A stretch of 64,000 bases of DNA from contig VBDX01000130.1 in the NCBI GenBank assembly GCA_005881885.1, positions 1,882 through 65,881 on the forward strand. The letters are read 5' to 3'. Below are positions 1 through 64,000 of this stretch, one piece after another (within the stretch, counting starts at the first letter, position 1; each line of letters starts with the position of its first letter). Below the pieces are notes generated by a model, which was given only the letters and a program-made list of their open reading frames with translations, made no database searches and was not told the origin of the DNA. Source of the stretch: Chloroflexota bacterium. GTDB lineage: Bacteria > Chloroflexota > Limnocylindria > P2-11E. The translations under genes were made by a program, and so were the position numbers.

Positions 1-618
1 CTCGCCGCGATGCTCGCCAACAGCGGCGACGTCGACGGGGCGGCGAACGAGTACGCGCGCTTTATCGAGTTCATGTTGCCGATCGGCGACGTCGCGCGCG
101 CGACGATGGAGCTCGCGTACGGCGCGAAGGTCCTCGGCGGCCACCCCGCGCTTGGGGAGGCCGCGGAGAAGATCGTCGCCGCGGTCCGCGCGCTCGTGCC
201 GGCCGGTTCGACGACGGCGTCCCTCCCGATGCCGCGGCTTCTCCCGAAGGTCCCGTTCCGCTTCTGCATCCACGACGACGGCGATCGGCACTGGATGCAG
301 CTCGAAGGCGGGACGTCGGAGCTCGTTCCAACAGCCGTGCGCCTTCTCGACGATCACGACAATGTGGTCGAGACGCGTAAGTGCATTCCGCTCAGCCCCG
401 GGCAGAAGGGTCACGCGCGCATCATCGAAGGTGAGCCGTCCGCCGGCGTCGCCTGGGTGGTCCTGGGAATCTCGGATGAAGTCGTCGCCGCCCTCGATGC
501 CGGTAAGTCGTCGCCCTATCGCGTCCAGGCCAAGATCGGCGACGAGTGGATCTCGAGCGCTCTCGTCGACACCGGCTGCCGCATCGGCCGCCGTACCACC
601 AAAATCGCCGTTTCGTAG
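1..618 (+). CDS. hypothetical protein, 5' end truncated by the window edge
   Basis: The ORF at 10..618 stays open back to nt 1 in the same frame. Its aa composition is balanced, unlike the Arg-rich antisense ORFs around it. Confidence 0.45.
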   Translation, partial: LAAMLANSGDVDGAANEYARFIEFMLPIGDVARATMELAYGAKVLGGHPALGEAAEKIVAAVRALVPAGSTTASLPMPRLLPKVPFRFCIHDDGDRHWMQLEGGTSELVPTAVRLLDDHDNVVETRKCIPLSPGQKGHARIIEGEPSAGVAWVVLGISDEVVAALDAGKSSPYRVQAKIGDEWISSALVDTGCRIGRRTTKIAVS

Positions 619-630
619 AGCCAGACCGAG

Positions 631-1611
631 CTAGATTTCCACCTCGCGACCGACGTGCTCGCGTCGCGCGCCTTCCAGGACGAGCGCCGCGGCGGCGGCG
701 TCCTGCACCGCGACCCCGACAGACTTGTAGAGCGTGATCTGCGCCGCGTCCGCGCGCCCGGGGCGCGCGCCACTCACGAGCTCGCCCAGCTCGGCGTGCA
801 CGTGGTCGGGTGTCATCGCGCCTTCCGCGATCGCCATGGCGATGTCGTTCGAACCCGCCGGAGGCTTCGCGAGCGTCGCGACGCGCGACTCGACGACGAG
901 CAGCGCATCCCGGAATGTCGCGGCGTCGATCTCGCGTCCGGCGGTGTTGTACCCGACCGAGTTCACATGCGTTCCAGGGCGGAGCCATTCACGCCGCACG
1001 ACCGGCTCGGGGCTGTGTGTGCACGCGCATATGACATCGGCCTCGCGCACGGCCTGCTCGATCTGAACGTAGGCGCCGACCTCGCGGAAATTCCCAGCAC
1101 CGAACTCCATCGCCAACGCCTTGGCCTTCGCGAGATCACGGCCGACCACGCAGATCGATCCGAAGCGCCGCACGCGTGACACCGCGCGCAGGTGCGCGCG
1201 TGCCTGAACGCCGGTCCCGATGACCACGAGGCGATAGGGGTCCGCTCGCGCGAGAAGATCCGTCGCGAGAGCCGACGCGGCCGCCGTACGCGCCGCGGTG
1301 ATCGCCTCGCCATCCATGAGCGCTACCGGCGTCCCGGTTTCCGGGTCGAAGGCGACGATGACCGCCTGATGCGTCGGCCGGTCGGCGTTGCGCGGGAAGA
1401 GCGAGACGAGCTTCGTCGTCAATGCGCCGGAGGACGGCAGGTACGCGGGCATGGCGGCGAGGAGGCCATCTCGCTCGGGCACGCTCGCGGCGATGCGCGC
1501 CGGCATCGAGGCGCGACCCGCCGAGAGATCCGCCATAGCCCTCGCGACGGCTTCGCGAAGACCGTCCGGATCCAGGAGCCGCTCGACGTCGGCGCGCGTG
1601 AGAACAAGCAC
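631..1611 (-). CDS. ornithine cyclodeaminase / mu-crystallin family protein
   Basis: 326 aa. NAD Rossmann motif VVIGTGVQARAHL and overall OCD/mu-crystallin layout (LVVESRVATLAKPP...) are visible in the translation. Confidence 0.8.
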   Translation of the reverse strand: MLVLTRADVERLLDPDGLREAVARAMADLSAGRASMPARIAASVPERDGLLAAMPAYLPSSGALTTKLVSLFPRNADRPTHQAVIVAFDPETGTPVALMDGEAITAARTAAASALATDLLARADPYRLVVIGTGVQARAHLRAVSRVRRFGSICVVGRDLAKAKALAMEFGAGNFREVGAYVQIEQAVREADVICACTHSPEPVVRREWLRPGTHVNSVGYNTAGREIDAATFRDALLVVESRVATLAKPPAGSNDIAMAIAEGAMTPDHVHAELGELVSGARPGRADAAQITLYKSVGVAVQDAAAAALVLEGARREHVGREVEI

Positions 1612-1621
1612 GCTCCGGATG

Positions 1622-2635
1622 TTAGGCGGCGGGCGCTTCCTCCTCGCGCCGCATGACGAGCGGACCGAGGCGCACGCGCGCGCCGAACACTTCCGTGCTC
1701 ACGACGAACCCCGCGAAGATGAGCACGACGCCGAGGAGCTCTCCGAGGAAGAACGCCCAGGTGATGCCAAAACGGTTCAGGCCGCTGGTCACGCCGGGAA
1801 TGAAGCCGCCGAGCGCGATGAGAAGGGTCGCCGGGACACGGGAGTGGAGCTCGCCCCGAGCGAGCGCGACCGCCGCTCGCGGCAGCGAGGCGAGGAAGTT
1901 GATCGCGACCGCGATCGTTCCATAGAGCTGGGCGACCGCAGGCGGAAGCGACCGGCGTCCCAGCACGCGACGCTTCGGCATGAAGACGTACGCGCTGAAG
2001 ATGGCGCCGACGACGAGCGCGAACGCGCCGATGATGTTGAACGGGCCCGCGAGGATCCGAACGTTCCCCGGGATCGCTTCGCCGATCGGCACGCCGGTGG
2101 CGGGGTCGAGCGCGTACGCCGCGCTCAGGTTGGCGCTGAACACCAGGGCTGCCGCGATCGCCGACCCGGCGGCGAGCACGGTCAGCACGATGGGCGCGAC
2201 GAGCGCGCGGGCGCGCCATGTCGCGAGACCGACCGCGAGCGCGGTCGCGATGCATATGACGAGCACGACGGCGAAGGCCATCGTGTCGCTCGGATACCGG
2301 CCGCGGATCGCGAACGCGTAGAGGGCGCCAAAGAGGAAGCTCGCGGCGACGAAATATCCGAAGCGGGTTCGCGCGAGCAGCACGATCGTGCCCGCACCGA
2401 GATAAGCCGCCACGAAGAAGGCGCCGATCAGGTACCAGGTCCGATAGAGCATCTCGTTCCAGCCGAATGCCGAGCCGAGGAACTCGGTGCCGGCGCTGAT
2501 GCCGTACCAGAGGAGACCGATCGCCCAGACCAGCTGGAACCCACGGCGCTTCTGGGACCACTGCGCGAGCACGGCGGCGGCGAAGACCAAGCTGGTGATG
2601 GAGGAAAGGAGCGGGAGCACGACGTTCGGGCTCAC
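1622..2635 (-). CDS. integral membrane protein (multi-TM), unknown function
   Basis: 337 aa with about 9 hydrophobic helices. It ends 10 bp upstream of the OCD gene on the same strand, so the two are probably one operon. Confidence 0.6.
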   Translation of the reverse strand: MSPNVVLPLLSSITSLVFAAAVLAQWSQKRRGFQLVWAIGLLWYGISAGTEFLGSAFGWNEMLYRTWYLIGAFFVAAYLGAGTIVLLARTRFGYFVAASFLFGALYAFAIRGRYPSDTMAFAVVLVICIATALAVGLATWRARALVAPIVLTVLAAGSAIAAALVFSANLSAAYALDPATGVPIGEAIPGNVRILAGPFNIIGAFALVVGAIFSAYVFMPKRRVLGRRSLPPAVAQLYGTIAVAINFLASLPRAAVALARGELHSRVPATLLIALGGFIPGVTSGLNRFGITWAFFLGELLGVVLIFAGFVVSTEVFGARVRLGPLVMRREEEAPAA

Positions 2636-2712
2636 CGTCGGACCATCCGTCGCGCGGGGCGCGAAGTCGACCGCGATGCCCAGGTTTGCGGAGGAGCGAC
2701 TAAGGTAAGGTC

Positions 2713-2964
2713 ATGTGCCGCAGCATCAAGACGCTCCGCCGCCCCGAGGGGTCGGCCTCCGACGAGGAAATCGCGGCCGCCGCGCTCCAGTACGTGAGAA
2801 AGGTCAGCGGTTACCGCGCCCCTTCCCGCCGTAATACGCGTGCCTTCGAAGCCGCCGTCCGGGACGTGGGCCGTGCCTCGCGCCGGCTCCTCGAGGCGAT
2901 CGACCCTAATGCATCTTCGCTAGAGAAATCTCCACCAACAGGCCAATTTACTAAGCGCTCGTAG
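2713..2964 (+). CDS. DUF2277 domain protein
   Basis: N-terminus MCRSIKTLRRPEG..EEIAAAALQYVRKVSGYRAPSRRNTRAFEAAV matches the conserved MCRNI.L....A..EI.AAA.QYVRKVSG signature of actinobacterial DUF2277. Confidence 0.75.
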   Translation: MCRSIKTLRRPEGSASDEEIAAAALQYVRKVSGYRAPSRRNTRAFEAAVRDVGRASRRLLEAIDPNASSLEKSPPTGQFTKRS

Positions 2965-3076
2965 CGACCGCACACTCCGCCGAGGCGCTCTTCGGAAGGA
3001 GAGGCGGTCAAGGCACGCATAGGGTTGAGGGGCATCGCCCGCGTGCCGGACTGCTTCTCCTTTCTTCTTCTCTTCC

Positions 3077-3445
3077 TCAGGCGGCGACCAGATACCGGTT
3101 CAGCACATCGCGGAGTGTCGCCGGGTAGTAGGGCTTCGACAGGAACTCCGTGCAGCCGGCCTCGATGGCCTTCGACTCGTCGCCCGGACTCGCCGACGCC
3201 GAGACCGCGACGATCGGCACGTCCTTGGCCCAGGACTCCTTGCGCAGCCGTTTCACGACTGCCCATCCGTCCAGCTTCGGTAGCTGGAGGTCGAGAAGGA
3301 TGAGCTGCGGCCGTTGCTCTCGTGCGAGCTCTAGCGCAGCGTAGCCGTCGGTCGCCACGGTCGCCTCGTGCCCCGCGTGCCGGACGATGCGCAGCGCGAG
3401 CTCGAGGTTATTGGGTTCGTCCTCGACCACCAGGATTCTTGCCAC
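3077..3445 (-). CDS. single-domain response regulator (CheY-like receiver)
   Basis: 122 aa. Shows the receiver layout: acidic pocket VVEDE, phospho-acceptor LILLDLQLP, and K in SKPY. Confidence 0.85.
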   Translation of the reverse strand: MARILVVEDEPNNLELALRIVRHAGHEATVATDGYAALELAREQRPQLILLDLQLPKLDGWAVVKRLRKESWAKDVPIVAVSASASPGDESKAIEAGCTEFLSKPYYPATLRDVLNRYLVAA

Positions 3446-3450
3446 TTGAG

Positions 3451-4530
3451 CTAGGCGGGAGCCTCGGCCAGCGGCAGGTCGAGTGTGAAGGTCGATCCGA
3501 GCCCGAGCCCGACGCTGCTCGCGGACACGCTGCCGCCGTGCGCCTCGATGATCAGCCGCGTGACGTACAGGCCCAGGCCGACGCCGATCTTGTCCTTGGT
3601 CGCGTCGGTCTCGACGCGTCCGTATTTCTTGAAGATCACTCCGAGCTGCGACTTCGCGAGCCCGACGCCCTGGTCTTTCACCGATACCCGCGCGCGACCG
3701 TCTCTGCGGTTCACGGTGACGTGCACGGTCGATCCCATCGGCGAGAAACGGATTGCGTTGTTCAGCAAGTGCTCGATGGCCGTCCGCAGGCGTTCCGAAT
3801 CGGCGTCGACCCAGATCGGATCCGATTCGGCGACCAGCTGCAAACGATCCTTATCGGTTTCGCGCGCGAGCTCGGCGACGAATTCGCTCAGGTCGATCTT
3901 GCCGCGGTTCAACCGGAAACGGCCGGCCTCGAGCTGCCCGACCTCGAGCACGTCCTCGGCGAATCGGTTGAAGTTGCGGCTCTGCCGGCGAAGCTCGTTG
4001 ATCGCGCTGCGTTCCGTGCTGCTCAGAGCGGGAGCTCTGGTCAGGTCGGGGATGGCGGACTCGATCTCGCCGGCCGAACGGCGGAGCGTGTGCGCGATGA
4101 GCGCCAGAGATTCCTCGCGATGCGCGTCCACGCTGCGGAGCGCCATTCGCTCGCGCCGCACCTGGTCGATGAGCAGTCCGAGCATGAGGAAGATGGCCGC
4201 ACGGGTGAGGCCGTTCCAGAGGTTCGCGCCTATCGGGATGCCCGAGCGCGCGACGACGTCCGCCCAGATCCAGGCGATCGTGGCGAGCAGCGCGATGAAC
4301 ACCGCGGGACCTCGGCCGAGCCACCAGCTCGCGAGACCGATGGGGATGAGGTAGAAGATCGCGAAGCCGTACTCGGGGCCGGTCGAGATGTCGACGAGCC
4401 AGATGGCCGCGATACCTAGCGCCGCGAGAAGCGTGAGCGGGAATACGAGGCGCCTGCCCCGTATATCGAGGTCGGCGAGCCGGCCAGTTGGGACGGTCCG
4501 CGCCCGCAGCGCCGTGTGTCCTTCGCTCAC
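3451..4530 (-). CDS. sensor histidine kinase with N-terminal 4-TM (DUF4118-like) sensing domain
   Basis: 359 aa. H-box HTLRRSAGEI, N-box LLNNAIRFS, G-boxes DQGVGL and GLGLGS. It lies 5 bp upstream of the receiver gene. Confidence 0.85.
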   Translation of the reverse strand: MSEGHTALRARTVPTGRLADLDIRGRRLVFPLTLLAALGIAAIWLVDISTGPEYGFAIFYLIPIGLASWWLGRGPAVFIALLATIAWIWADVVARSGIPIGANLWNGLTRAAIFLMLGLLIDQVRRERMALRSVDAHREESLALIAHTLRRSAGEIESAIPDLTRAPALSSTERSAINELRRQSRNFNRFAEDVLEVGQLEAGRFRLNRGKIDLSEFVAELARETDKDRLQLVAESDPIWVDADSERLRTAIEHLLNNAIRFSPMGSTVHVTVNRRDGRARVSVKDQGVGLAKSQLGVIFKKYGRVETDATKDKIGVGLGLYVTRLIIEAHGGSVSASSVGLGLGSTFTLDLPLAEAPA

Positions 4531-4678
4531 GACGCGCCAGTATGCCGCGAAAGCGCACGCTTTTGGTCCAATTCTGGTGTCGGCTAATGCATTTGGAGTA
4601 GGCGCCGTCTATCCCGATGTGTAACGCGAATCCGCCGTCGGAGGGATAGACCTCCCTATACAAAGGTCAGACACTAAT

Positions 4679-4696
4679 GTCTCGATTGTCTCGATT
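4679..4696 (+). promoter_or_regulatory. tandem 9-bp direct repeat GTCTCGATT x2 upstream of the PstS-like gene
   Basis: Lies in the divergent 170-bp region between the RR/HK operon and the pstS-like gene, about 20 bp before the first ATG. The geometry resembles direct-repeat response-regulator boxes. Confidence 0.35.
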
Positions 4697-4717
4697 CGAC
4701 CCATGAGGAGGGCCCGA

Positions 4718-5554
4718 ATGCGCTCTTTGCGAACATATCTGCTCGTCGTTGGCGTACTGCTCGGCGCGAGCTGCGGAGGCGCTGGCCCGATCGGGGTGGC
4801 GCCGACCGCCGATCCCTTCGCCGGCCAGTACATCGTCAACGGCGGCGGTGGCGCACTCGACAACGTCAAAGCTTTCACGGACGCGTTCGGGAAGATGCAC
4901 CCGAGCATCACCTGGCAAGGCCTCGCCGACATCGGCTCCGATGCCGGGGTGAACCTTGCGGTCAGCGGCGAGACCGATCTCGGCTACATCAGCCGCGACC
5001 TGAAGGATCCCGAGAAGGGCAAGGTCGTGTCTTTGGCGATCGGCGCAAGCGGCACCGCGGTCGCGGTGGCCGCGTCGAATCCGGTCAAGTCTCTGACGAA
5101 GGACCAGGTCGCGAAGATCTTCACCGGGGTGATCACCGACTGGAAGGACATCGGTGGGTCGCCCGGAAAGATCCGTGTCCTCATCCGCGAATCGGGAGCC
5201 GCGACCCGCAGCGCCTTTGAGGCCTATTTCTTCGACGGCAAGAAGCTTCCCTACGCGCCGAACGCGGTGGAAGTGACGACCATCACCGAGACCGTGAAGG
5301 CCATCAACTCCTTCAAGGAGTCGATCGGCATGGTCACGATGAACGCGAGCACGTTCTCGGATACCACGATCGCCTTCACGACGATCGACGGCGTCGCGCC
5401 CTCGCGGGAGAACCTGAACAGCGGCAAATACCAGGTCCGCCGGCCGCTGTACTTCGTCTACAACGCCGACCCGACAAAGGTGAAGCCGGCGATCAAGGCA
5501 TTCATCGACTTCGTCAAGGGGCCCGAGGGCCAGAAGATCCTCGCGGGCCTCTAA
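4718..5554 (+). CDS. PstS-family phosphate-binding periplasmic lipoprotein
   Basis: PBP/PstS-like fold with lipoprotein signal LLGASCGG. The ORF opens at 4703, but the second ATG at 4718 has an ideal AGGAGG 6 nt upstream. Conserved SG..TR and GSGT segments are present. Confidence 0.7.
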   Translation: MRSLRTYLLVVGVLLGASCGGAGPIGVAPTADPFAGQYIVNGGGGALDNVKAFTDAFGKMHPSITWQGLADIGSDAGVNLAVSGETDLGYISRDLKDPEKGKVVSLAIGASGTAVAVAASNPVKSLTKDQVAKIFTGVITDWKDIGGSPGKIRVLIRESGAATRSAFEAYFFDGKKLPYAPNAVEVTTITETVKAINSFKESIGMVTMNASTFSDTTIAFTTIDGVAPSRENLNSGKYQVRRPLYFVYNADPTKVKPAIKAFIDFVKGPEGQKILAGL

Positions 5555-5580
5555 GGACCGGTCGGGCGACCCAGGAGCTG

Positions 5581-7872
5581 ATGCCCAAGCTCTTCACGCC
5601 GAGCCTGCTCAGGGCGCTCGTCAGCCGCAACGTGCTGGTGAGCGTCCTGGCGCTTGTCGTAGTCACCGCGGTCGCGATCTACGAATCAAACGACCTCATC
5701 CTCAGCCAGTTCGCCGACGAGTCCGCGATCCTGGCCGACGTAGCACTGAATGAGATCAACGACCAGGCCGATCTGGCGCAGCGAGCGGCCACCTTGGTGG
5801 CCGGACTCCCGACAACCCGCGAGCTGACCGAGCAGCGGGACGCCGATGAGCTGACGAACTTCCTCCTCCCCGTGAAGTCGAAGATCGGCGTCGACGACAT
5901 GAGCGTCGCCGACAACAACGGCGTCATCATCGCGACCGCCCAGGAAAAGACGAGCGACACGCTCGAGCCGGAGCTCGTCACGCTGGCCAAGGCCCAGGTA
6001 CAGCAGTCCTGGGTGCTCTTCGACGAACCGCAGGGGCTCGTCATCCGAGCGATCTACGTCATCCGCAACGCCGACCAGGAGCCGATCGGCACGATGGAGG
6101 TCGGCAACATCCTCGGATCATCCTTCCTGAAGAACATCAAGACCCGCTCGAACGCGGATCTGGCGCTCATCTGGAGCGGCCGGGTGCGCGCGTCGACCGT
6201 CGACTTCGGGACGAACACCGTGTTCCCGAGCGTCCCGCAGGTCGACGCCGAGCCGAACGATGTCCTGATCCAGAACATCTACGCGAACAACACCAACTAC
6301 TACGGCATCTTCCGAGTCCTTCGCTCTCAGCGGCAGAACCCCGGGCTTCTCGCGGTCCTCGTTCCGACCGCGGGGGTCGAGCAGGCCCAGCGGACTCTCA
6401 TCGCAATTCTCATCGTCCTCGGCATCGCGCTCGTCGGTGTCGTCACGCTTCTCGCCTATCGCACGGCGCGAAGCATCACCCAGCCCCTGGAAAGCCTCGC
6501 CTCGGCCGCGCAGCGGATCGAGGCGGGCGACCTCGCGGCACGCGTGCAGCAGGTGTCGCCGCACGAGATCGGCACGCTCGAGCGCGCGTTCGACACCATG
6601 GCCGCGTCGCTGTACGAACGCGAGCGCGCGCAGCGGGAGTACCTCGACGAAGTTCGCGCTGTCAACGAGGTAGCCGATGCTGTCGTCGGCGTCACCGACG
6701 CGGAGCGGATCTTCGCTCGGTCGCTCGACCGGATGGTGTCGCTCCTGGGCGCCGACGGCGGCGCGATCGTCATCCGCGAGGATCCGCCCGGCGCACCTCC
6801 GGGATCCGGCGGCCGCCTCAACGCCCCCGCGACGGTGGGCATCGACGGCCAGACGGCTGTGATGCTGGCGATGCGCGTCCTCGTGCGCTCCGAGGCGGAC
6901 ACCGACCGCATCAGGCTGTCGAGTGTCTCGGCGGGCGACTTGCGCTTCGTGGCGCACGTTCCGCTGTCCGCGCGTGGCCGCACCATCGGCCTCCTCTCCG
7001 CGTACTTCCGCGAACAGCGGGACCTCACCGATACACAGGCCCGCGCGCTGCGAACGATCGCGCGTCTGATCTCGGTGGCGAATGAGAACGCGGACCTGGT
7101 CGGCGAGCTGCGCGTGAACAACCTGCAGCTTGAGCGGGCCAACCGCCTGAAGAGCGAGTTCCTCGCGAGCGTAAGCCACGAGCTGCGCACGCCCATGAAT
7201 GCGATCATCGGCTACACGAAGCTGATGCTCGACGGTCTCGACGGCGAGCTTACGGCGCAACAGTCCACCGACCTCTTCCGGGTCGCCCAGGCCGCGGACA
7301 ACCTTCTCGGGCTCATCAACGGCCTGCTCGACCTCGCGAAGATCGAAGCGGGCAAGATGGAGTTGAACGTCGAAGAGGTCAGCATGAACGAGGTCACCGA
7401 AGAGGCGCTCGAGCTCGTACGACCGCACGCGGACGAGAAGGGGCTCGAGGTCCGCTCGCTGATCCCGAGCGCGTTGCCGAACGTGTGGGGCGACCGGGCG
7501 CGCGTGCGGCAGGTCCTCGCGAACATGCTCGCCAACGCCGTGAAGTTCACCGAGCGCGGATCGGTCTCCGTATCCGCGAGCTCTGCGGAAGGGTGGGTGA
7601 CGATCTCCGTCACCGACACCGGCGTCGGCATCACGCCCGAGGCACAGGCCTACGTCTTCGACGAGTTCCGCCAGGCCGACAGCTCGACGACGCGGCGCTA
7701 CGGCGGCACGGGCCTCGGGCTCGCCATCTCCAAGCGGCTCATCACCCTGCACGGCGGCCGCATCTGGGTCGATAGCGAAGTGGGGAAGGGGAGCACGTTC
7801 CATTTCACGCTTCCCATTCGCGTGCGGGCCGGAAGCGAAGCCGCCCTGCTCACCCGCACGGCGAGCCGCTGA
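5581..7872 (+). CDS. sensor histidine kinase (periplasmic sensor - HAMP - GAF - HisKA - HATPase_c)
   Basis: 763 aa. Two TM helices flank a ~250-aa extracytoplasmic domain. HAMP is followed by a GAF-like region. H-box SHELRTPMNAI, N-box LANAVKFT, G-boxes DTGVGI and GGTGLGL. Confidence 0.9.
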   Translation: MPKLFTPSLLRALVSRNVLVSVLALVVVTAVAIYESNDLILSQFADESAILADVALNEINDQADLAQRAATLVAGLPTTRELTEQRDADELTNFLLPVKSKIGVDDMSVADNNGVIIATAQEKTSDTLEPELVTLAKAQVQQSWVLFDEPQGLVIRAIYVIRNADQEPIGTMEVGNILGSSFLKNIKTRSNADLALIWSGRVRASTVDFGTNTVFPSVPQVDAEPNDVLIQNIYANNTNYYGIFRVLRSQRQNPGLLAVLVPTAGVEQAQRTLIAILIVLGIALVGVVTLLAYRTARSITQPLESLASAAQRIEAGDLAARVQQVSPHEIGTLERAFDTMAASLYERERAQREYLDEVRAVNEVADAVVGVTDAERIFARSLDRMVSLLGADGGAIVIREDPPGAPPGSGGRLNAPATVGIDGQTAVMLAMRVLVRSEADTDRIRLSSVSAGDLRFVAHVPLSARGRTIGLLSAYFREQRDLTDTQARALRTIARLISVANENADLVGELRVNNLQLERANRLKSEFLASVSHELRTPMNAIIGYTKLMLDGLDGELTAQQSTDLFRVAQAADNLLGLINGLLDLAKIEAGKMELNVEEVSMNEVTEEALELVRPHADEKGLEVRSLIPSALPNVWGDRARVRQVLANMLANAVKFTERGSVSVSASSAEGWVTISVTDTGVGITPEAQAYVFDEFRQADSSTTRRYGGTGLGLAISKRLITLHGGRIWVDSEVGKGSTFHFTLPIRVRAGSEAALLTRTASR

Positions 7873-9419
7873 TGGCACGCGTGCTGGTCGTCGAGGACGA
7901 CGCCAACAACCTCGACGTCGCGTCGCGGATCATCCGCGCATCCGGGCACGAGGCCCTCGTGGCCGCGGACGGCGTCGCGGGACTCGACCTCGCGCGTGTC
8001 GAGCGGCCGGATGCCGTCCTCGTGGACCTCCTCCTCCCGCGCATGGACGGGTGGAGCCTTACGCGGTCGCTGCGCTCTGAGCCGTGGGCCGCGAGCATCC
8101 CGATCATCGCGGTCTCGGCGCTCGCGCTTCCCTCCGACCGAGCGCGCGCCATCGAGGCCGGGTGCGACGACTTCGTCTCCAAGCCCTTCGCGCCGGCGGA
8201 GCTACGGGCCATCCTGCTGCGGTACTTCCCGGGCGGGGCCGCCCAGGTCCCCGCTCCGCGGGACGGCACGCCGACGGTCCGCGGGCCCGTCCCGATCACG
8301 CTCGGCAAGGTGCTCATCGTCGACGACGAGATCGCGAACGTGGAGCTCCTGGCGCGGCGCCTCGAGGCGATCGGCTGCCAGACACAGGTCGCGAGCTCCG
8401 GCGAGCGCGCGATCGCCCTTGCGCGGACCGAGCAGCCTGACCTGATCCTGCTCGACGTGATGATGCCCGGCATGGACGGCTGGCAGACCTGCCGCCGCCT
8501 CAAGTCCCAGCCGGAGACAGCGGACATCCCCGTGATCTTCGTCACCGCGAGGGACCGATACGAAGATCTGAGCAAGGGCTTCGAAGTCGGCGGGATCGAC
8601 TACATCACCAAGCCGTTCGAACCGATCGAGCTCGCAGCGCGCGTGCGGAGCGCGATCTTCACCAAGCGCCTCCAGGACGAGCTGCGTAAGACCGCCGCGG
8701 ATCTGCAGCGAATGGAGCAATCGCGCAAAGAGCTGATCGGCATGCTCGGACACGACATCCGCAACCTCGCGAACAGCGTCGTCGCGTTCATGCAGCTCGT
8801 GCGCATGGGACAGCTCGAGCCCGGCCGCCGCGAATTCGACGAGCTCTTGCGCCTCTCCGAGTCGAACATCAGCGAGCTGCTCCGGATGGTCAACGCGCTG
8901 CTCGACGTGTACAAGATGGAAGAGGGCAAGCTTGAGGCGATGCCTCAGGTCATCGCGCTCTCGGCGCTCGCCGAGCGCAGCATCGCGCAGGTCGTGCCCG
9001 AAGCGCTCGCGAAGGGGATCGAGCTCGAGAGCTCGCTGCCCGGCAACGTCGCTGTGTTCGTCGATGACGGCCTCATCGTCCGCGTGCTCACGAACCTCCT
9101 CGCCAACGCCGTGAAGCACACCCCGACCGGCGGGAAGGTCCGCATCGAAAGCGTGCGCGACAGTGCGCTCGAGGGCTCGATCATCGTTCGCGTTCACGAC
9201 ACCGGCCCAGGGATCGCGGCCGACGACGCGCCGCACATCTTCGACCGTTTCTACCAGGGGGCGGGCCGCAGCCGTGGTGGAACCGGCCTCGGCCTCGCGT
9301 TCTGCAAGCTGGCGGTCGAGCTTCACGGCGGGAGCATCGCCGTCGTGAATCCCGGCGAGACCGGAGCGATCGTCCAGTTCACTCTTCCCGCGGCCGACCG
9401 CGCCCCGGCGGGGGCCTAG
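7872..9419 (+). CDS. hybrid REC-REC-histidine kinase (soluble)
   Basis: 515 aa. Two receiver domains (LVVEDD..LLDLLLP ; LIVDDE..LLDVMMP) then H-box GHDIRNL and an HATPase_c (NLLANAVKHT, DTGPGI, GGTGLGL). Its ATG overlaps the upstream kinase stop (TGATG). Confidence 0.9.
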   Translation: MARVLVVEDDANNLDVASRIIRASGHEALVAADGVAGLDLARVERPDAVLVDLLLPRMDGWSLTRSLRSEPWAASIPIIAVSALALPSDRARAIEAGCDDFVSKPFAPAELRAILLRYFPGGAAQVPAPRDGTPTVRGPVPITLGKVLIVDDEIANVELLARRLEAIGCQTQVASSGERAIALARTEQPDLILLDVMMPGMDGWQTCRRLKSQPETADIPVIFVTARDRYEDLSKGFEVGGIDYITKPFEPIELAARVRSAIFTKRLQDELRKTAADLQRMEQSRKELIGMLGHDIRNLANSVVAFMQLVRMGQLEPGRREFDELLRLSESNISELLRMVNALLDVYKMEEGKLEAMPQVIALSALAERSIAQVVPEALAKGIELESSLPGNVAVFVDDGLIVRVLTNLLANAVKHTPTGGKVRIESVRDSALEGSIIVRVHDTGPGIAADDAPHIFDRFYQGAGRSRGGTGLGLAFCKLAVELHGGSIAVVNPGETGAIVQFTLPAADRAPAGA

Positions 9420-9424
9420 CGACC

Positions 9425-10906
9425 GTGCTCGGGCGGGTCCTCCGGCATGCCATTCCGCTGCGCCGCGGGGAATGGGGCCTCGCCATATTCCTCTACGTCC
9501 TGCTGACGCTCATGGTCGCTGCGGACTGGGTCGGGAAGCTCGGCGCCGACTCGCTCTTCGTGAAGCGCTGGGGCGTGAACTACGTGCCGGTCATGTATAT
9601 CGTCACGCCGGTCGCGATGCTCGCGGTCTCGGCGATGATCTTCTTCTTCGTCGATCGCGTTCGGCGGCGAACGCTTCTCCTCTGGTACGTGGCCGGCGTG
9701 ACGCTGCTCTCGGTGGCGATACAGGCCGGCGTGACCTTCCAGTCGCAGATCGAGAGCGGCTGGATCGTCCAGCCGATCTCCTACGTCTTCGCGCACGGCG
9801 TGAAGGAGACGATCTACATCCTCTTCTGGGTGTATGCCGGCAACCTGTACGGCGCCGAGCAATCGAAACGTCTCTTTCCGTTCTTCGCGGGCTCGGTGCT
9901 CGTCGGCAAGATACTCGGCGGCGCGATCGGCGCGGGCATCGCACCGGTCATCCACGCGGAGAACTTCATCGGCGCGCAGGCCGTCGGGTTTCTCGTGTGC
10001 TTCCTCGCGCTCGTCGTATACCGCGGCCTGCCCGAGGGTCAGGGCAGCCGGATCGAGGAAGAGCGCCCGAAGGGTCTCGCCGCGAGCGTCAAGGACTCGG
10101 TCGAAGGGTATCGCGCGGTCGCGTCCGACCGGATGCTCAGAACATTTGGTGTCGGAGTCTTCTTCTGGTATTTCCTCATGCAGTTTGGGAACTTCCTCTA
10201 CCTCGTAGGTCTCGATCAGAGCACGGCCGGAACGGGAACCGGCAACGAGGATCTGTTCAGCCAGCTCTACGCGTCGATCTACACCAGCTCGTCGCTCGTC
10301 GCGCTCTTCATCCAGAGCGCCTTCACGAGCGCGCTGCTACGGCGCCTCGGGATCGCACGGGTGCTGTTCGTGCTGCCGCTCTGGTTCCTCGGCTCATACG
10401 CCGCCGCGACGATCAACTTCAACATCATCACCGCTGTCGCGATCCAGCTGAGCGAGCGGATCGTGATCCCGGCGATCCACCGCCCCGCCACGGAGCTCGT
10501 GTACAGCCAGGTCGTCGCAGCGATCCGGCCGCGTGCGCGCGCGTTCCTTTCGGGCGGCGTGAATGCGTTCGGGAACTTCGCCGCGGCGGTCGCGCTGCTC
10601 ATCGGGCTCCAGATCCACGACAACCAGATCCTGCTGGGCGTGGCGACCGCCCTCTCGGGCGTCTACGTGTACAACGCCTGGCATACGATGCGCCTCTTCG
10701 GGCGGCGGATCCTCGAGAACATCACCTCGATCGAGCCGGACGTCCGATTCAGCGCCGCCGAGATCCTTGCCACAGAGCACGGCGCCGTCCCGGAAGATCT
10801 CCTGCGATCGCTCGACGGGACCATCCCCGCCGACGTGGAGCACGGCGTGCGCGTCGCGCTGACGCGTCGCGGCCTTCTCGCGGTCGCGGCCGACGTGACC
10901 GAGTAA
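9425..10906 (+). CDS. 12-TM transporter, ATP:ADP antiporter (TLC)/MFS-like
   Basis: 493 aa with about 12 TM helices. The N-terminal pattern LFV..W.VNYVPVMYIV.P.AML..S...FF.VDRVRRRTLLLWYV resembles the TLC/Npt nucleotide-transporter family. The family assignment is tentative. Confidence 0.55.
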   Translation: MLGRVLRHAIPLRRGEWGLAIFLYVLLTLMVAADWVGKLGADSLFVKRWGVNYVPVMYIVTPVAMLAVSAMIFFFVDRVRRRTLLLWYVAGVTLLSVAIQAGVTFQSQIESGWIVQPISYVFAHGVKETIYILFWVYAGNLYGAEQSKRLFPFFAGSVLVGKILGGAIGAGIAPVIHAENFIGAQAVGFLVCFLALVVYRGLPEGQGSRIEEERPKGLAASVKDSVEGYRAVASDRMLRTFGVGVFFWYFLMQFGNFLYLVGLDQSTAGTGTGNEDLFSQLYASIYTSSSLVALFIQSAFTSALLRRLGIARVLFVLPLWFLGSYAAATINFNIITAVAIQLSERIVIPAIHRPATELVYSQVVAAIRPRARAFLSGGVNAFGNFAAAVALLIGLQIHDNQILLGVATALSGVYVYNAWHTMRLFGRRILENITSIEPDVRFSAAEILATEHGAVPEDLLRSLDGTIPADVEHGVRVALTRRGLLAVAADVTE

Positions 10907-10907
10907 C

Positions 10908-11693
10908 GTGCCCAGAAAAGTGACGACGTCCATCGCCACGGCCCACGAGGCCGATGCCGAGCGCCGGCACGAGCACCGCTTTCAAGTGAGCGAGAGCATC
11001 GCTCGCCTCGTGATGCGCACGACGGCCAACAACCTCCCGCTCTCCCGCGACGATCGGCCCTACCAGTGGTCCACGACGACGTACTGCGACACGCTCAACT
11101 GGTCGATCTTCCGCGCGGCCCAGAAGGGATCGGCGATGCAGCTCCGCATCCGCGAGTACCACCGCACGCGGCCCCAGGGTGTGATGAATCCGGGAGCCGC
11201 GTGGATCGAGTTCAAGGACGACGAGGAGGACACCTCGCTCAAGGAGCGGTTCGGCGTCTCGATGGACGTCGCTCGTTCGTTCCTGCGCGGTGAGATCGCG
11301 CTGCCGGATCCCGATCACGGGCTTGCCGAACGCGCAGGGCGTCTCCTGAAGGATGGGGCGCGCCCGGTCGTGGTCACGCAGTACAACCGTCTCGCATACA
11401 ACTCCCTCGATACCGCGATCCGCATCACCGCCGATCACAACCTCATGTACTTCGCGTTGCCCTGGGAGGCGCGGGACGACAACGATCAGCCGTCTCCGCT
11501 CGGGACGCTCCTCGCGATGGAGCCCGATGTGATCGTCGAGATGAAGTGGTACGGCGAGCTTCCCCACTGGGCAATCGACCTGCACGCGTATCTGAAGGAG
11601 AACACTCACGAGGAGCGGCCCTCGAAGTTCATCGTCGCGATGCGCTGGTTGCTCGGGGAGACCGACGGAGCGAAGAAGAAGAAAAAGAAGTGA
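10908..11693 (+). CDS. VTC-domain (polyphosphate polymerase / CYTH-like) protein with C-terminal poly-Lys tail
   Basis: Matches bacterial VTC motifs: E.KF.V (EHRFQVSES), Y.I.S.YFDT (YQWSTTTYCDTLNW), K.RIR.Y (MQLRIREYH), F.E.K (AWIEFKDDEED..KERFGV). It ends in KKKKKK, encoded by AAGAAGAAGAAAAAGAAG. Confidence 0.7.
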   Translation: MPRKVTTSIATAHEADAERRHEHRFQVSESIARLVMRTTANNLPLSRDDRPYQWSTTTYCDTLNWSIFRAAQKGSAMQLRIREYHRTRPQGVMNPGAAWIEFKDDEEDTSLKERFGVSMDVARSFLRGEIALPDPDHGLAERAGRLLKDGARPVVVTQYNRLAYNSLDTAIRITADHNLMYFALPWEARDDNDQPSPLGTLLAMEPDVIVEMKWYGELPHWAIDLHAYLKENTHEERPSKFIVAMRWLLGETDGAKKKKKK

Positions 11694-13000
11694 AGGCTGT
11701 GGAGGAGACCATCCGCTCGGACGCGCCGGCCACGCGCGTGGTCGTCGTCGAGGACGACCAGGCCTCCGCCGACGTCCTCCAGCGGCGCCTGCAGGCGAAC
11801 GGGATGGTGGTCTCCGTGGCGCACGATGGGCGGCGTGGCATCGAGCTCGTCGAGGAGCTGCTTCCGGACCTCGTGCTCCTCGACGTGATGCTCCCCGACA
11901 CCGACGGCTACGACGTCTGCCTGCGCATCAAGAGCAACAGCACGACCGCGCCGATCCCGGTGATCTTCCTCTCGGCGCGCGGCGAGGTCGTGGACAAGGT
12001 CCGCGGCCTCTCGTGCGGCGCCGCCGACTACATCACCAAGCCCTTCCAAGCCGCGGAGCTCCTCGCCCGGATCGACGCGGTGCTGGGACAGGCGCGGAAT
12101 CCGCGCGTCCCGCGCCTGGCTCGGTCAGCGGAGCGCGCAGCCGGCGAGCGGCGCGTGGCGCGGGTCGCGATCGTGGACGGAGCGCTGCGCGCGCACGTCG
12201 AGCAGCTTCTCGCCACACGGTTCGACCTCGCGGAGGACAGCGATATGCCGGACGTCGTGGTGCTCGAGGGTAATGCGTCCGTCCCGGCCGACGCGCCGGA
12301 AGACGTCGCCGTCGTGCGCGTGACCGCCGGACGCGGATCGGACGACCGCGCAGAGCTCGTCCCGGTCGACGCCCAGCTGCCGCGGATCGTCGACCTTACC
12401 GTTCGCGAGCGCGGGCTCGACCACGACCTGCAAGCCGCGGCGGAAGCGTTGATCGTGCTCGCCGCCGCCATTGCGTCCCACGACCGCCCGACCACCGGTC
12501 ACACCGAACGCGTCGCCGCCCGAGCGGTGCAGATCGGCCGCGCGCTGGGCCTCGACGAATCGACGCGAATGACCATCCGGCTCGGTGCGCTGCTTCGCGA
12601 CGTCGGCCATGCGCGACTCCCAGGCTCGCTCCTCGCGAAGTCGGGCGAGCTCGGTCCTGACGAGCGCGCGATGCTCGAGCGCCACCCGGTGCTCGGCGAA
12701 GAGATCCTGGCCGGGTTCAAACGGCTCTCCGGTCTCCTGCCGATCGTTCGCCACCATCACGAGCGGCTCGACGGGACCGGCTACCCAGATGGGCTGCGTG
12801 CGGAGCAGATCCCCTTGGAGGTGCGCATCGTGACGGTGGCGGACCGCTTCGAGGCGCTCCTTGCGGACCGGCCCGATCGGCCGGCGGTCTCGGAATCGGA
12901 AGCGGTGCGGATCCTTCAGGGCGCGGTCGCGCGCGGCGAGCTGGACGCGGCGGTCGTCGCCGCGCTCGCGACGCAAGTGCGTGCGTACGGAGGGAATTGA
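11690..13000 (+). CDS. response regulator fused to HD-GYP phosphodiesterase
   Basis: REC domain (VVVVEDDQ, LVLLDVMLPD, TKPF) followed by HD-GYP (HTERVA..., HHERLDGTGYPDGL). Chosen start is the GTG at 11690 overlapping the VTC stop (GTGA). The ORF as given opens at 11546 but that would overlap VTC by 150 bp. Confidence 0.8.
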   Translation: MKAVEETIRSDAPATRVVVVEDDQASADVLQRRLQANGMVVSVAHDGRRGIELVEELLPDLVLLDVMLPDTDGYDVCLRIKSNSTTAPIPVIFLSARGEVVDKVRGLSCGAADYITKPFQAAELLARIDAVLGQARNPRVPRLARSAERAAGERRVARVAIVDGALRAHVEQLLATRFDLAEDSDMPDVVVLEGNASVPADAPEDVAVVRVTAGRGSDDRAELVPVDAQLPRIVDLTVRERGLDHDLQAAAEALIVLAAAIASHDRPTTGHTERVAARAVQIGRALGLDESTRMTIRLGALLRDVGHARLPGSLLAKSGELGPDERAMLERHPVLGEEILAGFKRLSGLLPIVRHHHERLDGTGYPDGLRAEQIPLEVRIVTVADRFEALLADRPDRPAVSESEAVRILQGAVARGELDAAVVAALATQVRAYGGN

Positions 13001-13001
13001 C

Positions 13002-13709
13002 GTGGCCGATAAAGACATACGCGTCGTGATCGTCGACGATGAACGACTATTCGCCGAGTTGATGCGAGTCGCCCTCAGGGCGGCGGATGGCATCGAGGTC
13101 CAGGCGGTGGTCCACGATGTGAAGGCCGCGATCGCCGCGCTTCACGAGTACAAGCCGGATGTCGTCATCGCCGACTATCACCTGCCGGACGGGACCGGCG
13201 CGGATCTCGCGCGCGCGGTGCGTGGGTCCTTGCCGGACACCTCCGTCCTCGTGCTCACGGCCGATCCGTCCGCGGCGACGCTGAACGACGTCGCGCGTTC
13301 GGGCGCGGTCGGCCACATGACGAAAGGTCGGGGCCTCACCGAGGTCGTGGACAGCGTTCGCTCGGCGGCGTCCGGCGAGATCCTCTTCGCCCCGAGCGAG
13401 CTGCAGCGCCTCCTGCTGGAGAGCGCGGCGGCGCGGAAAGTGATCGAGCCGCTCACCGCCCGCGAGCTCGAGGTGCTTCGGCTCCTGGCCGGCGGGACGA
13501 GCACATCGGCGGCCGCGGAGTCGCTCGGGATCTCCACCGCGACGCTCCGCGCGCATGTGCAGGCCGTGCTCCGCAAGCTCGGCGCGCACTCGCGTCTCGA
13601 GGCCGTGGCCGAAGCGGCCCGGCTCGGGCTCGTCACCCTGGAGTCCTGGACGCGCGACCGCCCGACTCCCCCGCGCGGGGGAAACGGTCCGGCCCCCGAA
13701 CGGTCATAA
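13002..13709 (+). CDS. NarL/FixJ-family response regulator (REC + LuxR HTH)
   Basis: GTG 2 nt after the upstream stop. REC domain (IRVVIVDDE, VVIADYHLPD) plus LuxR-type HTH (LTARELEVLRLLAGG.S...AAESLGIS..T...H). Confidence 0.8.
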   Translation: MADKDIRVVIVDDERLFAELMRVALRAADGIEVQAVVHDVKAAIAALHEYKPDVVIADYHLPDGTGADLARAVRGSLPDTSVLVLTADPSAATLNDVARSGAVGHMTKGRGLTEVVDSVRSAASGEILFAPSELQRLLLESAAARKVIEPLTARELEVLRLLAGGTSTSAAAESLGISTATLRAHVQAVLRKLGAHSRLEAVAEAARLGLVTLESWTRDRPTPPRGGNGPAPERS

Positions 13710-13768
13710 GTCCATCCTTTCGGGGGTGGGGCCGGTAGGACCCACCGCTAGCATCGGAGGCGAAAGAA

Positions 13769-14140
13769 ATGGCAAAACTGCTCGTAGCCGACGACCTGGT
13801 GCCCATCCGTCAGATGGTCCGGATCACCCTGTCCACCCAGGGCTGGACGATCGTCGAGGCGAAGAACGGCAATGAGGCGCTCGACCTGGTCCGGTCCGAG
13901 AAGCCAGACCTCGTCCTCCTGGACGTGGATATGGGCCCCGGCCCTAACGGCTTCGACGTCTGCCGCCAGATCAAGGCTGACGAGGCCACGAAGGACATCC
14001 CCGTGGTCATGCTCACGGCGCACGAAAGCGACAGTGACCGCGCGATCGGGTTTGCGGCCGGAGCGACGCAGTACCTGACCAAACCGTTCGGGCCGCTGGA
14101 GCTCATCGACACGATCCGCGGGATCCTCGCGCACAGCTAG
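13769..14140 (+). CDS. single-domain response regulator
   Basis: 123 aa receiver (LLVADD, LVLLDVDMG, TKPF). Confidence 0.85.
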   Translation: MAKLLVADDLVPIRQMVRITLSTQGWTIVEAKNGNEALDLVRSEKPDLVLLDVDMGPGPNGFDVCRQIKADEATKDIPVVMLTAHESDSDRAIGFAAGATQYLTKPFGPLELIDTIRGILAHS

Positions 14141-14146
14141 ATCGCC

Positions 14147-15133
14147 ATGGGCGCCGACGACACCAAGGAAATGATCGAGACGATGGACGCGTCGCCGCGC
14201 CTACCCGACATCACGGGCGAGGAGCAAGGCTCCGACGTCTTCCGTCAGCTCCTGCACCAGGCCGTCCGCGTCGCCGACCTGGCGAACGCCCAGGCCATGC
14301 GCATGGCGCTCGACTTCGCGAAGGTCTACGAGCGCGAGCAGGGCGTTCGCCATGAGTTCCAGTCGCAGCTCAAGCAGATGACGCTCATGGAGAAGCAGGC
14401 GACGCGCTACGCGGAGGACCTCGCCTCGATGCTCCGCAGCGAGCGCGAGCGCCGGCAGGAGCTCGAGCGCGCGCTCGAGCAGGAGCGCGTCGCGAACGAG
14501 GAGCTCCGCCGGACGGGCCTCCAGGGCATCAGTCACCTGCTCCTCGCGGCGACGATCAAGGACCGCACCACCGGCGAGCATCTGCAGCGGGTACGCGGAT
14601 ACGTCGAGGCGATCGCCCAGCGGCTCGGTCTGCCCGCCGATCTCGTCGAGGAGTTCGGGTACTCGAGTGTCATGCACGACGTCGGCAAGATCCACACGCC
14701 GGACCACATCCTTCAGAGCGAGCATCACCTCACGGATGAGCAGTTCGGCGTCATCAAGCAGCACTGCATCGATGGCGAGAAGATGCTCGGCGAGGCGAGG
14801 TTCTTCGAGACGGCGCGGGCGATCGCCCGCGAGCATCACGAGCGCTGGGACGGGCGGGGCTATCCCGACGGCAAGAAGGGCGAGGAGATCTCGCTCGCGG
14901 CGCGAATCGTCTCGGTCGCCGACGTCTTCGACGCGCTCACCTCGAAACGTCCATACAAAGACGCGTGGTCGGCCGACGCCGGCCTCAAGGCGATCGAGAA
15001 GGACGCCGGCGAGCGCTTTGACCCCGAGGTCGTGAGCGCCTTCGTCGCGCTGTCCCGCGAGGGCGTGGTCGAGACGATCAGGTTCGAGGTCGCGGCGAAC
15101 GCCCCCGCGCAGAACGGAAGCTCAGCCAAGTGA
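14147..15133 (+). CDS. HD-GYP domain c-di-GMP phosphodiesterase
   Basis: HD motif MHDVGKIHTPD and HHERWDGRGYPDG (the GYP signature). It starts 6 bp after the receiver gene. Confidence 0.85.
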   Translation: MGADDTKEMIETMDASPRLPDITGEEQGSDVFRQLLHQAVRVADLANAQAMRMALDFAKVYEREQGVRHEFQSQLKQMTLMEKQATRYAEDLASMLRSERERRQELERALEQERVANEELRRTGLQGISHLLLAATIKDRTTGEHLQRVRGYVEAIAQRLGLPADLVEEFGYSSVMHDVGKIHTPDHILQSEHHLTDEQFGVIKQHCIDGEKMLGEARFFETARAIAREHHERWDGRGYPDGKKGEEISLAARIVSVADVFDALTSKRPYKDAWSADAGLKAIEKDAGERFDPEVVSAFVALSREGVVETIRFEVAANAPAQNGSSAK

Positions 15134-15545
15134 TCGCGCCGCCTGCGGCGGCGCTCACGAGGATCGATAGCAGAACGAAGACGGCCAGCGACCAGGTCGT
15201 GAACTCATCCGGAATCCCGAAGCGCGAGACCGTCTCGCTCAAATAATCGCGAACGAAAAGCGCCCGCACCGTCCCGCCCAGGAATCCGGCGACGAGGCCG
15301 ACGACGGCGCCCGTGCGCAGGGCCAGTCCTTCGTCCAGAGCCAGGCGCGCGACGAACCAGCCGAGCGCCGCATAGACCGCCACCGAGAGGATGAAGCCGA
15401 GCAGGGTGAGCGCCGCGCCGCCAAGCGCGAGCGCGGGACGACCGCGTCCGGGGAGGTCCGCGAGCTGCTCCGCGCTCGCCGCCGACTCGGCCGCACCGAT
15501 CGCGACGAGCGCGCCGACGGCGAGCGTCATGGCCAGGTACCTCAT
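15078..15545 (-). CDS. small membrane protein
   Basis: This is the C-terminal 155 aa of the spurious 810-aa ORF. It begins MRYLAMTLAVGALVAIG with a signal-like N-terminus and 3-4 TM helices. The reverse-strand frame here reads as low-complexity Ala/Ser/Pro. Confidence 0.5.
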   Translation of the reverse strand: MRYLAMTLAVGALVAIGAAESAASAEQLADLPGRGRPALALGGAALTLLGFILSVAVYAALGWFVARLALDEGLALRTGAVVGLVAGFLGGTVRALFVRDYLSETVSRFGIPDEFTTWSLAVFVLLSILVSAAAGGAITWLSFRSARGRSPRPRT

Positions 15546-16269
15546 GCGGGCACCTTCGGGTCCGCCGCTTGCTCCGTCAACTCGCGTGAGTGCCGGCAAG
15601 GGGGACAGGCCCCCCTCGAACCTCCCGGAAGCCGGGCCCGAGCCCGGCCATGAATATCCCGAGCTTCCGGAGACCAGGAGTATCGGGGCGTGGCGGGATG
15701 CCGCGGCCCACTGCAAAGCCTGCGACCTCTGGACGAAAGCGACCCAGACCGTCTTCGGGGAGGGGAAGCGGACCGCCAAGGTCATCTTCGTCGGCGAGCA
15801 GCCCGGCGACAAGGAAGACATCGCGGGCCGACCGTTCGTCGGTCCCGCAGGCCGTGTCCTTGACGAGGCGCTGGAGGCGGCCGGCATCGACCGCGACACG
15901 GTGTATGTGACGAACGCGGTGAAGCACTTCAAATGGCGGACCGGCGGAAAGCGGCGGCTCCATGAGAAGCCCAACCGCAGCGAGATCGCGGCGTGCCGCT
16001 TGTGGCTCGACGCCGAGATCGCCATCCTCAAGCCGCAGGTGATCGTCTGTCTCGGCGCCACGGCGGCGCAGGCGCTCCTCTCGCCGACCTTCAAGGTGAC
16101 GAAAGAGCGCGGGAAGCTCATCCCGTCCCCGCTCGCGCCGCACGTGCTCGCGACCGTGCATCCGTCGTCGATCCTCCGAGCACCGGATGACGCGAGCCGC
16201 GAGCGCGAGATGCGCCTGTTCGTCGAGGATCTGCGCGCCGTCGCGAAAGTCATCCGCGGTCTCTGCTGA
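15544..16269 (+). CDS. udgX: family-4 uracil-DNA glycosylase, UdgX-like
   Basis: CKACDLW Fe-S cysteines, GEQPG motif A, HPSS motif B. It also has the UdgX-specific insertion loop GGKRRLHEKPN (KRRIH in M. smegmatis UdgX). An alternative GTG start lies at 15586. Confidence 0.75.
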   Translation: MRAPSGPPLAPSTRVSAGKGDRPPSNLPEAGPEPGHEYPELPETRSIGAWRDAAAHCKACDLWTKATQTVFGEGKRTAKVIFVGEQPGDKEDIAGRPFVGPAGRVLDEALEAAGIDRDTVYVTNAVKHFKWRTGGKRRLHEKPNRSEIAACRLWLDAEIAILKPQVIVCLGATAAQALLSPTFKVTKERGKLIPSPLAPHVLATVHPSSILRAPDDASREREMRLFVEDLRAVAKVIRGLC

Positions 16270-17410
16270 GCTCCTCCTCCCCACGCATGACCAGCGTCCC
16301 CGCGAGGGCGCACAAGCCAATGAGTCCGACGAAGCCCCAGGCCGCCGCGAAGCCCCAGGTCTGCACCGCATAGCCCATGACCGGCGCTCCGATCATCACT
16401 CCCGCCGTTCCCCCGGCCGCCGCCATACCCTGGGCCGCGCCTGGCGCCCGCCGAAGCGACGCGGCGGCGGTGTTGAACACAGGGGCGTAGGGGAGACCGA
16501 CGCCCGCTCCGAGGATGATCGCGCCGGCGAGAGCGACCGCGAGGGGCCGTCCGGGAATGGCGAGCAGCGCGACACCCATCACGGCCGCCACGTCGCCGAT
16601 CCGCATCACTCCCTTCGTCCGCGCGAGTCCTTTCGTCACCGCGAGTCCGCCGAGCGGGCGCGTGACCACCGCGACGAAGAGGAGGGTCGAGCCAAGGATC
16701 CCCGACAGCGCGAGCGTTAGCGAGAACTCGCGGAGGAGGAACACCGTGATCCAAGAGCCCGAGGCGATCGCGAGACCGAACCCCGCCGCATGCTGCAGAC
16801 TGACGAGCCAGCAATTCGCGCAGCGCAGGGCGTCGAGCATGCTCCCCTCGCGGCGCGCGCCTCTGACCGACGGCGCAGCGAGCCAGACGCCCAGGACCGC
16901 CGCGAGCGCGACCGCCTCGAGTCCGAACGATGCGCGCCAGCCGCCGATCGTGGCGGCGACGGTCGGCGTCGCAAGAAGCGCGAGCGCGGATCCGAGCGGA
17001 AAGCCGGCGCCGTAGAGACCGAGTGCGAAGTGTGGCTGAGCCGTCCCGTAGAGACCGGCGATGTACCGCGCGGCGGCCACGAAAGCGAGCGCTGAACCGA
17101 CGCCCTGTACCGCCTTTGCCGCTAGCAGAACGGGGAACCCGTTCCCCGCGGCGAAGATGGCCGTCCCGGCGATCGAAACGGCGAGGCCAACGCCGATCGC
17201 CCGTTTCGGGCCGATCCGGTCCGGAACGCCACTGGTCAGGAGCGTCGTGGCGATGTACGCGACGAAGAGCGCGGCCGAGAGGAGTCCGGCCTGGGCGTCG
17301 GACAGACCGAGGTCGGCCGCAAGGAGCGGGAGGAGCGCGGCGTGATCGGAGTACGTGGCGCCGAAGCCGATCGCGACCGCCGTGACAAGCCCGACCCCGA
17401 GCGCGCGCAT
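16250..17410 (-). CDS. MFS transporter
   Basis: 386 aa with 12 predicted TM helices and an MFS signature loop G.PDRIGPKRAI. Confidence 0.8.
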   Translation of the reverse strand: MRALGVGLVTAVAIGFGATYSDHAALLPLLAADLGLSDAQAGLLSAALFVAYIATTLLTSGVPDRIGPKRAIGVGLAVSIAGTAIFAAGNGFPVLLAAKAVQGVGSALAFVAAARYIAGLYGTAQPHFALGLYGAGFPLGSALALLATPTVAATIGGWRASFGLEAVALAAVLGVWLAAPSVRGARREGSMLDALRCANCWLVSLQHAAGFGLAIASGSWITVFLLREFSLTLALSGILGSTLLFVAVVTRPLGGLAVTKGLARTKGVMRIGDVAAVMGVALLAIPGRPLAVALAGAIILGAGVGLPYAPVFNTAAASLRRAPGAAQGMAAAGGTAGVMIGAPVMGYAVQTWGFAAAWGFVGLIGLCALAGTLVMRGEEELSRDRG

Positions 17411-17573
17411 CCCTGCCGACGCTACGCGAACGGGCTGACCGGCGGCCGGTAACCCGTCCTGAACGTTTCCGCGGCCCTGCTAGATTCCGGCCACCGAACC
17501 GCTCGAGCACGGCGGCACTAGTGGGTATGGATGCCGCAGTCAGCGGCCAGATTGGCGGGAGGGGACCCTCGAA

Positions 17574-19274
17574 ATGCGTCGATTAGTGGCCAGCATCACC
17601 GCGGCGCTCCTCGTGGTAACGGCCTGCACCGCGACACCGACGACAACGCCACAGACGTCGGCCGGCGAGAAGCCGGTCGCCGGCGGAACTCTGGTCAGGG
17701 CGGTAACCGGTGATCCGAAGTCATTTAATCCGATCCTGGTGACCGATACGACGTCGTATCGCTACATCGAGGCGGTCTATCAAGACCTCCTTCGCCGTGA
17801 TGCCAAAACCAACGAGCTGACGGGTCGCCTCGCGGAGAAGTTCGAGCTCAGCAAGGACGGGCTCACGCTGACCTACACGCTGCGCGACGGGCTCAAGTGG
17901 AGCGACGGCACGCCGTTCACTGGGGAGGATTACAAGTACACCGCCGAAGCGACGATGCGCAGCAAGCGGACGACCCGCCAGAACGTGTTTCAGAACGTTC
18001 TGGGCGCCCAGGATTACAAGGAAGGCAAGACCGACGAGATCACGGGCATCCAGCTCAAAGACGGCGGCAAGACCATCGTCATCACCTTCAGCAAGACCTT
18101 GTGCACGGCGGTCGAAGACCTTTCAGGCGCTGGCGCCGGATACATGCTCCCGAGCAAGCAGTTCAAGCAGTACTTCGATCCGCGCACGACTGACACGAGC
18201 AAGACCATCGACGACAACCCGCTGAATATGGCGCCTCCGGCGTCGATGGGCCCCTGGGTCTTCAAGGACTTTAAGCCGGGTGACCGTGCGACCTATTCAA
18301 AGAACCCGAACTATTACCTCGGCGCGCCGCTCATCGACGAACTCATCATCAAGGTGTACTCGGACGCGGCTGCCATCAAGGCGGCGCTCCTCGTCGGTGA
18401 AGTGTCCTTCGCGGCAGTCGAGCCGAAGGACTGGGACGAGCTCGCGAAGGTCGACACCCTCAAGGGCTTCGAGTTCGCCGACTTTGGCTGGAACTACCTG
18501 GCCTGGAACGCCGACTCGACCAAGGCGCCCTGGCTCGCGAGCAAGCTCGTGCGCCAGGCCTTGACCTACGGACTCAACCGACAGGCCATCATCGACAAGA
18601 TCGTCTTCGGTCACGGGAAGCTGGTCTATGCGGCACAGCCGCCGGCCAACGCGGCGTACAAGGACGACGATCTCAACAAGTACCCGTTCGACCCGCAAAA
18701 GGCGAAACAACTCCTCGAGCAGGCCGGCGCGAAGATGGGTTCCGATGGCATCTACCGCTGGACCGACGGTACGCCAATGAAGATGCGCATCGAAACGAAT
18801 CAGCCGAATACGGTCCGCGAGACGATCCTCCAGCTCACGCAGGAGCAGTACAAGCAGATCGGCGTCTCGATCGACGCCCAGTTGATGTCGTTCAACACCT
18901 TGCTCGAGAGGATCCGCTGCTGCGGGAAAGACTTCGAAGGCTGGATCAGCGGATTTACCGGCTTGGGACCGGATCCCGATCAGGAGAGTCTCTGGCACTC
19001 GCGGCACATCGCCGCCAATGAGTTCAACCGCTGGCGGTACAGCAACCCACAAGTCGACCAGACGCTCGACCAGATTCACAGCGGCCCGGATTGCAACGAA
19101 GCGACGCGCAACAAGCTCGCGCACGACGTTGACAAGCAGCTGAACGAAGACGCTCCGGTGATCTGGCTGTACTCGGGGAACAACCTCATCTTCGGGCAGA
19201 AGAACATCCAGAACTTCGCGCCGACGTCGGTGAGCACGATCTACAACATCGAGCAGTGGTGGATCAAGAAATAG
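17574..19274 (+). CDS. ABC transporter substrate-binding lipoprotein, family 5 (peptide/nickel type)
   Basis: 566 aa. Lipobox VVTAC. Length and layout of DppA/OppA-like binding proteins. Confidence 0.85.
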   Translation: MRRLVASITAALLVVTACTATPTTTPQTSAGEKPVAGGTLVRAVTGDPKSFNPILVTDTTSYRYIEAVYQDLLRRDAKTNELTGRLAEKFELSKDGLTLTYTLRDGLKWSDGTPFTGEDYKYTAEATMRSKRTTRQNVFQNVLGAQDYKEGKTDEITGIQLKDGGKTIVITFSKTLCTAVEDLSGAGAGYMLPSKQFKQYFDPRTTDTSKTIDDNPLNMAPPASMGPWVFKDFKPGDRATYSKNPNYYLGAPLIDELIIKVYSDAAAIKAALLVGEVSFAAVEPKDWDELAKVDTLKGFEFADFGWNYLAWNADSTKAPWLASKLVRQALTYGLNRQAIIDKIVFGHGKLVYAAQPPANAAYKDDDLNKYPFDPQKAKQLLEQAGAKMGSDGIYRWTDGTPMKMRIETNQPNTVRETILQLTQEQYKQIGVSIDAQLMSFNTLLERIRCCGKDFEGWISGFTGLGPDPDQESLWHSRHIAANEFNRWRYSNPQVDQTLDQIHSGPDCNEATRNKLAHDVDKQLNEDAPVIWLYSGNNLIFGQKNIQNFAPTSVSTIYNIEQWWIKK

Positions 19275-19329
19275 GCGTCTAGCGTGACGCGGGCGGGTTG
19301 CCGCCCGCGTCCAGTGTCGCCGGAGGGTC

Positions 19330-20289
19330 ATGGGGCGGTTCGTCCTTCGCAGGCTTGTCCAGGCCGTGCCGACACTCTTCGGCATCCTCCTCCTGACGTT
19401 CCTGCTCACGCGGCTTTCACCATCGGATCCGGTCGCGTTGATGTTCGGCGACCGCTTCAACGTGACCGAGGAGCAGCGGCAGGAGCTTCGTCACAACCTC
19501 GGCCTCGACGAGCCGCTCCCGATCCAGTTCATCACCTATCTAGGCAAGGTGGTGGTCCTCGACTTCGGGAACTCGTTCATCTATCACCGGCCGGTCATGC
19601 AGGTGATCGCGGAGCGCCTGCCCAACAGCCTGCAGCTGTCGATCGCGGCGCTCTTGGTCGGCCTGGCCATCGGCGTGCCTCTTGGGATCCTCGCGGCGCT
19701 GACCCGCGGCCGCCTGCCGGATCACGTCATCAGGCTCACGTCCGTCGTCGGCCACGCGATCCCAACGTTTTGGTTTGGGCTCCTCTTCGTGCTCGTCCTC
19801 GGCGTGCAGCTGCGCTGGTTCCCGGTCGGGAGCATGAACGCGATCGGCAAAGAGAACGACATCCTCGACCGTCTCTGGCACATGGTCGGCCCCGTGCTCA
19901 CGCTCTCGCTCGGCGCGATCTCGAACTATCCGCGCTTCCTGCGCACGCAGATGCTCGAGGAGCTCTCACAGGACTATGTGCGTACCGCGCACAGCAAAGG
20001 GCTGCGAGGGCGGGCCGTGGTGACCGGACACGTGCTCAGAAACGCGATCATCCCGCTGGTGACCTCGCTCGGAGGGATCCTCACCCTACTCATCGGCGGA
20101 GCGGTGATCACCGAGCAGATCTTCAACTGGCCGGGGCTCGGTCGGCTCTTCTTCGAGGCGCTCGTGAACAAAGACTTCCCAATCGTGCAAGCGAACGTTG
20201 TGGTCGGGAGCGCGCTGCTCCTTCTGTCGTACATCCTCCGCGACGTCGTCTATGTGTTGGTCGATCCACGCATCAAGGTGAAGGCGTGA
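19330..20289 (+). CDS. ABC transporter permease (DppB-like)
   Basis: 319 aa with 6 TM helices and a BPD-transport EAA-like loop. Confidence 0.85.
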   Translation: MGRFVLRRLVQAVPTLFGILLLTFLLTRLSPSDPVALMFGDRFNVTEEQRQELRHNLGLDEPLPIQFITYLGKVVVLDFGNSFIYHRPVMQVIAERLPNSLQLSIAALLVGLAIGVPLGILAALTRGRLPDHVIRLTSVVGHAIPTFWFGLLFVLVLGVQLRWFPVGSMNAIGKENDILDRLWHMVGPVLTLSLGAISNYPRFLRTQMLEELSQDYVRTAHSKGLRGRAVVTGHVLRNAIIPLVTSLGGILTLLIGGAVITEQIFNWPGLGRLFFEALVNKDFPIVQANVVVGSALLLLSYILRDVVYVLVDPRIKVKA

Positions 20290-21209
20290 GCACCGCGACC
20301 GCGCAGATGCTTGTGCCTCCCGCCGACCTGCGGCGGGTGAGCGCCAGCTTCTGGTCCGACGCGCTGTGGCGCCTGCGCCACGACCCGACGACGATGGCCG
20401 CGTTCGCGGTGCTCTTCGCCCTTGCCGTTCTGGCCGTCGGGGCCGACTTCCTGGCGGACAACGTCTTCCACTGGAGCTTCTCCAGGCAGGACATCCTGAA
20501 CAGCTACGGCACGCCGAACACCGATCAGCCCGCGATGTGGCTGGGTAGCGATCAGCTGGGGCGCAGCCAGATCGTGCGGCTGCTCTACGGCGCCCGCGTC
20601 TCGCTGTTTATCGGGGTCTTCGGCGCGGTCGTTTCGCTCGTCATCGGGGTCGGCCTCGGGATCTCGGCGGGCTACTTCCGGGGGTGGTGGGACGACGTGA
20701 TCGTGTGGCTCGTGAGCACATTGAACGGCATACCGACGCTCTACCTGCTGCTCATCGTCGGGTTCCTCTTCCGCTTGGACTACATCAGCCTCGCGATATT
20801 CATCGGCGCGCTCGGCTGGACCTTCGTCACCAACCAGGCGCGGGGACAGACCTTCTCGCTGCGAGAACGCGATTTCGTCACCGCAGCGAGAGTCATCGGC
20901 GCCTCGCCGGGCCGGATCATCCTCCGGCACATCTTCCCGAACGTTCTACCGCTGATGATCGTGATCGCGATGATTGACGTTGCAGGCGTGATCCTGGCGG
21001 AGTCCGGGCTCTCGTACCTCGGCTTCGGCATCCAGCCGCCGGTTCCGTCCTGGGGCAACATGCTGAACGGCGCCTCGCAGTTCGTCACCCGCGGCCCGTG
21101 GCTGGTCTACCCGCCCGGCTTTTGTATCGCGCTCACCGTGCTCTGCCTCTATCTAATTGGCGACGGGCTTCGTGATGCCCTCGACCCGCGGCTCCGCGGC
21201 GCGAAGTAA
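20286..21209 (+). CDS. ABC transporter permease (DppC-like)
   Basis: This is the C-terminal 308 aa of the long 641-aa ORF. GTG at 20286 overlaps the DppB stop. N-terminal extension typical of DppC, 6 TM helices. Confidence 0.8.
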   Translation: MSTATAQMLVPPADLRRVSASFWSDALWRLRHDPTTMAAFAVLFALAVLAVGADFLADNVFHWSFSRQDILNSYGTPNTDQPAMWLGSDQLGRSQIVRLLYGARVSLFIGVFGAVVSLVIGVGLGISAGYFRGWWDDVIVWLVSTLNGIPTLYLLLIVGFLFRLDYISLAIFIGALGWTFVTNQARGQTFSLRERDFVTAARVIGASPGRIILRHIFPNVLPLMIVIAMIDVAGVILAESGLSYLGFGIQPPVPSWGNMLNGASQFVTRGPWLVYPPGFCIALTVLCLYLIGDGLRDALDPRLRGAK

Positions 21210-21268
21210 CCGCCAACGCCCGGCGGGCGGCCGGCAGTGGATGTTCAGAAATTGGCGGAAATCGGCCC

Positions 21269-21297
21269 TTGACACGTTGGCATTACTGAATTACATA
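21269..21297 (+). promoter_or_regulatory. sigma70-like promoter (TTGACA-17 nt-TACATA) in an AT-rich patch
   Basis: A local AT-rich stretch in a 70% GC background, 35 nt upstream of the 21332 ATG. A GGAGG SD sits 8 nt before the ATG. Confidence 0.4.
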
Positions 21298-21331
21298 TTT
21301 TCCTATCGCGAAAGCCACGGAGGGACCGGAG

Positions 21332-21838
21332 ATGGCAACGCTGGACGAGGTCAAGGGCTGGGTATCGGGGCGGCTCCCGAAAGAGTGGTACACGGGAACG
21401 CCCGAGGTCCGCATGGACGAGGACGAGATCTGGGTCATCGGGACCCTTCCTGACGTGAGCGCGGCCGGCGGCGCCGAGGCCGTGAAGGCCGCACGGGAAG
21501 GGGCGATCCAGCGGTTCCGCGAGACCACCCGCGAGGAGCGCATCAAGATCGCCGGCGAGGGACGAGAGCGTTTCCGCCGCAACGTCGCCTGGGGCGCGAA
21601 GATCGGGGATCAGACAGCGCTCTTCACGCACCTTTCCGTTCCGGTCATGACACGGCTCCGTCTGCCGGAGCGCGAACTGCTCGACACGCTCGTGCGCTCG
21701 GGCGTGGCTCGAAGCCGCTCGCACGCGCTGGCGTGGTGTGTCCGGCTCGTCGAGAAGAACGAGTCGTCGTGGATCGGTGAGCTCAAGGAGGCGCTCTCGA
21801 AGGTGGGCGACGTAAGGTCCCAGGGGCCGCTCAACTAA
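21332..21838 (+). CDS. conserved hypothetical protein (co-transcribed with htrA)
   Basis: 168 aa with protein-like composition. Its stop overlaps the htrA start (TAATG). Confidence 0.6.
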   Translation: MATLDEVKGWVSGRLPKEWYTGTPEVRMDEDEIWVIGTLPDVSAAGGAEAVKAAREGAIQRFRETTREERIKIAGEGRERFRRNVAWGAKIGDQTALFTHLSVPVMTRLRLPERELLDTLVRSGVARSRSHALAWCVRLVEKNESSWIGELKEALSKVGDVRSQGPLN

Positions 21839-22791
21839 TGGCGACAGATGTCCGCGAGGCGCCCCGCGCCGACGCCGATCCGGCGAGCGCGCTCCTCGAT
21901 GCGTATTCGCAGGCAGTCATTCGCGTCGTGGAGCGCGTCGCGCCGAGCGTCGTCAACGTGCGCCGGGGTCGAAGCGGTGGAAGCGGCGTGATCGTCACGC
22001 CGGACGGCTACGCGCTCACGAACGCGCACGTCGTCGATGCCGCGCAAGCTGTGGAGGTCACGCTAGGGACCGGGAAAGAGGCTCGCGCACAGGTCGTTGG
22101 AAGCGACGCGGCGACCGACCTCGCGGTGATCCGCATCGGCGAGTCGGGCCTCCAGGCCGCCGAGCTCGCGGACACGGAGAGTCTGCGGGTCGGCCAGCTC
22201 GTGATCGCGATCGGCGATCCGCTCGGCTTTCACTCGACGGTGACGACCGGCGTGGTGAGCGCGCTGGGACGGTCACTACACGCGCGCGACGGTCGCGTCA
22301 TCGAGAACGTCATTCAGACGGATGCCGCACTCAACCCCGGGAACTCCGGCGGTCCGCTCGTCGACACCCATGCGAAGGTGATCGGGATCAACACCGCCAT
22401 CATCCCCATGGCGCAGGGCATTTGCTTCGCGATCCCGGCCGCGACCGCGCGACTGGTGGCCGGGATGCTCATCCGCGATGGGCGCGTGCGGCGTGCCTAC
22501 CTGGGCATCGGCGGCGCCGCCACACCGATCGGGCGGCAGCTCGCGACCGAGCTGCGCATCCCGAATGTGTCCGGGATACGTGTTCTGGAGGTCATGGCAG
22601 CCGGGCCCGCGGAGCGCGCGGGGATCCGTGCTGGCGACCTCCTCGTCACACTCGACGACGTGCCTCTGTCGACGCTCTCCGACCTGCAGCGGGTGCTCGC
22701 CGCGGACCGCATCGGGCGCGGCGTGGAGGTCGCATACGTTCGGTTCGGCGAGCTTCATCGCGCCACCGTGACGCTGGCGGAGGCCCGCTAG
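21838..22791 (+). CDS. htrA: HtrA/DegP-family trypsin-like serine protease with PDZ domain
   Basis: Catalytic H (TNAHVV), D (DLAVIRI) and S (GNSGGPL), plus a C-terminal PDZ-like segment. Confidence 0.85.
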   Translation: MATDVREAPRADADPASALLDAYSQAVIRVVERVAPSVVNVRRGRSGGSGVIVTPDGYALTNAHVVDAAQAVEVTLGTGKEARAQVVGSDAATDLAVIRIGESGLQAAELADTESLRVGQLVIAIGDPLGFHSTVTTGVVSALGRSLHARDGRVIENVIQTDAALNPGNSGGPLVDTHAKVIGINTAIIPMAQGICFAIPAATARLVAGMLIRDGRVRRAYLGIGGAATPIGRQLATELRIPNVSGIRVLEVMAAGPAERAGIRAGDLLVTLDDVPLSTLSDLQRVLAADRIGRGVEVAYVRFGELHRATVTLAEAR

Positions 22792-22794
22792 AGT

Positions 22795-22811
22795 CGGGGG
22801 CTCTGCCCCCG
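22795..22811. repeat. REP-like GC hairpin CGGGGGCTCTGCCCCCG (copy 1)
   Basis: 6-bp G/C stem and 3-nt loop, located 4 nt after the htrA stop. The same motif recurs at 35286, 48786 and 49513. Confidence 0.6.
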
Positions 22812-22841
22812 CCCCCGTGCCTCGGACCCCAGACTGAAGGC

Positions 22842-23699
22842 GTGGACCTGGTCATCCGGCGCGCGCGCCCCGCGGATAAGCGTCAGGTGCTCGAGGCCGT
22901 CCGCACCATCTGGGGCGGGCATGATCGCGTCCCGGATGTCTTCGATCGCTGGGTGACCCATCGCAGCGGGCCGTTCTTCGTCGCCGAGTCCCGAGGCCGG
23001 GTCGTCGGCATGGGCAAGCTCACCGTCGCGTCGCCGACCGAAGCCTGGCTCGAAGGCGGTCGCGTGGCGCCGCGTTGGCGCCGCCGCGGGATCGCTACGG
23101 CGCTTTTCGCGCACCGCCTCGCATACGCGCGCGAGCGTGGCTTCCGCGTGATCCGTTTCTCCACGGGTTCGGACAACACGCCGGTACATCGCGCGGGCCG
23201 CCGCTTTGGGTTCCGGCGTATCGCGGCGCTGCGGCGCTACGAGGCGATGGCGCTCAAGGGAGGTCCGCCGAGCCGCGCGCGGAGCGCCGACGCGCCTGCG
23301 GTCCGTCGCGCCGTTGGATCGCTGATCCAGCTCCACGCCGGCTGGGAGTGGCGGACGCTCACCATGTCGGACGTGCGTCGAGCGATCGCTGATCGGCGCG
23401 CGTTCGTGGCCGGCCACGGGGTCCAAGCTGCCGCGATCATCGGAGGCTCGAACGACGGATCGCTCCCGGTCACCGCGATCGGCGGCACGGGCCGCGCGTT
23501 GCGCGATCTGCTCGAGGGGCTACGCGCCGAAGCCGCTCGGCGGGGCCTCGACGATGTCTCCTTCTATACAAGCGCACCCGCCCAGCGCCGCGTGGCGCGA
23601 TCCGCAGGCTACCGTCCGCCGTGGGCTGGCGCCGCATACCTATATGAACGGACGCTCAGGCTGCGAGCTGGATCAAAGCCTTCGCCTGCTCGACGGTGA
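22842..23699 (+). CDS. GNAT-family N-acetyltransferase
   Basis: Acetyl-CoA motif A RRRGIATALF. GTG start placed after the htrA hairpin. The ORF's N-terminal 140 aa overlap htrA out of frame. Confidence 0.65.
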   Translation: MDLVIRRARPADKRQVLEAVRTIWGGHDRVPDVFDRWVTHRSGPFFVAESRGRVVGMGKLTVASPTEAWLEGGRVAPRWRRRGIATALFAHRLAYARERGFRVIRFSTGSDNTPVHRAGRRFGFRRIAALRRYEAMALKGGPPSRARSADAPAVRRAVGSLIQLHAGWEWRTLTMSDVRRAIADRRAFVAGHGVQAAAIIGGSNDGSLPVTAIGGTGRALRDLLEGLRAEAARRGLDDVSFYTSAPAQRRVARSAGYRPPWAGAAYLYERTLRLRAGSKPSPARR

Positions 23700-23824
23700 C
23701 GTCTTGCCCGTGGACGTTCTTGGCGTGCAGCTGCGCCATCTGAACGATCTCGTCCTCGTTTGTGCTGCGGACCTCGAATCCGCATGGGCACCGCAGGCTC
23801 TTGAGCTGCTTCACGGACCGATTG

Positions 23825-24124
23825 TCACCATGTGTTCCAGTCCGAGTCCACCCACACCCGCACCTCGGGCTCGCCTTCGAAGAGTTTTGCGAAGAACTCC
23901 TTGATCTGCGGCGATGCCGCGAACTTCTGCAGACCCTCGAGAGTCGACCAGGTGTCGATGCCGAGGAACGCCTTGGGGTCCTGCGGATCGAGATAGACGA
24001 CGTGCGTGAGGTCGCCGGCTTGCTTGGCGGCGTCCTTCGTGGCGCGCGTGAGGTCGTCGTGGTACTTCTTGGCCGCGCCCTGCCCTTCGCGGAGCCGGCC
24101 GCGGATAGTGACCGTGAACTTCAT
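23825..24124 (-). CDS. ABM-domain (antibiotic biosynthesis monooxygenase-like) protein
   Basis: A 99-aa ORF at the C-terminus of the spurious 344-aa ORF: MKFTVTIRGRL...HVVYLDPQDPKAFLGIDTWSTLEGLQKFAASPQIKEF fits the ABM ferredoxin-like fold pattern. Confidence 0.6.
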   Translation of the reverse strand: MKFTVTIRGRLREGQGAAKKYHDDLTRATKDAAKQAGDLTHVVYLDPQDPKAFLGIDTWSTLEGLQKFAASPQIKEFFAKLFEGEPEVRVWVDSDWNTW

Positions 24125-24196
24125 CGCGTCCTCCCACAGGCTGGTTTCAGTCCGGATCGTCGCCCGCCGACGTTGTGCTTTCCTTGTCGCGTGCGG

Positions 24197-24985
24197 GTGA
24201 CCATCTGCGGCCGCTTGCGGATCGAGTCGGATGCGGCGGTGATCGACGAATCCTCGCTGCCGGGACGGCTCGGGCGAAAGCTCTGGGCGTATCTCGTACT
24301 GAATCGGCGACGGCCCGTAGGTCGCGGCGAGATCGCCACCGCGCTCTGGGGCGACGAGGAGCCGGACGCCGCTGACGCGAGCCTCAACGCGGTCGTCAGC
24401 CGGCTGCGCACCGCGCTCGGTCGCCTTGACCCAGGCGTCGAGCTGCACGCCGCCACCGGGAGCTACACGCTCGCGCTCCCGGCCGACGTCTTCGTCGATC
24501 GCGAACGGGCCTGGGATGCGATCCATCACGTCCAGGCGATCCGGCGGCGAGGCGACGCCGCCGGAGCGTGGGCCGAGGCGGTCATCGCGCACGAGATCGC
24601 GGCGCGGGGGTTTCTCCCCGGCGAGGAGGGCGAGTGGATCGAGGCCGAGCGGCGAACGCTCGTCGACATCGAGCTGCAGGCGCTCGAGGCCGTGGTGGAG
24701 GCCGAGATCGATCAGAAGCGGCCACCCGAGGCCGAGCGTGCGGCGCGGATGCTGATCGCGCGCGACGCACTGCGTGAATCCGGGTACCGCCTGCTCATGC
24801 GCGCGCTCGCTGCCGGCGGGAACGGGGCGCAAGCAGCGCGCGTGATGGACGAGTGCCACGCCGCGTTCGCCGACGCGGGCGTCGCCGTCTCGCCCGAGAC
24901 CGAACGTGTCTACCGCGAGGTCAGCGGAGCCGGTTCACCTCGAGCGCCGAGTCGGTCGACGCGGCGTACGGCACCGCGTAAGTGA
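24197..24985 (+). CDS. SARP-family transcriptional regulator (OmpR-type winged helix + BTAD)
   Basis: LRIESDAAVIDESSLPGRLGRKLWAYLVL...ALWGDEEPDAADASLNAVVSRLRTAL matches the AfsR/DnrI/RedD N-terminal pattern, followed by a TPR-like BTAD helix region. The upstream 145 aa of the ORF are antisense to the ABM gene. Confidence 0.7.
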   Translation: MTICGRLRIESDAAVIDESSLPGRLGRKLWAYLVLNRRRPVGRGEIATALWGDEEPDAADASLNAVVSRLRTALGRLDPGVELHAATGSYTLALPADVFVDRERAWDAIHHVQAIRRRGDAAGAWAEAVIAHEIAARGFLPGEEGEWIEAERRTLVDIELQALEAVVEAEIDQKRPPEAERAARMLIARDALRESGYRLLMRALAAGGNGAQAARVMDECHAAFADAGVAVSPETERVYREVSGAGSPRAPSRSTRRTAPRK

Positions 24986-25280
24986 GCGCGATATTCGCGG
25001 CCACGAGCGCCGTGAGCTGTCCCGAAAGAACGGTGCTCCGTGGGGTCCGCATTGTCCCGTGCATCGACCTTTTGCGTCGGCCATCCGCATACACTCCACC
25101 AGCGCCGCCCGACAGCATGCGCTTCCACGCGAACAGGCTGAACGAGGTCGGCCTGCTGAAGATGACGGCGAACGAGTCGGTGACGAAGGCTCTTGATCTG
25201 GGCTTCTCGCGACAGTTGCAGAGCGAGATCATGCGCTAGCGTGCGGGCGGCACCTGAAAACGAGCGCGGCCGTACTCGAA

Positions 25281-28200
25281 GTGACGAGTCCACACGGTCC
25301 GTGTCAGGAGTCCAGGTGGCGCCGACTGTCGAAGGGGGATGCTAGGACCGTGGTCACCGGCCTGGCTAAACGCGCCGAGCGCCGCGTGATCACGTGCCTG
25401 TTCATCGATATCGTTGGGTCGACCGCCCTCACGATGCAGGTTCCCCCAGAGCGGATGAAGCGCACGCTCGACGAGGCGTTCGCGGAGCTGACGGGTCTGA
25501 TCGGGCGCGAGGCTGGCACTGTCGAGAAGTACATCGGTGACGCGATCTTCGCGCTCTTCGGGGCGCCGACCGCGCACGCCGACGACCCGCTCCGTGCGCT
25601 CCGTGCGGCCGAAGCGTGTGCGGCGTGGGCGGCATCGCGCGGCCGGCAGGTCGCTATCCGCGTCGGCATCGAGACCGGCGAAGCCCTGGTCGACCTTGGC
25701 GCAACCGAGGCCGATCGGCAGCGGATGGCCGTCGGGGCGTGTGTGAACATCGCCGCGCGCCTTCAGACGCACGCGGAGCCCGGCCAGATCCTCATCGGGC
25801 CGAACTGCCATGAAGCCACGGCGGAGAACGCGGACCTCGAGTCGACCGGCCCGCTCGAGCTGAAGGGCCTCGGCAGCGTCGATGCCTGGCGTCTCCTGGC
25901 CGTGCACGAGACCCCTTCCGCCATGGGATTGCCGCTGGTCGGCCGTGAACGCGAGCTCGAGACTCTGCGTGCCGCGCTCGAGCGCACGCGCTTGGGCAAG
26001 GGCACGTTCGTGGTCGTGTCCGGTCCGCCGGGACAGGGCAAGACGCGCCTCACCGCCGAGTTCATCGCCGCCCTCGGGCCGTCTTGCCGCGTGCTTCGAG
26101 CGCGCTGCCGTCCCGGTGCGGAGACAGGAGCGCACACGCCACTTCGGCAGATCTTGGCGAGTGATCTCCACGAGGTCACTCTGAACCTCATCGCGGCACG
26201 GCTGAGCGAGCTCTTCACCGACCTCGGGGCGCGGGAGCGCATCGGGGCCGTGCTCACGCACAGCGCCGGCCTCGGCGGGGCGGACGTCCTGCCCACGAAC
26301 CCGATCGAACGAGAGGACGAGATCGCCAACGGCTGGCGGCGGTATCTGGAGGCGCTCGCCGGCGACGGGGTCGTCGTCATCTGGGTCGAGGACCTCCATT
26401 GGGCCGAGCCACAGCTCGTCCGGCTGCTCGATCGGCTGACCTTCGCGAGCGAGACGCGGCTCCTTCTCCTTGGGACCGCGCGGCCCGAGTTCACCGATAG
26501 CGCCGCGTTGCGGCCAGGCCCGGACCGGATCCTGCTCGAGCTCCAGCAACTTGACGACGTGGACGCGCGAGCGCTCGCGCGAAGTGCCGGAGCAACGGAT
26601 GGGCGCGGGATCGAGCGTGCTCAGGGCAATCCACTCTTCATCGTCGAGCTCGCGCGCTCGCGGGCCGTCGCGGCAGGTGACCTGCCGATCAATCTCCGCG
26701 GCGCGATCGCCGCGCGGCTCGATGAGCTGCCACCGGCGGAACGTGAACTGATCCAGCGCTCGGCGGTCGCCGGGGAAACGTTCGGCGTTCGCGACGCGGC
26801 GTTGTTGAGCGATCGCGACTCGGCGGACGTCACGGGCGCGCTGGCGCGCGTCGCGCACGCTCGCTATATCGACCGCGTCCCCGACGGGTATCGCTTCCAC
26901 CACCCACTCATCCACGAGGTCGCCTATGGCCGCCTGCCGGTCCCCGAGCGGATGCGGTTGCACGCGCGTTATGCGCGCGAAGCAGTGCATCCCGAGGATG
27001 CCGAGGCACTCGCCCACCATTGGTGGGAGGCGCTCCGGCCACCGGACGCGGAATGGGTCTGGGAGGGTGAGGCCGACCTCCCGAAAATGCGCCGTGAGGC
27101 GTACGAGGCATACCTCGCGGCCGGGCAGCGGCACGCCGACCGCTTCGCGCATGAGCGCGCGGTCGAGGTGTACACGCGCGCCCTGGCGCTCACCGGCGAC
27201 GACCTCGATGTCGCCTCCATCGAGCGCGCAATCGGCGTGGCGTTCGCGCGAAATGGGCAGGGTGACGACGCGTGGCAGCACCGTCTCTTCGCCATCGCGG
27301 CCTACCGCCGCGCGGGTGTCGATGCCCCGGCGAGCCTGTACGCGGAGACCGCGGCGATCCCGGTGTACAACTATGCGTTCTCGCGCACGCTCCCGCCGGA
27401 TGACGTGGTCCTCGACCTCCTCGGCGATGGCGAGCGTATCGCGCGCACGTCGAACGACACGCCGGCGCTGACCCGGCTGCTCGTCCAGCAGGCCTGGTAC
27501 GTCGGCGCAACGGAGAAGGCCGATGAGGCGCTCGCGATCATCGACGCGGCTTCCGATCGGCTGCAGTACGTCGACAGCCTGTTCCGACTTGCGGGGCTCT
27601 GGGGCTTGCGTGCCCAGATCGCAGACGCGGAGAAGACCTTCGAGCGCGTCGACGCGCTCGTCGGGCGCGGCGCGAAGATCGACGAGATGGAGTACTTCAT
27701 GTACCGCGCGCGCACCGCCTATCTCGCCGGAGACCTTGAGCGGGCCAGGACCATCGCGGCTCAAGCGATCACATTCAGTGCTGGCATGGGTCCGCATCTG
27801 CGGACGCATGCCCGTGGCACGCTCGCGACCGTCGCCGCCGGGCGCGGCGACTGGGCGACCGTGCTCGACCTTGCGGCGGAGGTGGAGGCGCTCGTCCGCG
27901 AAAACCCCGGCACGCCGTGGTGTGTTGTTGGCGCGACCGCTCCCAGCGCCGGCGCGATCGCCTCAGCGCTCGCAGGAGACGCGGATCGCGCCCGAGGGTT
28001 CGTGGAGACCGTCGAGCGCATGCTCGCCAAGCCGGGACCGCAGCGCGCGAACACGCTCATTGCACCGTACGTGATGCTCGAGCGGGCCGGCGCCGAGGAC
28101 ATGGTGCCGACGCCTCCAGCCGTCGTGCGGCCGTGGCACCTTCAGCTCGTCGACCCGATCGGACAGAACTTCGCGATCGCGCACGCGATGCTCGAGCGCT

Positions 28201-28415
28201 GGGACGATCTGCGTGCGGACATCGTCACGCTCGAGCGGGCGGCCGCAAAAGGAAGCCGTCTCGCAGGAGCGCTGGCCGAGGCCGCGACGGAGGAACTCGC
28301 CACGGCGGCCGGCGGCCCGCGCCCGGCGCACGCGCGGCTGCGCGGTCTCGGCTACCGCGGACTGAGCGAGCAGCTTTCCCACCGACCTGGCCACTTGGCC
28401 GACCCGAGAGCCTGA
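25281..28415 (+). CDS. adenylate/guanylate cyclase - P-loop NTPase (STAND-like) - TPR/helical repeat protein
   Basis: Class III cyclase motifs (ITCLFIDIVGST, EKYIGDAIFALFG), Walker A GPPGQGKT, and about 600 aa of helical repeats. No C-terminal HTH found. An alternative GTG start lies at 25350. Confidence 0.8.
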   Translation: MTSPHGPCQESRWRRLSKGDARTVVTGLAKRAERRVITCLFIDIVGSTALTMQVPPERMKRTLDEAFAELTGLIGREAGTVEKYIGDAIFALFGAPTAHADDPLRALRAAEACAAWAASRGRQVAIRVGIETGEALVDLGATEADRQRMAVGACVNIAARLQTHAEPGQILIGPNCHEATAENADLESTGPLELKGLGSVDAWRLLAVHETPSAMGLPLVGRERELETLRAALERTRLGKGTFVVVSGPPGQGKTRLTAEFIAALGPSCRVLRARCRPGAETGAHTPLRQILASDLHEVTLNLIAARLSELFTDLGARERIGAVLTHSAGLGGADVLPTNPIEREDEIANGWRRYLEALAGDGVVVIWVEDLHWAEPQLVRLLDRLTFASETRLLLLGTARPEFTDSAALRPGPDRILLELQQLDDVDARALARSAGATDGRGIERAQGNPLFIVELARSRAVAAGDLPINLRGAIAARLDELPPAERELIQRSAVAGETFGVRDAALLSDRDSADVTGALARVAHARYIDRVPDGYRFHHPLIHEVAYGRLPVPERMRLHARYAREAVHPEDAEALAHHWWEALRPPDAEWVWEGEADLPKMRREAYEAYLAAGQRHADRFAHERAVEVYTRALALTGDDLDVASIERAIGVAFARNGQGDDAWQHRLFAIAAYRRAGVDAPASLYAETAAIPVYNYAFSRTLPPDDVVLDLLGDGERIARTSNDTPALTRLLVQQAWYVGATEKADEALAIIDAASDRLQYVDSLFRLAGLWGLRAQIADAEKTFERVDALVGRGAKIDEMEYFMYRARTAYLAGDLERARTIAAQAITFSAGMGPHLRTHARGTLATVAAGRGDWATVLDLAAEVEALVRENPGTPWCVVGATAPSAGAIASALAGDADRARGFVETVERMLAKPGPQRANTLIAPYVMLERAGAEDMVPTPPAVVRPWHLQLVDPIGQNFAIAHAMLERWDDLRADIVTLERAAAKGSRLAGALAEAATEELATAAGGPRPAHARLRGLGYRGLSEQLSHRPGHLADPRA

Positions 28416-28603
28416 GACCCGCCCCAGCCCGACCTTCTCAAGACTGCGCACGGAAGGGTGGCGGAGCGGTCGAGGTGGGTCGTGACGTCGGTACCGAACA
28501 GCGGGGTGACCGGATGCCTTTCGGCCAATCTCGCCCCAGGTCATCGACTTCTGACAGGCGGGGCCTCTAAGATGCGCGGAGCGGGGGAAGGCGGGTAACG
28601 CAG

Positions 28604-28843
28604 ATGAGCGTGGCGGGTCTCGCGGCCCCAGGCAGCACGGCTGCTCTCCAGCGGGTCGCTTTGTTCGGGATCTCGGTCGTCATCGGTGTGGTCGTCGCGA
28701 TGGCCTGGAACGGCTCTGCCGCCGGCGCGATCTACGACGGATTCCTGCAACTGTTCCTCGACCCGACGGCGCAGATCGCGGGCGCGGCCGCCGGCATCAC
28801 CTTGGCGTTCCTTTTGGGGGCTATCCACCTCGTCCACATATGA
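28604..28843 (+). CDS. small membrane protein, or N-terminal fragment of the next ORF
   Basis: 79 aa with 2 TM helices. It ends at a TGA that is in frame with the ORF at 28859. Confidence 0.4.
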   Translation: MSVAGLAAPGSTAALQRVALFGISVVIGVVVAMAWNGSAAGAIYDGFLQLFLDPTAQIAGAAAGITLAFLLGAIHLVHI

Positions 28844-28858
28844 GGCCTACCGGCGGCT

Positions 28859-29500
28859 TTGGCCGCCATGCCTCTCGTGCGGGGGCGGGGAGGGAAGGCC
28901 GAGTGGCTGAAATCGGCGCTCGTCCTCGCCATCGGCATGGTTGCGGTCACCGCGGTTTGGGGCGTCCTTGTCGCGCTCGCCGGGGCTGCTTTCGCGGACT
29001 TCTTCCGCTCCTCGCGCAACATGGGGCTGATCATGCAGCCTGTCCTTTTGGTGATGGGCGCGCTGATGCTCGTCATCGCACTGGGCGAGTTCGGGCTCAT
29101 CCGCAGGATGCTCCCCGAGCTGCACCCGGTCGCCGTGCAGGGCCTCCCGGGTACCGCCCCTTGGAGTTATGGGCGGACGGCGTTGCTCGGCGTCGCCATC
29201 GCCGCGACCTTCGGCATCGTCTGCACGCTGCCACCGTATCTTGCGCTGCTTCTGAGCGTTGCCGTCGTAGGGAGCGTCGCGTACGGCGCCCTCGCGCTCG
29301 GAGCGTACGGGCTCGGCCTGGCGACGCCGATTCTGCTTGGGAGCGCGGCCCTCGGTCCAGCCGGCCGCGCGACGCGGCTTCTGGACTGGCTCGCGGCCAA
29401 GCGCGACGCGCTCCACGTTGCGCAGGGCATCCTGTTCGCGGCACTGGGCGCGCTGGTGCTCGTGTTCTTCTGGGTGCGTTACGCGGTCCCGCCCCCTTGA
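28859..29500 (+). CDS. membrane protein (DsbD_2/CcdA-like?), possibly the same gene as 28604..28843
   Basis: 213 aa with 5-6 TM helices. TTG start with no SD. Same reading frame as the upstream ORF, separated only by one TGA plus 5 codons. Confidence 0.45.
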   Translation: MAAMPLVRGRGGKAEWLKSALVLAIGMVAVTAVWGVLVALAGAAFADFFRSSRNMGLIMQPVLLVMGALMLVIALGEFGLIRRMLPELHPVAVQGLPGTAPWSYGRTALLGVAIAATFGIVCTLPPYLALLLSVAVVGSVAYGALALGAYGLGLATPILLGSAALGPAGRATRLLDWLAAKRDALHVAQGILFAALGALVLVFFWVRYAVPPP

Positions 29501-29544
29501 GCCGGCATCCTTGACCGCCTGAACCCGACGTACCCTCGCTGACG

Positions 29545-30195
29545 GTGACGCGCGTCTTCCTGCTCGACGTCGATAACACACTCATCGACAACGATCGCGC
29601 GAAGAAGGATCTGGAGCGGGAGATCCAAACACTCGTGGGGCCGGAGCGCGATGCGCTGTTCTGGTCGATCTATGACGAGGTGCGCGAGAAGTCGGGCGTC
29701 GTCGACTTCCCCGAGACACTCGCACGATTCCGGCGCGCTCTACCTGACGAGCCTCGCACCGGCGAGATGGAGCGGGCGGTGATGAGCGTTCCGTTCGAAC
29801 GCTATCTGTTCCCGCGAGCGCTGGACGTCATCGCGCACCTCTGGGCGCTCGGGACGGTCGTAATCGTTTCGGACGGGGACCGGGTCTACCAGCCGCTGAA
29901 GATCGCGCGCGCGGGACTCGGACTCGCGGCGAAGGGGAACGTCTTCGTGTACGCGCACAAAGAAGATCGCCTGGCGGAGGTGCAGGTCCGCTTCCCGGCC
30001 GACCGCTACGTTCACGTCGACGACAAGGCGAGCCTTTTGGCGCGCACCAAGGAGCGGCTCGACGGCCGGGTGACCACGATCCACGTTCGGCAGGGCCATT
30101 ACGCGAACGATCCGCCCGCGGGTCCCCCGCCGGATGTCACCGTCGACCGCATCGCCGACTTGCTCGCGATCGATTGGGCGCGATTCGCGCCGTAG
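29545..30195 (+). CDS. HAD-family hydrolase
   Basis: N-terminal LLDVDNTL (DxDxT motif I). S/T motif II and K..D motif III are present. Confidence 0.8.
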   Translation: MTRVFLLDVDNTLIDNDRAKKDLEREIQTLVGPERDALFWSIYDEVREKSGVVDFPETLARFRRALPDEPRTGEMERAVMSVPFERYLFPRALDVIAHLWALGTVVIVSDGDRVYQPLKIARAGLGLAAKGNVFVYAHKEDRLAEVQVRFPADRYVHVDDKASLLARTKERLDGRVTTIHVRQGHYANDPPAGPPPDVTVDRIADLLAIDWARFAP

Positions 30196-30236
30196 CTCGC
30201 ACGCCGCTTGCACGGACGGTCGACGGAGGTGCCGCC

Positions 30237-30485
30237 ATGCCACAAGAAGCCTGGAGCGCCAAGCGCGAGCGCCAGTACGACCACATCAAGCAAAATCTGG
30301 AAGTCCGCGGACGATCCGAGGAGACCGCCGAGCGCATCGCCGCCGCGACGGTCAATCAAACGCGGACGGCGAAGGGTGAGACGAAAGAGCCGAAGCCGCC
30401 GAGCGAGCGGGCGCGTGCGAAGCGCGACATGTCCGCCGCGGGGCGCAAGGGCGGTGAGGCCCGGAAGCGCAGAACATCCCGCTAG
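30237..30485 (+). CDS. small basic stress-type protein (KGG-like)
   Basis: 82 aa starting MPQEAWSAKRERQYDHIKQNLEV..., Lys/Arg-rich tail ...AAGRKGGEARKRR. GGAGGTG SD 6 nt upstream. Confidence 0.6.
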   Translation: MPQEAWSAKRERQYDHIKQNLEVRGRSEETAERIAAATVNQTRTAKGETKEPKPPSERARAKRDMSAAGRKGGEARKRRTSR

Positions 30486-30555
30486 CGGGAAGACCCGAGC
30501 TCGCCTGCGCGTTGTGGTGGCTGGTGCCACCATCACCGCACAGGAGGTCGAAGTT

Positions 30556-31155
30556 ATGACGATCGACCGCGCTCGCTTCGAGCAGGGTCTGACCTACGCC
30601 GCGTACAAGGCTCAGATGACGCGGAACCTGGACCGCGTGGAAGAGAACGAGCGTCGTGTCCAGTTGCGGCCGGAGGACATCGCCGCGTTCCGCGGGCTCC
30701 CGCGGCCGCTGAACGTCGTCGTGCTCGCCGAGGACTGGTGTGGCGACGTGATCGCGAACCTGCCGGTATTGGGCCGGCTCGCGCAGGAGAGCGGCAGGCT
30801 GAACCTTCGCGTGTTCCTGCGCGACCAGAACGACGACCTCATGCAGCGCTACCTGAACCAGGGGAAATACAAGTCGATCCCGGTGTTCGTCTTTTTCGAC
30901 GAGAGTTTCCGCGAGCTGGGACATTGGATCGAACGACCCGCGTCGGTGACCGAGCTGCGCGCAGAGCGCCGCCGCGGCATCTTCGCCGCGCATCCCGAGT
31001 TCGGCGCGCCGGACGCTCCGGTCGACCAGCTGCCCGAGGACGTGCGCGGTCGGCTGCAGGCGGAGCTTCAAAAGATGCGTGATGACACCGCGTCATTCGC
31101 GAACGCGGAGGTCGTCCGAGAGATCCGCGATCTGGTCACGCGCGTCGCCGCATGA
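30556..31155 (+). CDS. thioredoxin-fold protein (single-Cys WCGDV variant)
   Basis: 199 aa with CAGGAGG SD. The LAEDWCGDVIANLP segment sits where WCGPC lies in thioredoxins. Trx-like beta-alpha-beta layout. Confidence 0.65.
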   Translation: MTIDRARFEQGLTYAAYKAQMTRNLDRVEENERRVQLRPEDIAAFRGLPRPLNVVVLAEDWCGDVIANLPVLGRLAQESGRLNLRVFLRDQNDDLMQRYLNQGKYKSIPVFVFFDESFRELGHWIERPASVTELRAERRRGIFAAHPEFGAPDAPVDQLPEDVRGRLQAELQKMRDDTASFANAEVVREIRDLVTRVAA

Positions 31156-31406
31156 CGGGCGCTCCGCCCAAGGTGAAGATCACGTATTGCGCCGAATGTG
31201 GCTATGAGCCACAAACACTGGAGCTCGCGAGGGCCCTGATGCTGGAGTTCGGCTCGCGCCTCTCGGCGATCGAGCTCATCCCCTGGGATTCGGGCGCCTT
31301 CGAGGTCAGCGTGGATGGTCAGCTCGTGCACTCAATGCGACGCGACGGCGGATTTCCCGACAACAACATGATTAAGAAGGCGGTTCGAGCCCACTTGACC
31401 GCTTAG
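31152..31406 (+). CDS. Rdx/SelW-like family protein (CxxC form)
   Basis: KVKITYCAECGYEPQ...ELIPWDSGAFEVSVDGQLVHSM fits the SelT/SelW/Rdx fold with a CxxC redox motif. Its ATG overlaps the upstream stop (ATGA). Confidence 0.75.
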   Translation: MTGAPPKVKITYCAECGYEPQTLELARALMLEFGSRLSAIELIPWDSGAFEVSVDGQLVHSMRRDGGFPDNNMIKKAVRAHLTA

Positions 31407-31526
31407 CGGGCACACTCGCGACCGCGTTGCGACCCACAACTTCTCAACGAATTGTTTACTCGGTGGGTCTACACACTGCCGGTCGCCTGACGGACCGGCC
31501 GAGTTTGGACCAGTGGAAGGTGGGGC

Positions 31527-34214
31527 GTGGGCGTGGGACGCGTGCGACTGTCATTCGCGTTGCTTGTCGCGTTCACGTTGGCCATTGCTTGGCCGGCGCG
31601 CGCCGACGACGTCCCGCAGGCGGACCCGCTCGATGTTCAGCCCGCGACAGAGGGCGGAGTCGTTGGCGACGCGTCGACGACATCCTGGTTCGTCGAGCTC
31701 ACCGCGCCCTCGACCTCCGACGGCGGCACCGCGGCGACCGTCGCCGCGTCGCACGACGCTTTCAAGGGCGCCGCGAACGCAAAGGGCGTGAACTACGCGC
31801 AGCGCTTCGAGTACGGCGACCTGTGGAACGGGTTCGCCGTCGACGCGTTCGGGGCGGACGTGTCGGCACTCCGTGGCCTCGACGGCGTCAAGAACCTGTG
31901 GCCGGTGACGACGGCCTCGCTGCCGGCTCCGGAAGCCGGTGACGGCGAAACGATCGACCTCGCGACGTCGCTGGGGATGATCGGCGCGGACACCGTGCAA
32001 CACGATCTCGGCATCACCGGCAAGAACGTCAACGTCGCGATCATGGACACGGGAATCGACTACGACAATCCAGATCTCGGTGGGTGCTTCGGCCCGTCCT
32101 GCCGCGTGTTCACGGGATGGGACTTCGTGGGCGACAACTTCAACGCCGACTCGACATCGCTCGCGTATTCCCCGATCCCGGTGCCGGATCCCAATCCCGA
32201 CGACTGCAACGGTCACGGGACGCACGTCGCGGGGATCGTCGGCGCGAAGGGCGTTGTCACGGGCGTCGCGCCCGGCGTCCGCTTCGGCGCGTACCGCGTC
32301 TTCGGCTGCCAGGGCTCGACGACGGCCGCGATCATGCTCGCCGCGATGGAGCGGGCGCTCGCCGACCGCATGGACGTCTTGAACATGAGCATCGGCTCCG
32401 CGTTCCAGTGGCCGACCTACCCGACGGCCATCGCCGCCGACCGGCTCGTGACCAAACACGGGATGGTCGTCGTGGCGTCGATCGGCAACAACGGCGCGAT
32501 GGGGCTCTACTCGGCGGGCGCACCCGGACTTGGCGCGAACGTGATCGGTGTGGCGTCGTTCGACAACACCTTCGTCAACAGGCAGTCGATCCGCGTGAGC
32601 GACATCGCGACCGCGATCGGATACACCGGAGCGACAGGCGCGCCTCCGGCCCCCACAAGCGGTTCGCTTCCGCTGCAGACCTTCGGCACGCCGACGACGG
32701 TCAACGACGGCTGCGCCGCTTTCCCCGTTGGGAGCCTTGTCGGGAAGGCCGTATTGATCCGCCGCGGAACGTGCACCTTTTACGCCAAGGCCTTCAATGC
32801 GCAAGCGGCGGGCGCCTCGGCCGTCGTTCTGTACAACAACGCAGCGGGGATCTTGAGCGCGAGCGTTACCGGGACTCCGCCCATCACGATCCCTGTGGTG
32901 GCGGTCGATCAGCGAGACGGGAATGCGATCTGGGCCAAAATCACGAGCGCGGCCGGCGCCTCGCTCACGTGGACGACCGAGATCACGAGCGTGCGAAATG
33001 GCACAGGCAACCTCATCTCAAGCTTCAGCTCCTACGGACCATCACCCGACCTCGACCTGAAGCCGGACATCGGCGCGCCGGGCGGCTCCATCTACTCGAC
33101 CCTTCCGCTCGAGCAGGGTGGGCATGGCTCCATGAGCGGTACGTCGATGTCGTCGCCGCACGTCGCGGGTGCGGTCGCGCTGCTCTTGGAGTCGCGGCCC
33201 AAGAGCCTCCGCGAGCTTGGGCCGCAGCGGGTCCTCGGCATCCTGCAGAACAGCGCCAAGCCGCATGTGTGGAGCGGTAATCCGACGCTCGGGCTGCTGG
33301 ACAACGTGCATCGTCAGGGCGCCGGGATGCTCGACATCCGGGCGGCGATCGAAGCGAACGCCGAGATCACCCCGAGCAAGCTTTCCCTGGGCGAGAGCCA
33401 AGCGGGCGCGGCGACGCGAACGCTCACGATCAGGAGCCTCCCCGGCACCGGGAAGGCGGTCACGTACACGTTCGAGCACGAGCCTGCGCTCGCGACGAAC
33501 GGCGTGATCAACGGTCCGAGCGAGGTCATCAACCCGAGCGACCCGACCGCCGGGTCCGCAAGCGTCTCATTCAGCCCCTCGACCGTGACGGTCAAAAACA
33601 ATCAGGCGGCCTCGGTGAACGTGACCATCAACGCGCCGTCCGGCCCCGACCATGGCATCTACGGCGGGTACCTAAGGATCTCGAGCGACGAAAGCCCGGC
33701 CAAGGTCTACCGGGTCCCGTACACGGGATTCATCGGTGACTACCAGTCGATCGCCGTCCTCACCGGCACGAAGGTCGCCGCGCGGCAGACCGGTTGGGTG
33801 AACAGCATGGGCGCGATCGCGCCTTCGTTCAACGGTATTACCGGCTACCGGTTCACGATGGGCGAGAAGCCGAATCCGGGCGGCTTTGGCCACCCGACCT
33901 TCACCGACGTTCCGAACTACCTGCTCCACCTTGACTTCCAATCCAGCAGGGCCACTTTCACGGCCTTTGACGCCGCGACCGGAGCGCCTCAAGGCGAGGC
34001 GATGTCGTTCGACAACCTGCCGCGCAACAGCGCAAGCACGAGCGTCTTCGCCTTCCCCTGGGACGGATTCGTCGGCCCGACCGGAGCGCGCACGCAGCTT
34101 GCCAACGGTGAGTACATCCTCAAGCTGACCCTCGTTCGCGCGCTCGGGAACCCTAGCAATCTCGCGCAGGTGGAAAGCCAGACGTTCGCAAAAGTCAACA
34201 TCCAGCGCCCCTGA
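31527..34214 (+). CDS. secreted subtilisin-like serine protease (S8) with PA-type insert and C-terminal beta domains
   Basis: Signal peptide. Catalytic D (AIMDTGIDY), H (HGTHVAGIV) and S ([11 protein letters not shown]). About 895 aa. Confidence 0.85.
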
Positions 34215-34233
34215 CACGAAAACCGGACCACAG

Positions 34234-34273
34234 GAGGCCGCTAGTCGAGGACAGGCGGCCTCATACTTTTCCC
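34234..34273 (+). terminator. candidate intrinsic terminator (GAGGCCGC ... GCGGCCTC then ATACTTTTCC)
   Basis: 8-bp stem followed by a T-tract, between the S8 protease stop and the moaA ATG. The loop is long at 13 nt, so this is tentative. Confidence 0.3.
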
Positions 34274-34275
34274 AG

Positions 34276-35280
34276 ATGGATCCGCTTGACACGCTCGGCC
34301 GGCCGCTCCATGACCTGCGGGTCAGCGTCACCGACCGTTGCAACTTCCGCTGCGTCTATTGCATGCCGAAGGAGATTTTTGGCAAGGATTTCCAGTTCCT
34401 GCCGCGCGCCGAGATCCTCAGCTTCGAGGAGATCGAGCGCCTGGTCCGGATCTTCGTCGGTCTCGGCGTGCAGAAAATTCGGCTCACCGGTGGCGAGCCG
34501 CTCGTACGGCGCGATCTCGAGCGACTCGTCGAAAAGCTCGCGGCCCTGGGCGACCTCGACCTCACGCTGACGACGAACGGTTCCCTGCTCGCACAGAAGG
34601 CGAATGCCCTCGCGGCCGCCGGTCTCAAGCGCATCACCGTCAGTCTCGACTCGCTGGATGACGCGACCTTCCGCGCGATGAATGACGTCGACTTCCCGGT
34701 CGCGAAGGTCCTCGCGGGGATCGAGGCCGCGCACGGTGCGGGTCTCGCGCCGATCAAGATCAACATGGTCACCAAGCGTGGCGTGAACGAGTCGAGCATC
34801 GTGCCGATGGCGCGCTACTTCAAAGGGACCGGCATGACGCTCCGATTCATCGAGTTCATGGACGTCGGCTCGACCAACGGTTGGCGCCTTGACGACGTCG
34901 TGCCCGCTCGGGAGATCGTCGCGATTATCGATCGCGCGATGCCGCTCGAGCCGATGACCCCCGCGTATCGCGGCGAGGTCGCGAACCGCTATCGCTACAA
35001 GGACGGCTCGGGGGAGATCGGGATCATCGCCTCGGTGACCCAGCCGTTCTGCGCGGACTGCACGAGAGCCCGCCTCTCCGCCGACGGATCTCTGTACACG
35101 TGCCTCTTCGCGACGCAGGGGCATGACCTGCGGGCGCTCGTGCGCGGCGGTGCGACCGATGAGGAGATCGCGAACAGGGTCGCGGCGGTGTGGACGGAGC
35201 GGACCGACCGCTACTCGGAGCTGCGCTCCAGAGACACCAGCGGCCTGCAGAAGATCGAGATGAGCTTCATCGGAGGCTAG
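34276..35280 (+). CDS. moaA: GTP 3',8-cyclase MoaA (radical SAM)
   Basis: [10 protein letters not shown] radical-SAM cysteine triad plus the C-terminal second cluster [20 protein letters not shown]. Confidence 0.9.
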
Positions 35281-35285
35281 CGATC

Positions 35286-35302
35286 CGGGGGCTCGGCCCC
35301 CG
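35286..35302. repeat. REP-like GC hairpin CGGGGGCTCGGCCCCCG (copy 2)
   Basis: Sits between the convergent moaA and pepN ends. Confidence 0.55.
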
Positions 35303-35309
35303 GCCCGTC

Positions 35310-37868
35310 TTAAGCGGGCACGCTCAGCGCGTCGCCAAGCTCGTCAGCCAGCCGCCGCGCGGCCGCGGTGTTCACGCGCAATCGTTCGACGCTCTGCGTG
35401 ACGACCTCATTCACCTCCGGTGCGCGCTTTGCTTCGAGGAAGCGAGCGGCCTCCTCGGCGAGGCCCGGCTGCGCGAGCTGGCTCACCGCGTTCACGAAGC
35501 GCTGCTTGAGGAGGGGCTCCGCGGTCGCGACCTGCTCGTCCCAGCGGTCGCGGATGATCGGCCAGGCCACAGGCCGTGCGTGGCGCTGCTGCAGCAGAGG
35601 GATGACCAAGAGGCCACGCTCCATCGGACGGATGAGGTCGCTGAAGATCGCCTCGGACGTCCGCCGGACGAGCCCCGGTCGCTGGAACGACACCAGGGCC
35701 TGGCGGAACCGAGCCTCCTCCTGCGGATCGTCGGCTGCGGCCCGCTTCATCCGCTCGATGTATCGCTCGTAGAGGACCTCGTCACCGTCGGCCGCGGCCA
35801 CGTTGATCAAAGCGCCGGCGACATCCGGATCGAGACGCATCTTTCCGTCCAGGTGAGCGCGGACCCGGCGTCCAGCCTCCTCCCGCACGTCCGCCGCGCC
35901 GCCGTACATTCCGAGCATCACGATCACGCGGCTGCGCTTCTCGCGCGTGTCCGGGTCGTCGTCCGTGCGCGTCTCGAACCCGAGCGGACCGAACATCGGC
36001 CGGTAGAGGTCTTCGACGAATCGCTGGAACGCCGAATCCGTGGCTTCGCGTACCGCATAGTTCGCTATCCAGTTCAGCGCCTCGGAGATGGCCTGGATGA
36101 CGGCACGGTCTTCCTCGCCACGCAGCGTCTCGAGCCGCCGGATGAACTGCCCGAGTGTGGCCTTCCCGTGTCGCGTGAGCGCCCATAAGTTGTCGATGAG
36201 GATGAGCCGCTCCTCGGCGGAGAGGCGCGCGATCCCCTCGTCGAGACGCCCTGCGGAGATGCCGGTCAGCTTGAATCGATAGAAGCCACGACCGCCCGCG
36301 TTCGGGTAGAACCAGCGCGCCCCCTCGAGCCGAAGCGTCGCGCGCTGGGTCGTGAGGAGCATCCGCTTCTCCTTCGTGCCGTCGCCGGCGCCGTACCGGA
36401 TGACGAGCGGTACCGGCCAGAGCTGGCCGGTCGGCTTCGCGTCGGCGTCGGAGAAGTATCGGCTCTGCGTGAGCGTGATCTCGAGCCCGCCGTCGCTCTC
36501 GCGAGCTTCGGACTCGACGAGCGGATGACCGGGTTCCTTGATCCACGCGTTCGCGATCTTGGTGACGTCCTGGCCCGACGCGGCGTCCAGCTCGCGCCAG
36601 AAGTCGTCGGCCGAGGCGTTCGCCTCCGCGTAGCGGCGCAGGTACGAGCGCACGCCCTCGCGGAAGACGTCCTCGCCCAGGTATCCCTCGATCATGCGCA
36701 GGACCGCGGCGCCCTTCGTGTACGTGATGGCGTCGAACCGCTCCGAGGCCTCCTCGGCGCTCTTCGCCTCGACGGAGATCGGGTGCGTCGACGCGAGCGC
36801 ATCGAGGTTGAACGCGCCGGCGTTCTGTGCGACGAAGTCGCGCCAGAAGCCCCATTCCGGGTTAAGCGCGGCCGTGGCTTTCTCGCCAACGAAGCTCGCG
36901 AACGACTCGTTCAGCCAGAGATCGGTCCACCACTTCATCGTCACGAGGTCGCCCCACCACATGTGGGTCAGCTCGTGCGCCGCGGTGGAGAAGATTCCCT
37001 TGAACGTGCCGATCGACGCGTTGCTCTTGTCGGCCGCGAGGAGCCTCGTGCGGTACGTGATCGCGCCGGGGTTCTCCATCGCGCCGGCCTCGAAGTCGGG
37101 GATCCCGATCGCGTCGACCTTGATGTAGGGATAGGGGATGTCCGTGTACTTCTCGAGATAGGAAAGCGAGCGGACGTGGGCGTCGCGGGCATAGATGCCT
37201 TGCTCCGCGAGCCCGGGCGGGAGCCACACGCGAGTCGGGACACCGCTCGGCGTCCGTGCCTCCTCGGTCGATTCGTACGGCCCGACGGTGAAGGCGAGGA
37301 GGTACGGCGAGATCTTGGGGGTCTCGACGAATCGGGTCCGGACGCGACCATCGGCGATGGCCTCGGTCTTCTCGATCGGCATGTTCGCGATCGCCGCAAG
37401 GCCCGCGGGATGGATCAGCTCGAGCGCGAAGCGCGCCTTGAACTCAGGCTCGTCGAAGCAGGGGTACGCGCGGCGCGCGTCGGCCGCTTCGAACTGCGTC
37501 GCGGCGTAGCGCTCGCCCGGTCGGGTGGACCGGTAGAGGCCCCGAAGCGCTTCGCGGATCTCGCCGTTCCAGGTGATCTCGAGCACCCGGTCGCCTTTGC
37601 CGATCTCGTTCTCGAAGCGAAGCGTCGCGGTCTGCGATTCGCGCTCGTATGTCACCTCGCGCATCGCAGGGCCGCCCAGGGTCGCGGCTGTCTTGATATC
37701 GAGGTCGACCGCATGGATGGTGATCTCGCGGACCGGCGCATCGATCGTCAAGGAGATGCGCGCGTGTCCGGCGGAGGTCCAGCGATCGAGGTCGAGATCG
37801 AAGCGCAGCTCGTACCGGATCGGCCGAATTGCCTTGGAGAGCCTGAAGTTGCGCCGCTCATCGCCCAC
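35310..37868 (-). CDS. pepN: aminopeptidase N (M1 family)
   Basis: GAMEN motif (GAMENPG) and zinc site [10 protein letters not shown]...E in WLNESFASF. 852 aa. Confidence 0.9.
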
Positions 37869-37902
37869 GTCGACCGAAGAGCCTACCTGTTACGGTCTTC
37901 AG

Positions 37903-39582
<1,680 letters not shown>

Positions 39583-39793
39583 GCAACATCACGGCCCGCC
39601 CGCTTCCCCGTTGCGCGTTCCCGCATCGCGCCACTGATGCGAATGTCGACATCGCAGACGGCGCGACCAAGGAGCGGCCGCTGCCAGTACTTCCGGCCCA
39701 TTAAGCCCGATACCCCTTCCACTCCGCAGGCTGGCAGGCGACGGGTAGCGTCGGCGGGTCGCGGTCGCGCGGAGGGACGGGCCGTGGCCGGGG

Positions 39794-41506
39794 ATGCCGA
39801 CGGAGGATCGCGATCTCGCGACGATCTATGACGCGATGGCCTGCGGCGTGATCGTGCGCGACGCGGCCGGTTCGGTCGTGTTCGCGAACGCCGCGGCGCT
39901 TCGCATCTTCGGCCGTCCGCCCGAACAGCTCGCCGGGACCGAGCCACCCAGCGGTGAGGACCGCCGCATCCGCGAGGACGGCACGCTCATGCCCGACGAC
40001 GAGGTGCCGAACGTCGCCGCGCAGGTGCGCGGCGAGCCGGTCCGCAACGTGATGATGGGAATGGTCCGCGCCGACGGATACGTGCGCTGGCTCCTCGTCG
40101 ACGCCGTCCCCGTGAAAGCTTCCGACGGCAGTGTGAGCGAGATCGTCTCGAGCTTCACCGACGTGACCGATCGGAAGAAGGCGGAGCAGGAGCTGCAGCG
40201 CCAGACGCTGCACGATCAGCTCACCGGACTGCCGAATCGCGTGCTCCTGCTGGATCGGCTGGAGCAGGCGGTCCGCGCCTCACGCCGCCTGAACACGCCG
40301 CTCGCGCTCCTGGTGATGGACCTCGACCGCTTCCGTCAGGTCAACGACAGCCTTGGCCACGAGGCCGGCGACGCGCTCCTGCGCGAGACCGCTGAACGCG
40401 TGCGCGGCGAGCTCCGCGACACCGACACCTTCGCTCGCCTCGGCGGTGACGAGTTCGCGATCGTCCTACCGGGGAGCGACCAGGAGGGCGCGGCAAGGGT
40501 CGCGCAGAAGGTCGTGGCGGCGCTCCAGCGCCCGTTCGAGGTCGAGGGTGGAGCGCTCGAGGTGAGCACCTCCGTCGGCATCGCGCTGTGGCCGCGTCAT
40601 GGCGAGGACGGCCAAACGCTCCTCCGCCGCGCAGACATAGCGATGTACAACGCCAAGCACACCACGGAAGGCTTCGCGGTCTACGCGGAAGAGGCCGCCG
40701 AAGAGGATGGCTCGAATCAGCTCGCCCTCATGGCCGAGCTCCGGCACGGGCTCTCGCATGACGAAGTGACCGTGATGTACCAGCCGATCATCACGATGGA
40801 CTCGCGCGCGGTCACCCGCGTCGAGGCACTCGCGCGGTGGCGCCATCGCGAACGCGGGCTCGTCCCACCCGCCGAATTCATCCCGCTCGCCGAGCGCTCG
40901 GGTCTGGTGCGCTCGCTGTTCGAGCACGTTCTCGTCACAACCCTCCGGCAGTGCCAGGCGTGGCAGACGCTCGGAATCCCGTTGCAGGGCGCGGTGAACC
41001 TTTCGATGCGGAACCTGCTCGACCCCGAGCTCGTCCCCAGCGTCTCGGCGGCGATCGAGCGGACCGGCGCGCGTCCCGAGCTCGTGGGTCTTGAGATCAC
41101 CGAGTCGATGCTCATGGCCGATCCGCAGCGGGCCATGCGCGCCGTCGAGGGGCTGCGCAAGCTCGGCGTGCAGCTCGCGATCGACGACTTCGGTGTGGGT
41201 TACTCGTCGCTCGCGTACCTGCAGCGCCTGCCGGCGTACGCGGTGAAGATCGATCGCTCGTTCGTGGGCCGCATGACGCGCGACCGGAGCAGCGAGTCGA
41301 TCGTGAAGCTCATCATCGAGCTGGGCCACTCGCTCGGGATGAAGGTGGTCGCCGAGGGCATCGAAGACCGCGCGACGTGGGATGCGTTACTCGGGCTGCG
41401 CTGCGACGCCGCGCAGGGCTACTACATCGCGAGGCCGATGGTCGCGAAGGCGATCCCGACCTGGCTCGCGAAGGGCAACCAGACCAGCACGACAAGCAGC
41501 AATTAG
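39794..41506 (+). CDS. PAS-GGDEF-EAL signalling protein
   Basis: PAS domain followed by GGDEF (RLGGDEF) and EAL (EALARW) motifs. 570 aa. Confidence 0.85.
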   Translation: MPTEDRDLATIYDAMACGVIVRDAAGSVVFANAAALRIFGRPPEQLAGTEPPSGEDRRIREDGTLMPDDEVPNVAAQVRGEPVRNVMMGMVRADGYVRWLLVDAVPVKASDGSVSEIVSSFTDVTDRKKAEQELQRQTLHDQLTGLPNRVLLLDRLEQAVRASRRLNTPLALLVMDLDRFRQVNDSLGHEAGDALLRETAERVRGELRDTDTFARLGGDEFAIVLPGSDQEGAARVAQKVVAALQRPFEVEGGALEVSTSVGIALWPRHGEDGQTLLRRADIAMYNAKHTTEGFAVYAEEAAEEDGSNQLALMAELRHGLSHDEVTVMYQPIITMDSRAVTRVEALARWRHRERGLVPPAEFIPLAERSGLVRSLFEHVLVTTLRQCQAWQTLGIPLQGAVNLSMRNLLDPELVPSVSAAIERTGARPELVGLEITESMLMADPQRAMRAVEGLRKLGVQLAIDDFGVGYSSLAYLQRLPAYAVKIDRSFVGRMTRDRSSESIVKLIIELGHSLGMKVVAEGIEDRATWDALLGLRCDAAQGYYIARPMVAKAIPTWLAKGNQTSTTSSN

Positions 41507-41563
41507 TGGGAGGTCCAGCCTGAGGGTGACCGCGGTCGAGTAAGAGCGAAGGGATGGGAGGAT

Positions 41564-43258
41564 GTGAGAGAGGGGCGCGACCTTGCCGCGATCAACGACG
41601 CGGTCACCTCCGCCGTCGTGGTGCACGACGCACGAGGCTCTGTCGTGTTTGCGAACGCCGCTGCGAGGCGGATCTTCGCCGCTGCCGCCGCGTGGCTCTT
41701 CGGAGACGGCGTCTTGGCGGAGCGCGCGCGCCTTCGCGAAGATGGAACGCCGATGCCCTACGACGAACTCCCGAGCGTGATCGCGCAGCGCCTCAACGAA
41801 ACCGTCCGAAATGTCGTGATGGGCGCCGTCGCGCCGGACGGCTCCGTCCGCTGGCTGCTCGTCGACGCGGTGCCGATCCTGGGCGACGACGGCCGCGTGC
41901 GAGAGGTCGTCTCGAGCTTGACGGACGTGACCGAGCGTAGGCTGACCGAGGACGTGCTGGAACGACGCGCCTTCTATGACCCGGTCACGGATCTTCCGAA
42001 CCGCAGCCTGCTGGAGGACCGCGTCGCCCAGGCCGAGCAAGGTGCACGGATGCTCGCTACGTCCGTCGCGCTGCTCCTCGTCAGCATCGAAGACCTGGGT
42101 CGCGTCAACGAACGCCTCGGGCACGCGGCGGGCGACGCCCTTCTGGTGGATGTGGCGACCCGCATGCAAGCGCAACTCCGCGAGCAAGACAGCCTCGCAC
42201 GCTTCGCCGCCGACGTGTTCGCGGTGCTGCTTCCAGATACGGACGAGGCCGGTGCCCAGCGGGTCGCGCGGAAGCTGCTCGCGGCACTCCGTCGCCCCTT
42301 CGAGGTCGCCGGCGAGGTCGAGGAGTTGAGCGCGTTTATCGGCATCGCGTGCTATCCCACCGTGGACGCCGAGGCCGGCACGCTTCTTCACCGGGTCGAG
42401 CTCGCATCCGAGTCGGCCCGGAGGAGCGCCACTGGTGTGGCCTCTCATCGCCGCTCCGCCGCACCCGGCGCGGACCGCCGCGCGCTCGCCGACGGTCTTC
42501 GTGGCGCGCTCGAGCGCGATGAGCTGACGATCGTGTTCCAGCCGATCGTGCGCATCAGCGACCGTCGCGCGATGGGGGTCGAGGCCCAGGCCCGATGGCC
42601 GCGCCCGCGTCGGAACTTCGTCGGGCCCGCGGAGATCGCCGCGCTCGTGGAGCGCTTCGGTCTGACCCGGGCCCTCTTCGGGCGAACCCTTCGAACTGCG
42701 CTGGCGCAGTCCGCGACATGGCGGCGCTCCGACCTCGCGCTCGGCATCGGCGTGAATCTCGCGAGCGGGAACCTGCTCGATCCGGGACTTCCCGCTCTCA
42801 TTGAAGGCGCGCTGCGCGACGCAGGCGCGTCCTCGGGCTGGCTGACGCTCGAGGTCCCTGAGAACGCGCTCGCGATCGAACCCGAACGCGCTCGCGAGAT
42901 CATTCGCGAGCTCGTCGGCATCGGAGTACACATCGCGATCGACGATTTCGGCGCGGGCTTTTCGTCGCTGTCAGTCCTGCAGCGCCTCTCCGCGGAGATC
43001 GTGAAGATCGATCGATCCCTGGTGCGGCGTCTGATCGCGGACCCGGAGAACCGGCGTATCGTCCGGATCGCCGTCGAGATCGGACATTCTCTCGGGATGC
43101 AGGTAGTCGCGAACGGTATCGAGGACACCGCGACTCTCGAGGTGCTCGTAGGTCTGGGCTGCGACCTGGCCCAGGGCACGGCGCTCGGCAGACCGATCGC
43201 GGGCGCCGCGATCCTGCCGTGGATGGCGCGTACGAATACGACGAGCTCGGACGCCTGA
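41564..43258 (+). CDS. PAS-GGDEF-EAL signalling protein (tandem paralog; degenerate A site)
   Basis: Same architecture as the upstream gene and collinear with it. The GGDEF position reads RFAADVF and the EAL motif reads EAQARW, so enzymatic activity is uncertain. Confidence 0.8.
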   Translation: MREGRDLAAINDAVTSAVVVHDARGSVVFANAAARRIFAAAAAWLFGDGVLAERARLREDGTPMPYDELPSVIAQRLNETVRNVVMGAVAPDGSVRWLLVDAVPILGDDGRVREVVSSLTDVTERRLTEDVLERRAFYDPVTDLPNRSLLEDRVAQAEQGARMLATSVALLLVSIEDLGRVNERLGHAAGDALLVDVATRMQAQLREQDSLARFAADVFAVLLPDTDEAGAQRVARKLLAALRRPFEVAGEVEELSAFIGIACYPTVDAEAGTLLHRVELASESARRSATGVASHRRSAAPGADRRALADGLRGALERDELTIVFQPIVRISDRRAMGVEAQARWPRPRRNFVGPAEIAALVERFGLTRALFGRTLRTALAQSATWRRSDLALGIGVNLASGNLLDPGLPALIEGALRDAGASSGWLTLEVPENALAIEPERAREIIRELVGIGVHIAIDDFGAGFSSLSVLQRLSAEIVKIDRSLVRRLIADPENRRIVRIAVEIGHSLGMQVVANGIEDTATLEVLVGLGCDLAQGTALGRPIAGAAILPWMARTNTTSSDA

Positions 43259-43520
43259 CACCGATCGGCCGTAGGCGCGCACGCCGTCTGGTAAGACAGA
43301 CCCGTTACCAATCTCCCGGAACGCGCCGGCCGGATCTCGCGGAACCAACCGGGGCTCTATATGAAGCACGGGCACGCGGCCCTGGTCGAGGGTGAAGGCC
43401 TGCCGCAACGTGACGGTCCGCCGGTAGCGTGTCCTCGATCGGCCCGGCGGCGAAGATCCAGCGCGGCCGAGCCCTTTCCGTATCGACCCGGCCGAGCGAT
43501 GGTCGGGCAGACTGCAGCGG

Positions 43521-44195
43521 ATGACGAGGCGGATCATCGCCTGCGGCGGCCAGCAGCTCTTCCACCCCGCGCTGACGCGCTACCTGCTGGGATTCACCGG
43601 ACGCTCACAGCCGAAGATCCTCTTCCTTCCGACCGCCTCGGGCGATAACCCCGCGTATCTGCTTACCTTCTACCAGCAGCTCGCGGGCGTGGAGTGCATG
43701 CCGTCGCATCTCGCCCTGTTCGAGCGAACCGTCGCCGACGTCGAGGGCCTCGTCCGAGCCCAGGACGTGGTCATGGTGGGCGGCGGGAATACGGCCAACA
43801 TGCTCGCGATCTGGCGCTTACACGGCGTCGAAGCCGCGCTGCGCAAGGCCTACGCGGGCGGGACGCTGCTCACGGGCTGGTCGGCCGGATGCATCTGCTG
43901 GTTCGAGGCCGGGATCACGGATTCGTTCACGCCCGCGCTCGGCCTGCTCCGCGACGGCCTCGGGCTCATCGCCGGAAGCGCCTGCCCCCACTACGACTCC
44001 GAGGAGCGGCGGCGTCCGGTGTACGCGCGCGAGATCGCGTCAGGTCTGGCGCCCGGGATCGCCATCGAGGATGGGGTCGCGGCGCGCTACGAGGACGAGC
44101 GGCTGGTCGAGATCGTGAGCGCCCGCCAGGACGGCCGGGCTTTCCGTGTGGATCCCGCCGGCGAGCACCCCCTTCCGGTGCGTGTGCTGAGTTAG
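43521..44195 (+). CDS. peptidase S51 (dipeptidase E / cyanophycinase-like) family protein
   Basis: Nucleophile segment GWSAGCI and S51-type layout. 224 aa. Confidence 0.7.
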   Translation: MTRRIIACGGQQLFHPALTRYLLGFTGRSQPKILFLPTASGDNPAYLLTFYQQLAGVECMPSHLALFERTVADVEGLVRAQDVVMVGGGNTANMLAIWRLHGVEAALRKAYAGGTLLTGWSAGCICWFEAGITDSFTPALGLLRDGLGLIAGSACPHYDSEERRRPVYAREIASGLAPGIAIEDGVAARYEDERLVEIVSARQDGRAFRVDPAGEHPLPVRVLS

Positions 44196-46018
44196 GGCAA
44201 AGGCATCGGGCTCGCGGCGTAATACGCCGCGGCGCGCTCGCGGAAGTAGCCACCGTCGTCGTCCGCGCTCAGCGAATCGCGTGCGTTGCCGTTGATCGGC
44301 GCCGGATTCGTGACGCCATCGCCCGCGGCATCGCAGGCGCAGGTACTCCCGTCTCCGCCGCGCCCGAAGAGGAACGCGATCACGCCGGCGCGTGCATAGG
44401 CGCTCAAATTCGCGCGACCCGGGTCATCGAAGAGCCACTCAACCTTGTTGTCCTGGTAGTGGTTCCAGCTGTTGTTCTCGGCGCGCATCTTCGTGTTGCC
44501 GAGCGGGATCTGCCACATGACGATCCTCTTCTGCGTGAGCGTCGAGAAGCGCGCCAGATAGCGAACGTTTCGCGCGAAGTCGTCCGGGTACCACCACGGG
44601 TCGTATACGCCGCTCCCCTCCGCGCGGGAGCGCGCGGCGTCGCGGTCGGCGAACTCGGCGAACGAGAGATCGAAGCTCGCGTGAAGCGAATTGAAGAAGC
44701 TCGCCGATCGGGCCGCGAGCGCGTCGATCTGCGGGTCGGTCGGATCCTGGACGACGGGGTCCACCGTCGTGCCCCACAGCGAGAGCTGATATGCCAGGAG
44801 GACGTTCGGCGCGTAGGTGTCCCGAAGCTTCACAATCGCCCGAGCGAAGCCGGACGCGTTATCCGGAAGACCCACGAGGTCGCCCATCCCGGTGGCGGCG
44901 ACCTGCACCAGGGTGGCTGCCGGATCGTCGCCGTTCTGATGCTGCATGAACCCCCAGAGGTCCGGCTCGACGTGCAGGACGACAGTGGTCGCGCTCTGCG
45001 TGCCGGCCCGCTGGAAGAAGAGCTTGAGATCGGCGAAGACCCCGGCCATGGTCGAGGCGTTCGCGAGATTCGCGAGATCGCCTGCGCTCTCCTCCATGGC
45101 GTTCCCCGGGGCCGAGTGGCGGACCATGTAATAGGTCAAAACCGGCGTGATCCGGTTGCTCGCAGACTCCTTTATATAGAGCACCGGGAACTGCGCGTCG
45201 GCGTCCCAGGTTGACCAGCCCTTGCCGGTGTTCACGCCGCCGGCGAGGTACTGATAGCGGAACGCGAACGGCGCGGTCGCGCGGAGCGCCGCCGCTCCGT
45301 TGGCCCCGTCGGTCATCCCTATCTCGAGCGCCCGGCTCGGCCACTTCGCAGGAAGCGGCGCAAGCGCTCCAACTGGGGCGGTGCCGGCGACCGTGACATA
45401 CCAGAAAACGCCGTAGTCCTCCATCCATTGCGCGCCTTCGATGAGTGGTCGGATCGAGAGCCGGTATGTGCCGGGAACCTGCGGCGCGATCACCGCGAAC
45501 TGGAACCATGCGACCTGATTCGGCCCGACCCATGCCGCGGGCTGAAGGGCGACGCGGTTGTAGCGCGGCCATCCCGTCGCGGGAGAGCCCTGCGTTCCGT
45601 CGCCGCCGAGCGGGCTCGCGCGGTCCTGTCCGGGATCAGGCTCCCATGTCCCGAGGTACGCGACCTCCCCGATCTTTCCCGAAGTCCAGCCGCGCGTGCC
45701 GCTGTTGTAGTAGGCGACGGTCGCCGTCGAACGACCGCCCGGGCAGAGCGTGGGATAGCCGCTCTGCCCATACCACGCCGCATGGAATCCCGGAAGGCCC
45801 GAAGGGATGTTTGCCGGTGGAGGGATGCCCGGGCCGACGCTCGGGACGCAGTCGGCGGCGGCGGGTCTCGTTGCGAGGGTGGAGGCACTCGCGGGAAACG
45901 GCAGCCAGCCGATCAGCAGGGCGACGATCGCCGCCGCGCCCAAGTGCGTGACGCTATGCCGTCCGGGGTTCTGGCTTTGCAGGATCGATCCCGAGCTCCG
46001 CCATGGCCTTCGCGACAT
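44192..46018 (-). CDS. secreted hypothetical protein (possible glycoside hydrolase-like)
   Basis: Long ORF with a signal-peptide-like segment AAAIVALLIGWLPFPASAS. The start is uncertain. M13 was chosen and overlaps the aceE 3' end by 65 bp; a TTG at 45943 would avoid the overlap. Confidence 0.5.
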   Translation of the reverse strand: MSRRPWRSSGSILQSQNPGRHSVTHLGAAAIVALLIGWLPFPASASTLATRPAAADCVPSVGPGIPPPANIPSGLPGFHAAWYGQSGYPTLCPGGRSTATVAYYNSGTRGWTSGKIGEVAYLGTWEPDPGQDRASPLGGDGTQGSPATGWPRYNRVALQPAAWVGPNQVAWFQFAVIAPQVPGTYRLSIRPLIEGAQWMEDYGVFWYVTVAGTAPVGALAPLPAKWPSRALEIGMTDGANGAAALRATAPFAFRYQYLAGGVNTGKGWSTWDADAQFPVLYIKESASNRITPVLTYYMVRHSAPGNAMEESAGDLANLANASTMAGVFADLKLFFQRAGTQSATTVVLHVEPDLWGFMQHQNGDDPAATLVQVAATGMGDLVGLPDNASGFARAIVKLRDTYAPNVLLAYQLSLWGTTVDPVVQDPTDPQIDALAARSASFFNSLHASFDLSFAEFADRDAARSRAEGSGVYDPWWYPDDFARNVRYLARFSTLTQKRIVMWQIPLGNTKMRAENNSWNHYQDNKVEWLFDDPGRANLSAYARAGVIAFLFGRGGDGSTCACDAAGDGVTNPAPINGNARDSLSADDDGGYFRERAAAYYAASPMPLP

Positions 46019-48647
46019 CTGCGGGACCGTACTGCTCGCAGAGGGCGAGCGCATGTAGCGAAGCAGTGGCGATGCTCTCGGCGTCGATCTCGAAGTGCCG
46101 GCGCAGCGCCTCGCGTGTGTCGCTGCGCCCGAAGCCGTCGGTCCCGAGCGGAACGAACGGGCTGCCGACCCACCGCGAGACCTGATCGGGCACGGCCTTC
46201 AGCCAGTCGGACGCCGCGACGATCGGGGAATGCCCGCCGAGCACCGCGGTGATCAGTGGAATCCGCGGCTCCGCCTCCGGGTGCAGACGGCTCCAGCGCT
46301 CGGCCTCGAGCGCCTCGTTCCGTAGCTGCTGGAAGCTCGTCACGCTGTAGACGTCCGCGCTCACGTCATACCGCTCCTGAAGCAGCTCCTGCGCACGGAG
46401 GACCTGGCGCATGATCGCGCCCGAGCCGAGGAGCGTCACGCGTCGTCGCCGTCCCTCCTCGCCCGGTTTGAACAGGTAGATCCCGCGGACGATCCCGTCT
46501 TCGACGCCCGCGGGCATCGCCGGCTGCGGGTAGTTCTCGTTGTAGAGGGTGAGGTAGTAGAAGATGTCCTCGCCGTCGCCGAGCATCCGCTTGATGCCGT
46601 CACGCACGATGACCGCGGTCTCGTACGCGAAGGCCGGGTCGTAGGCGCGGACGTTCGGCAGGGCGGTCGCGAGCAAATGGCTGTGCCCGTCCTCGTGCTG
46701 GAGCCCTTCGCCGTTGAGCGTCGTTCGCCCCGCGGTCGCGCCGCAGAGGAACCCTCGCCCGCGCGCGTCGCCGAAGGCCCAGATCTGATCGCCGGTGCGC
46801 TGCAATCCGAACATCGAGTAGAAAACGTAGAAGGGGAGCATCGGTTCGCCGTGCGTCGCGTAGCTCGTGCCCGCCGCGGTGAACGAGGCCATCGAACCCG
46901 ACTCGGTGATGCCTTCCTCGAGCACTTGCCCGTCGAGGGCCTCGCGATACGGCATGAGCGTTTCCGCGTCGACGGGCTCGTAGCGTTGTCCCAGCGGCGA
47001 GTAGATCCCAACCTCTTTAAAGAGGGGGTCCATGCCGAACGTGCGCGCCTCGTCGGGGATGATCGGCACGACGCGCTTGCCGATGTTCTTGTCGCGCAGC
47101 AGGTTCCGCAGCAGACGCGTGAACGCCATCGTGGTCGAGGCGGCCGCGGTGCCCGAGCCCTTGGGGAACTCCGCGAAGACGGAATCGTCCGGTAGCTGCG
47201 CCGGCTTGGCCCGGACCACACGACGCGGAGCGAAGCCGCCGAGTGCACGCCGGCGCTCGATCATGTAGCGGACCTCGGGGCTCTCCGGCCCCGGGTGGTA
47301 GTAGGGCGGATCGTCCGCGAGCTTGTCGTCGGAGATCGGAAGCTCGAGCCGGTCGCGGAAGATCTTGAGCTCCTCGACGCTCATCTTCTTGGCCTGGTGC
47401 GTGATGTTCCTCGCTTCCACCGACGGCCCCAAGGCCCATCCCTTGACCGTCTGCGCGAGCACCGCCGTGGGCGCGCCGGTGTGCTGGACCGCAGCGTGGT
47501 AGGCCGCGTAGACCTTGCGGTAGTCGTGGCCGCCGCGCCGCAAGCCGCGCAGCTGATCGTCGGAGAGGTGCTCGACGAGCTTGCGGAGCCGCGGATCCGG
47601 CCCGAAGAAGTGCTCGCGGATGTATGCCCCGTCGGCGATCGTCATGCGCTGCGATTCGCCGTCGGTCGTCTCGGCCATTTTGTTCACGAGCACGCCGTCG
47701 ACGTCGCGCGCAAGGAGATCGTCCCACTCCCGCGCCCAGAGCACCTTGATGACGTTCCAGCCCGACCCGCGGAAGACCGATTCGAGCTCCTGGATGATCT
47801 TTCCGTTGCCGCGAACCGGTCCGTCGAGGCGCTGCAGGTTGCAGTTCACGACGAACGTGAGGTTGTCGAGTCCCTCGCGGGCCGCGACGTGCAGCGCCCC
47901 AAGCGCCTCGGGCTCGTCGCACTCGCCGTCGCCGACGAACGCCCACACGCGCGATGCGGACGTGTCCTTGATGCCGCGGTGCTGCAGGTAGCGGTTGAAG
48001 CGCGCCTGGTAGATCGCCGCGAGCGGACCAAGGCCCATCGAAACAGTCGGGAACTCCCAGAACTCCGGCATGAGCCGCGGGTGCGGGTAGCTCGAGAGCC
48101 CCTCGCCGGGAACGACCTCGCGGCGAAAGTGGTCGAGCTGTGACTCGGTGAGGCGCCCCTCGACGAACGCCCGCGCGTAGATCCCCGGTGCGGCGTGCCC
48201 CTGGAAGAAGATCTGATCTCCGGCGGCGCCGTCATCTTTGCCGCGGAAGAAGTGGTTGAAGCCCACCTCGTAGAGGCTCGCCGCGGAGGCATAGGTCGCG
48301 AGGTGACCGCCAATGCCCTCGTAGTGGTGGTTCGCGCGGACGACCATCGCGACCGCGTTCCAGCGGATGAGCCGGCGGATCCTTAGCTCCATCGCCTCAT
48401 CGCCCGGAAAGTACGGCTCCTGCTCGGGCGAGATCGTGTTGATGTAGCGGGTCTGGGTGAGGGGAGGGAGGCCGATGTGGAGCATTCGCGCCCGCTTCAG
48501 GAGCTTGTAGAGGACGAAGCGCGCACGGTCGGCGCCCGATTGCCTGACGAGCGCATCAAGCGATTCGATCCACTCCTGCGTCTCGTCGGGATCGATGTCG
48601 GGAAGCTGATGCTTGAACTCGTCGAAGACGTCATGCACGTCGCGCAT
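45954..48647 (-). CDS. aceE: pyruvate dehydrogenase E1 component (homodimeric AceE type)
   Basis: MRDVHDVFDEFKHQLPDIDPDETQEWIESLD N-terminus and ThDP motif GDGECDEPE. 897 aa from the Met at aa 60 of the ORF; the upstream 59 codons are Gly/Arg-rich extension. Confidence 0.9.
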   Translation of the reverse strand: MRDVHDVFDEFKHQLPDIDPDETQEWIESLDALVRQSGADRARFVLYKLLKRARMLHIGLPPLTQTRYINTISPEQEPYFPGDEAMELRIRRLIRWNAVAMVVRANHHYEGIGGHLATYASAASLYEVGFNHFFRGKDDGAAGDQIFFQGHAAPGIYARAFVEGRLTESQLDHFRREVVPGEGLSSYPHPRLMPEFWEFPTVSMGLGPLAAIYQARFNRYLQHRGIKDTSASRVWAFVGDGECDEPEALGALHVAAREGLDNLTFVVNCNLQRLDGPVRGNGKIIQELESVFRGSGWNVIKVLWAREWDDLLARDVDGVLVNKMAETTDGESQRMTIADGAYIREHFFGPDPRLRKLVEHLSDDQLRGLRRGGHDYRKVYAAYHAAVQHTGAPTAVLAQTVKGWALGPSVEARNITHQAKKMSVEELKIFRDRLELPISDDKLADDPPYYHPGPESPEVRYMIERRRALGGFAPRRVVRAKPAQLPDDSVFAEFPKGSGTAAASTTMAFTRLLRNLLRDKNIGKRVVPIIPDEARTFGMDPLFKEVGIYSPLGQRYEPVDAETLMPYREALDGQVLEEGITESGSMASFTAAGTSYATHGEPMLPFYVFYSMFGLQRTGDQIWAFGDARGRGFLCGATAGRTTLNGEGLQHEDGHSHLLATALPNVRAYDPAFAYETAVIVRDGIKRMLGDGEDIFYYLTLYNENYPQPAMPAGVEDGIVRGIYLFKPGEEGRRRRVTLLGSGAIMRQVLRAQELLQERYDVSADVYSVTSFQQLRNEALEAERWSRLHPEAEPRIPLITAVLGGHSPIVAASDWLKAVPDQVSRWVGSPFVPLGTDGFGRSDTREALRRHFEIDAESIATASLHALALCEQYGPADVAKAMAELGIDPAKPEPRTA

Positions 48648-48785
48648 CTCACTCCAAATGGTAGGGCGGGGGTCCGAGGGGCTTGCCCCCTCGACCGTAG
48701 ACTCGATCGTGTGCAAGAGCGCCCGCGCCGTCGCCGCGTCCGATCGCGTCGGCCCCGGGCCCAGCCGCGACCGACCGAGGCCAGT

Positions 48786-48804
48786 CGGGGGGCTCTGCCC
48801 CCCG
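48786..48804. repeat. REP-like GC hairpin CGGGGGGCTCTGCCCCCCG (copy 3)
   Basis: Located in the 550-bp non-coding region upstream of aceE. Confidence 0.55.
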
Positions 48805-49198
48805 GGCCCCGCGCATCTCAACAACGTCCCGACCGCCGACTGCAGCGTCCGCGCGACCGTCGGCCGGCGCGCCCTCGCGACGAGCTTCGACCCGGAGCGG
48901 CGTGCCTGATCCTCCTCGACTGCCGTGAAGGTGAACCTGATCGCACCGGAGCGGCGGCGCTCTTCGAGGGATTTTTCGACTTCGAGTCAGGCGAGCTTCG
49001 CCGCGCGGGCAACGGCGTCCCACGGCTGCGGATCGGCGACGAGCGCCTCTGGGGATTCGAGTGCTGGTGGCGACCAGACCCGGAACGCGCCGGCCTGACC
49101 GCCTCCGATCGCGAGCAGCTGGAGACGTCGAAGCGTCTGCTCCGTGGTCTTCTCCGCGACGCGCGGCGCAGCGGGCTGCGCAGCCTGTCGGCGAGGAC

Positions 49199-49405
49199 TT
49201 AGGCCGGAGTCACCTTCTCCGCTTGCGGCTTGCCGCGGCGGGGATCCATCCCCTTCTCGTAGGACACCGACTGCCCCTCGCGGAGTGTGTCAAATGCGTC
49301 GCCTTCCACCTGCGACCGGTGGAAGAAGATGTCCGAGCCGTCTTCTGTCTGGATAAAGCCGAAGCCCCGGTCGCCGACGAGCTTCTTGATCGTCCCTGTG
49401 GCCAC
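49199..49405 (-). CDS. cspA: cold-shock protein (CspA family)
   Basis: VATGTIKKLVGDRGFGFIQTEDG..DIFFH has the RNP1/RNP2 motifs. GTG start with GGAGGA 4 nt upstream. The longer ORF N-terminus (MRPPRTPK...) is rejected. Confidence 0.85.
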   Translation of the reverse strand: MATGTIKKLVGDRGFGFIQTEDGSDIFFHRSQVEGDAFDTLREGQSVSYEKGMDPRRGKPQAEKVTPA

Positions 49406-49512
49406 TTGTCCTCCACGTGCGTGAGGCACGTTCCGTAATGTTCCGGCAACTTTAGCCCTTTCCCGGCGGCCGGGGCTCGGTTTGGGGGTTCGAGGCGGCC
49501 TCACGCGGGGGC

Positions 49513-49527
49513 CCGGGGCAGAGCCCC
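49513..49527. repeat. REP-like GC hairpin (copy 4, inverted orientation: CGGGGCAGAGCCCCG)
   Basis: Sits in the csp leader / divergent promoter region. Confidence 0.55.
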
Positions 49528-49662
49528 GAGTTCTCGGTACTAGGACCTTTCAGGTACGACCGCGCACCTGCTCCATGACTAGGCCTGATGCCGCAGGGCG
49601 CCGACGATGCGCTCTAGTCGCGCGTGGTGAGGACGAGATGGGCGCGCGACGCAGGGGAGCGT

Positions 49663-50907
49663 ATGCGTCGGCCTCGCATTCGTTTTTGGCAGAAGGTCTT
49701 GACGGCGCTGCTCATCGTGGGCGTCGCGCCGATCGCGCTCGTCTCCTTTATCTCGATCCAGGGCACCCGAACCGACCTCACGAGCCTGGGTGTCACGAAC
49801 ATCAAGCAGCGCTCGATCTCGACCGCCAACGCCATCGACGCCTATCTCCAGAGCCGGCTCGGCGACATCGTCCTGGTCGCGAAGCTGCCCGACATCGTCC
49901 GGTATGCACAGAACTTCGCCGACCAAGGTGCCCGCGTCGCCGCACGGACCGCGCTCGGCGCCGCGGCGGCCCGGTCGCCGGAATACGAATCCGTCGCGGT
50001 CGTCGACCCGAAGGGGACGATCACCGCCGCATCGATCCAGACCGATGAGGGGACGAGTGTCGCCTTCCGCGAGTATTTCCTCACCGCCATGAAGGGCTCG
50101 TCCTATGTAAGCGATCCCTCCTACTCGGTCATCACAAACAAGCCCGCCCTCTTCTTCTCGTCGCCGATCGTCGCCAATGGGGTCGTCCTCGCCGCGGTCC
50201 GCACGCGCGTGAACCTCGCCGCGATCTGGGACATCGTCGAAGGCGACACCGGTTCGGTCGGCATCGGTGCGCACTCCTTCCTGGTCGACGACTACGGCAT
50301 CCGCCTCGCCGTGTCCGAGACTAAGGGCCACCGCGACCAGGCCGAATCGTTGATCTACAAGCCGATCGCGCCGATCGAAGCCGACACCGTCAAGAAGCTC
50401 GTCGCCGACAAGCGCTTTGGTCAAAAGACGCCGGACCAGCTGGTCATCGACCCCCTGCCGACGCTCAAGACCGCGCTCGACGCGCTCCCCAAGGGCGCGA
50501 GCGGCGGCGCGACGTTCGCGTTCGGTGCAGGTTCCGATGAGCAGCGGGGCGTCGTGACGCGGCTCGTCACCAAGCCCTGGGGGTACGTCCTCGCCGTACC
50601 GCTCACGACCTACACGAAGGCGGCGGACAACGCGACCTTCGACGCGGCGCTCATGCTCGTCATGGGCGTTCTCCTCTCGTTCGTCATCGGCGTCGTCCTC
50701 ACACGCTCCCTCGTCGGGCCGCTCCGCCGGCTCGTCGGCGAGGCGACGCAGGTGTCGACCGGGGACATCGATCTGCGCGAGGCGCGGTTCGACACGCGTA
50801 GCGGCGATGACATCACGCACGAGGTCGCCTCGGCGTTCGATCGCATGCTGAACGCACTCCGCTTCTATGCGCTGTCCGATCAGCCCGGCGCCGGCGGAGA
50901 GGAATAG
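49663..50907 (+). CDS. membrane sensor protein with periplasmic Cache-like domain and HAMP domain, no output domain
   Basis: TM helix, then a ~280-aa extracytoplasmic domain, then a second TM and a HAMP-like segment (PLRRLVGEATQVSTGDIDLR...ITHEVASAFDRMLNAL). Confidence 0.6.
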   Translation: MRRPRIRFWQKVLTALLIVGVAPIALVSFISIQGTRTDLTSLGVTNIKQRSISTANAIDAYLQSRLGDIVLVAKLPDIVRYAQNFADQGARVAARTALGAAAARSPEYESVAVVDPKGTITAASIQTDEGTSVAFREYFLTAMKGSSYVSDPSYSVITNKPALFFSSPIVANGVVLAAVRTRVNLAAIWDIVEGDTGSVGIGAHSFLVDDYGIRLAVSETKGHRDQAESLIYKPIAPIEADTVKKLVADKRFGQKTPDQLVIDPLPTLKTALDALPKGASGGATFAFGAGSDEQRGVVTRLVTKPWGYVLAVPLTTYTKAADNATFDAALMLVMGVLLSFVIGVVLTRSLVGPLRRLVGEATQVSTGDIDLREARFDTRSGDDITHEVASAFDRMLNALRFYALSDQPGAGGEE

Positions 50908-50908
50908 C

Positions 50909-52423
50909 GTGAACGCGCTGGCGCTGGAGCTCCTCGGCGTGGCGAAGGAATACCTCGGGCCGGCCGCGCCCGCCTTCCTCTCGCGCGAGCTGCACGCGCT
51001 GGGCGTCACCGCGAATACGGTCGACGCCGCTCACGTTCTACCGCTCGCGGAGCGCGCTCGGCAGGCCGCCGCGAAGGTCATGGACAACAAGAAGGCCGGC
51101 GAGTTCGCGCAGGCGCTCGCCAAACGCGGCGGACGTCTCGGCCAGCCGCGGGTCGCGGGCGACCATCGTCTGGCGAGCGAGGCGGCGGCGAACCTGTTTG
51201 TCAGCGGGCACTTGCGTCAGGCAGAGGCGGCCTACCGCGAGCTCATCAGGAAATACGGCGACGTCGACGCGATCGGGGGCCTCGCGCGCACGCTTCAATC
51301 GCTTGAGGACTTCGACGCGGCGTTGAGCGTCCTCCGCGAGGGTGCCGGCGCCTTCGCGAGGAAGGGCGACCGCGTGAGCGCGATCGCGCTCCTCGGCGTC
51401 GCCGTGGAGATCGCCCCGCGGGACCTGGCGGCCCACCGGCGCCTCGCCGCGGCCCTCGCCAACCAGGGCGATCTCATCAGTGCCTGCGAGGAGTACGGGC
51501 GCTTCATCGATGTCGCGCTGCGCGAGCGCGACACGCGACGCGCCTGGCTCGAGCTCGCGTACGGACGCGAGACCCTTGGCGACCTCCCGAAGCTTCTCGC
51601 GATCGCGGACCGTGTGGCCGCGGCGCAGGGCGAGGCGATGCCGACGCCGCCTCCGCCCGCTCGCGTCGCGGCCACACCTTCCACGCCCGCAACGCCGCGG
51701 CCGGTCCCCCCCGCGCCCGCGGCGATTACCGCAGCCCCCGCTGCGAAGCCGGCCGCGCCGGCGCCGACCATCCCCACCACCCCCACCGTTGCTGCACCTG
51801 TCTCGTCGCTGTCGCGGGAGGCAGCGGTCGAGGCGCAGCACAGGTCGGCGCTGGCTGCGGCCGTGCAAGCCCGCACTCACCCCCAGGCCCAGGCGAGCTC
51901 GGCGGTCGTGCTGAAGAACGCCAAGACCATGACCCACGCGGAGCACTCGGACCTCGTTGACCCTGCTGAACTGCTCGCGCGCGCAGGTATGAACGGCAAG
52001 CCGGCAGTCCAGCCCGCCACAGCACAGAAGCCGAGGCGGCTGGCGATGCCGCCGGTCGACGTCGAGACGGAGCTCGGTCGCCTAAAGGCGCGTGGGAACG
52101 TCGCCGAGGATGCCGCGGTGGCCGACGTTCGCGCGACGATCCTCATCGGCGCTCACGACCCTCGGGCTCCCGAGGCCGCGCTCGACGCGGCGCGCAAGCT
52201 CATGGCACTGCACAAGCTGCACGCGGCGTCGGACGTCCTGCTCGATTTCATCGGCGCAGGGTTCGCGGACCGCGAGGCGCAGCGCCTGCTCATCGAAGTG
52301 AACTGCGAGCTCGGCCGACGTGAGACCGCGCGCGAGAAGTGCCAGCTCCTGGGTACCGCATACCGCCTGGATGGCCAGGGCGCCGTCGCCGAAGACGTGG
52401 AGCGGCTCGCCCGAATTCTCTAG
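50909..52423 (+). CDS. TPR-like repeat protein with Pro/Ala-rich linker
   Basis: GTG 2 nt after the upstream stop. Helical repeat N-domain, then a PAPAAITAAPAAKPAAPAPT linker, then a helical C-domain. Probably co-transcribed with the Cache-HAMP gene. Confidence 0.55.
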   Translation: MNALALELLGVAKEYLGPAAPAFLSRELHALGVTANTVDAAHVLPLAERARQAAAKVMDNKKAGEFAQALAKRGGRLGQPRVAGDHRLASEAAANLFVSGHLRQAEAAYRELIRKYGDVDAIGGLARTLQSLEDFDAALSVLREGAGAFARKGDRVSAIALLGVAVEIAPRDLAAHRRLAAALANQGDLISACEEYGRFIDVALRERDTRRAWLELAYGRETLGDLPKLLAIADRVAAAQGEAMPTPPPPARVAATPSTPATPRPVPPAPAAITAAPAAKPAAPAPTIPTTPTVAAPVSSLSREAAVEAQHRSALAAAVQARTHPQAQASSAVVLKNAKTMTHAEHSDLVDPAELLARAGMNGKPAVQPATAQKPRRLAMPPVDVETELGRLKARGNVAEDAAVADVRATILIGAHDPRAPEAALDAARKLMALHKLHAASDVLLDFIGAGFADREAQRLLIEVNCELGRRETAREKCQLLGTAYRLDGQGAVAEDVERLARIL

Positions 52424-52426
52424 CGG

Positions 52427-53245
52427 CTAGGTCGCGTGTGGCGGCGGGCTGCTCCCGGTGTTCAGGAAGGGCCGCGCCAGGAGCGTGATCACGAATCCGG
52501 CGATGAATCCCCCGATGTGCGCCCAGTACGCGACACCGGTCGTCTGATCGCTCACCGCGATCGCGCCCAGCCCGTTGACGAACTGGAGGAGCGCCCAGAT
52601 GCCGATCATGAAGATGGCCGGCACCGTCCGAAATGTGAAGAAGTACCCCAGCGTGAAAAGCACGCGAACCTGATTCTGCGGGAAGAGCACGAGGTACGAC
52701 GCGAGCACCCCGCTGATCGCCCCGGACGCGCCGAGACTCGGGATGATCGAATCCGGCTGGCTCGCGACGTGCGCCAGGCCCGCGATGATCCCGCACACCA
52801 GATAGAAGACGAGGTACTTGATCGAGCCGAAAGCTCGCTCGATGTTGTCGCCGAAGATGAAGAGGAAAAGCATGTTGCCGCCGATGTGCAGCCAGCCTCC
52901 GTGCATGAACATCGACGTGAAGAGGGTCAGCCAGAGCGGATTCGGCCCCGGCGCTTCGTCGATCTGCGCGGTCGAGCCATCCGGTAGGTGCAGCGTCTGT
53001 GGTCCCACGATGTCGACGCCGCGCGTGATCTCCGCCGGGACGGTGCTATAGCCGTTGGTGAAATCCGGACTCGTCAGCTGGTAGAGGAAGACGAGCACGT
53101 TGATCGCGATGATCGCGATGTTGACGTAGGGGATGCCCGTCCGGCCGGAGGTGTCCTGGTCGCCGACGGGTATCACGGCGGCATTCTCCTTAGCCGGCCG
53201 ACCGAGCGCCAATCCGCCATCGCAGGAGGCCCGTTCCGCCGACAT
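52427..53245 (-). CDS. rhomboid-family intramembrane serine protease
   Basis: GASGAISGV (GxSG) and HIGGFIAGF catalytic helices. 6-7 TM helices. Confidence 0.8.
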   Translation of the reverse strand: MSAERASCDGGLALGRPAKENAAVIPVGDQDTSGRTGIPYVNIAIIAINVLVFLYQLTSPDFTNGYSTVPAEITRGVDIVGPQTLHLPDGSTAQIDEAPGPNPLWLTLFTSMFMHGGWLHIGGNMLFLFIFGDNIERAFGSIKYLVFYLVCGIIAGLAHVASQPDSIIPSLGASGAISGVLASYLVLFPQNQVRVLFTLGYFFTFRTVPAIFMIGIWALLQFVNGLGAIAVSDQTTGVAYWAHIGGFIAGFVITLLARPFLNTGSSPPPHAT

Positions 53246-53256
53246 CGGTACGGGGC

Positions 53257-53679
53257 GTGCTTCACGGGTGCATCGTGCGCATCTCGAGGTATTGCGGCAA
53301 GGAGCGTCTTCCCGGGAGCGCCCGTTTTTGGCAGCGCCTCGCCCGGCGCGCGGGCTTCAAGGGAACGCTCGCGGTCTATGGCTACGGCGTAGGCGGCCGC
53401 CCCGGCGGCGCCCAGCGGAAGGCCGAGCGGACGGGTGTGCAGGACGGCATCGTGCTCGCCGACTATGAGCCCGGCCTCATTCGGGTGTGGGTGCCCTGCA
53501 CGTGTCAGGCCGCGGACTTCGACGCCGACCAGCTCCGCGACGATCGCGAGGATCCGCTCTCGAGCTTCGCGCACGAGCTCGGCCACCACGTGCAGCGGCG
53601 GCGGCACGGGTCGTACTTCAACGAGGCCGTGGCCGAGCGCTACGGCCGGCTCTTGCTCCGCGAATTCGGGGTGCGCTGA
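53257..53679 (+). CDS. hypothetical protein with HExxH motif
   Basis: FAHELGHHV motif near the C-terminus. The start is uncertain, because the ORF start is only 11 bp from the divergent rhomboid ATG. Confidence 0.3.
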   Translation: MLHGCIVRISRYCGKERLPGSARFWQRLARRAGFKGTLAVYGYGVGGRPGGAQRKAERTGVQDGIVLADYEPGLIRVWVPCTCQAADFDADQLRDDREDPLSSFAHELGHHVQRRRHGSYFNEAVAERYGRLLLREFGVR

Positions 53680-53685
53680 ATCCCG

Positions 53686-53985
53686 CTACGAAACGTGCGT
53701 GAACGTCACCTGCGGCAGCGCCGTGGCGTGAACGCCGGGTAGCAGGTTGATGAGCGGCGCGGGCGACGAAGTTGGTCGTGGCGGATTTCCGCGTCGCGTC
53801 CCCACAAGCGATGGAAGAGGCGAGGGGTACGCGGTCCCCCTCGGACCCCCTGGGGTCTCGGCCGCGACCGGGGGCTGCAGCGGCGCGGCCACGTTCTTCG
53901 CGTGCGCGGTGGTGTAGGCGTAGGAGGCCGCGAGCACGAGCAGCGTTGTGATGAGCGACCCGAGCTTGAGCGCGAAGGCGGACAT
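53686..53985 (-). CDS. small N-terminally anchored Pro-rich protein
   Basis: MSAFALKLGSLITTLLVLAASYAY then a Pro-rich tail. It lies 5 bp downstream of the DUF1501 gene on the same strand. Confidence 0.35.
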   Translation of the reverse strand: MSAFALKLGSLITTLLVLAASYAYTTAHAKNVAAPLQPPVAAETPGGPRGTAYPSPLPSLVGTRRGNPPRPTSSPAPLINLLPGVHATALPQVTFTHVS

Positions 53986-53990
53986 GTGCG

Positions 53991-55277
53991 CTAGGCCTGC
54001 GTCTTCACGAACGGCACGCGGTCGAAGCTCTGGCCGAGGAGCTCCTTGGCGTCGACGGCGAGGTGCGAGGTCAGGATCTCCTGGTACACGGCGCGGAAGT
54101 CGACCGAGTAGCTGAGGTTCCCGCCCTGGTCGAGCTTCGCGAGGTTTGGCGTCTCGCCGTAGACGCCCCCCTTCACGCCCTCGCCGATGAGGAAGACCGG
54201 CGAGGCGGTCCCGTGGTCGGTGCCGCCGCTCGCGTTCTCCTTCGGCCGGCGGCCGAACTCGGACCACGTCGCGATCATCACGCGGTCGGCCATGCCGTAC
54301 CCGGAGAGGTCGTCCTGGAACGCGCTGATCGCCGCGTCGAGGTAGTTCATAAGCGAGTCGTGCCTGTTGAGCTCGGTGTAGTGCGTGTCGAAGCCGCCGA
54401 GCGTTACGTGGAGGACCTTCACCCCTGTGCCGGTGACGATGAGCTCCGCGGCAAGCTGGAGCGCCGCCGCGAGCTGGTTCTTGCTCGAGTACACGAGATT
54501 GACCTTGTCGCTGTAGTTGCCCTTCGGCGTGTACTTCGCAGCGGATGTCCGCAGTTGCGCGACGGTGTCGCGCGCCGTGGTCATCGCGGTGTCGAAGAGC
54601 GCGCCGTAGATGCCCGGCGTGCTCTTGTAGAGCGTACCCATCACGTTCTCGACGTTCTGGCCGCCCTGGAAGCCGAACGTCTTCGCGTCGTCGACGACGG
54701 TGAGCGTGGCCTGCAGGTCGCGAAGCATGCCGGGCACGCTCGTCGTCCCGCAGGCGCAGCCAACGAGTGGGTGGCCGAGCGAGTCGTAGTTCTTGGCGAT
54801 CGCCGCGCCGAGCCAGCCGTCCTGCTGGCGGCGGTCCGGGTCGGCGGTTTCCCAGACGCGGATCGAGTCGAAGTGCGAGAACGAGGGCTTTGGGTAACCG
54901 ACGCCCTGGACGATCGCCACCTTCCCCTCGTCGTAGAGCTTCTTGAGCCCCTTGAGGTTCTCGTGCAGGCCGATGTCCTTATTGATGGGCTGTGCCTTCG
55001 CCGCCGCGGCGGAGAGCTGCGGACGGAAGTCGCGGTACTGGGAGCTCCCGATCGGGATGACCGTCTGCAGGCCGTCGTTCCCGCCGCCGAGCTGGATCAT
55101 CACGAGCACCTTGTCGTTCTGGACCTGCGCCGACTTCGCCGACAGCACGGCGCGCGCGAAGACGTCGGGCACGGCGGCGTAGCCCGAGGCGAGCGCCTGC
55201 GCGCCGACGCCGAAGACGAGTCCATTCCGCAGGAAGTCCCTGCGCGAAAGTCCGTTCGTGCCTCCGAGCTCTTTCAT
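53991..55277 (-). CDS. DUF1501 domain protein, Tat-exported
   Basis: Twin-arginine signal MKELGGTNGLSRRDFLRNGLVFGVGAQALAS. Sulfatase-like fold segments are present. The Arg-rich N-terminal 196 aa of the ORF are rejected. Confidence 0.8.
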   Translation of the reverse strand: MKELGGTNGLSRRDFLRNGLVFGVGAQALASGYAAVPDVFARAVLSAKSAQVQNDKVLVMIQLGGGNDGLQTVIPIGSSQYRDFRPQLSAAAAKAQPINKDIGLHENLKGLKKLYDEGKVAIVQGVGYPKPSFSHFDSIRVWETADPDRRQQDGWLGAAIAKNYDSLGHPLVGCACGTTSVPGMLRDLQATLTVVDDAKTFGFQGGQNVENVMGTLYKSTPGIYGALFDTAMTTARDTVAQLRTSAAKYTPKGNYSDKVNLVYSSKNQLAAALQLAAELIVTGTGVKVLHVTLGGFDTHYTELNRHDSLMNYLDAAISAFQDDLSGYGMADRVMIATWSEFGRRPKENASGGTDHGTASPVFLIGEGVKGGVYGETPNLAKLDQGGNLSYSVDFRAVYQEILTSHLAVDAKELLGQSFDRVPFVKTQA

Positions 55278-55285
55278 CGCTGCAC

Positions 55286-56800
55286 CTATTTCAGCTGGAA
55301 TTCCGGCGAGGCGAGGAGGATCAGCCAGCGCGTCGCATCGTCTGGAGACGAGTTGAGGAGCTGCGCGGTCGCCGGGCTTACGACGCCATCGAGATGCGTC
55401 ACGTGCGCGTCCTTGAACGGCGGGATCTTCGGCATCCCGGTGAGCGTCACCTGCGCGAAGTTCACCCGCTCGAGCACGTTGTTGCTCGAGATCCAGCTGG
55501 CGTTCGATGGCCAGCCGCCGACCTCGGGCGGATCGAAGAGCAGCTGACCCATGCCCTGGCCGGCGACGCCGATGGCTTTCGCGAGCGCCGGCGTCTCGAG
55601 CGCGCGGGCCATGTGCACCATGAGCTCCGTCGGGCTCTTCACGAGCGCGCGGTAGCTCGCCGGCGCGAGGAACTCGGGGCTCATGAAGACGTCGCGCATG
55701 AGGCTCTTCACGTCGTACCGGGACTTGCGGAAGCCGTCGGCGAGGCGCTTCACATAGGCGTCGGACGGCTGGTCGGTGACGAACTCGCGGAGGATCTTCG
55801 TCACGATGAACGGCGCGACGGCGTCCTGCGCGAGGATCTGCTCGAGAACGCCCTTGGTGTCCCACTGCTTGACCAGTCCGAGGAACTTCACGCCGCCGAC
55901 GTACGCGCGCTGCTGCTCGAAGACCCCGGTCTTGACGTCGTCGACCTTCAGGTTCTTTGGTACTTGGCGGCCCTGCTCCATCGCACGCTTAACCTGCGCG
56001 TCGTACATCGCCTGCGTGAGCGGCTCGCGCCATCCGGCAAGCGCCTTCGCGCCGTTGCGGACGTCGTCCTCGGTGAAGGTGCCGACGCCCATGGTGAAGA
56101 GCTCCATGAGCTCACGGCTGTAGTTCTCGTTCGGCGCGCGACCGGTTGACGTGCCCAGGTCGAGGTAGCGGAGCATGCCCGGATCGATCGTGACCTGATA
56201 GAGCATGCCGTAGAAGTTGCCGAGCGCCATCCGCCGCCAGGTCAGGTTCTGCCAGTAGATGTACGGCGTCTGAAGATTCACCTTGCGGAAGTCGCTGGTG
56301 AAGTGGCCGTGCCAGAAGAAGGTCATGCGCTCGCCGAACGGCGTGGGCGATCGCAGCATCCAGTCGAGCCACCAGCTGATCAGCTCCTGAGGCCTGATCG
56401 GCTTCTCTTGCGTCGCGTCGTCCGCGCCGGCAAGCGGCGGAGGCTCGGCGATGGGCGTCTCGATGAGCCGGTCGACGGTCTTCTTGAATCCGTCCTTGAC
56501 TGACTGCTCGTACTCGCTCGGGGTGGCACCGAACGTCGCGCGACGCAGGAGATGCGCGACCTGCGCCTCCGGCTTGTCGAGCGGCGAGACCCAATCGACG
56601 CCGGTTGGGGCCGGCGACTGCGTCTGACCGGGCAGAGCGATCGTCGGGAGGTCGCCGAGGTGGTGGAGTCCCAGCGCTCGCGTGATCGCGAGCCCGCCGG
56701 CCGCGGCGCCCGCGCCGACGAGGACGTGCCGGCGGCGGATGCCCAGAGGTGTCTTTCGGAGGGTCTTGGCGGGCTTCGCGGTCGTCGGCTGCTCGTTCAT
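55286..56800 (-). CDS. DUF1800 family protein
   Basis: 504 aa. It is the canonical upstream partner of DUF1501, 8 bp away. Its conserved WHGHFTS region is present. Confidence 0.75.
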   Translation of the reverse strand: MNEQPTTAKPAKTLRKTPLGIRRRHVLVGAGAAAGGLAITRALGLHHLGDLPTIALPGQTQSPAPTGVDWVSPLDKPEAQVAHLLRRATFGATPSEYEQSVKDGFKKTVDRLIETPIAEPPPLAGADDATQEKPIRPQELISWWLDWMLRSPTPFGERMTFFWHGHFTSDFRKVNLQTPYIYWQNLTWRRMALGNFYGMLYQVTIDPGMLRYLDLGTSTGRAPNENYSRELMELFTMGVGTFTEDDVRNGAKALAGWREPLTQAMYDAQVKRAMEQGRQVPKNLKVDDVKTGVFEQQRAYVGGVKFLGLVKQWDTKGVLEQILAQDAVAPFIVTKILREFVTDQPSDAYVKRLADGFRKSRYDVKSLMRDVFMSPEFLAPASYRALVKSPTELMVHMARALETPALAKAIGVAGQGMGQLLFDPPEVGGWPSNASWISSNNVLERVNFAQVTLTGMPKIPPFKDAHVTHLDGVVSPATAQLLNSSPDDATRWLILLASPEFQLK

Positions 56801-56989
56801 GCGCTTGGTATATCGCGCCTGAGGGAGTTGAGGTTCCCCCGACCGTATTGGATCGGTGTACTGATTGTCAGAAGAGTGTTAGCGCCCTCGAATCGTTAGA
56901 CTTTCGTACTAAGCGGCGACGTACGGCGCTTCGCGCCTCGTCGCCGTCGTCGCCACACTGAGCGAGCAAGCTCGCTCCTGTGGCTCCCA

Positions 56990-57060
<71 letters not shown>

Positions 57061-57280
57061 CAGATTCGAGGAAATCGCGGTCCCGCGAGGCTGCAAGCCA
57101 TAGATTCTGCAGATCTTTGTCGTGGCAGCGAATCCTTTTGCCGAAGAAACTTTGTTGCCGAGACACGGGTCCGCCCGCCAAAGGCAAGGGTCTGCAGGAC
57201 AAAGGTCTGCGCGGGCTGGCTTCACGACAGCGCAGCGCTGGTAGATGCGACCTCCGCGTGGGCTGACTGTGAATTCGCGC

Positions 57281-58294
57281 CTAGTCGCGCGGTAAGCTCT
57301 CGACGATCCCCGACTCCAGGTAAGTCGCATACCCGATCACGACTGGAGGCTTGGCGTCGATCCAGCTCACCGACTCGAGGATCACATCCTCCTCGGCGAG
57401 GAGCGCTGATGTTCGGGCATCGAATATCAAAACGTGTCGCCTCTTCACCCCCGTGTATGTGGACGTCTTCGCCACTGCGACACCCTGCCGGCCCGCGCGA
57501 TCGTGCACCTGACCGACCAGTTCGACACCGGGGATGCCCGCCGCGACCTTGTAAAGGGCTGCTCTCACCTGGGGCGGAGCGGTCTGTTCCCTCAGAAGAT
57601 CGCCAATGACGACGAACATCTCGTCGTAGAGGGGTGGGTCCGCGCGCTGTGCGCGTTCACGAATCACAGTCGCGAGCGCACTCGGATCGGTCGGGAGCCG
57701 CGATAGGTCTTCGAAGCTCAGCCCCTGCGCGCCGAAGTCTTGGTTTATTGCCCGTCCAAGGGGAGGGGAGCCAGCCGCCAGCCACGCAGCGCGTGAGCGC
57801 TCGCTGAGGAAGACCATCTCACCAGCGGTCTCTCGGATTCGGCCGGAGCCATCTGGCGCGATCCACATCGTCCTCATCTTCGGAACCAGCGCAGCGATCA
57901 ACTCGCCGCCTTGCGCGCCCATCATGCTCAGATACATCGAGTCGGTCTTCGTGTAGCGGTAACCGGGCGTAGTGGCGGGCACCGGGGCTGGCTGCAGGAC
58001 CGCAGCCCTGGCGAGATCGTTCAAGACAGTCGCCGCTCCGGCCGCTCCCTGGTCCCGACCTAGCCAGGGCAATCCGGCCACGAGGATGATGGCCGCGAGA
58101 ACCACAACTGCGCCGATGCGGAGCGTCGCAGGGCGGCTAACGTGAAGTGGGCCGATAACGAACGTTCTTCTACTGAGGCGCGGCGACGCGACGGCGGCGC
58201 GGATGGCAGGCCAGAGATCCATGTCGGCCGGGACCGCCTCATTCGCTTCTGCCTCAAGGACTTCACGAATGAGCCTCGATCGATGTGCCATCAC
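57281..58294 (-). CDS. putative anti-sigma factor / membrane protein partner of ECF sigma
   Basis: 55-aa cytoplasmic N-domain, one TM helix (IGAVVVLAAIILVAG), and a ~250-aa extracytoplasmic domain. It lies 16 bp downstream of the ECF sigma gene. Confidence 0.6.
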   Translation of the reverse strand: MMAHRSRLIREVLEAEANEAVPADMDLWPAIRAAVASPRLSRRTFVIGPLHVSRPATLRIGAVVVLAAIILVAGLPWLGRDQGAAGAATVLNDLARAAVLQPAPVPATTPGYRYTKTDSMYLSMMGAQGGELIAALVPKMRTMWIAPDGSGRIRETAGEMVFLSERSRAAWLAAGSPPLGRAINQDFGAQGLSFEDLSRLPTDPSALATVIRERAQRADPPLYDEMFVVIGDLLREQTAPPQVRAALYKVAAGIPGVELVGQVHDRAGRQGVAVAKTSTYTGVKRRHVLIFDARTSALLAEEDVILESVSWIDAKPPVVIGYATYLESGIVESLPRD

Positions 58295-58310
58295 GGGACC
58301 ACTTCCTTTC

Positions 58311-58901
58311 TCAGCGCGTACCAGTGAGCAGCGCGCGCAGGCGCGATCGACCGTCGTGAAGGCGCCGCTTCACCGTCCCAAGAGGGCTCGACAACTCATC
58401 GGCGATCTCTGGCCCGCTGAGGCCGACGAAGTAATGAAGGACGACAGCCGAGCGCTGCCGCGGCGTCAGACTTTCGATGGCGTCCTGGACCTGATGGCGC
58501 AGCTCTGCGAACTCGGCCTGGGCGTCGGGTTCCGGGTCGGGACTCGTGAGGAGTTCCCCAAAAGTGGGACCGTTGGGCGTCCAATGGCTGTTCAACGACA
58601 CCTGACGCGCGCGCCGGTCCGCCGCCTTCAACGCGTCGTTCACGACCGCTCGCAGGAACCATGGGGCGAAAGGGCGCTCGGCGTGGAATTGCTGGATCCT
58701 CTCGTAACAGCGCAAGAAGGCGTCGCACACGATGTCCTCCGCCAGCTGACGGTCGCGAACGATCAGATACGCCGCTCGCGTCGCTTGCAGCTGGTACTGA
58801 CCCACGAGTGTTTCGAGCCCGCCGATGTCGCCACGCCGAAGCCGCTCGATTGCGTGCCTTTCGTCGGTCGGCGGCCCGGCGCCTTGCGGCATCGCAGTCA
58901 C
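58311..58901 (-). CDS. ECF-type RNA polymerase sigma-70 factor
   Basis: Sigma region 2 (LIVRDRQLAEDIVCDAFLRCYERI) and region 4 (LTPRQRSAVVLHYFVGLSGPEIADEL). Confidence 0.85.
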   Translation of the reverse strand: MTAMPQGAGPPTDERHAIERLRRGDIGGLETLVGQYQLQATRAAYLIVRDRQLAEDIVCDAFLRCYERIQQFHAERPFAPWFLRAVVNDALKAADRRARQVSLNSHWTPNGPTFGELLTSPDPEPDAQAEFAELRHQVQDAIESLTPRQRSAVVLHYFVGLSGPEIADELSSPLGTVKRRLHDGRSRLRALLTGTR

Positions 58902-59042
58902 TATCCGCCAGCGGCCTCAAAGGTTCGGGTCCGGCTTGGGACTCGAGACGTTTCGGCAAGCGACCGCGTGCGTAAAGCGGCCCGTGGCTCGTGTTGTCAT
59001 GGGCTCGGCGAGACGGGGAACCCCGCGCCGGCCTCCGATGTA

Positions 59043-60389
59043 TTGGAGCCAGTGGGAACCCGCGCAAAGCGCGTGCTCGCGCTCGCTTTCCTGGTCGCTG
59101 GCTGTAGCGCGCAGGTCGCGGCACCGCGGCCAAGCGAGACCCCGACGACGACCGTTACCCCGGGAGCTCCGAACACCGCAGCAAACGATGTTCTCTACGT
59201 CCGCTCGATCGGCGGTTCGGAGCAGGCCTCAGTTCTCGTGATCGACGGTCGCACCGGTGCGACTTTGCGCACGATGCCGGACGGCGCGATCTCAAGAGAC
59301 CGCTCGAGGCTTTACTCGACCGAGTCAGTAAATGGGGCGACGCGGACCGTCGTTCACGTCACCGAACTCGCGAGCGGCCACGACCTGCTGACGTTCACCG
59401 TCGATGGCGATCTGAGGTCCCCGCTCTTCACGGGGTCGCTGTATCAGCTCACCGGCGAGATGATCTCGGCTGACAACCGGCACCTCGTGCTTACGAATAC
59501 GCCCTACAAGAATGAAAAGGGCTGGGTCACCCGGCTCGCCGTGGTCGACGTGATCTCGGGCGCGGTTACCGTATCGACCGAGATCGTCGCGCCCTCCACC
59601 TACGGTGTTCTCGGGCTCTCTCCCGACGGGCGGTCGGTATTCGTCGACCAGTTTGGCGACGGCGCGATCACGACGCGCGTCTTCGACGTTGCCTCGCGCG
59701 GACTCGCCGATGTCTCACGAGCCGGTCTCTCGGCAAACGGTTTCCGTACGGGGGGAGTATTCACGCCGGACGGTCGGTGGATGTTCCGTGTCGACTCGGC
59801 CGGCGCGGCGACTGGCGGGCCCGTGGTTGTCGCGTTGGACCTCGTGGACAAGCGCGTCGTTCCGATCCCACTCGCTACTCCCGGCAAGTCCGGCTCCGAG
59901 GGGGGAGAGCTCTGGTCGGTGGTGCTCACCGTCGACGGCTCGACCCTGTACGCGGTGAACCCGGCGATGGGTGTCGTCAACGAGATCGATGTACGTCAGC
60001 TCGCGGTGCGCCGATCATCTCCGATCCCAGTAAGCCGCCGGGGGGATGGTGTGCTGGCGACTATTCAGCAGTTACTCCTGCCGGTCGTCGATGCGAAGCG
60101 GTTCATGATGGGCGGCGCGGCATTGTCCCCCGATGGCCGGACGCTTTACGCCGCCGGCAACAGCGGCATCTCCGCGATTGACACGGCGACGCTCACGTCG
60201 CGCCAGACCATCTGGCGCGCGGGATACCTGTTCGATCTTCTCGCGATGTCCCCCGATGGCCTACGTCTCTATGCGGTCGACAATTCGACCCGCAATCTGA
60301 TCGTGTTCGATCCGCGAGGCGCGTTTCTCGGCACGATTAGTCTCACCTCGATGGTCCCGGCGATCGTCCGCATCGACAGCACGCACTAG
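59043..60389 (+). CDS. beta-propeller (YVTN/PQQ-like repeat) lipoprotein
   Basis: TTG/GTG start giving a lipobox LVAGC. Repeated SPDGR..Y / LSPDG..LYA blades. The upstream 280 aa of the given ORF are antisense to the sigma gene. Confidence 0.65.
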   Translation: MEPVGTRAKRVLALAFLVAGCSAQVAAPRPSETPTTTVTPGAPNTAANDVLYVRSIGGSEQASVLVIDGRTGATLRTMPDGAISRDRSRLYSTESVNGATRTVVHVTELASGHDLLTFTVDGDLRSPLFTGSLYQLTGEMISADNRHLVLTNTPYKNEKGWVTRLAVVDVISGAVTVSTEIVAPSTYGVLGLSPDGRSVFVDQFGDGAITTRVFDVASRGLADVSRAGLSANGFRTGGVFTPDGRWMFRVDSAGAATGGPVVVALDLVDKRVVPIPLATPGKSGSEGGELWSVVLTVDGSTLYAVNPAMGVVNEIDVRQLAVRRSSPIPVSRRGDGVLATIQQLLLPVVDAKRFMMGGAALSPDGRTLYAAGNSGISAIDTATLTSRQTIWRAGYLFDLLAMSPDGLRLYAVDNSTRNLIVFDPRGAFLGTISLTSMVPAIVRIDSTH

Positions 60390-61052
60390 CAGGGGTCTCT
60401 CGGCAGGATCCACATCTCGACTCCAGAGACGGCCCCACGATGCGATGAGACACGCGGCGTCCTCTGTGCGGTTTGGCGAGCCTGTCCAGGCTATCGATCA
60501 AGAAGTCAGGCCATGCTTCTGTCGGTCAACGGGAGCCGCCTTCAGGGCATGGCCGGACGAAGGCAACTGTGGTGAGTTCGTCGCGACCCTTCCCCGGGAA
60601 TCGGACGTCCTTGACGGGGGCTTGATTTGGGCTTGATTTCGGTCAATGCAAAAAGGCCCGAATGTCGCGGTAATTCGCTCAAGCCCGAGCGTGACTACTC
60701 CTGTCGAAGGAGTAGCGAAAGCGCAGAGCCAACGCAAGACCAAGGGCGAAAACTAACTTCCGGCACGGGACGTCGATGGGCGGTAGAGAATCTCGCGCAG
60801 ACCGGCGGTCGGGAACTCCTGGCGTTCGCTCCCCTCGTACTTGCCGACCTACCGGTCGGATCGCCTCGAGCCGGGGACGATCCCCGGAGGGCGACTCAGG
60901 GACGAGGAACGTGTTCATCGGAGTGTTCCTTAGCCGTTCCCGTCGGGAAACAGGGAAGTCGCCCAATCGCCCCGGCTCAATGATGGGGGAAATGAGCGCT
61001 TGTGCTGACTTCATGATTGTTGTTCTGACCCGCAACCCGGGCTAACCCGCGG

Positions 61053-61718
61053 TCAGAGTCCCGGTTTCACGACCATGTCGTCGAAGCAGGTAACCGAATC
61101 CGCTTTTGTCCATAGGCCCACGCGCCCGGCCTTGTACGTCGCGTCGGTTGCCTCGACCACGGGCTGGCCGCCGAGAAAGCCGCGTAGACGATCGCCGGAG
61201 GCCTCGAGTCGGAGCTCCTGCCACTGTCCTGAGGTGACCTTCGCGCTGCCGTCCTTGATGCCGCTCCGTCGCCCGTTCGCGTACAGGTAGAGATTCACGT
61301 TCCCCTCGAGCGCGTTGGCGCGAAGGATGTAGTAGTTGTCTTTGTCCTGGACGCGGAAGATGATCCCCGCCGCCTGGTCCTCGCGGCCCGAGATCGGCTT
61401 GAAGCGGACCGTGATGCTGAGGTCGCCGTAGACCGTCGACGTGAGCGCGATCGCCGGGAACTCCGCGCGGCCGATCTGACAGAGTGCGTTCGGCTTGCTC
61501 GGGGCGTCGGCCTCCGCTCGCACGGCCCACTCGCCACTGAAGACCTCTGACCCCTCCGGCGGACGGCCCGTCGTCTCCTGGTCGAAGTTCCTCGAAGCCG
61601 CGCTCGGGCTGGGAGCCGCAGATGTGTACGTGACCGCTGGTTGTCCGGCGCAGCCGGTGACCAGAAGCACAAGGGCGGCCAGGGCGCCATGCGCGCGTGA
61701 CGAGCGGCGACGACTCAT
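61053..61718 (-). CDS. DUF1080 (3-keto-disaccharide hydrolase / LamG-like) lipoprotein
   Basis: Start at MSRRRSSRAHGALAALVLLVTGCAG (lipobox). Concanavalin-like jelly-roll segments are present (GIIFRVQDKDNYY, GRVGLWT). Confidence 0.7.
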   Translation of the reverse strand: MSRRRSSRAHGALAALVLLVTGCAGQPAVTYTSAAPSPSAASRNFDQETTGRPPEGSEVFSGEWAVRAEADAPSKPNALCQIGRAEFPAIALTSTVYGDLSITVRFKPISGREDQAAGIIFRVQDKDNYYILRANALEGNVNLYLYANGRRSGIKDGSAKVTSGQWQELRLEASGDRLRGFLGGQPVVEATDATYKAGRVGLWTKADSVTCFDDMVVKPGL

Positions 61719-61767
61719 CTCGGGATCGAGCGGATTATCACTCCACGCCCCCTCGTACCATGCCCGC

Positions 61768-62193
61768 GTGGGACGGGTCCGGTCGCTCGCGCTGGCGGGC
61801 ACTCTTCTTCTCGCACCAGCGTGCGCGGCGACAGGTCCGGCTCACGCCGCGTCAGCAGTCCCGAGCGCGGAGCCCTCGCGCTCGGCCACCGTGCCGCCGT
61901 CTCCCGCGAGCGCCAGCCCGAGCGCGACGTTGCCCGACCGGATCGCGACCGTCTCGCTGGCCGAGCACTTCTTCGACCCGGCGCTGCTAACGGTAAAGGT
62001 GGGTACGACGGTGACCTGGCGGAACGTCGGGCAGCAGGTGCACGACGTCAACGCCCGCGACGGGTCCTTCCACTCTTCGCTCCTCGGTCCGGGCGGCACC
62101 TTCTCGTACACCTTCACGGCGCCAGGGCGCTATCCGTATTTCTGCGTGCCACACGAAGGCGACGGAATGATCGGTGAGGTCGACGTGCAGTAG
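61768..62193 (+). CDS. cupredoxin (plastocyanin/pseudoazurin-like blue copper protein), lipoprotein
   Basis: GTG start with signal/lipobox LLLAPAC. Type-1 Cu ligands H (QQVHDV), C, H, M in YFCVPHEGDGMIGEV. Confidence 0.75.
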   Translation: MGRVRSLALAGTLLLAPACAATGPAHAASAVPSAEPSRSATVPPSPASASPSATLPDRIATVSLAEHFFDPALLTVKVGTTVTWRNVGQQVHDVNARDGSFHSSLLGPGGTFSYTFTAPGRYPYFCVPHEGDGMIGEVDVQ

Positions 62194-62244
62194 CCCGTAT
62201 CCAAGTCCGAGCTCGCGTGGTGCCGACGACCGCCGCGAGTCCGT

Positions 62245-63573
62245 TCAAGCAATCACGGTCCGGCGAGCGATCCAGCGCGCCCCAGTAAGCGCGGCGAGCG
62301 CTGCGGCTGCGGTAAGCAGCGCGGCGGCCGGCAGCGACACGATGAGACCAACACATGCAACGATCCCGTACCACGAGAAGACCGGCGAAGCGATGCGCTT
62401 GGTCTTTGGCAGCTGGAGCGCGGCAAAGTGCGTGACGAGATACCACACGAGCATGAACGCGCTCGCCACCTCGATGAGCGAGCGCAGGTCGAAGAAGAGG
62501 ACCAGTGCCGCGCTCAGGATGCCGAGCGCAGCCACGGAGCGGTGCGGCGTCCGGAACCGCTCGTGCACCGCAGCGAGAAACCGCGGAAGCTCGCGAGCTT
62601 TCGCCATCGCGAGGGCAACCCGCGAGGCTGTCAGCAGGATGCCCAATAGGTCCCCGAGCGCGGCGACGACCGCGGCCGCCAGGACCGGCCAGAAGAGCCA
62701 ATCCGTCGCCCTCTTGGCCGCGGAGAGCAGCGGCGTGTCGTCGCGACCGAGCTCGTCAGCGCCGAGGACGCCCAGGGTAATCGCCGCGACAGGCAGGAAG
62801 ACCGCGGCGGCGATGGCGACCCCGCCGACGATGCTGAGCGGGATCGTCCGCCTCGGATCCTTGATCTCGCTGGCCATGATCGCCGTGCGCATGAACCCGT
62901 CCCAGGACCAGAAGAAGATCGCCGCTCCGGCAAGCACGCCGAGCACTCCCTTGTCGCCGAGGAGCGGGCCGAGCTGTGCTGGGTCGATCGCCTGTGCCGC
63001 GCCACCGGCGTAGACGGCGAGTAGGCCGACGAGGGCGGTGAGCAAGCCGATCACCAGCTTCGAGGTGAGCTCGATGCCGAAGACGTTGAGGCCGGTGATG
63101 GCGAGCACGGCGAGGAAGGCGACGAGGTGCACCGGCAGACCCGCGATGACCTGGCCGAGGTAGGTCGTGAGCGCGAGTGCGACCACGCTCACTGAGACGA
63201 GGGCCTTGCCGAGGTAGCCGCAGCCGGCGATAAAGCCGATCGTGTCGTGATCGAAGGCGCGCGCCCAAGTGAAGGCGCCTCCTTCTTCCGGGAAGTTCAC
63301 CCCCAGCTGCGCCGCGCTGATGCCGGTCGCGAGCGCGACCGTGCCGCCAAGAGCGATCGCGAGAAGGATCCCCGTTCCGGCGACGTTCGTCGCCGCGCCG
63401 AACGCGGCGAAAATCCCGGTGCCGACGATCATCCCCGCGGTGAAGAGCGTTGCGCCCAGGGGCGCGAGCTCCCGCCTCAGCCCGCCACTGCTCCGGCTCA
63501 CCGAAGCCGCAAGAGCTGAGCGCTGCCGCCCCGAACGACATCGAAACTTCTCGACGCTATTACCCGTAACCAA
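62245..63573 (-). CDS. APC-family amino acid permease
   Basis: 12 TM helices with APC-type signature segments. 442 aa. Confidence 0.8.
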   Translation of the reverse strand: MVTGNSVEKFRCRSGRQRSALAASVSRSSGGLRRELAPLGATLFTAGMIVGTGIFAAFGAATNVAGTGILLAIALGGTVALATGISAAQLGVNFPEEGGAFTWARAFDHDTIGFIAGCGYLGKALVSVSVVALALTTYLGQVIAGLPVHLVAFLAVLAITGLNVFGIELTSKLVIGLLTALVGLLAVYAGGAAQAIDPAQLGPLLGDKGVLGVLAGAAIFFWSWDGFMRTAIMASEIKDPRRTIPLSIVGGVAIAAAVFLPVAAITLGVLGADELGRDDTPLLSAAKRATDWLFWPVLAAAVVAALGDLLGILLTASRVALAMAKARELPRFLAAVHERFRTPHRSVAALGILSAALVLFFDLRSLIEVASAFMLVWYLVTHFAALQLPKTKRIASPVFSWYGIVACVGLIVSLPAAALLTAAAALAALTGARWIARRTVIA

Positions 63574-63863
63574 GCGTGCACCGTCGAGCGTTGTGATCGG
63601 CGCGATTTACCGATGAATCTCATGCTTGGTACCTGGGCGGCCCCTCGATCGCGGCGCTCTTCTTTGCGGTCTGGCGACGGTCCCATGAAGGTACGTGCTT
63701 GGCCATACGGGCTCGCTCGTCAAGCGCGTCGCCTCTTGCCCATTGCGCTTTTTTGGAGCGCGAGGCAAAGAGTCTGCGCTGCAGGAGGTGGTCAGTCAGA
63801 GGACACGTTTCATCATTTTCCTGGCTTTCTCAAGTGTCCGCTCTCGAATCGGGCCAGCGGTCC

Positions 63864-63906
63864 GCAAAACCTTCATCGCGGGTTCGATTCCCGCCGTCGC
63901 CTCAGA
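63864..63906 (+). repeat. 43-nt exact direct repeat of the tRNA-Cys 3' half (att-like remnant)
   Basis: GCAAAACCTTCATCGCGGGTTCGATTCCCGCCGTCGCCTCAGA is identical to 57022..57064. No 5' tRNA half precedes it. Confidence 0.75.
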
Positions 63907-64000
63907 ACCGAGCAAATCGCGAGATCCCGACACCCCAAGGCAGAGGTCGATTAGACCTCTACCACGCGATCACCTCACGCCACGCGCTCCACTGGCGTTT

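Follow-up and report, generated by a model that had tools for sequence, protein, structure and literature searches.

A conserved gene array of Limnocylindria that brings together a PstS-like lipoprotein, two histidine kinases, HD-GYP proteins and a Vtc4-like enzyme

Nine co-oriented genes occupy positions 4718-15133 on the + strand of the window (the whole stretch of 64 kb that was analysed). Throughout Limnocylindria, a class of uncultured soil bacteria, eight core genes and a facultative transporter gene stand in one constant order with little space between them. We propose, with about even confidence and on the basis of sequence comparison, that they form one conserved signalling operon by which an external, probably phosphate-like, cue would act on transcription, on the breakdown of c-di-GMP and on an enzyme of the Vtc4 type (Table 1). 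The parts of the array are of known kinds and their combination is new; literature searches yielded no description of the array as a module, in agreement with the initial annotation, which had not recognised it as one. If the proposed mechanism is true, the operon ties phosphate status to polyphosphate handling and to the c-di-GMP level.

Table 1. Features of the array and its surroundings (positions within the window)
Feature	Position	Strand	Support
Divergent response regulator (RR) and membrane histidine kinase (HK) pair	RR 3077-3445, HK 3451-4530	-	Pfam REC, HATPase_c
Conserved non-coding block	4635-4675	+	CCGTCGGAGGGATAGACC; TAGACC (4647-4652), 17 nt, GACACT (4670-4675)
PBP, PstS-family predicted lipoprotein	4718-5554	+	Pfam PBP_like_2, 3e-26
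HK1, membrane sensor histidine kinase	5581-7872	+	Pfam dCache_3, HAMP, GAF, HisKA, HATPase_c
HK2, soluble second kinase, REC-REC-HisKA-HATPase_c	7872-9419	+	Pfam Response_reg x2, 7e-55; HATPase_c, 2e-26
Transporter, polytopic MFS-superfamily membrane protein	9425-10906	+	MFS_1 at 0.0056
VTC protein, soluble Vtc4-like triphosphate-tunnel metalloenzyme (predicted)	10908-11693	+	PF09359, 1.4e-18
REC + variant HD-GYP ('RD-GYP') response regulator	11690-13000	+	Pfam REC, 7e-28; HD_5, 1e-37
REC-LuxR, NarL/LuxR-type response regulator (REC + GerE HTH)	13002-13709	+	Pfam REC, 2e-18; GerE, 2e-15
Intergenic gap before stand-alone REC	13710-13768	+	59 bp, sole sizeable gap of the array
Stand-alone receiver (REC), CheY-like	13769-14140	+	Pfam Response_reg, 5.5e-26
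Canonical HD-GYP phosphodiesterase	14147-15133	+	Pfam HD_5, 1.4e-38

Organization and conservation of the array

Rechecking the open reading frames and junctions of the window confirmed the array as initially described, entirely on the + strand with gaps of 0-60 bp and overlapping start and stop codons. The junctions between the nine genes range from -4 to +59 bp and are, in order, +26, -1 (TGATG, where the start of HK2 overlaps the stop of HK1), +5, +1, -4 (GTGA), +1, +59 and +6 bp. Clear internal promoters or terminators, which would mark the genes as unrelated transcription units, were not apparent: a scan of internal sites found no sigma-70-like promoter inside the array, and only two terminator-like sites occur on its + strand, both weak and both within the transporter gene. 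Pfam backed nearly every domain call made earlier.

The conserved block ahead of the first gene is a candidate promoter/operator of the array. In an alignment of the upstream regions of 19 loci, GGGAT(A/G)GAC and GA(G/C)ACT were retained in clades whose binding proteins are just 60-66% identical. The gap before the stand-alone receiver gene contains a hairpin-capable GGGTGGG..CCCACC (13724-13746) and the motif CTA(G/C/A)CAT (13748-13754), conserved in an alignment of 21 loci and possibly an internal -10 element for the REC and HD-GYP genes. This TAnCAT-like motif counts against a single operon, as the last two genes may also have their own promoter.

Strict collinearity was observed in 66 of 69 related, independent loci, and the complete core is held by 35 loci. 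Since this order is maintained down to about 50% protein identity while the flanking genes vary between clades, the array is more than a chance arrangement. Median ortholog identity is 85% for the stand-alone REC, the best-conserved protein of the array, and 56-73% for the other genes (REC-LuxR, 73%). Nearly all related loci belong to Limnocylindria (Chloroflexota) MAGs, and all array members are known from MAGs and metagenomes. With the loci coming from one class, the synteny could in part be mere inheritance, which counts against joint function.

The binding protein and the two kinases

The start of PBP was placed at ATG 4718, which is preceded by AGGAGG (4706-4711); the alternative ATG further upstream, at 4703, is the less probable start. 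The protein carries a signal peptide and an LLGASC lipobox, its closest PDB relatives are the PstS proteins 4Q8R/4GD5 (1.6e-29), and every significant PDB relative is a phosphate-binding protein. The earlier assignment as a PstS-like lipoprotein is upheld. Against the PstS-family model TIGR02136, PBP scored 135.5 bits, under the cut-off of 206.6. Alignment with PstS revealed that all PBPs of the module carry substitutions in GSTS, YDG and SGT, with GGGG or GANG in place of GSTS and A[AS]T or SST in place of SGT, whereas SRDL, the Arg and the Thr of SGT are retained. Because of the low score and the replaced side chains, phosphate binding by PBP is not assured. The link to phosphate that had been suggested is plausible, yet weakened by the loss of several canonical phosphate-binding side chains. 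None of pstCAB, phoU, ppk and ppx was found within the 64-kb window.

PBP is proposed to be the extracytoplasmic ligand receptor for HK1. In LuxP-LuxQ and TorT-TorS, a solute-binding protein is encoded beside a kinase whose extracytoplasmic part is a large domain of the PAS/Cache type. The array resembles these systems in that the binding-protein gene adjoins a kinase with a large extracytoplasmic domain, but its binding protein belongs to the PstS family and the interaction between PBP and HK1 is predicted.

HK1 comprises two transmembrane segments (residues 18-36 and 273-291 by hydropathy) enclosing a dCache_3-like extracytoplasmic domain of about 236 residues, followed by HAMP, GAF, HisKA, with the H-box SVSHELRTP, and HATPase_c. 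In HK2, the H-box GMLGHDIR is identical in 61/61 orthologs, and the two acceptor-Asp motifs are present in 57 of the 61. Phospho-acceptor motifs are conserved in all kinases and receivers of the array. The initial descriptions of a sensor kinase with GAF and a soluble REC-REC-HK hybrid agree with Pfam; the multi-step phosphorelay does not hold in the strict sense. As Pfam domain calls revealed no Hpt domain in the array proteins, HK1 and HK2 would form a kinase-to-kinase cascade.

Receivers and HD-GYP proteins

Both HD-GYP proteins match the HD_5 model, but only the last gene encodes a canonical one; of the two phosphodiesterases initially annotated, the other is a conserved [R/K]D variant. 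In this RD-GYP protein the HD dyad reads LLRDVGH, with loss of the His, while HHERLDGTGYP and the remaining metal ligands are retained. [R/K]D occurs in all 64 readable orthologs, and the Lys of HDxGK is replaced by N or H. The canonical protein has HDVGK in 57/57 and HHERWDGxGYP in 56/57 orthologs; it lacks a receiver of its own and begins with a region of about 130 residues without a Pfam match that appears coiled-coil-like by eye. GGDEF-EAL genes are located in the same window, and c-di-GMP is therefore presumably made in this organism. Pfam also supported the REC-LuxR and stand-alone REC assignments. REC-LuxR, whose GTG start (13002) is preceded by GGAGG, is the proposed transcriptional output of the array.

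The H-NOX/HnoK-HnoB/HnoC/HnoD network of Shewanella and Vibrio is similar in that one kinase system feeds several receivers, namely a phosphodiesterase, a transcription factor and a degenerate REC-HD-GYP protein regulating the phosphodiesterase; HnoD is such a degenerate protein and inhibits its partner phosphodiesterase (bioRxiv 10.1101/2021.11.05.467447). The array differs in its input, PBP and a dCache/GAF kinase instead of H-NOX, in its phosphodiesterase, a receiver-less HD-GYP instead of REC-EAL, and in the addition of a second kinase layer, the Vtc4-like enzyme and the NTT-like carrier. The best array matches to the NosR-family NCBIfam model reached 129-136 bits, far below the cut-off of 400. 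With RpfC/RpfG the array shares a REC-HD-GYP architecture under kinase control; there, however, the likeness ends at the [R/K]D that replaces HD in every readable ortholog and at the canonical HD-GYP, a separate protein whose gene adjoins the stand-alone REC.

The Vtc4-like protein and the transporter

The VTC protein scored 67.7 bits against PF09359 (cut-off 23), has neither an SPX nor a transmembrane domain, and ends in a Lys-rich tail in this lineage. In structural comparison it matches Vtc2 and Vtc4 best, rather than hydrolases. The Vtc4 residues that coordinate triphosphate and Mn have been listed (bioRxiv 10.1101/2023.01.27.525886) and are retained in 31-32 of 32 orthologs, including K458, the single residue lost in inactive Vtc2/3. 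K200 of Vtc4 is Arg in the array protein, which counts against a Vtc4-type reading. The HMM, fold and active-site residues nonetheless confirm the annotated VTC domain; both the fold and the active site of the protein are of the Vtc4 type. In yeast and protists, Vtc4 is the catalytic subunit of the VTC polyphosphate polymerase; the array protein differs by the absence of SPX, transmembrane domain and Vtc1/2/3 partners and by the K200 substitution, and its activity is predicted. Because its gene lies inside a two-component/c-di-GMP operon, control would be by phosphorylation signalling, not by inositol pyrophosphate sensing. Typical bacterial VTC-domain genes, as in Clostridium perfringens NELoc-2, likewise encode stand-alone PF09359 proteins of about 230-260 residues. 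Those of NELoc-2 are partnered by genes for CotH and a small membrane protein (PMC2879425), whereas the array gene adjoins kinases, receivers and HD-GYP proteins and its product has the beta-1 motif RxExRF. No functional study of this enzyme type in bacteria was found in the literature.

The initial description of the transporter as ATP:ADP-antiporter-like was overstated. The Pfam TLC model (PF03219), whose failure to match had been named in the initial annotation as a refutation of this assignment, gave no match even at E<=10, and Pfam detected no HEAT-repeat domain. Close homologs are named 'ATP/ADP translocase' by JGI. The nearest non-orthologs are 24-30% identical (E 1e-28 to 1e-15), and among 58 scanned, HEAT_2 was present in 48, MFS_1 in 34, TLC in 24 and cNMP_binding in 6. 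Homology to NTT-HEAT proteins, which themselves match PF03219, spans about 430 residues; the TLC relationship is thus only transitive, and the transporter is best described as a short, divergent, unfused and remote relative of the bacterial NTT(TLC)-HEAT clade. A derivative clade of unfused proteins, with Chloroflexi among its members, has been reported (PMC5381601). The NTT-HEAT clade is uncharacterised as to substrate. The gene is present in 41 loci and was lost cleanly and at least twice; since 16/57 loci lack it, it is an accessory, dispensable gene of the array.

Proposed function and alternative explanations

In the proposed mechanism, PBP would bind a ligand outside the cytoplasm, with phosphate or a related oxyanion as the likeliest candidate, and would dock on HK1 at its dCache-like domain, as LuxP does on LuxQ or TorT on TorS, with the cytoplasmic GAF domain adding an intracellular input. 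HK1 would pass phosphoryl groups to the receivers of HK2, and the two kinases between them would phosphorylate REC-LuxR, the stand-alone REC and the RD-GYP protein. The outputs would be transcription via REC-LuxR and c-di-GMP hydrolysis via the receiver-less HD-GYP. This enzyme would be under the control, in trans, of the neighbouring REC, the two amounting to a split RpfG, or of RD-GYP, in the way that HnoD controls HnoB, or of both. The Vtc4-like enzyme would use an NTP, either to synthesise polyphosphate or to act on it in another way, and the NTT-like carrier, where present, may supply or remove a phosphorylated solute. In Pseudomonas fluorescens, RapA is PhoB-dependent and the phosphate level governs c-di-GMP degradation. 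The concept is similar, but the coupling there works at the level of transcription, with PhoR/PhoB and an EAL enzyme encoded at a separate genomic site, whereas the parts of the array are hard-wired in one operon and belong to different protein families.

The operon might function as described with a Vtc4-like protein that is not a polyphosphate polymerase, being instead a triphosphate-tunnel hydrolase (tripolyphosphatase, polyphosphatase or NTP triphosphatase) or a maker or destroyer of a small phosphorylated signal. This is unlikely, though of appreciable weight; the structural matches to Vtc2/Vtc4 and the complete triphosphate-binding set with K458 argue against it. It is rather improbable that the cue is not phosphate and that PBP was re-tooled, leaving a module without a specific role in phosphate economy whose VTC protein and transporter answer an unrelated stimulus. 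The sub-cut-off TIGR02136 score, the replaced GSTS, YDG and SGT and the lack of Pst transporter or PhoU genes nearby fit such a cue, whereas the exclusively phosphate-binding PDB relatives, the retained Arg, Thr and SRDL and the likewise phosphate-related Vtc4-like enzyme in the same operon favour phosphate.

That shared descent alone accounts for the genes lying together, as several unrelated transcription units without joint function, appears very improbable: against the single class of origin, the -10-like motif in the 59-bp gap and the clean loss of the transporter stand the order held at about 50% identity amid changing flanks, the overlapping codons, the scan for internal promoters and terminators and the natural partnership of kinases and receivers. 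It is scarcely credible that the locus is an ordinary, already known Pho regulon built on PstS, PhoR and PhoB, and its domain composition contradicts this. The likeness of PBP to PstS would fit, and models of PhoR and PhoB do match the generic kinase cores below threshold, but all of these matches fall far under the cut-offs, HK1 differs from PhoR in its large extracytoplasmic domain and GAF, the DNA-binding regulator is LuxR-type rather than winged-helix, and pstCAB and phoU are missing from the window.

Neighbouring genes

The divergent RR/HK pair noted initially beside the array is present, but only the clade to which the window belongs was found to carry it at this place, and it is a lineage-specific neighbour outside the conserved module. 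Its RR shares 58% identity with REC1 of HK2 (E 2e-53), and the pair possibly provides an extra input to the array.

Organization and conservation of the array

The array is conserved and tightly packed, and it is intact in its kinases, its receivers, the canonical HD-GYP protein and the Vtc4-like active site. We consider it very probable that the nine genes form one co-functional signalling operon. They encode a PstS-like predicted lipoprotein (PBP), a membrane sensor kinase with a GAF domain (HK1), a soluble REC-REC-HK protein (HK2), a transporter, a VTC domain protein, REC-HD-GYP, REC-LuxR, stand-alone REC and HD-GYP proteins, and are joined, in this order, by junctions of +26, -1, +5, +1, -4, +1, +59 and +6 bp. 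The domains assigned in the initial annotation were all recovered by Pfam, except for TLC. For the first gene, the ATG at 4718 was favoured over a start at 4703, because AGGAGG is located at 4706-4711 and L011, a related locus from another genome, lacks the upstream ATG.

Features of the array and of other regions of the window, with median protein identities across related loci
Feature	Position	Strand	Median identity to window protein	Remarks
Divergent RR	3077-3445	-		upstream of array
Divergent HK	3451-4530	-		upstream of array
Inverted repeat	4607-4615 with 4643-4651			GTCTATCCC / GGGATAGAC, perfect, 9 bp, arms 27 nt apart
Conserved upstream block	4635-4652; 4670-4675			CCGTCGGAGGGATAGACC, 17 nt; GACACT; candidate promoter or operator
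Tandem repeat	4678-4695			TGTCTCGAT x2
PBP	4718-5554	+	63%	ORF list, junction inspection
HK1	5581-7872	+	66%
HK2	7872-9419	+	67%	first receiver 7872-8250
Transporter (membrane protein)	9425-10906	+	63%
VTC protein	10908-11693	+	56%
REC-HD-GYP	11690-13000	+	63%	RD-GYP variant
REC-LuxR	13002-13709	+	73%
Stand-alone REC	13769-14140	+	85%
HD-GYP	14147-15133	+	72%	canonical
BTAD/Trans_reg_C regulator	23762-24985
Cyclase-AAA_16-TPR protein	25281-28415			large; adenylate/guanylate cyclase
PAS-GGDEF-EAL, first gene	39794-41506			tandem, ~25 kb downstream of array
PAS-GGDEF-EAL, second gene	41564-43258			tandem

Homologs of the VTC protein are labelled as MAGs of Candidatus Limnocylindria or of Chloroflexota. 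When one genome from each GTDB species was scanned for the pattern, 67 loci emerged, essentially all from Limnocylindria and a few under other taxon labels; the closest, with 97% identity, is L008 from a grassland-soil Chloroflexi MAG. Eleven window proteins were then compared with 74 loci by tblastn, which left 69 loci after removal of duplicates. The gene order put forward in the initial annotation recurs in this set, in which 66 of the 69 loci are strictly collinear (PBP-HK1-HK2-(transporter)-VTC-REC-HD-GYP-LuxR-REC-HD-GYP), and the complete eight-gene core is present in 35. In one clade the array is preceded by CofD, OTCase and esterase genes and followed by ccm genes, and in the window's clade it is flanked by OCD and DUF2277. 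The flanking genes vary by clade, and therefore the conserved unit is the array and not the wider region. Its most conserved protein is the stand-alone REC, with a median identity of 85% against medians of 56-73% for the other genes, and with 98-100% identity within the window's clade, which suggests that this receiver may have several interaction partners.

The contigs of L012, L016, L062, L064 and L069 are labelled as Udaeobacter, Bathyarchaeia, Dormiibacterota, Acidiferrales and Saccharimonadales MAGs, yet carry a Limnocylindria-type array. Their protein identities (48-88%) span the same range as those of Limnocylindria-labelled loci, and the odd labels probably reflect binning errors and not transfer.

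The VTC protein resembles Vtc4 in its active site

The VTC assignment of the initial annotation was upheld by PF09359, which the protein matches at 67.7 bits (cut-off 23, E 1.4e-18) over profile positions 2-233 of 235. An AlphaFold model based on 32 orthologs (mean pLDDT 88) displays a closed beta-barrel tunnel nearest to Vtc proteins, and a search of the PDB with the ortholog profile found Vtc4 (E 1.2e-6). According to a cryo-EM study of the VTC complex, triphosphate is bound in Vtc4 by K200, R264, R266, K281, R361, K458, S457 and Y359, whereas E426 binds Mn; mutation of the eight triphosphate-coordinating residues lowers cellular polyphosphate, and K458 alone is exchanged, for I or L, in Vtc2 and Vtc3, which are inactive (bioRxiv 10.1101/2023.01.27.525886). 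The equivalents of R264, R266, K281, R361, E426 and S457 are invariant in all 32 orthologs, as are those of E279, K294, R296, R373, D377 and K428 (Vtc4 numbering), and Y359 and K458 have equivalents in 31. Eight of the nine residues of the catalytic set are thus kept in 31-32 of 32 orthologs, the exception being K200.

A profile built from the first 65 residues gave no alignment with Vtc4 in the PDB, and hmmsearch and MAFFT with a Vtc4 sequence, of which the middle and the C-terminal part (~421-469) agree with the profile-PDB alignments, did not reliably align the VTC N-terminus. As the sequence methods miss this region, the K200 position was deduced from strand beta-1 of the model. This first strand (residues 20-27, RHEHRFQV) was matched to RRTTKYWV, which we take to be the N-terminal strand of Vtc4 that contains K200, and the invariant R24 most plausibly occupies the K200 position.

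The soluble protein of 261 residues contains no SPX domain, no Pfam domain other than VTC, no hydrophobic segment and no membrane domain. Since the Vtc4 residues are kept and SPX and membrane parts are missing, it has the appearance of a soluble enzyme of the Vtc4 type that is competent for catalysis, compatible with polymerase and hydrolase activity alike. Its C-terminus is a lysine run, GAKKKKKK (11673-11690), in the window's clade only; distant orthologs lack it. In bacteria, polyphosphate synthesis is ascribed to PPK1 and PPK2. The literature searched contained no work on the function of bacterial VTC-domain proteins of the stand-alone type, and the only bacterial VTC context found there, a VTC/small membrane protein/CotH cluster of Clostridium perfringens, is quite unlike the array (PMC2879425).

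The transporter is a remote relative of NTT-HEAT proteins

The assignment of the membrane protein to the TLC family found no support in PF03219, which gave no match even at E<=10. MFS_1 reached a sub-threshold 16.1 bits, a sequence search of the PDB gave no match, and JGI labels its close homologs 'MFS permease' or 'ATP/ADP translocase'. In 1.84 billion representatives searched exhaustively with phmmer, 2109 relatives were identified, and the nearest non-orthologs among them are long proteins with an N-terminal transporter domain (24-30% identity over ~430 residues, E 1e-28 to 1e-15). In 58 scanned relatives, HEAT_2 was found in 48, MFS_1 in 34, TLC in 24 and a cyclic-nucleotide-binding domain in six. 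The NTT-HEAT clade has been described as monophyletic, widespread and functionally uncharacterised, and as having given rise to an unfused subclade with Chloroflexi among its members (Major et al., PMC5381601). Because the phmmer relatives are NTT-HEAT proteins, the transporter is placed by sequence as a remote, unfused member of this clade, and the term 'TLC-like' appears defensible for its ancestry but not for its function. Hydropathy analysis resolved 8-10 clear hydrophobic segments, compared with the twelve helices of TLC/NTT ATP:ADP antiporters (TC 2.A.12), and an AF2 model from 20 close homologs was too low in confidence for use (pLDDT 39).

Between HK2 and VTC, 41 loci have the transporter gene and 16 cleanly lack it. 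In a neighbour-joining tree of HK2 and REC-HD-GYP, loci without the gene occupy at least two positions and the deepest branches have it; therefore, the transporter is ancestral and dispensable. P0285, a relative from the same phmmer search, additionally contains an adenylate/guanylate cyclase domain. Its cyclase-AAA_16-TPR combination, fused after transporter, HEAT and cNMP-binding domains, is also that of a large protein in the window, which is encoded after a BTAD/Trans_reg_C regulator.

One canonical and one variant HD-GYP protein

Two HD-GYP phosphodiesterases had been proposed for the array. This holds for the last gene, in which the canonical set of HLQRV, VMHDVGK, KQHCIDG, HHERWDGRGYP and VSVADVFDAL was found; among 57 orthologs of its product, all have the HD motif and 56 have the GYP motif. 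The REC-HD-GYP protein, however, lacks the HD dyad. It reads LLRDVGH at this site and keeps HHE, GYP and the remaining metal ligands. In all 64 readable orthologs the dyad His is replaced by Arg or Lys and the Lys of HDxGK by Asn or His, so that, judged by sequence, this RD-GYP protein is a clade-wide variant and not a case of random decay. According to a census of HD-GYP proteins, the dyad His is among the metal ligands of these domains, some RpfG-family members are inactive and work via protein contacts, and HnoD, which does not hydrolyse c-di-GMP, inhibits the phosphodiesterase HnoB (bioRxiv 10.1101/2021.11.05.467447). The canonical HD-GYP protein has no receiver, and its gene starts 6 bp past that of the stand-alone REC. 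The PAS-GGDEF-EAL genes in the window indicate that c-di-GMP metabolism exists in the organism.

Predicted sensory components of the array

PBP has an N-terminal signal peptide and an LLGASC lipobox. It scored 135.5 bits against TIGR02136, under the cut-off of 206.6, and exceeded the cut-off of Pfam PBP_like_2. Among solved structures, it is closest to phosphate-binding proteins (4Q8R and 4GD5, ~2e-29; 1TWY, 1e-24). Alignment of the PBPs from the related loci with 4GD5 and 1TWY revealed changes of GSTS to GGGG or GANG, of YDG to SG or TG and of SGT to A[AS]T or SST, with SRDL, the conserved Arg and the final Thr retained. Its ligand is probably, although not certainly, a phosphate-like anion. 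An ordinary Pho regulon, of which a PstS-like protein might be part, was considered and rejected; pstCAB and phoU are not linked to the array in the window or in related loci. In HK1, which is encoded directly after PBP, two hydrophobic segments (residues 18-36 and 273-291) bracket an external domain of ~236 residues that matches dCache_3 (2e-11, Pfam). By analogy to LuxP-LuxQ and TorT-TorS, PBP is best read as a putative co-sensor for this kinase with its large external domain.

The kinases and receivers had been interpreted as a multi-step phosphorelay. Since no Hpt family occurred among the Pfam matches for any array gene, a canonical phosphorelay was rejected and a two-tier kinase cascade is favoured. 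The divergent RR/HK pair was likewise rejected as a core part of the array, as it lies at this place (3077-4530) only in the clade to which the window belongs. Its single-domain RR shares 58% identity (E 2e-53) with the first receiver of HK2, as if the two were recent paralogs; cross-talk between the divergent kinase and the array is therefore possible, and the pair may represent a lineage-specific extra input.

A putative link between phosphate, polyphosphate and c-di-GMP

In the proposed mechanism, the lipoprotein would signal an external phosphate-like ligand to HK1, with the GAF domain supplying cytoplasmic input, and HK1 would form a two-tier cascade with the receiver-controlled HK2. The cascade would phosphorylate REC-LuxR, affecting transcription, as well as the stand-alone REC and RD-GYP, either or both of which might control the receiver-less HD-GYP in trans. 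NTP-derived phosphate or polyphosphate would be the target of a metabolic arm made up of the Vtc4-like enzyme, together with the NTT-like carrier in those loci that have it.

This specific phosphate-polyphosphate-c-di-GMP connection is tentative and, taken by itself, rather doubtful; for the combined statement of an operon and such a link, we regard the case as evenly balanced. A further joint reading, which we consider unlikely, holds that the Vtc4-like protein is a true bacterial polyphosphate polymerase, independent of PPK and switched by two-component signalling, or that its product is a signal for the GAF domain or the HD-GYP proteins, and that RD-GYP and the stand-alone REC regulate HD-GYP in trans. 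If so, a second-messenger circuit of bacteria would include a polyphosphate enzyme of eukaryotic type as one of its integral nodes.

The array as a described module was not found in the literature on the bacterial VTC domain, on Limnocylindria and polyphosphate, or on PF09359. Its parts are each of a familiar type, and c-di-GMP networks with several receivers (Hno, Rpf) are already known. The novelty lies in the placement of a Vtc4-type enzyme, often accompanied by an NTT-like carrier, within such a circuit, and we were likewise unaware of the clade-wide RD-GYP variant. All functions are predictions, and the organisms are uncultured. The array provides a testable setting in which a Vtc4-type active site occurs amid kinases and receivers, beside an NTT-like carrier and c-di-GMP phosphodiesterases, and it is conserved across Limnocylindria, an abundant class among soil Chloroflexota. 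The RD-GYP variant, the apparently split REC and HD-GYP pair and the PstS-like protein, apparently recruited as a co-sensor, offer further leads. Should the link from phosphate through polyphosphate to c-di-GMP be real, it would show how these soil bacteria couple their phosphorus economy to lifestyle decisions.

Regulatory DNA and neighbouring genes

The window is GC-rich (0.60-0.72). A consensus scan of 2800-17800 identified no sigma-70-type promoter and, on the + strand, two weak terminator-like sites, both within the transporter gene; an Rfam scan of 2500-16000 returned two sub-threshold chance matches and no riboswitch. A block 5' of the PBP gene is kept even in clades with a PBP identity of 60-66% and is a candidate promoter or operator. 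It is overlapped by the right arm of the inverted repeat, which is common to the closest relatives; the tandem repeat directly before the first gene occurs in the closest relatives only. The 59-bp gap before the stand-alone REC gene contains a conserved CTA(G/C/A)CAT 7-15 nt from the start codon, and the last two genes may have an extra internal promoter there. At the position of this gap, L002-L004, loci of one clade, have an additional called ORF of 53 residues (e.g., L002 12769-12930).

Long ORFs at 15078-17510 (-), 13047-13589 (-) and 9472-10923 (+) overlap real genes and, also in view of the synteny with the related locus L001, were rejected as high-GC artefacts; the first and the last of them were scanned and had no Pfam match. 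According to the same synteny, the array is followed by a small - strand gene, a UDG-family gene and an MFS gene. A second PstS-like gene occurs just 3' of the array in three related loci, L033 (13357-14145), L044 (13334-14137) and L040 (6975-8173), and in L040 it is accompanied by a receiver related to the divergent RR.

Follow-up and report, generated by a model that had tools for sequence, protein, structure and literature searches.

The locus lies in a window (the whole stretch of DNA that was analysed, 64 kb of a Chloroflexota contig, ~70% GC) and comprises a udgX gene set between a divergent gene for a predicted membrane protein and a convergent transporter gene. Residue numbers below refer to the 241-aa form of the protein (from ATG 15544). 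The features of the immediate locus are as follows:

15078–15545, minus strand: divergent gene whose 155-aa product is predicted to be a membrane protein and matches no family; syntenic only in close relatives
15546–15585: 40-bp spacer that separates udgX from the divergent membrane-protein gene, holding the 14-mer GCTTGCTCCGTCAA at 15567–15580
15586–16269, plus strand: coding sequence of udgX, with GTG 15586 as its most likely start (227 aa) and a TGA stop at 16267–16269
15544, plus strand: alternative udgX start (ATG), giving 241 aa; the start taken in the first-pass annotation and by a gene caller for the 99%-identical homolog P0001
16250–17410, minus strand: convergent MFS transporter gene (Pfam MFS_1), whose final 20 bp overlap the 3′ end of udgX

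Boundaries and surroundings of the udgX gene

The open reading frame and all of the motifs quoted for it in the first-pass annotation are present, in frame with ATG 15544 and ending at TGA 16267–16269. Third-position GC (GC3) runs at 0.80–0.95 from ~15600 to the stop codon; this bias, together with 60–78 invariant columns across homologs, led us to judge the coding signal real. Frames that overlap the gene were discarded. We rejected a 292-aa ORF from ATG 15391 as an over-extension into the membrane-protein gene, because 15391–15545 codes the minus-strand membrane protein (GC3 0.85–0.95 in that frame) and because such an N-terminus occurs only in one similarly over-called homolog (P0004). An 810-aa minus-strand ORF (15078–17510) and a 264-aa antisense ORF (15577–16371) are high-GC shadow ORFs and not genes; equivalent antisense ORFs across udgX recur in 59 of 86 high-GC loci, and are artefacts of GC-rich codon usage.

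The true start of udgX is probably GTG 15586 (227 aa) rather than ATG 15544, a reading of the sequence favoured by several features. The N-terminus of homolog P0003, MNAGEGGRPPSN, is homologous to the (V→M)SAGKGDRPPSN of the window, which begins at GTG 15586; the divergent spacer is 41 bp as annotated in three related contigs (L001–L003), and GTG 15586 gives 40 bp; GC3 falls to 0.6 in both candidate frames over 15541–15600; residues 1–35 of the 241-aa AlphaFold2 model have low pLDDT; and most udgX relatives are 220–227 aa long. The upstream 14-mer argues for the same start. It is identical in five related contigs (L001 5981–5994, L002 1275–1288, L003 1400–1413, L004 204–217, L005 991–1004) amid variable flanking spacer bases, occurs once in the window, and sits 6 nt ahead of the called udgX start in L001–L004 and 5 nt ahead of GTG 15586 here. 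The 99%-identical contig L005 is called from the upstream ATG, giving a 13-bp spacer.

This placement bears on the earlier description of the 5′ end as overlapping, or divergently abutting, the membrane-protein gene. Taken literally the description stands, in that the palindrome CATG (15543–15546) serves both ATG 15544 and the start codon of the membrane-protein gene on the minus strand, but a start at GTG 15586 turns the overlap into a 40-bp divergent spacer, so that it has probably gone. At the 3′ end, the 20-bp overlap claimed with the convergent MFS gene is exact (16250–16269), and recurs in relatives L001, L002, and L005.

On the minus strand the 14-mer reads TTGACGGAGCAAGC, which is TTGACG/−35-like. 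Searches across 15000–16700 gave no sigma-70-like promoters and no clear Shine-Dalgarno sequence upstream of udgX; two terminator-like matches in the same region both fall inside the membrane-protein gene, at chance level. Operator-like inverted repeats were not found in the divergent spacer.

The MFS gene is a neighbour and not a system component. Other neighbours encode a LuxR-type response regulator, a single-domain receiver and an HD-GYP-type HD_5 protein (14147–15133), with an Opp-like peptide ABC system and an HtrA-like protease further along; only close relatives from the lineage share this gene order. When the ORFs lying up to 6 kb on either side of udgX were all clustered for 85 loci plus the window, no conserved partner emerged from these 86 loci: nothing but udgX and the shadow ORFs antisense to it recurs, and the neighbour clusters that come next (SDR, ABC ATPase, ParA, aldo-keto reductase) are generic and reach at most 8 loci each. 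No neighbouring repair genes that would support a DNA-repair role were found. Within the 64-kb window, tblastn with UdgX and TthUDGA detected no second UDG paralog (udgX was the sole match), and tblastn with three TIGR03915 domains returned no match at E<0.2. An association with radical-SAM/TIGR03915 was considered and set aside, as it takes the form of fusions elsewhere in the family and is absent from the window. The udgX gene is here monocistronic and stand-alone, between its divergent and convergent neighbours.

Three further observations concern the wider window. The signalling cluster at 10908–15133 (VTC-domain protein, LuxR-type response regulator, stand-alone receiver, and HD-GYP-type HD_5 protein) has the same order in L001 and, as far as can be told, is unrelated to udgX. 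The Opp-like block at 17574–~21200 (SBP_bac_5 and permeases) has a GC content of 0.60–0.65 against ~0.70 in its flanks; it is missing between the MFS and Rv1265-like/HtrA genes in L001 and L003, is present in the 99%-identical L005, and looks like a lineage-specific insertion. A tRNA-Cys (GCA) gene at 56990–57061 (plus strand) was the sole RNA gene detected in the 64-kb window (ARAGORN; Rfam at the gathering threshold).

Assignment to the UdgX class and placement of the R-loop

Four independent lines place the protein in the UdgX class: a phmmer search of the PDB, the curated model TIGR03914, a MAFFT alignment of the R-loop, and a fold comparison using AlphaFold2 and Foldseek. Against all PDB sequences, the top 24 matches were all Mycobacterium smegmatis UdgX (MsmUdgX) or its mutants (E 7e-65 to 2e-62), with the canonical family-4 UDGs 1UI0, 1VK2/1L9G, and 4ZBX behind (E 6e-31 to 3e-26). 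By BLASTP the protein is 54% identical to MsmUdgX over 201 aa, and 43% identical to Thermus UDGA. Under the NCBIfam model TIGR03914 (‘UdgX family uracil-DNA binding protein’) it reaches 283.5 bits, the cut-off being 189.95; the family-4 model TIGR00758 is also passed (151.3 bits, cut-off 125.3), ~130 bits below TIGR03914, and Arch_udg gives 139.6 bits, under its cut-off of 250. Pfam reports a UDG superfamily domain only, and the protein is single-domain. Our AlphaFold2 model (48-sequence alignment, mean pLDDT 85.5, pTM 0.82) has UdgX structures as its best 30 Foldseek matches in the PDB (TM(target) 0.86–0.93, rmsd 1.2–2.0 Å), family-4 UDGs ranking after these at ~3 Å. The first-pass call of a UdgX-type enzyme is thus borne out: UdgX takes first place with the curated HMM as well as in the sequence and fold searches of the PDB, and the protein is almost certainly a member of the UdgX family.

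Alignment with MsmUdgX, Thermus UDGA (Tth; sequence 100% identical to 1UI0_A) and Thermotoga TM0511 (Tma) locates the motifs and functional residues as follows:

15712–15723, plus strand: CKAC, with C57 and C60 as the first two predicted [4Fe-4S] ligands (Msm C24, C27), invariant in homologs
15793–15807, plus strand: motif A, GEQPG, residues 84–88 (E85 = Msm E52, Q86 = Msm Q53), from the alignment
after motif A, plus strand: D89, D92, and F98 (Msm D56, D59, F65), from the alignment
15913–15927, plus strand: NAVKH, with N124 (predicted uracil recognition, Msm N91), K127 (Msm K94), and H128 (Msm H95)
15928–15963, plus strand: R-loop insertion FKWRTGGKRRLH, from the alignment and the AlphaFold2 model
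15949–15963, plus strand: KRRLH, with the predicted crosslinking His140 at 15961–15963
15994–15996, plus strand: C151, predicted fourth Fe-S ligand (Msm C120), from the alignment
16159–16179, plus strand: motif B, HPSSILR, residues 206–212 (H206 = Msm H178, R212 = Msm R184), from the alignment

The segment GGKRRLHEKPN, at residues 134–144, had been equated with the R-loop of MsmUdgX, and the alignment with this enzyme (MSMEG_0265) and with canonical family-4 UDGs agrees: K136-R137-R138-L139-H140 fall on Msm K105-R106-R107-I108-H109, with no sign of a displaced motif. R138 and H140 lie on Tth P87 and N89, within a 7-residue insertion relative to both Tth and Tma. G84-E85-Q86-P87-G88 fall on Msm G51–G55, with Q86 facing Tth G42. 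These positions are diagnostic, as R107/H109 mark UdgX and P107/N109 ordinary family-4 UDGs, and Q53 of GEQPG co-occurs with R107/H109 in >98% of sequences (Aroli et al., PMC10359453). The R-loop is modelled as a β-hairpin (strands 131–134 and 137–140), with a loop pLDDT of ~82.

All residues to which mutagenesis or structures of MsmUdgX have assigned a role, including the coupling network E52, D56, D59, F65, N91, and K94 (PMC10776899, PMC10359453, PMC4787834), are identical here. The pairs (Msm/here) are E52/E85, Q53/Q86, D56/D89, D59/D92, F65/F98, N91/N124, K94/K127, R107/R138, H109/H140, H178/H206, and R184/R212. The Fe-S ligands C24, C27, H95, and C120 of MsmUdgX correspond to C57, C60, H128, and C151, which are invariant in homologs and are the predicted ligands of a [4Fe-4S] cluster; in UdgX, His replaces the third Fe-S Cys (PMC4787834). 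Across 17–48 homologs at 65–99% identity there is no variation in GEQPG, in the K/R/R/H residues of the R-loop, in HPS..R or in the Cys/His ligands, and among 120 close homologs GEQPG is found in 117 and HPSSILR in 111. One near-identical metagenomic homolog (P0005, 216 aa) is without the entire GEQPG/PFVGPAG segment (…GEGKRTGRVLDD…); it is probably an assembly or deletion variant, and is predicted to be inactive.

The closest characterised relative, MsmUdgX (PDB 6AIL, 6AJO, 6IO9, 6IOD), has the same fold (TM ~0.9, rmsd ~1.5 Å), and both proteins are stand-alone and single-domain. They have in common GEQPG, the KRR(I/L)H R-loop with its crosslinking His (predicted here), HPSS-LR and the Cys/Cys/His/Cys ligands. 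The differences are confined to Leu for Ile108, HPSSILR for HPSSLLR (a conservative change, Ile at position 5 of motif B against L/V in the published consensus HPS(S/A)(L/V)(L/V)R), a segment from VKH to KRR of 7 residues (FKWRTGG) against 9 (FKFTRAAGG), ~20 extra N-terminal residues that are poorly conserved and modelled at low confidence, and the host, which is Chloroflexota (Limnocylindria) rather than Actinomycetota.

Canonical UdgA enzymes (Thermus thermophilus TTHA0718, 1UI0; Thermotoga maritima TM0511, 1VK2/1L9G) share the α/β fold, the [4Fe-4S] site (predicted here), and the GE-PG, F, N, and HP..LLR elements with which uracil is recognised and excised. UdgA enzymes turn over without crosslinking; they carry GE(G/A)PG, Cys as the third ligand and P/N, and are without the 7–9 residue insertion, whereas the present protein has Q86, H128, R138/H140, and the insertion. 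We consider it very likely to be a UdgX-class protein of the family-4 uracil-DNA glycosylase lineage that stands alone, probably from a soil-dwelling Candidatus Limnocylindria bacterium (Chloroflexota); its specificity for uracil and its crosslinking are predicted by analogy with MsmUdgX.

Breadth of the family and variation in the loop

The first-pass annotation had described UdgX-type enzymes as rare; this does not hold, as we find ~1,100 clusters at 50% identity and at least 600 GTDB species-genome matches, across many phyla. A word-indexed search returned at least 8,000 homolog candidates, all at E≤1e-10, with some ordinary family-4 UDGs to be expected among them. An exhaustive comparison with 1.84 billion representatives at 50% identity gave 1,125 clusters at E≤1e-30. 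In the PDB search canonical family-4 enzymes reach 95–111 bits against the full-length protein, a score that would miss this threshold in so large a library, and 1,125 thus gives a rough size for the UdgX clade itself. With one genome taken per GTDB species, there were at least 600 pattern matches, 584 of them confirmed among the matches listed. The best 80 GTDB matches include Chloroflexota, Acidobacteriota, Verrucomicrobiota, Actinomycetota, Myxococcota, Nitrospirota, Gemmatimonadota, Dormibacterota, Eremiobacterota, Planctomycetota, Cyanobacteriota, and Alpha-, Beta-, and Gammaproteobacteria. The literature describes the distribution of UdgX as ‘sporadic’ or ‘limited and scattered’, a picture that is true per genome, yet the class is not rare, and ‘sporadic’ or ‘rare’ understates its breadth in soil metagenomes.

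The 7-residue loop is present in all 120 close homologs, in 73 of 84 GTDB species-genome loci and in 90 of 111 motif-bearing 50%-identity representatives; KRRLH occurs in 18 of the 84 loci and 36 of the 111 representatives. The short loop, Leu for Ile108, and HPSSILR are none of them unusual within the UdgX family.

Around a quarter of the best 150 family representatives are 440–540-aa fusions of an N-terminal TIGR03915 ‘putative DNA repair’ domain to a UdgX domain (P0123, P0142, P0152, P0153, P0159, P0173, and P0181, for example), many with the 7-residue loop; their biochemistry is apparently unexplored in the literature examined. In these TIGR03915–UdgX fusions (~450–540 aa), the radical-SAM-linked TIGR03914 form, the C-terminal domain is UdgX (TIGR03914 250–300 bits) and often shares both the 7-residue loop and KRR(I/L)H with the present protein, which is without their N-terminal TIGR03915 domain.

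Predicted crosslinking chemistry and its alternatives

By analogy with MsmUdgX, the predicted [4Fe-4S] protein would flip uracil out of either ssDNA or dsDNA and into a pocket made up of F98, N124, H206, and the backbone of E85, where cleavage of the N-glycosidic bond would be aided by the E85 backbone, H206, and N124. In the same step, almost simultaneously, the R-loop His140 would attack C1′ of the deoxyribose; this residue is predicted to be activated or held by E85 and positioned by a D92-R138-D89 network, while Q86 would stabilise the loop. A stable C–N protein–DNA crosslink would result, and the protein would behave as a suicide enzyme; such a crosslink being irreversible, each molecule would act once. 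Given the conservation of the prototype's residues, we expect with considerable confidence that this protein crosslinks covalently. The physiological role of UdgX is not established even for the prototype; one proposal is that the UdgX complex marks uracil for RecA-dependent processing (Sang et al., PMC4787834).

We weighed three other accounts of the gene against covalent crosslinking by a UdgX-class protein. Were it a conventional multiple-turnover family-4 UDG (UdgA) that starts base excision repair, KRRLH would be an incidental loop; this would be in keeping with the passing TIGR00758 score and with the fold and Fe-S ligands that it shares with 1UI0 and 1VK2, but we consider it very improbable in view of a motif A that reads GEQPG and not GE(A/G)PG, of R138/H140 at the positions where canonical family-4 UDGs have P/N (the published discriminators, with their >98% co-occurrence of Q53), of a UdgX-specific HMM score 130 bits above that of the family-4 model, and of the UdgX-like His in place of the third Fe-S Cys. 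The scarcest credence goes to a decaying or non-expressed remnant that has inherited its motifs and lost its function. The reading frame is intact, with strong third-position GC bias, at least 60 columns (all catalytic residues included) are invariant in relatives at 65–99% identity, and the upstream 14-mer and synteny are conserved in several independent metagenomes; what speaks for decay is that no sigma-70-like promoter or clear Shine-Dalgarno sequence was found upstream, and that the divergent spacer is very short.

An account closer to the preferred one accepts the protein as a UdgX-clade member and supposes that its chemistry is changed by Leu139 and by the shorter loop of 7 residues, giving for instance slow turnover, binding that is tight but non-covalent, or a substrate preference or crosslink efficiency other than that of the mycobacterial prototype. 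We hold this to be unlikely. The 7-residue loop is the family majority (120/120, 73/84, and 90/111, as above) and KRRLH a frequent natural variant (18/84 and 36/111); the network residues E52, D56, D59, Q53, R107, and H109 are all conserved, and the modelled fold superposes on UdgX at ~1.5 Å. What speaks for altered chemistry is the loop itself, 2 residues shorter than in MsmUdgX, and the ease with which substitutions of H109 and mutations of the loop network make MsmUdgX a turnover UDG (PMC10359453, PMC10776899), from which it follows that the balance between crosslink and turnover is delicate. A full-text literature search for KRRLH, moreover, yielded no characterised enzyme with this motif and no UdgX paper, just irrelevant plant and epidemiology papers.

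This udgX is a new uncharacterised member of a well-described, automatically annotated family; a homolog at 82% identity from the same bacterial class (P0043) already bears the GenBank name ‘UdgX family uracil-DNA binding protein [Candidatus Limnocylindria bacterium]’. The UdgX family has been described since 2015 and is covered by a curated NCBI model and by more than 20 crystal structures; UdgX is in use as a reagent for uracil detection and DNA–protein conjugation. As the family is common in soil bacteria, the original identification of the gene is correct and unsurprising.

The discovery value of the locus is consequently small and its practical value modest: Limnocylindria orthologs with the commoner, shorter R-loop are candidate alternative reagents, and candidate probes of how loop length relates to crosslinking. 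As a long shot, the short-loop KRRLH form, dominant in uncultured soil phyla and apparently never characterised, might differ functionally from the 9-residue prototype. Were that so, differences could be looked for in crosslinking efficiency, partial turnover, or ssDNA/dsDNA preference, for example, and the textbook behaviour of UdgX would be that of a minority subtype.
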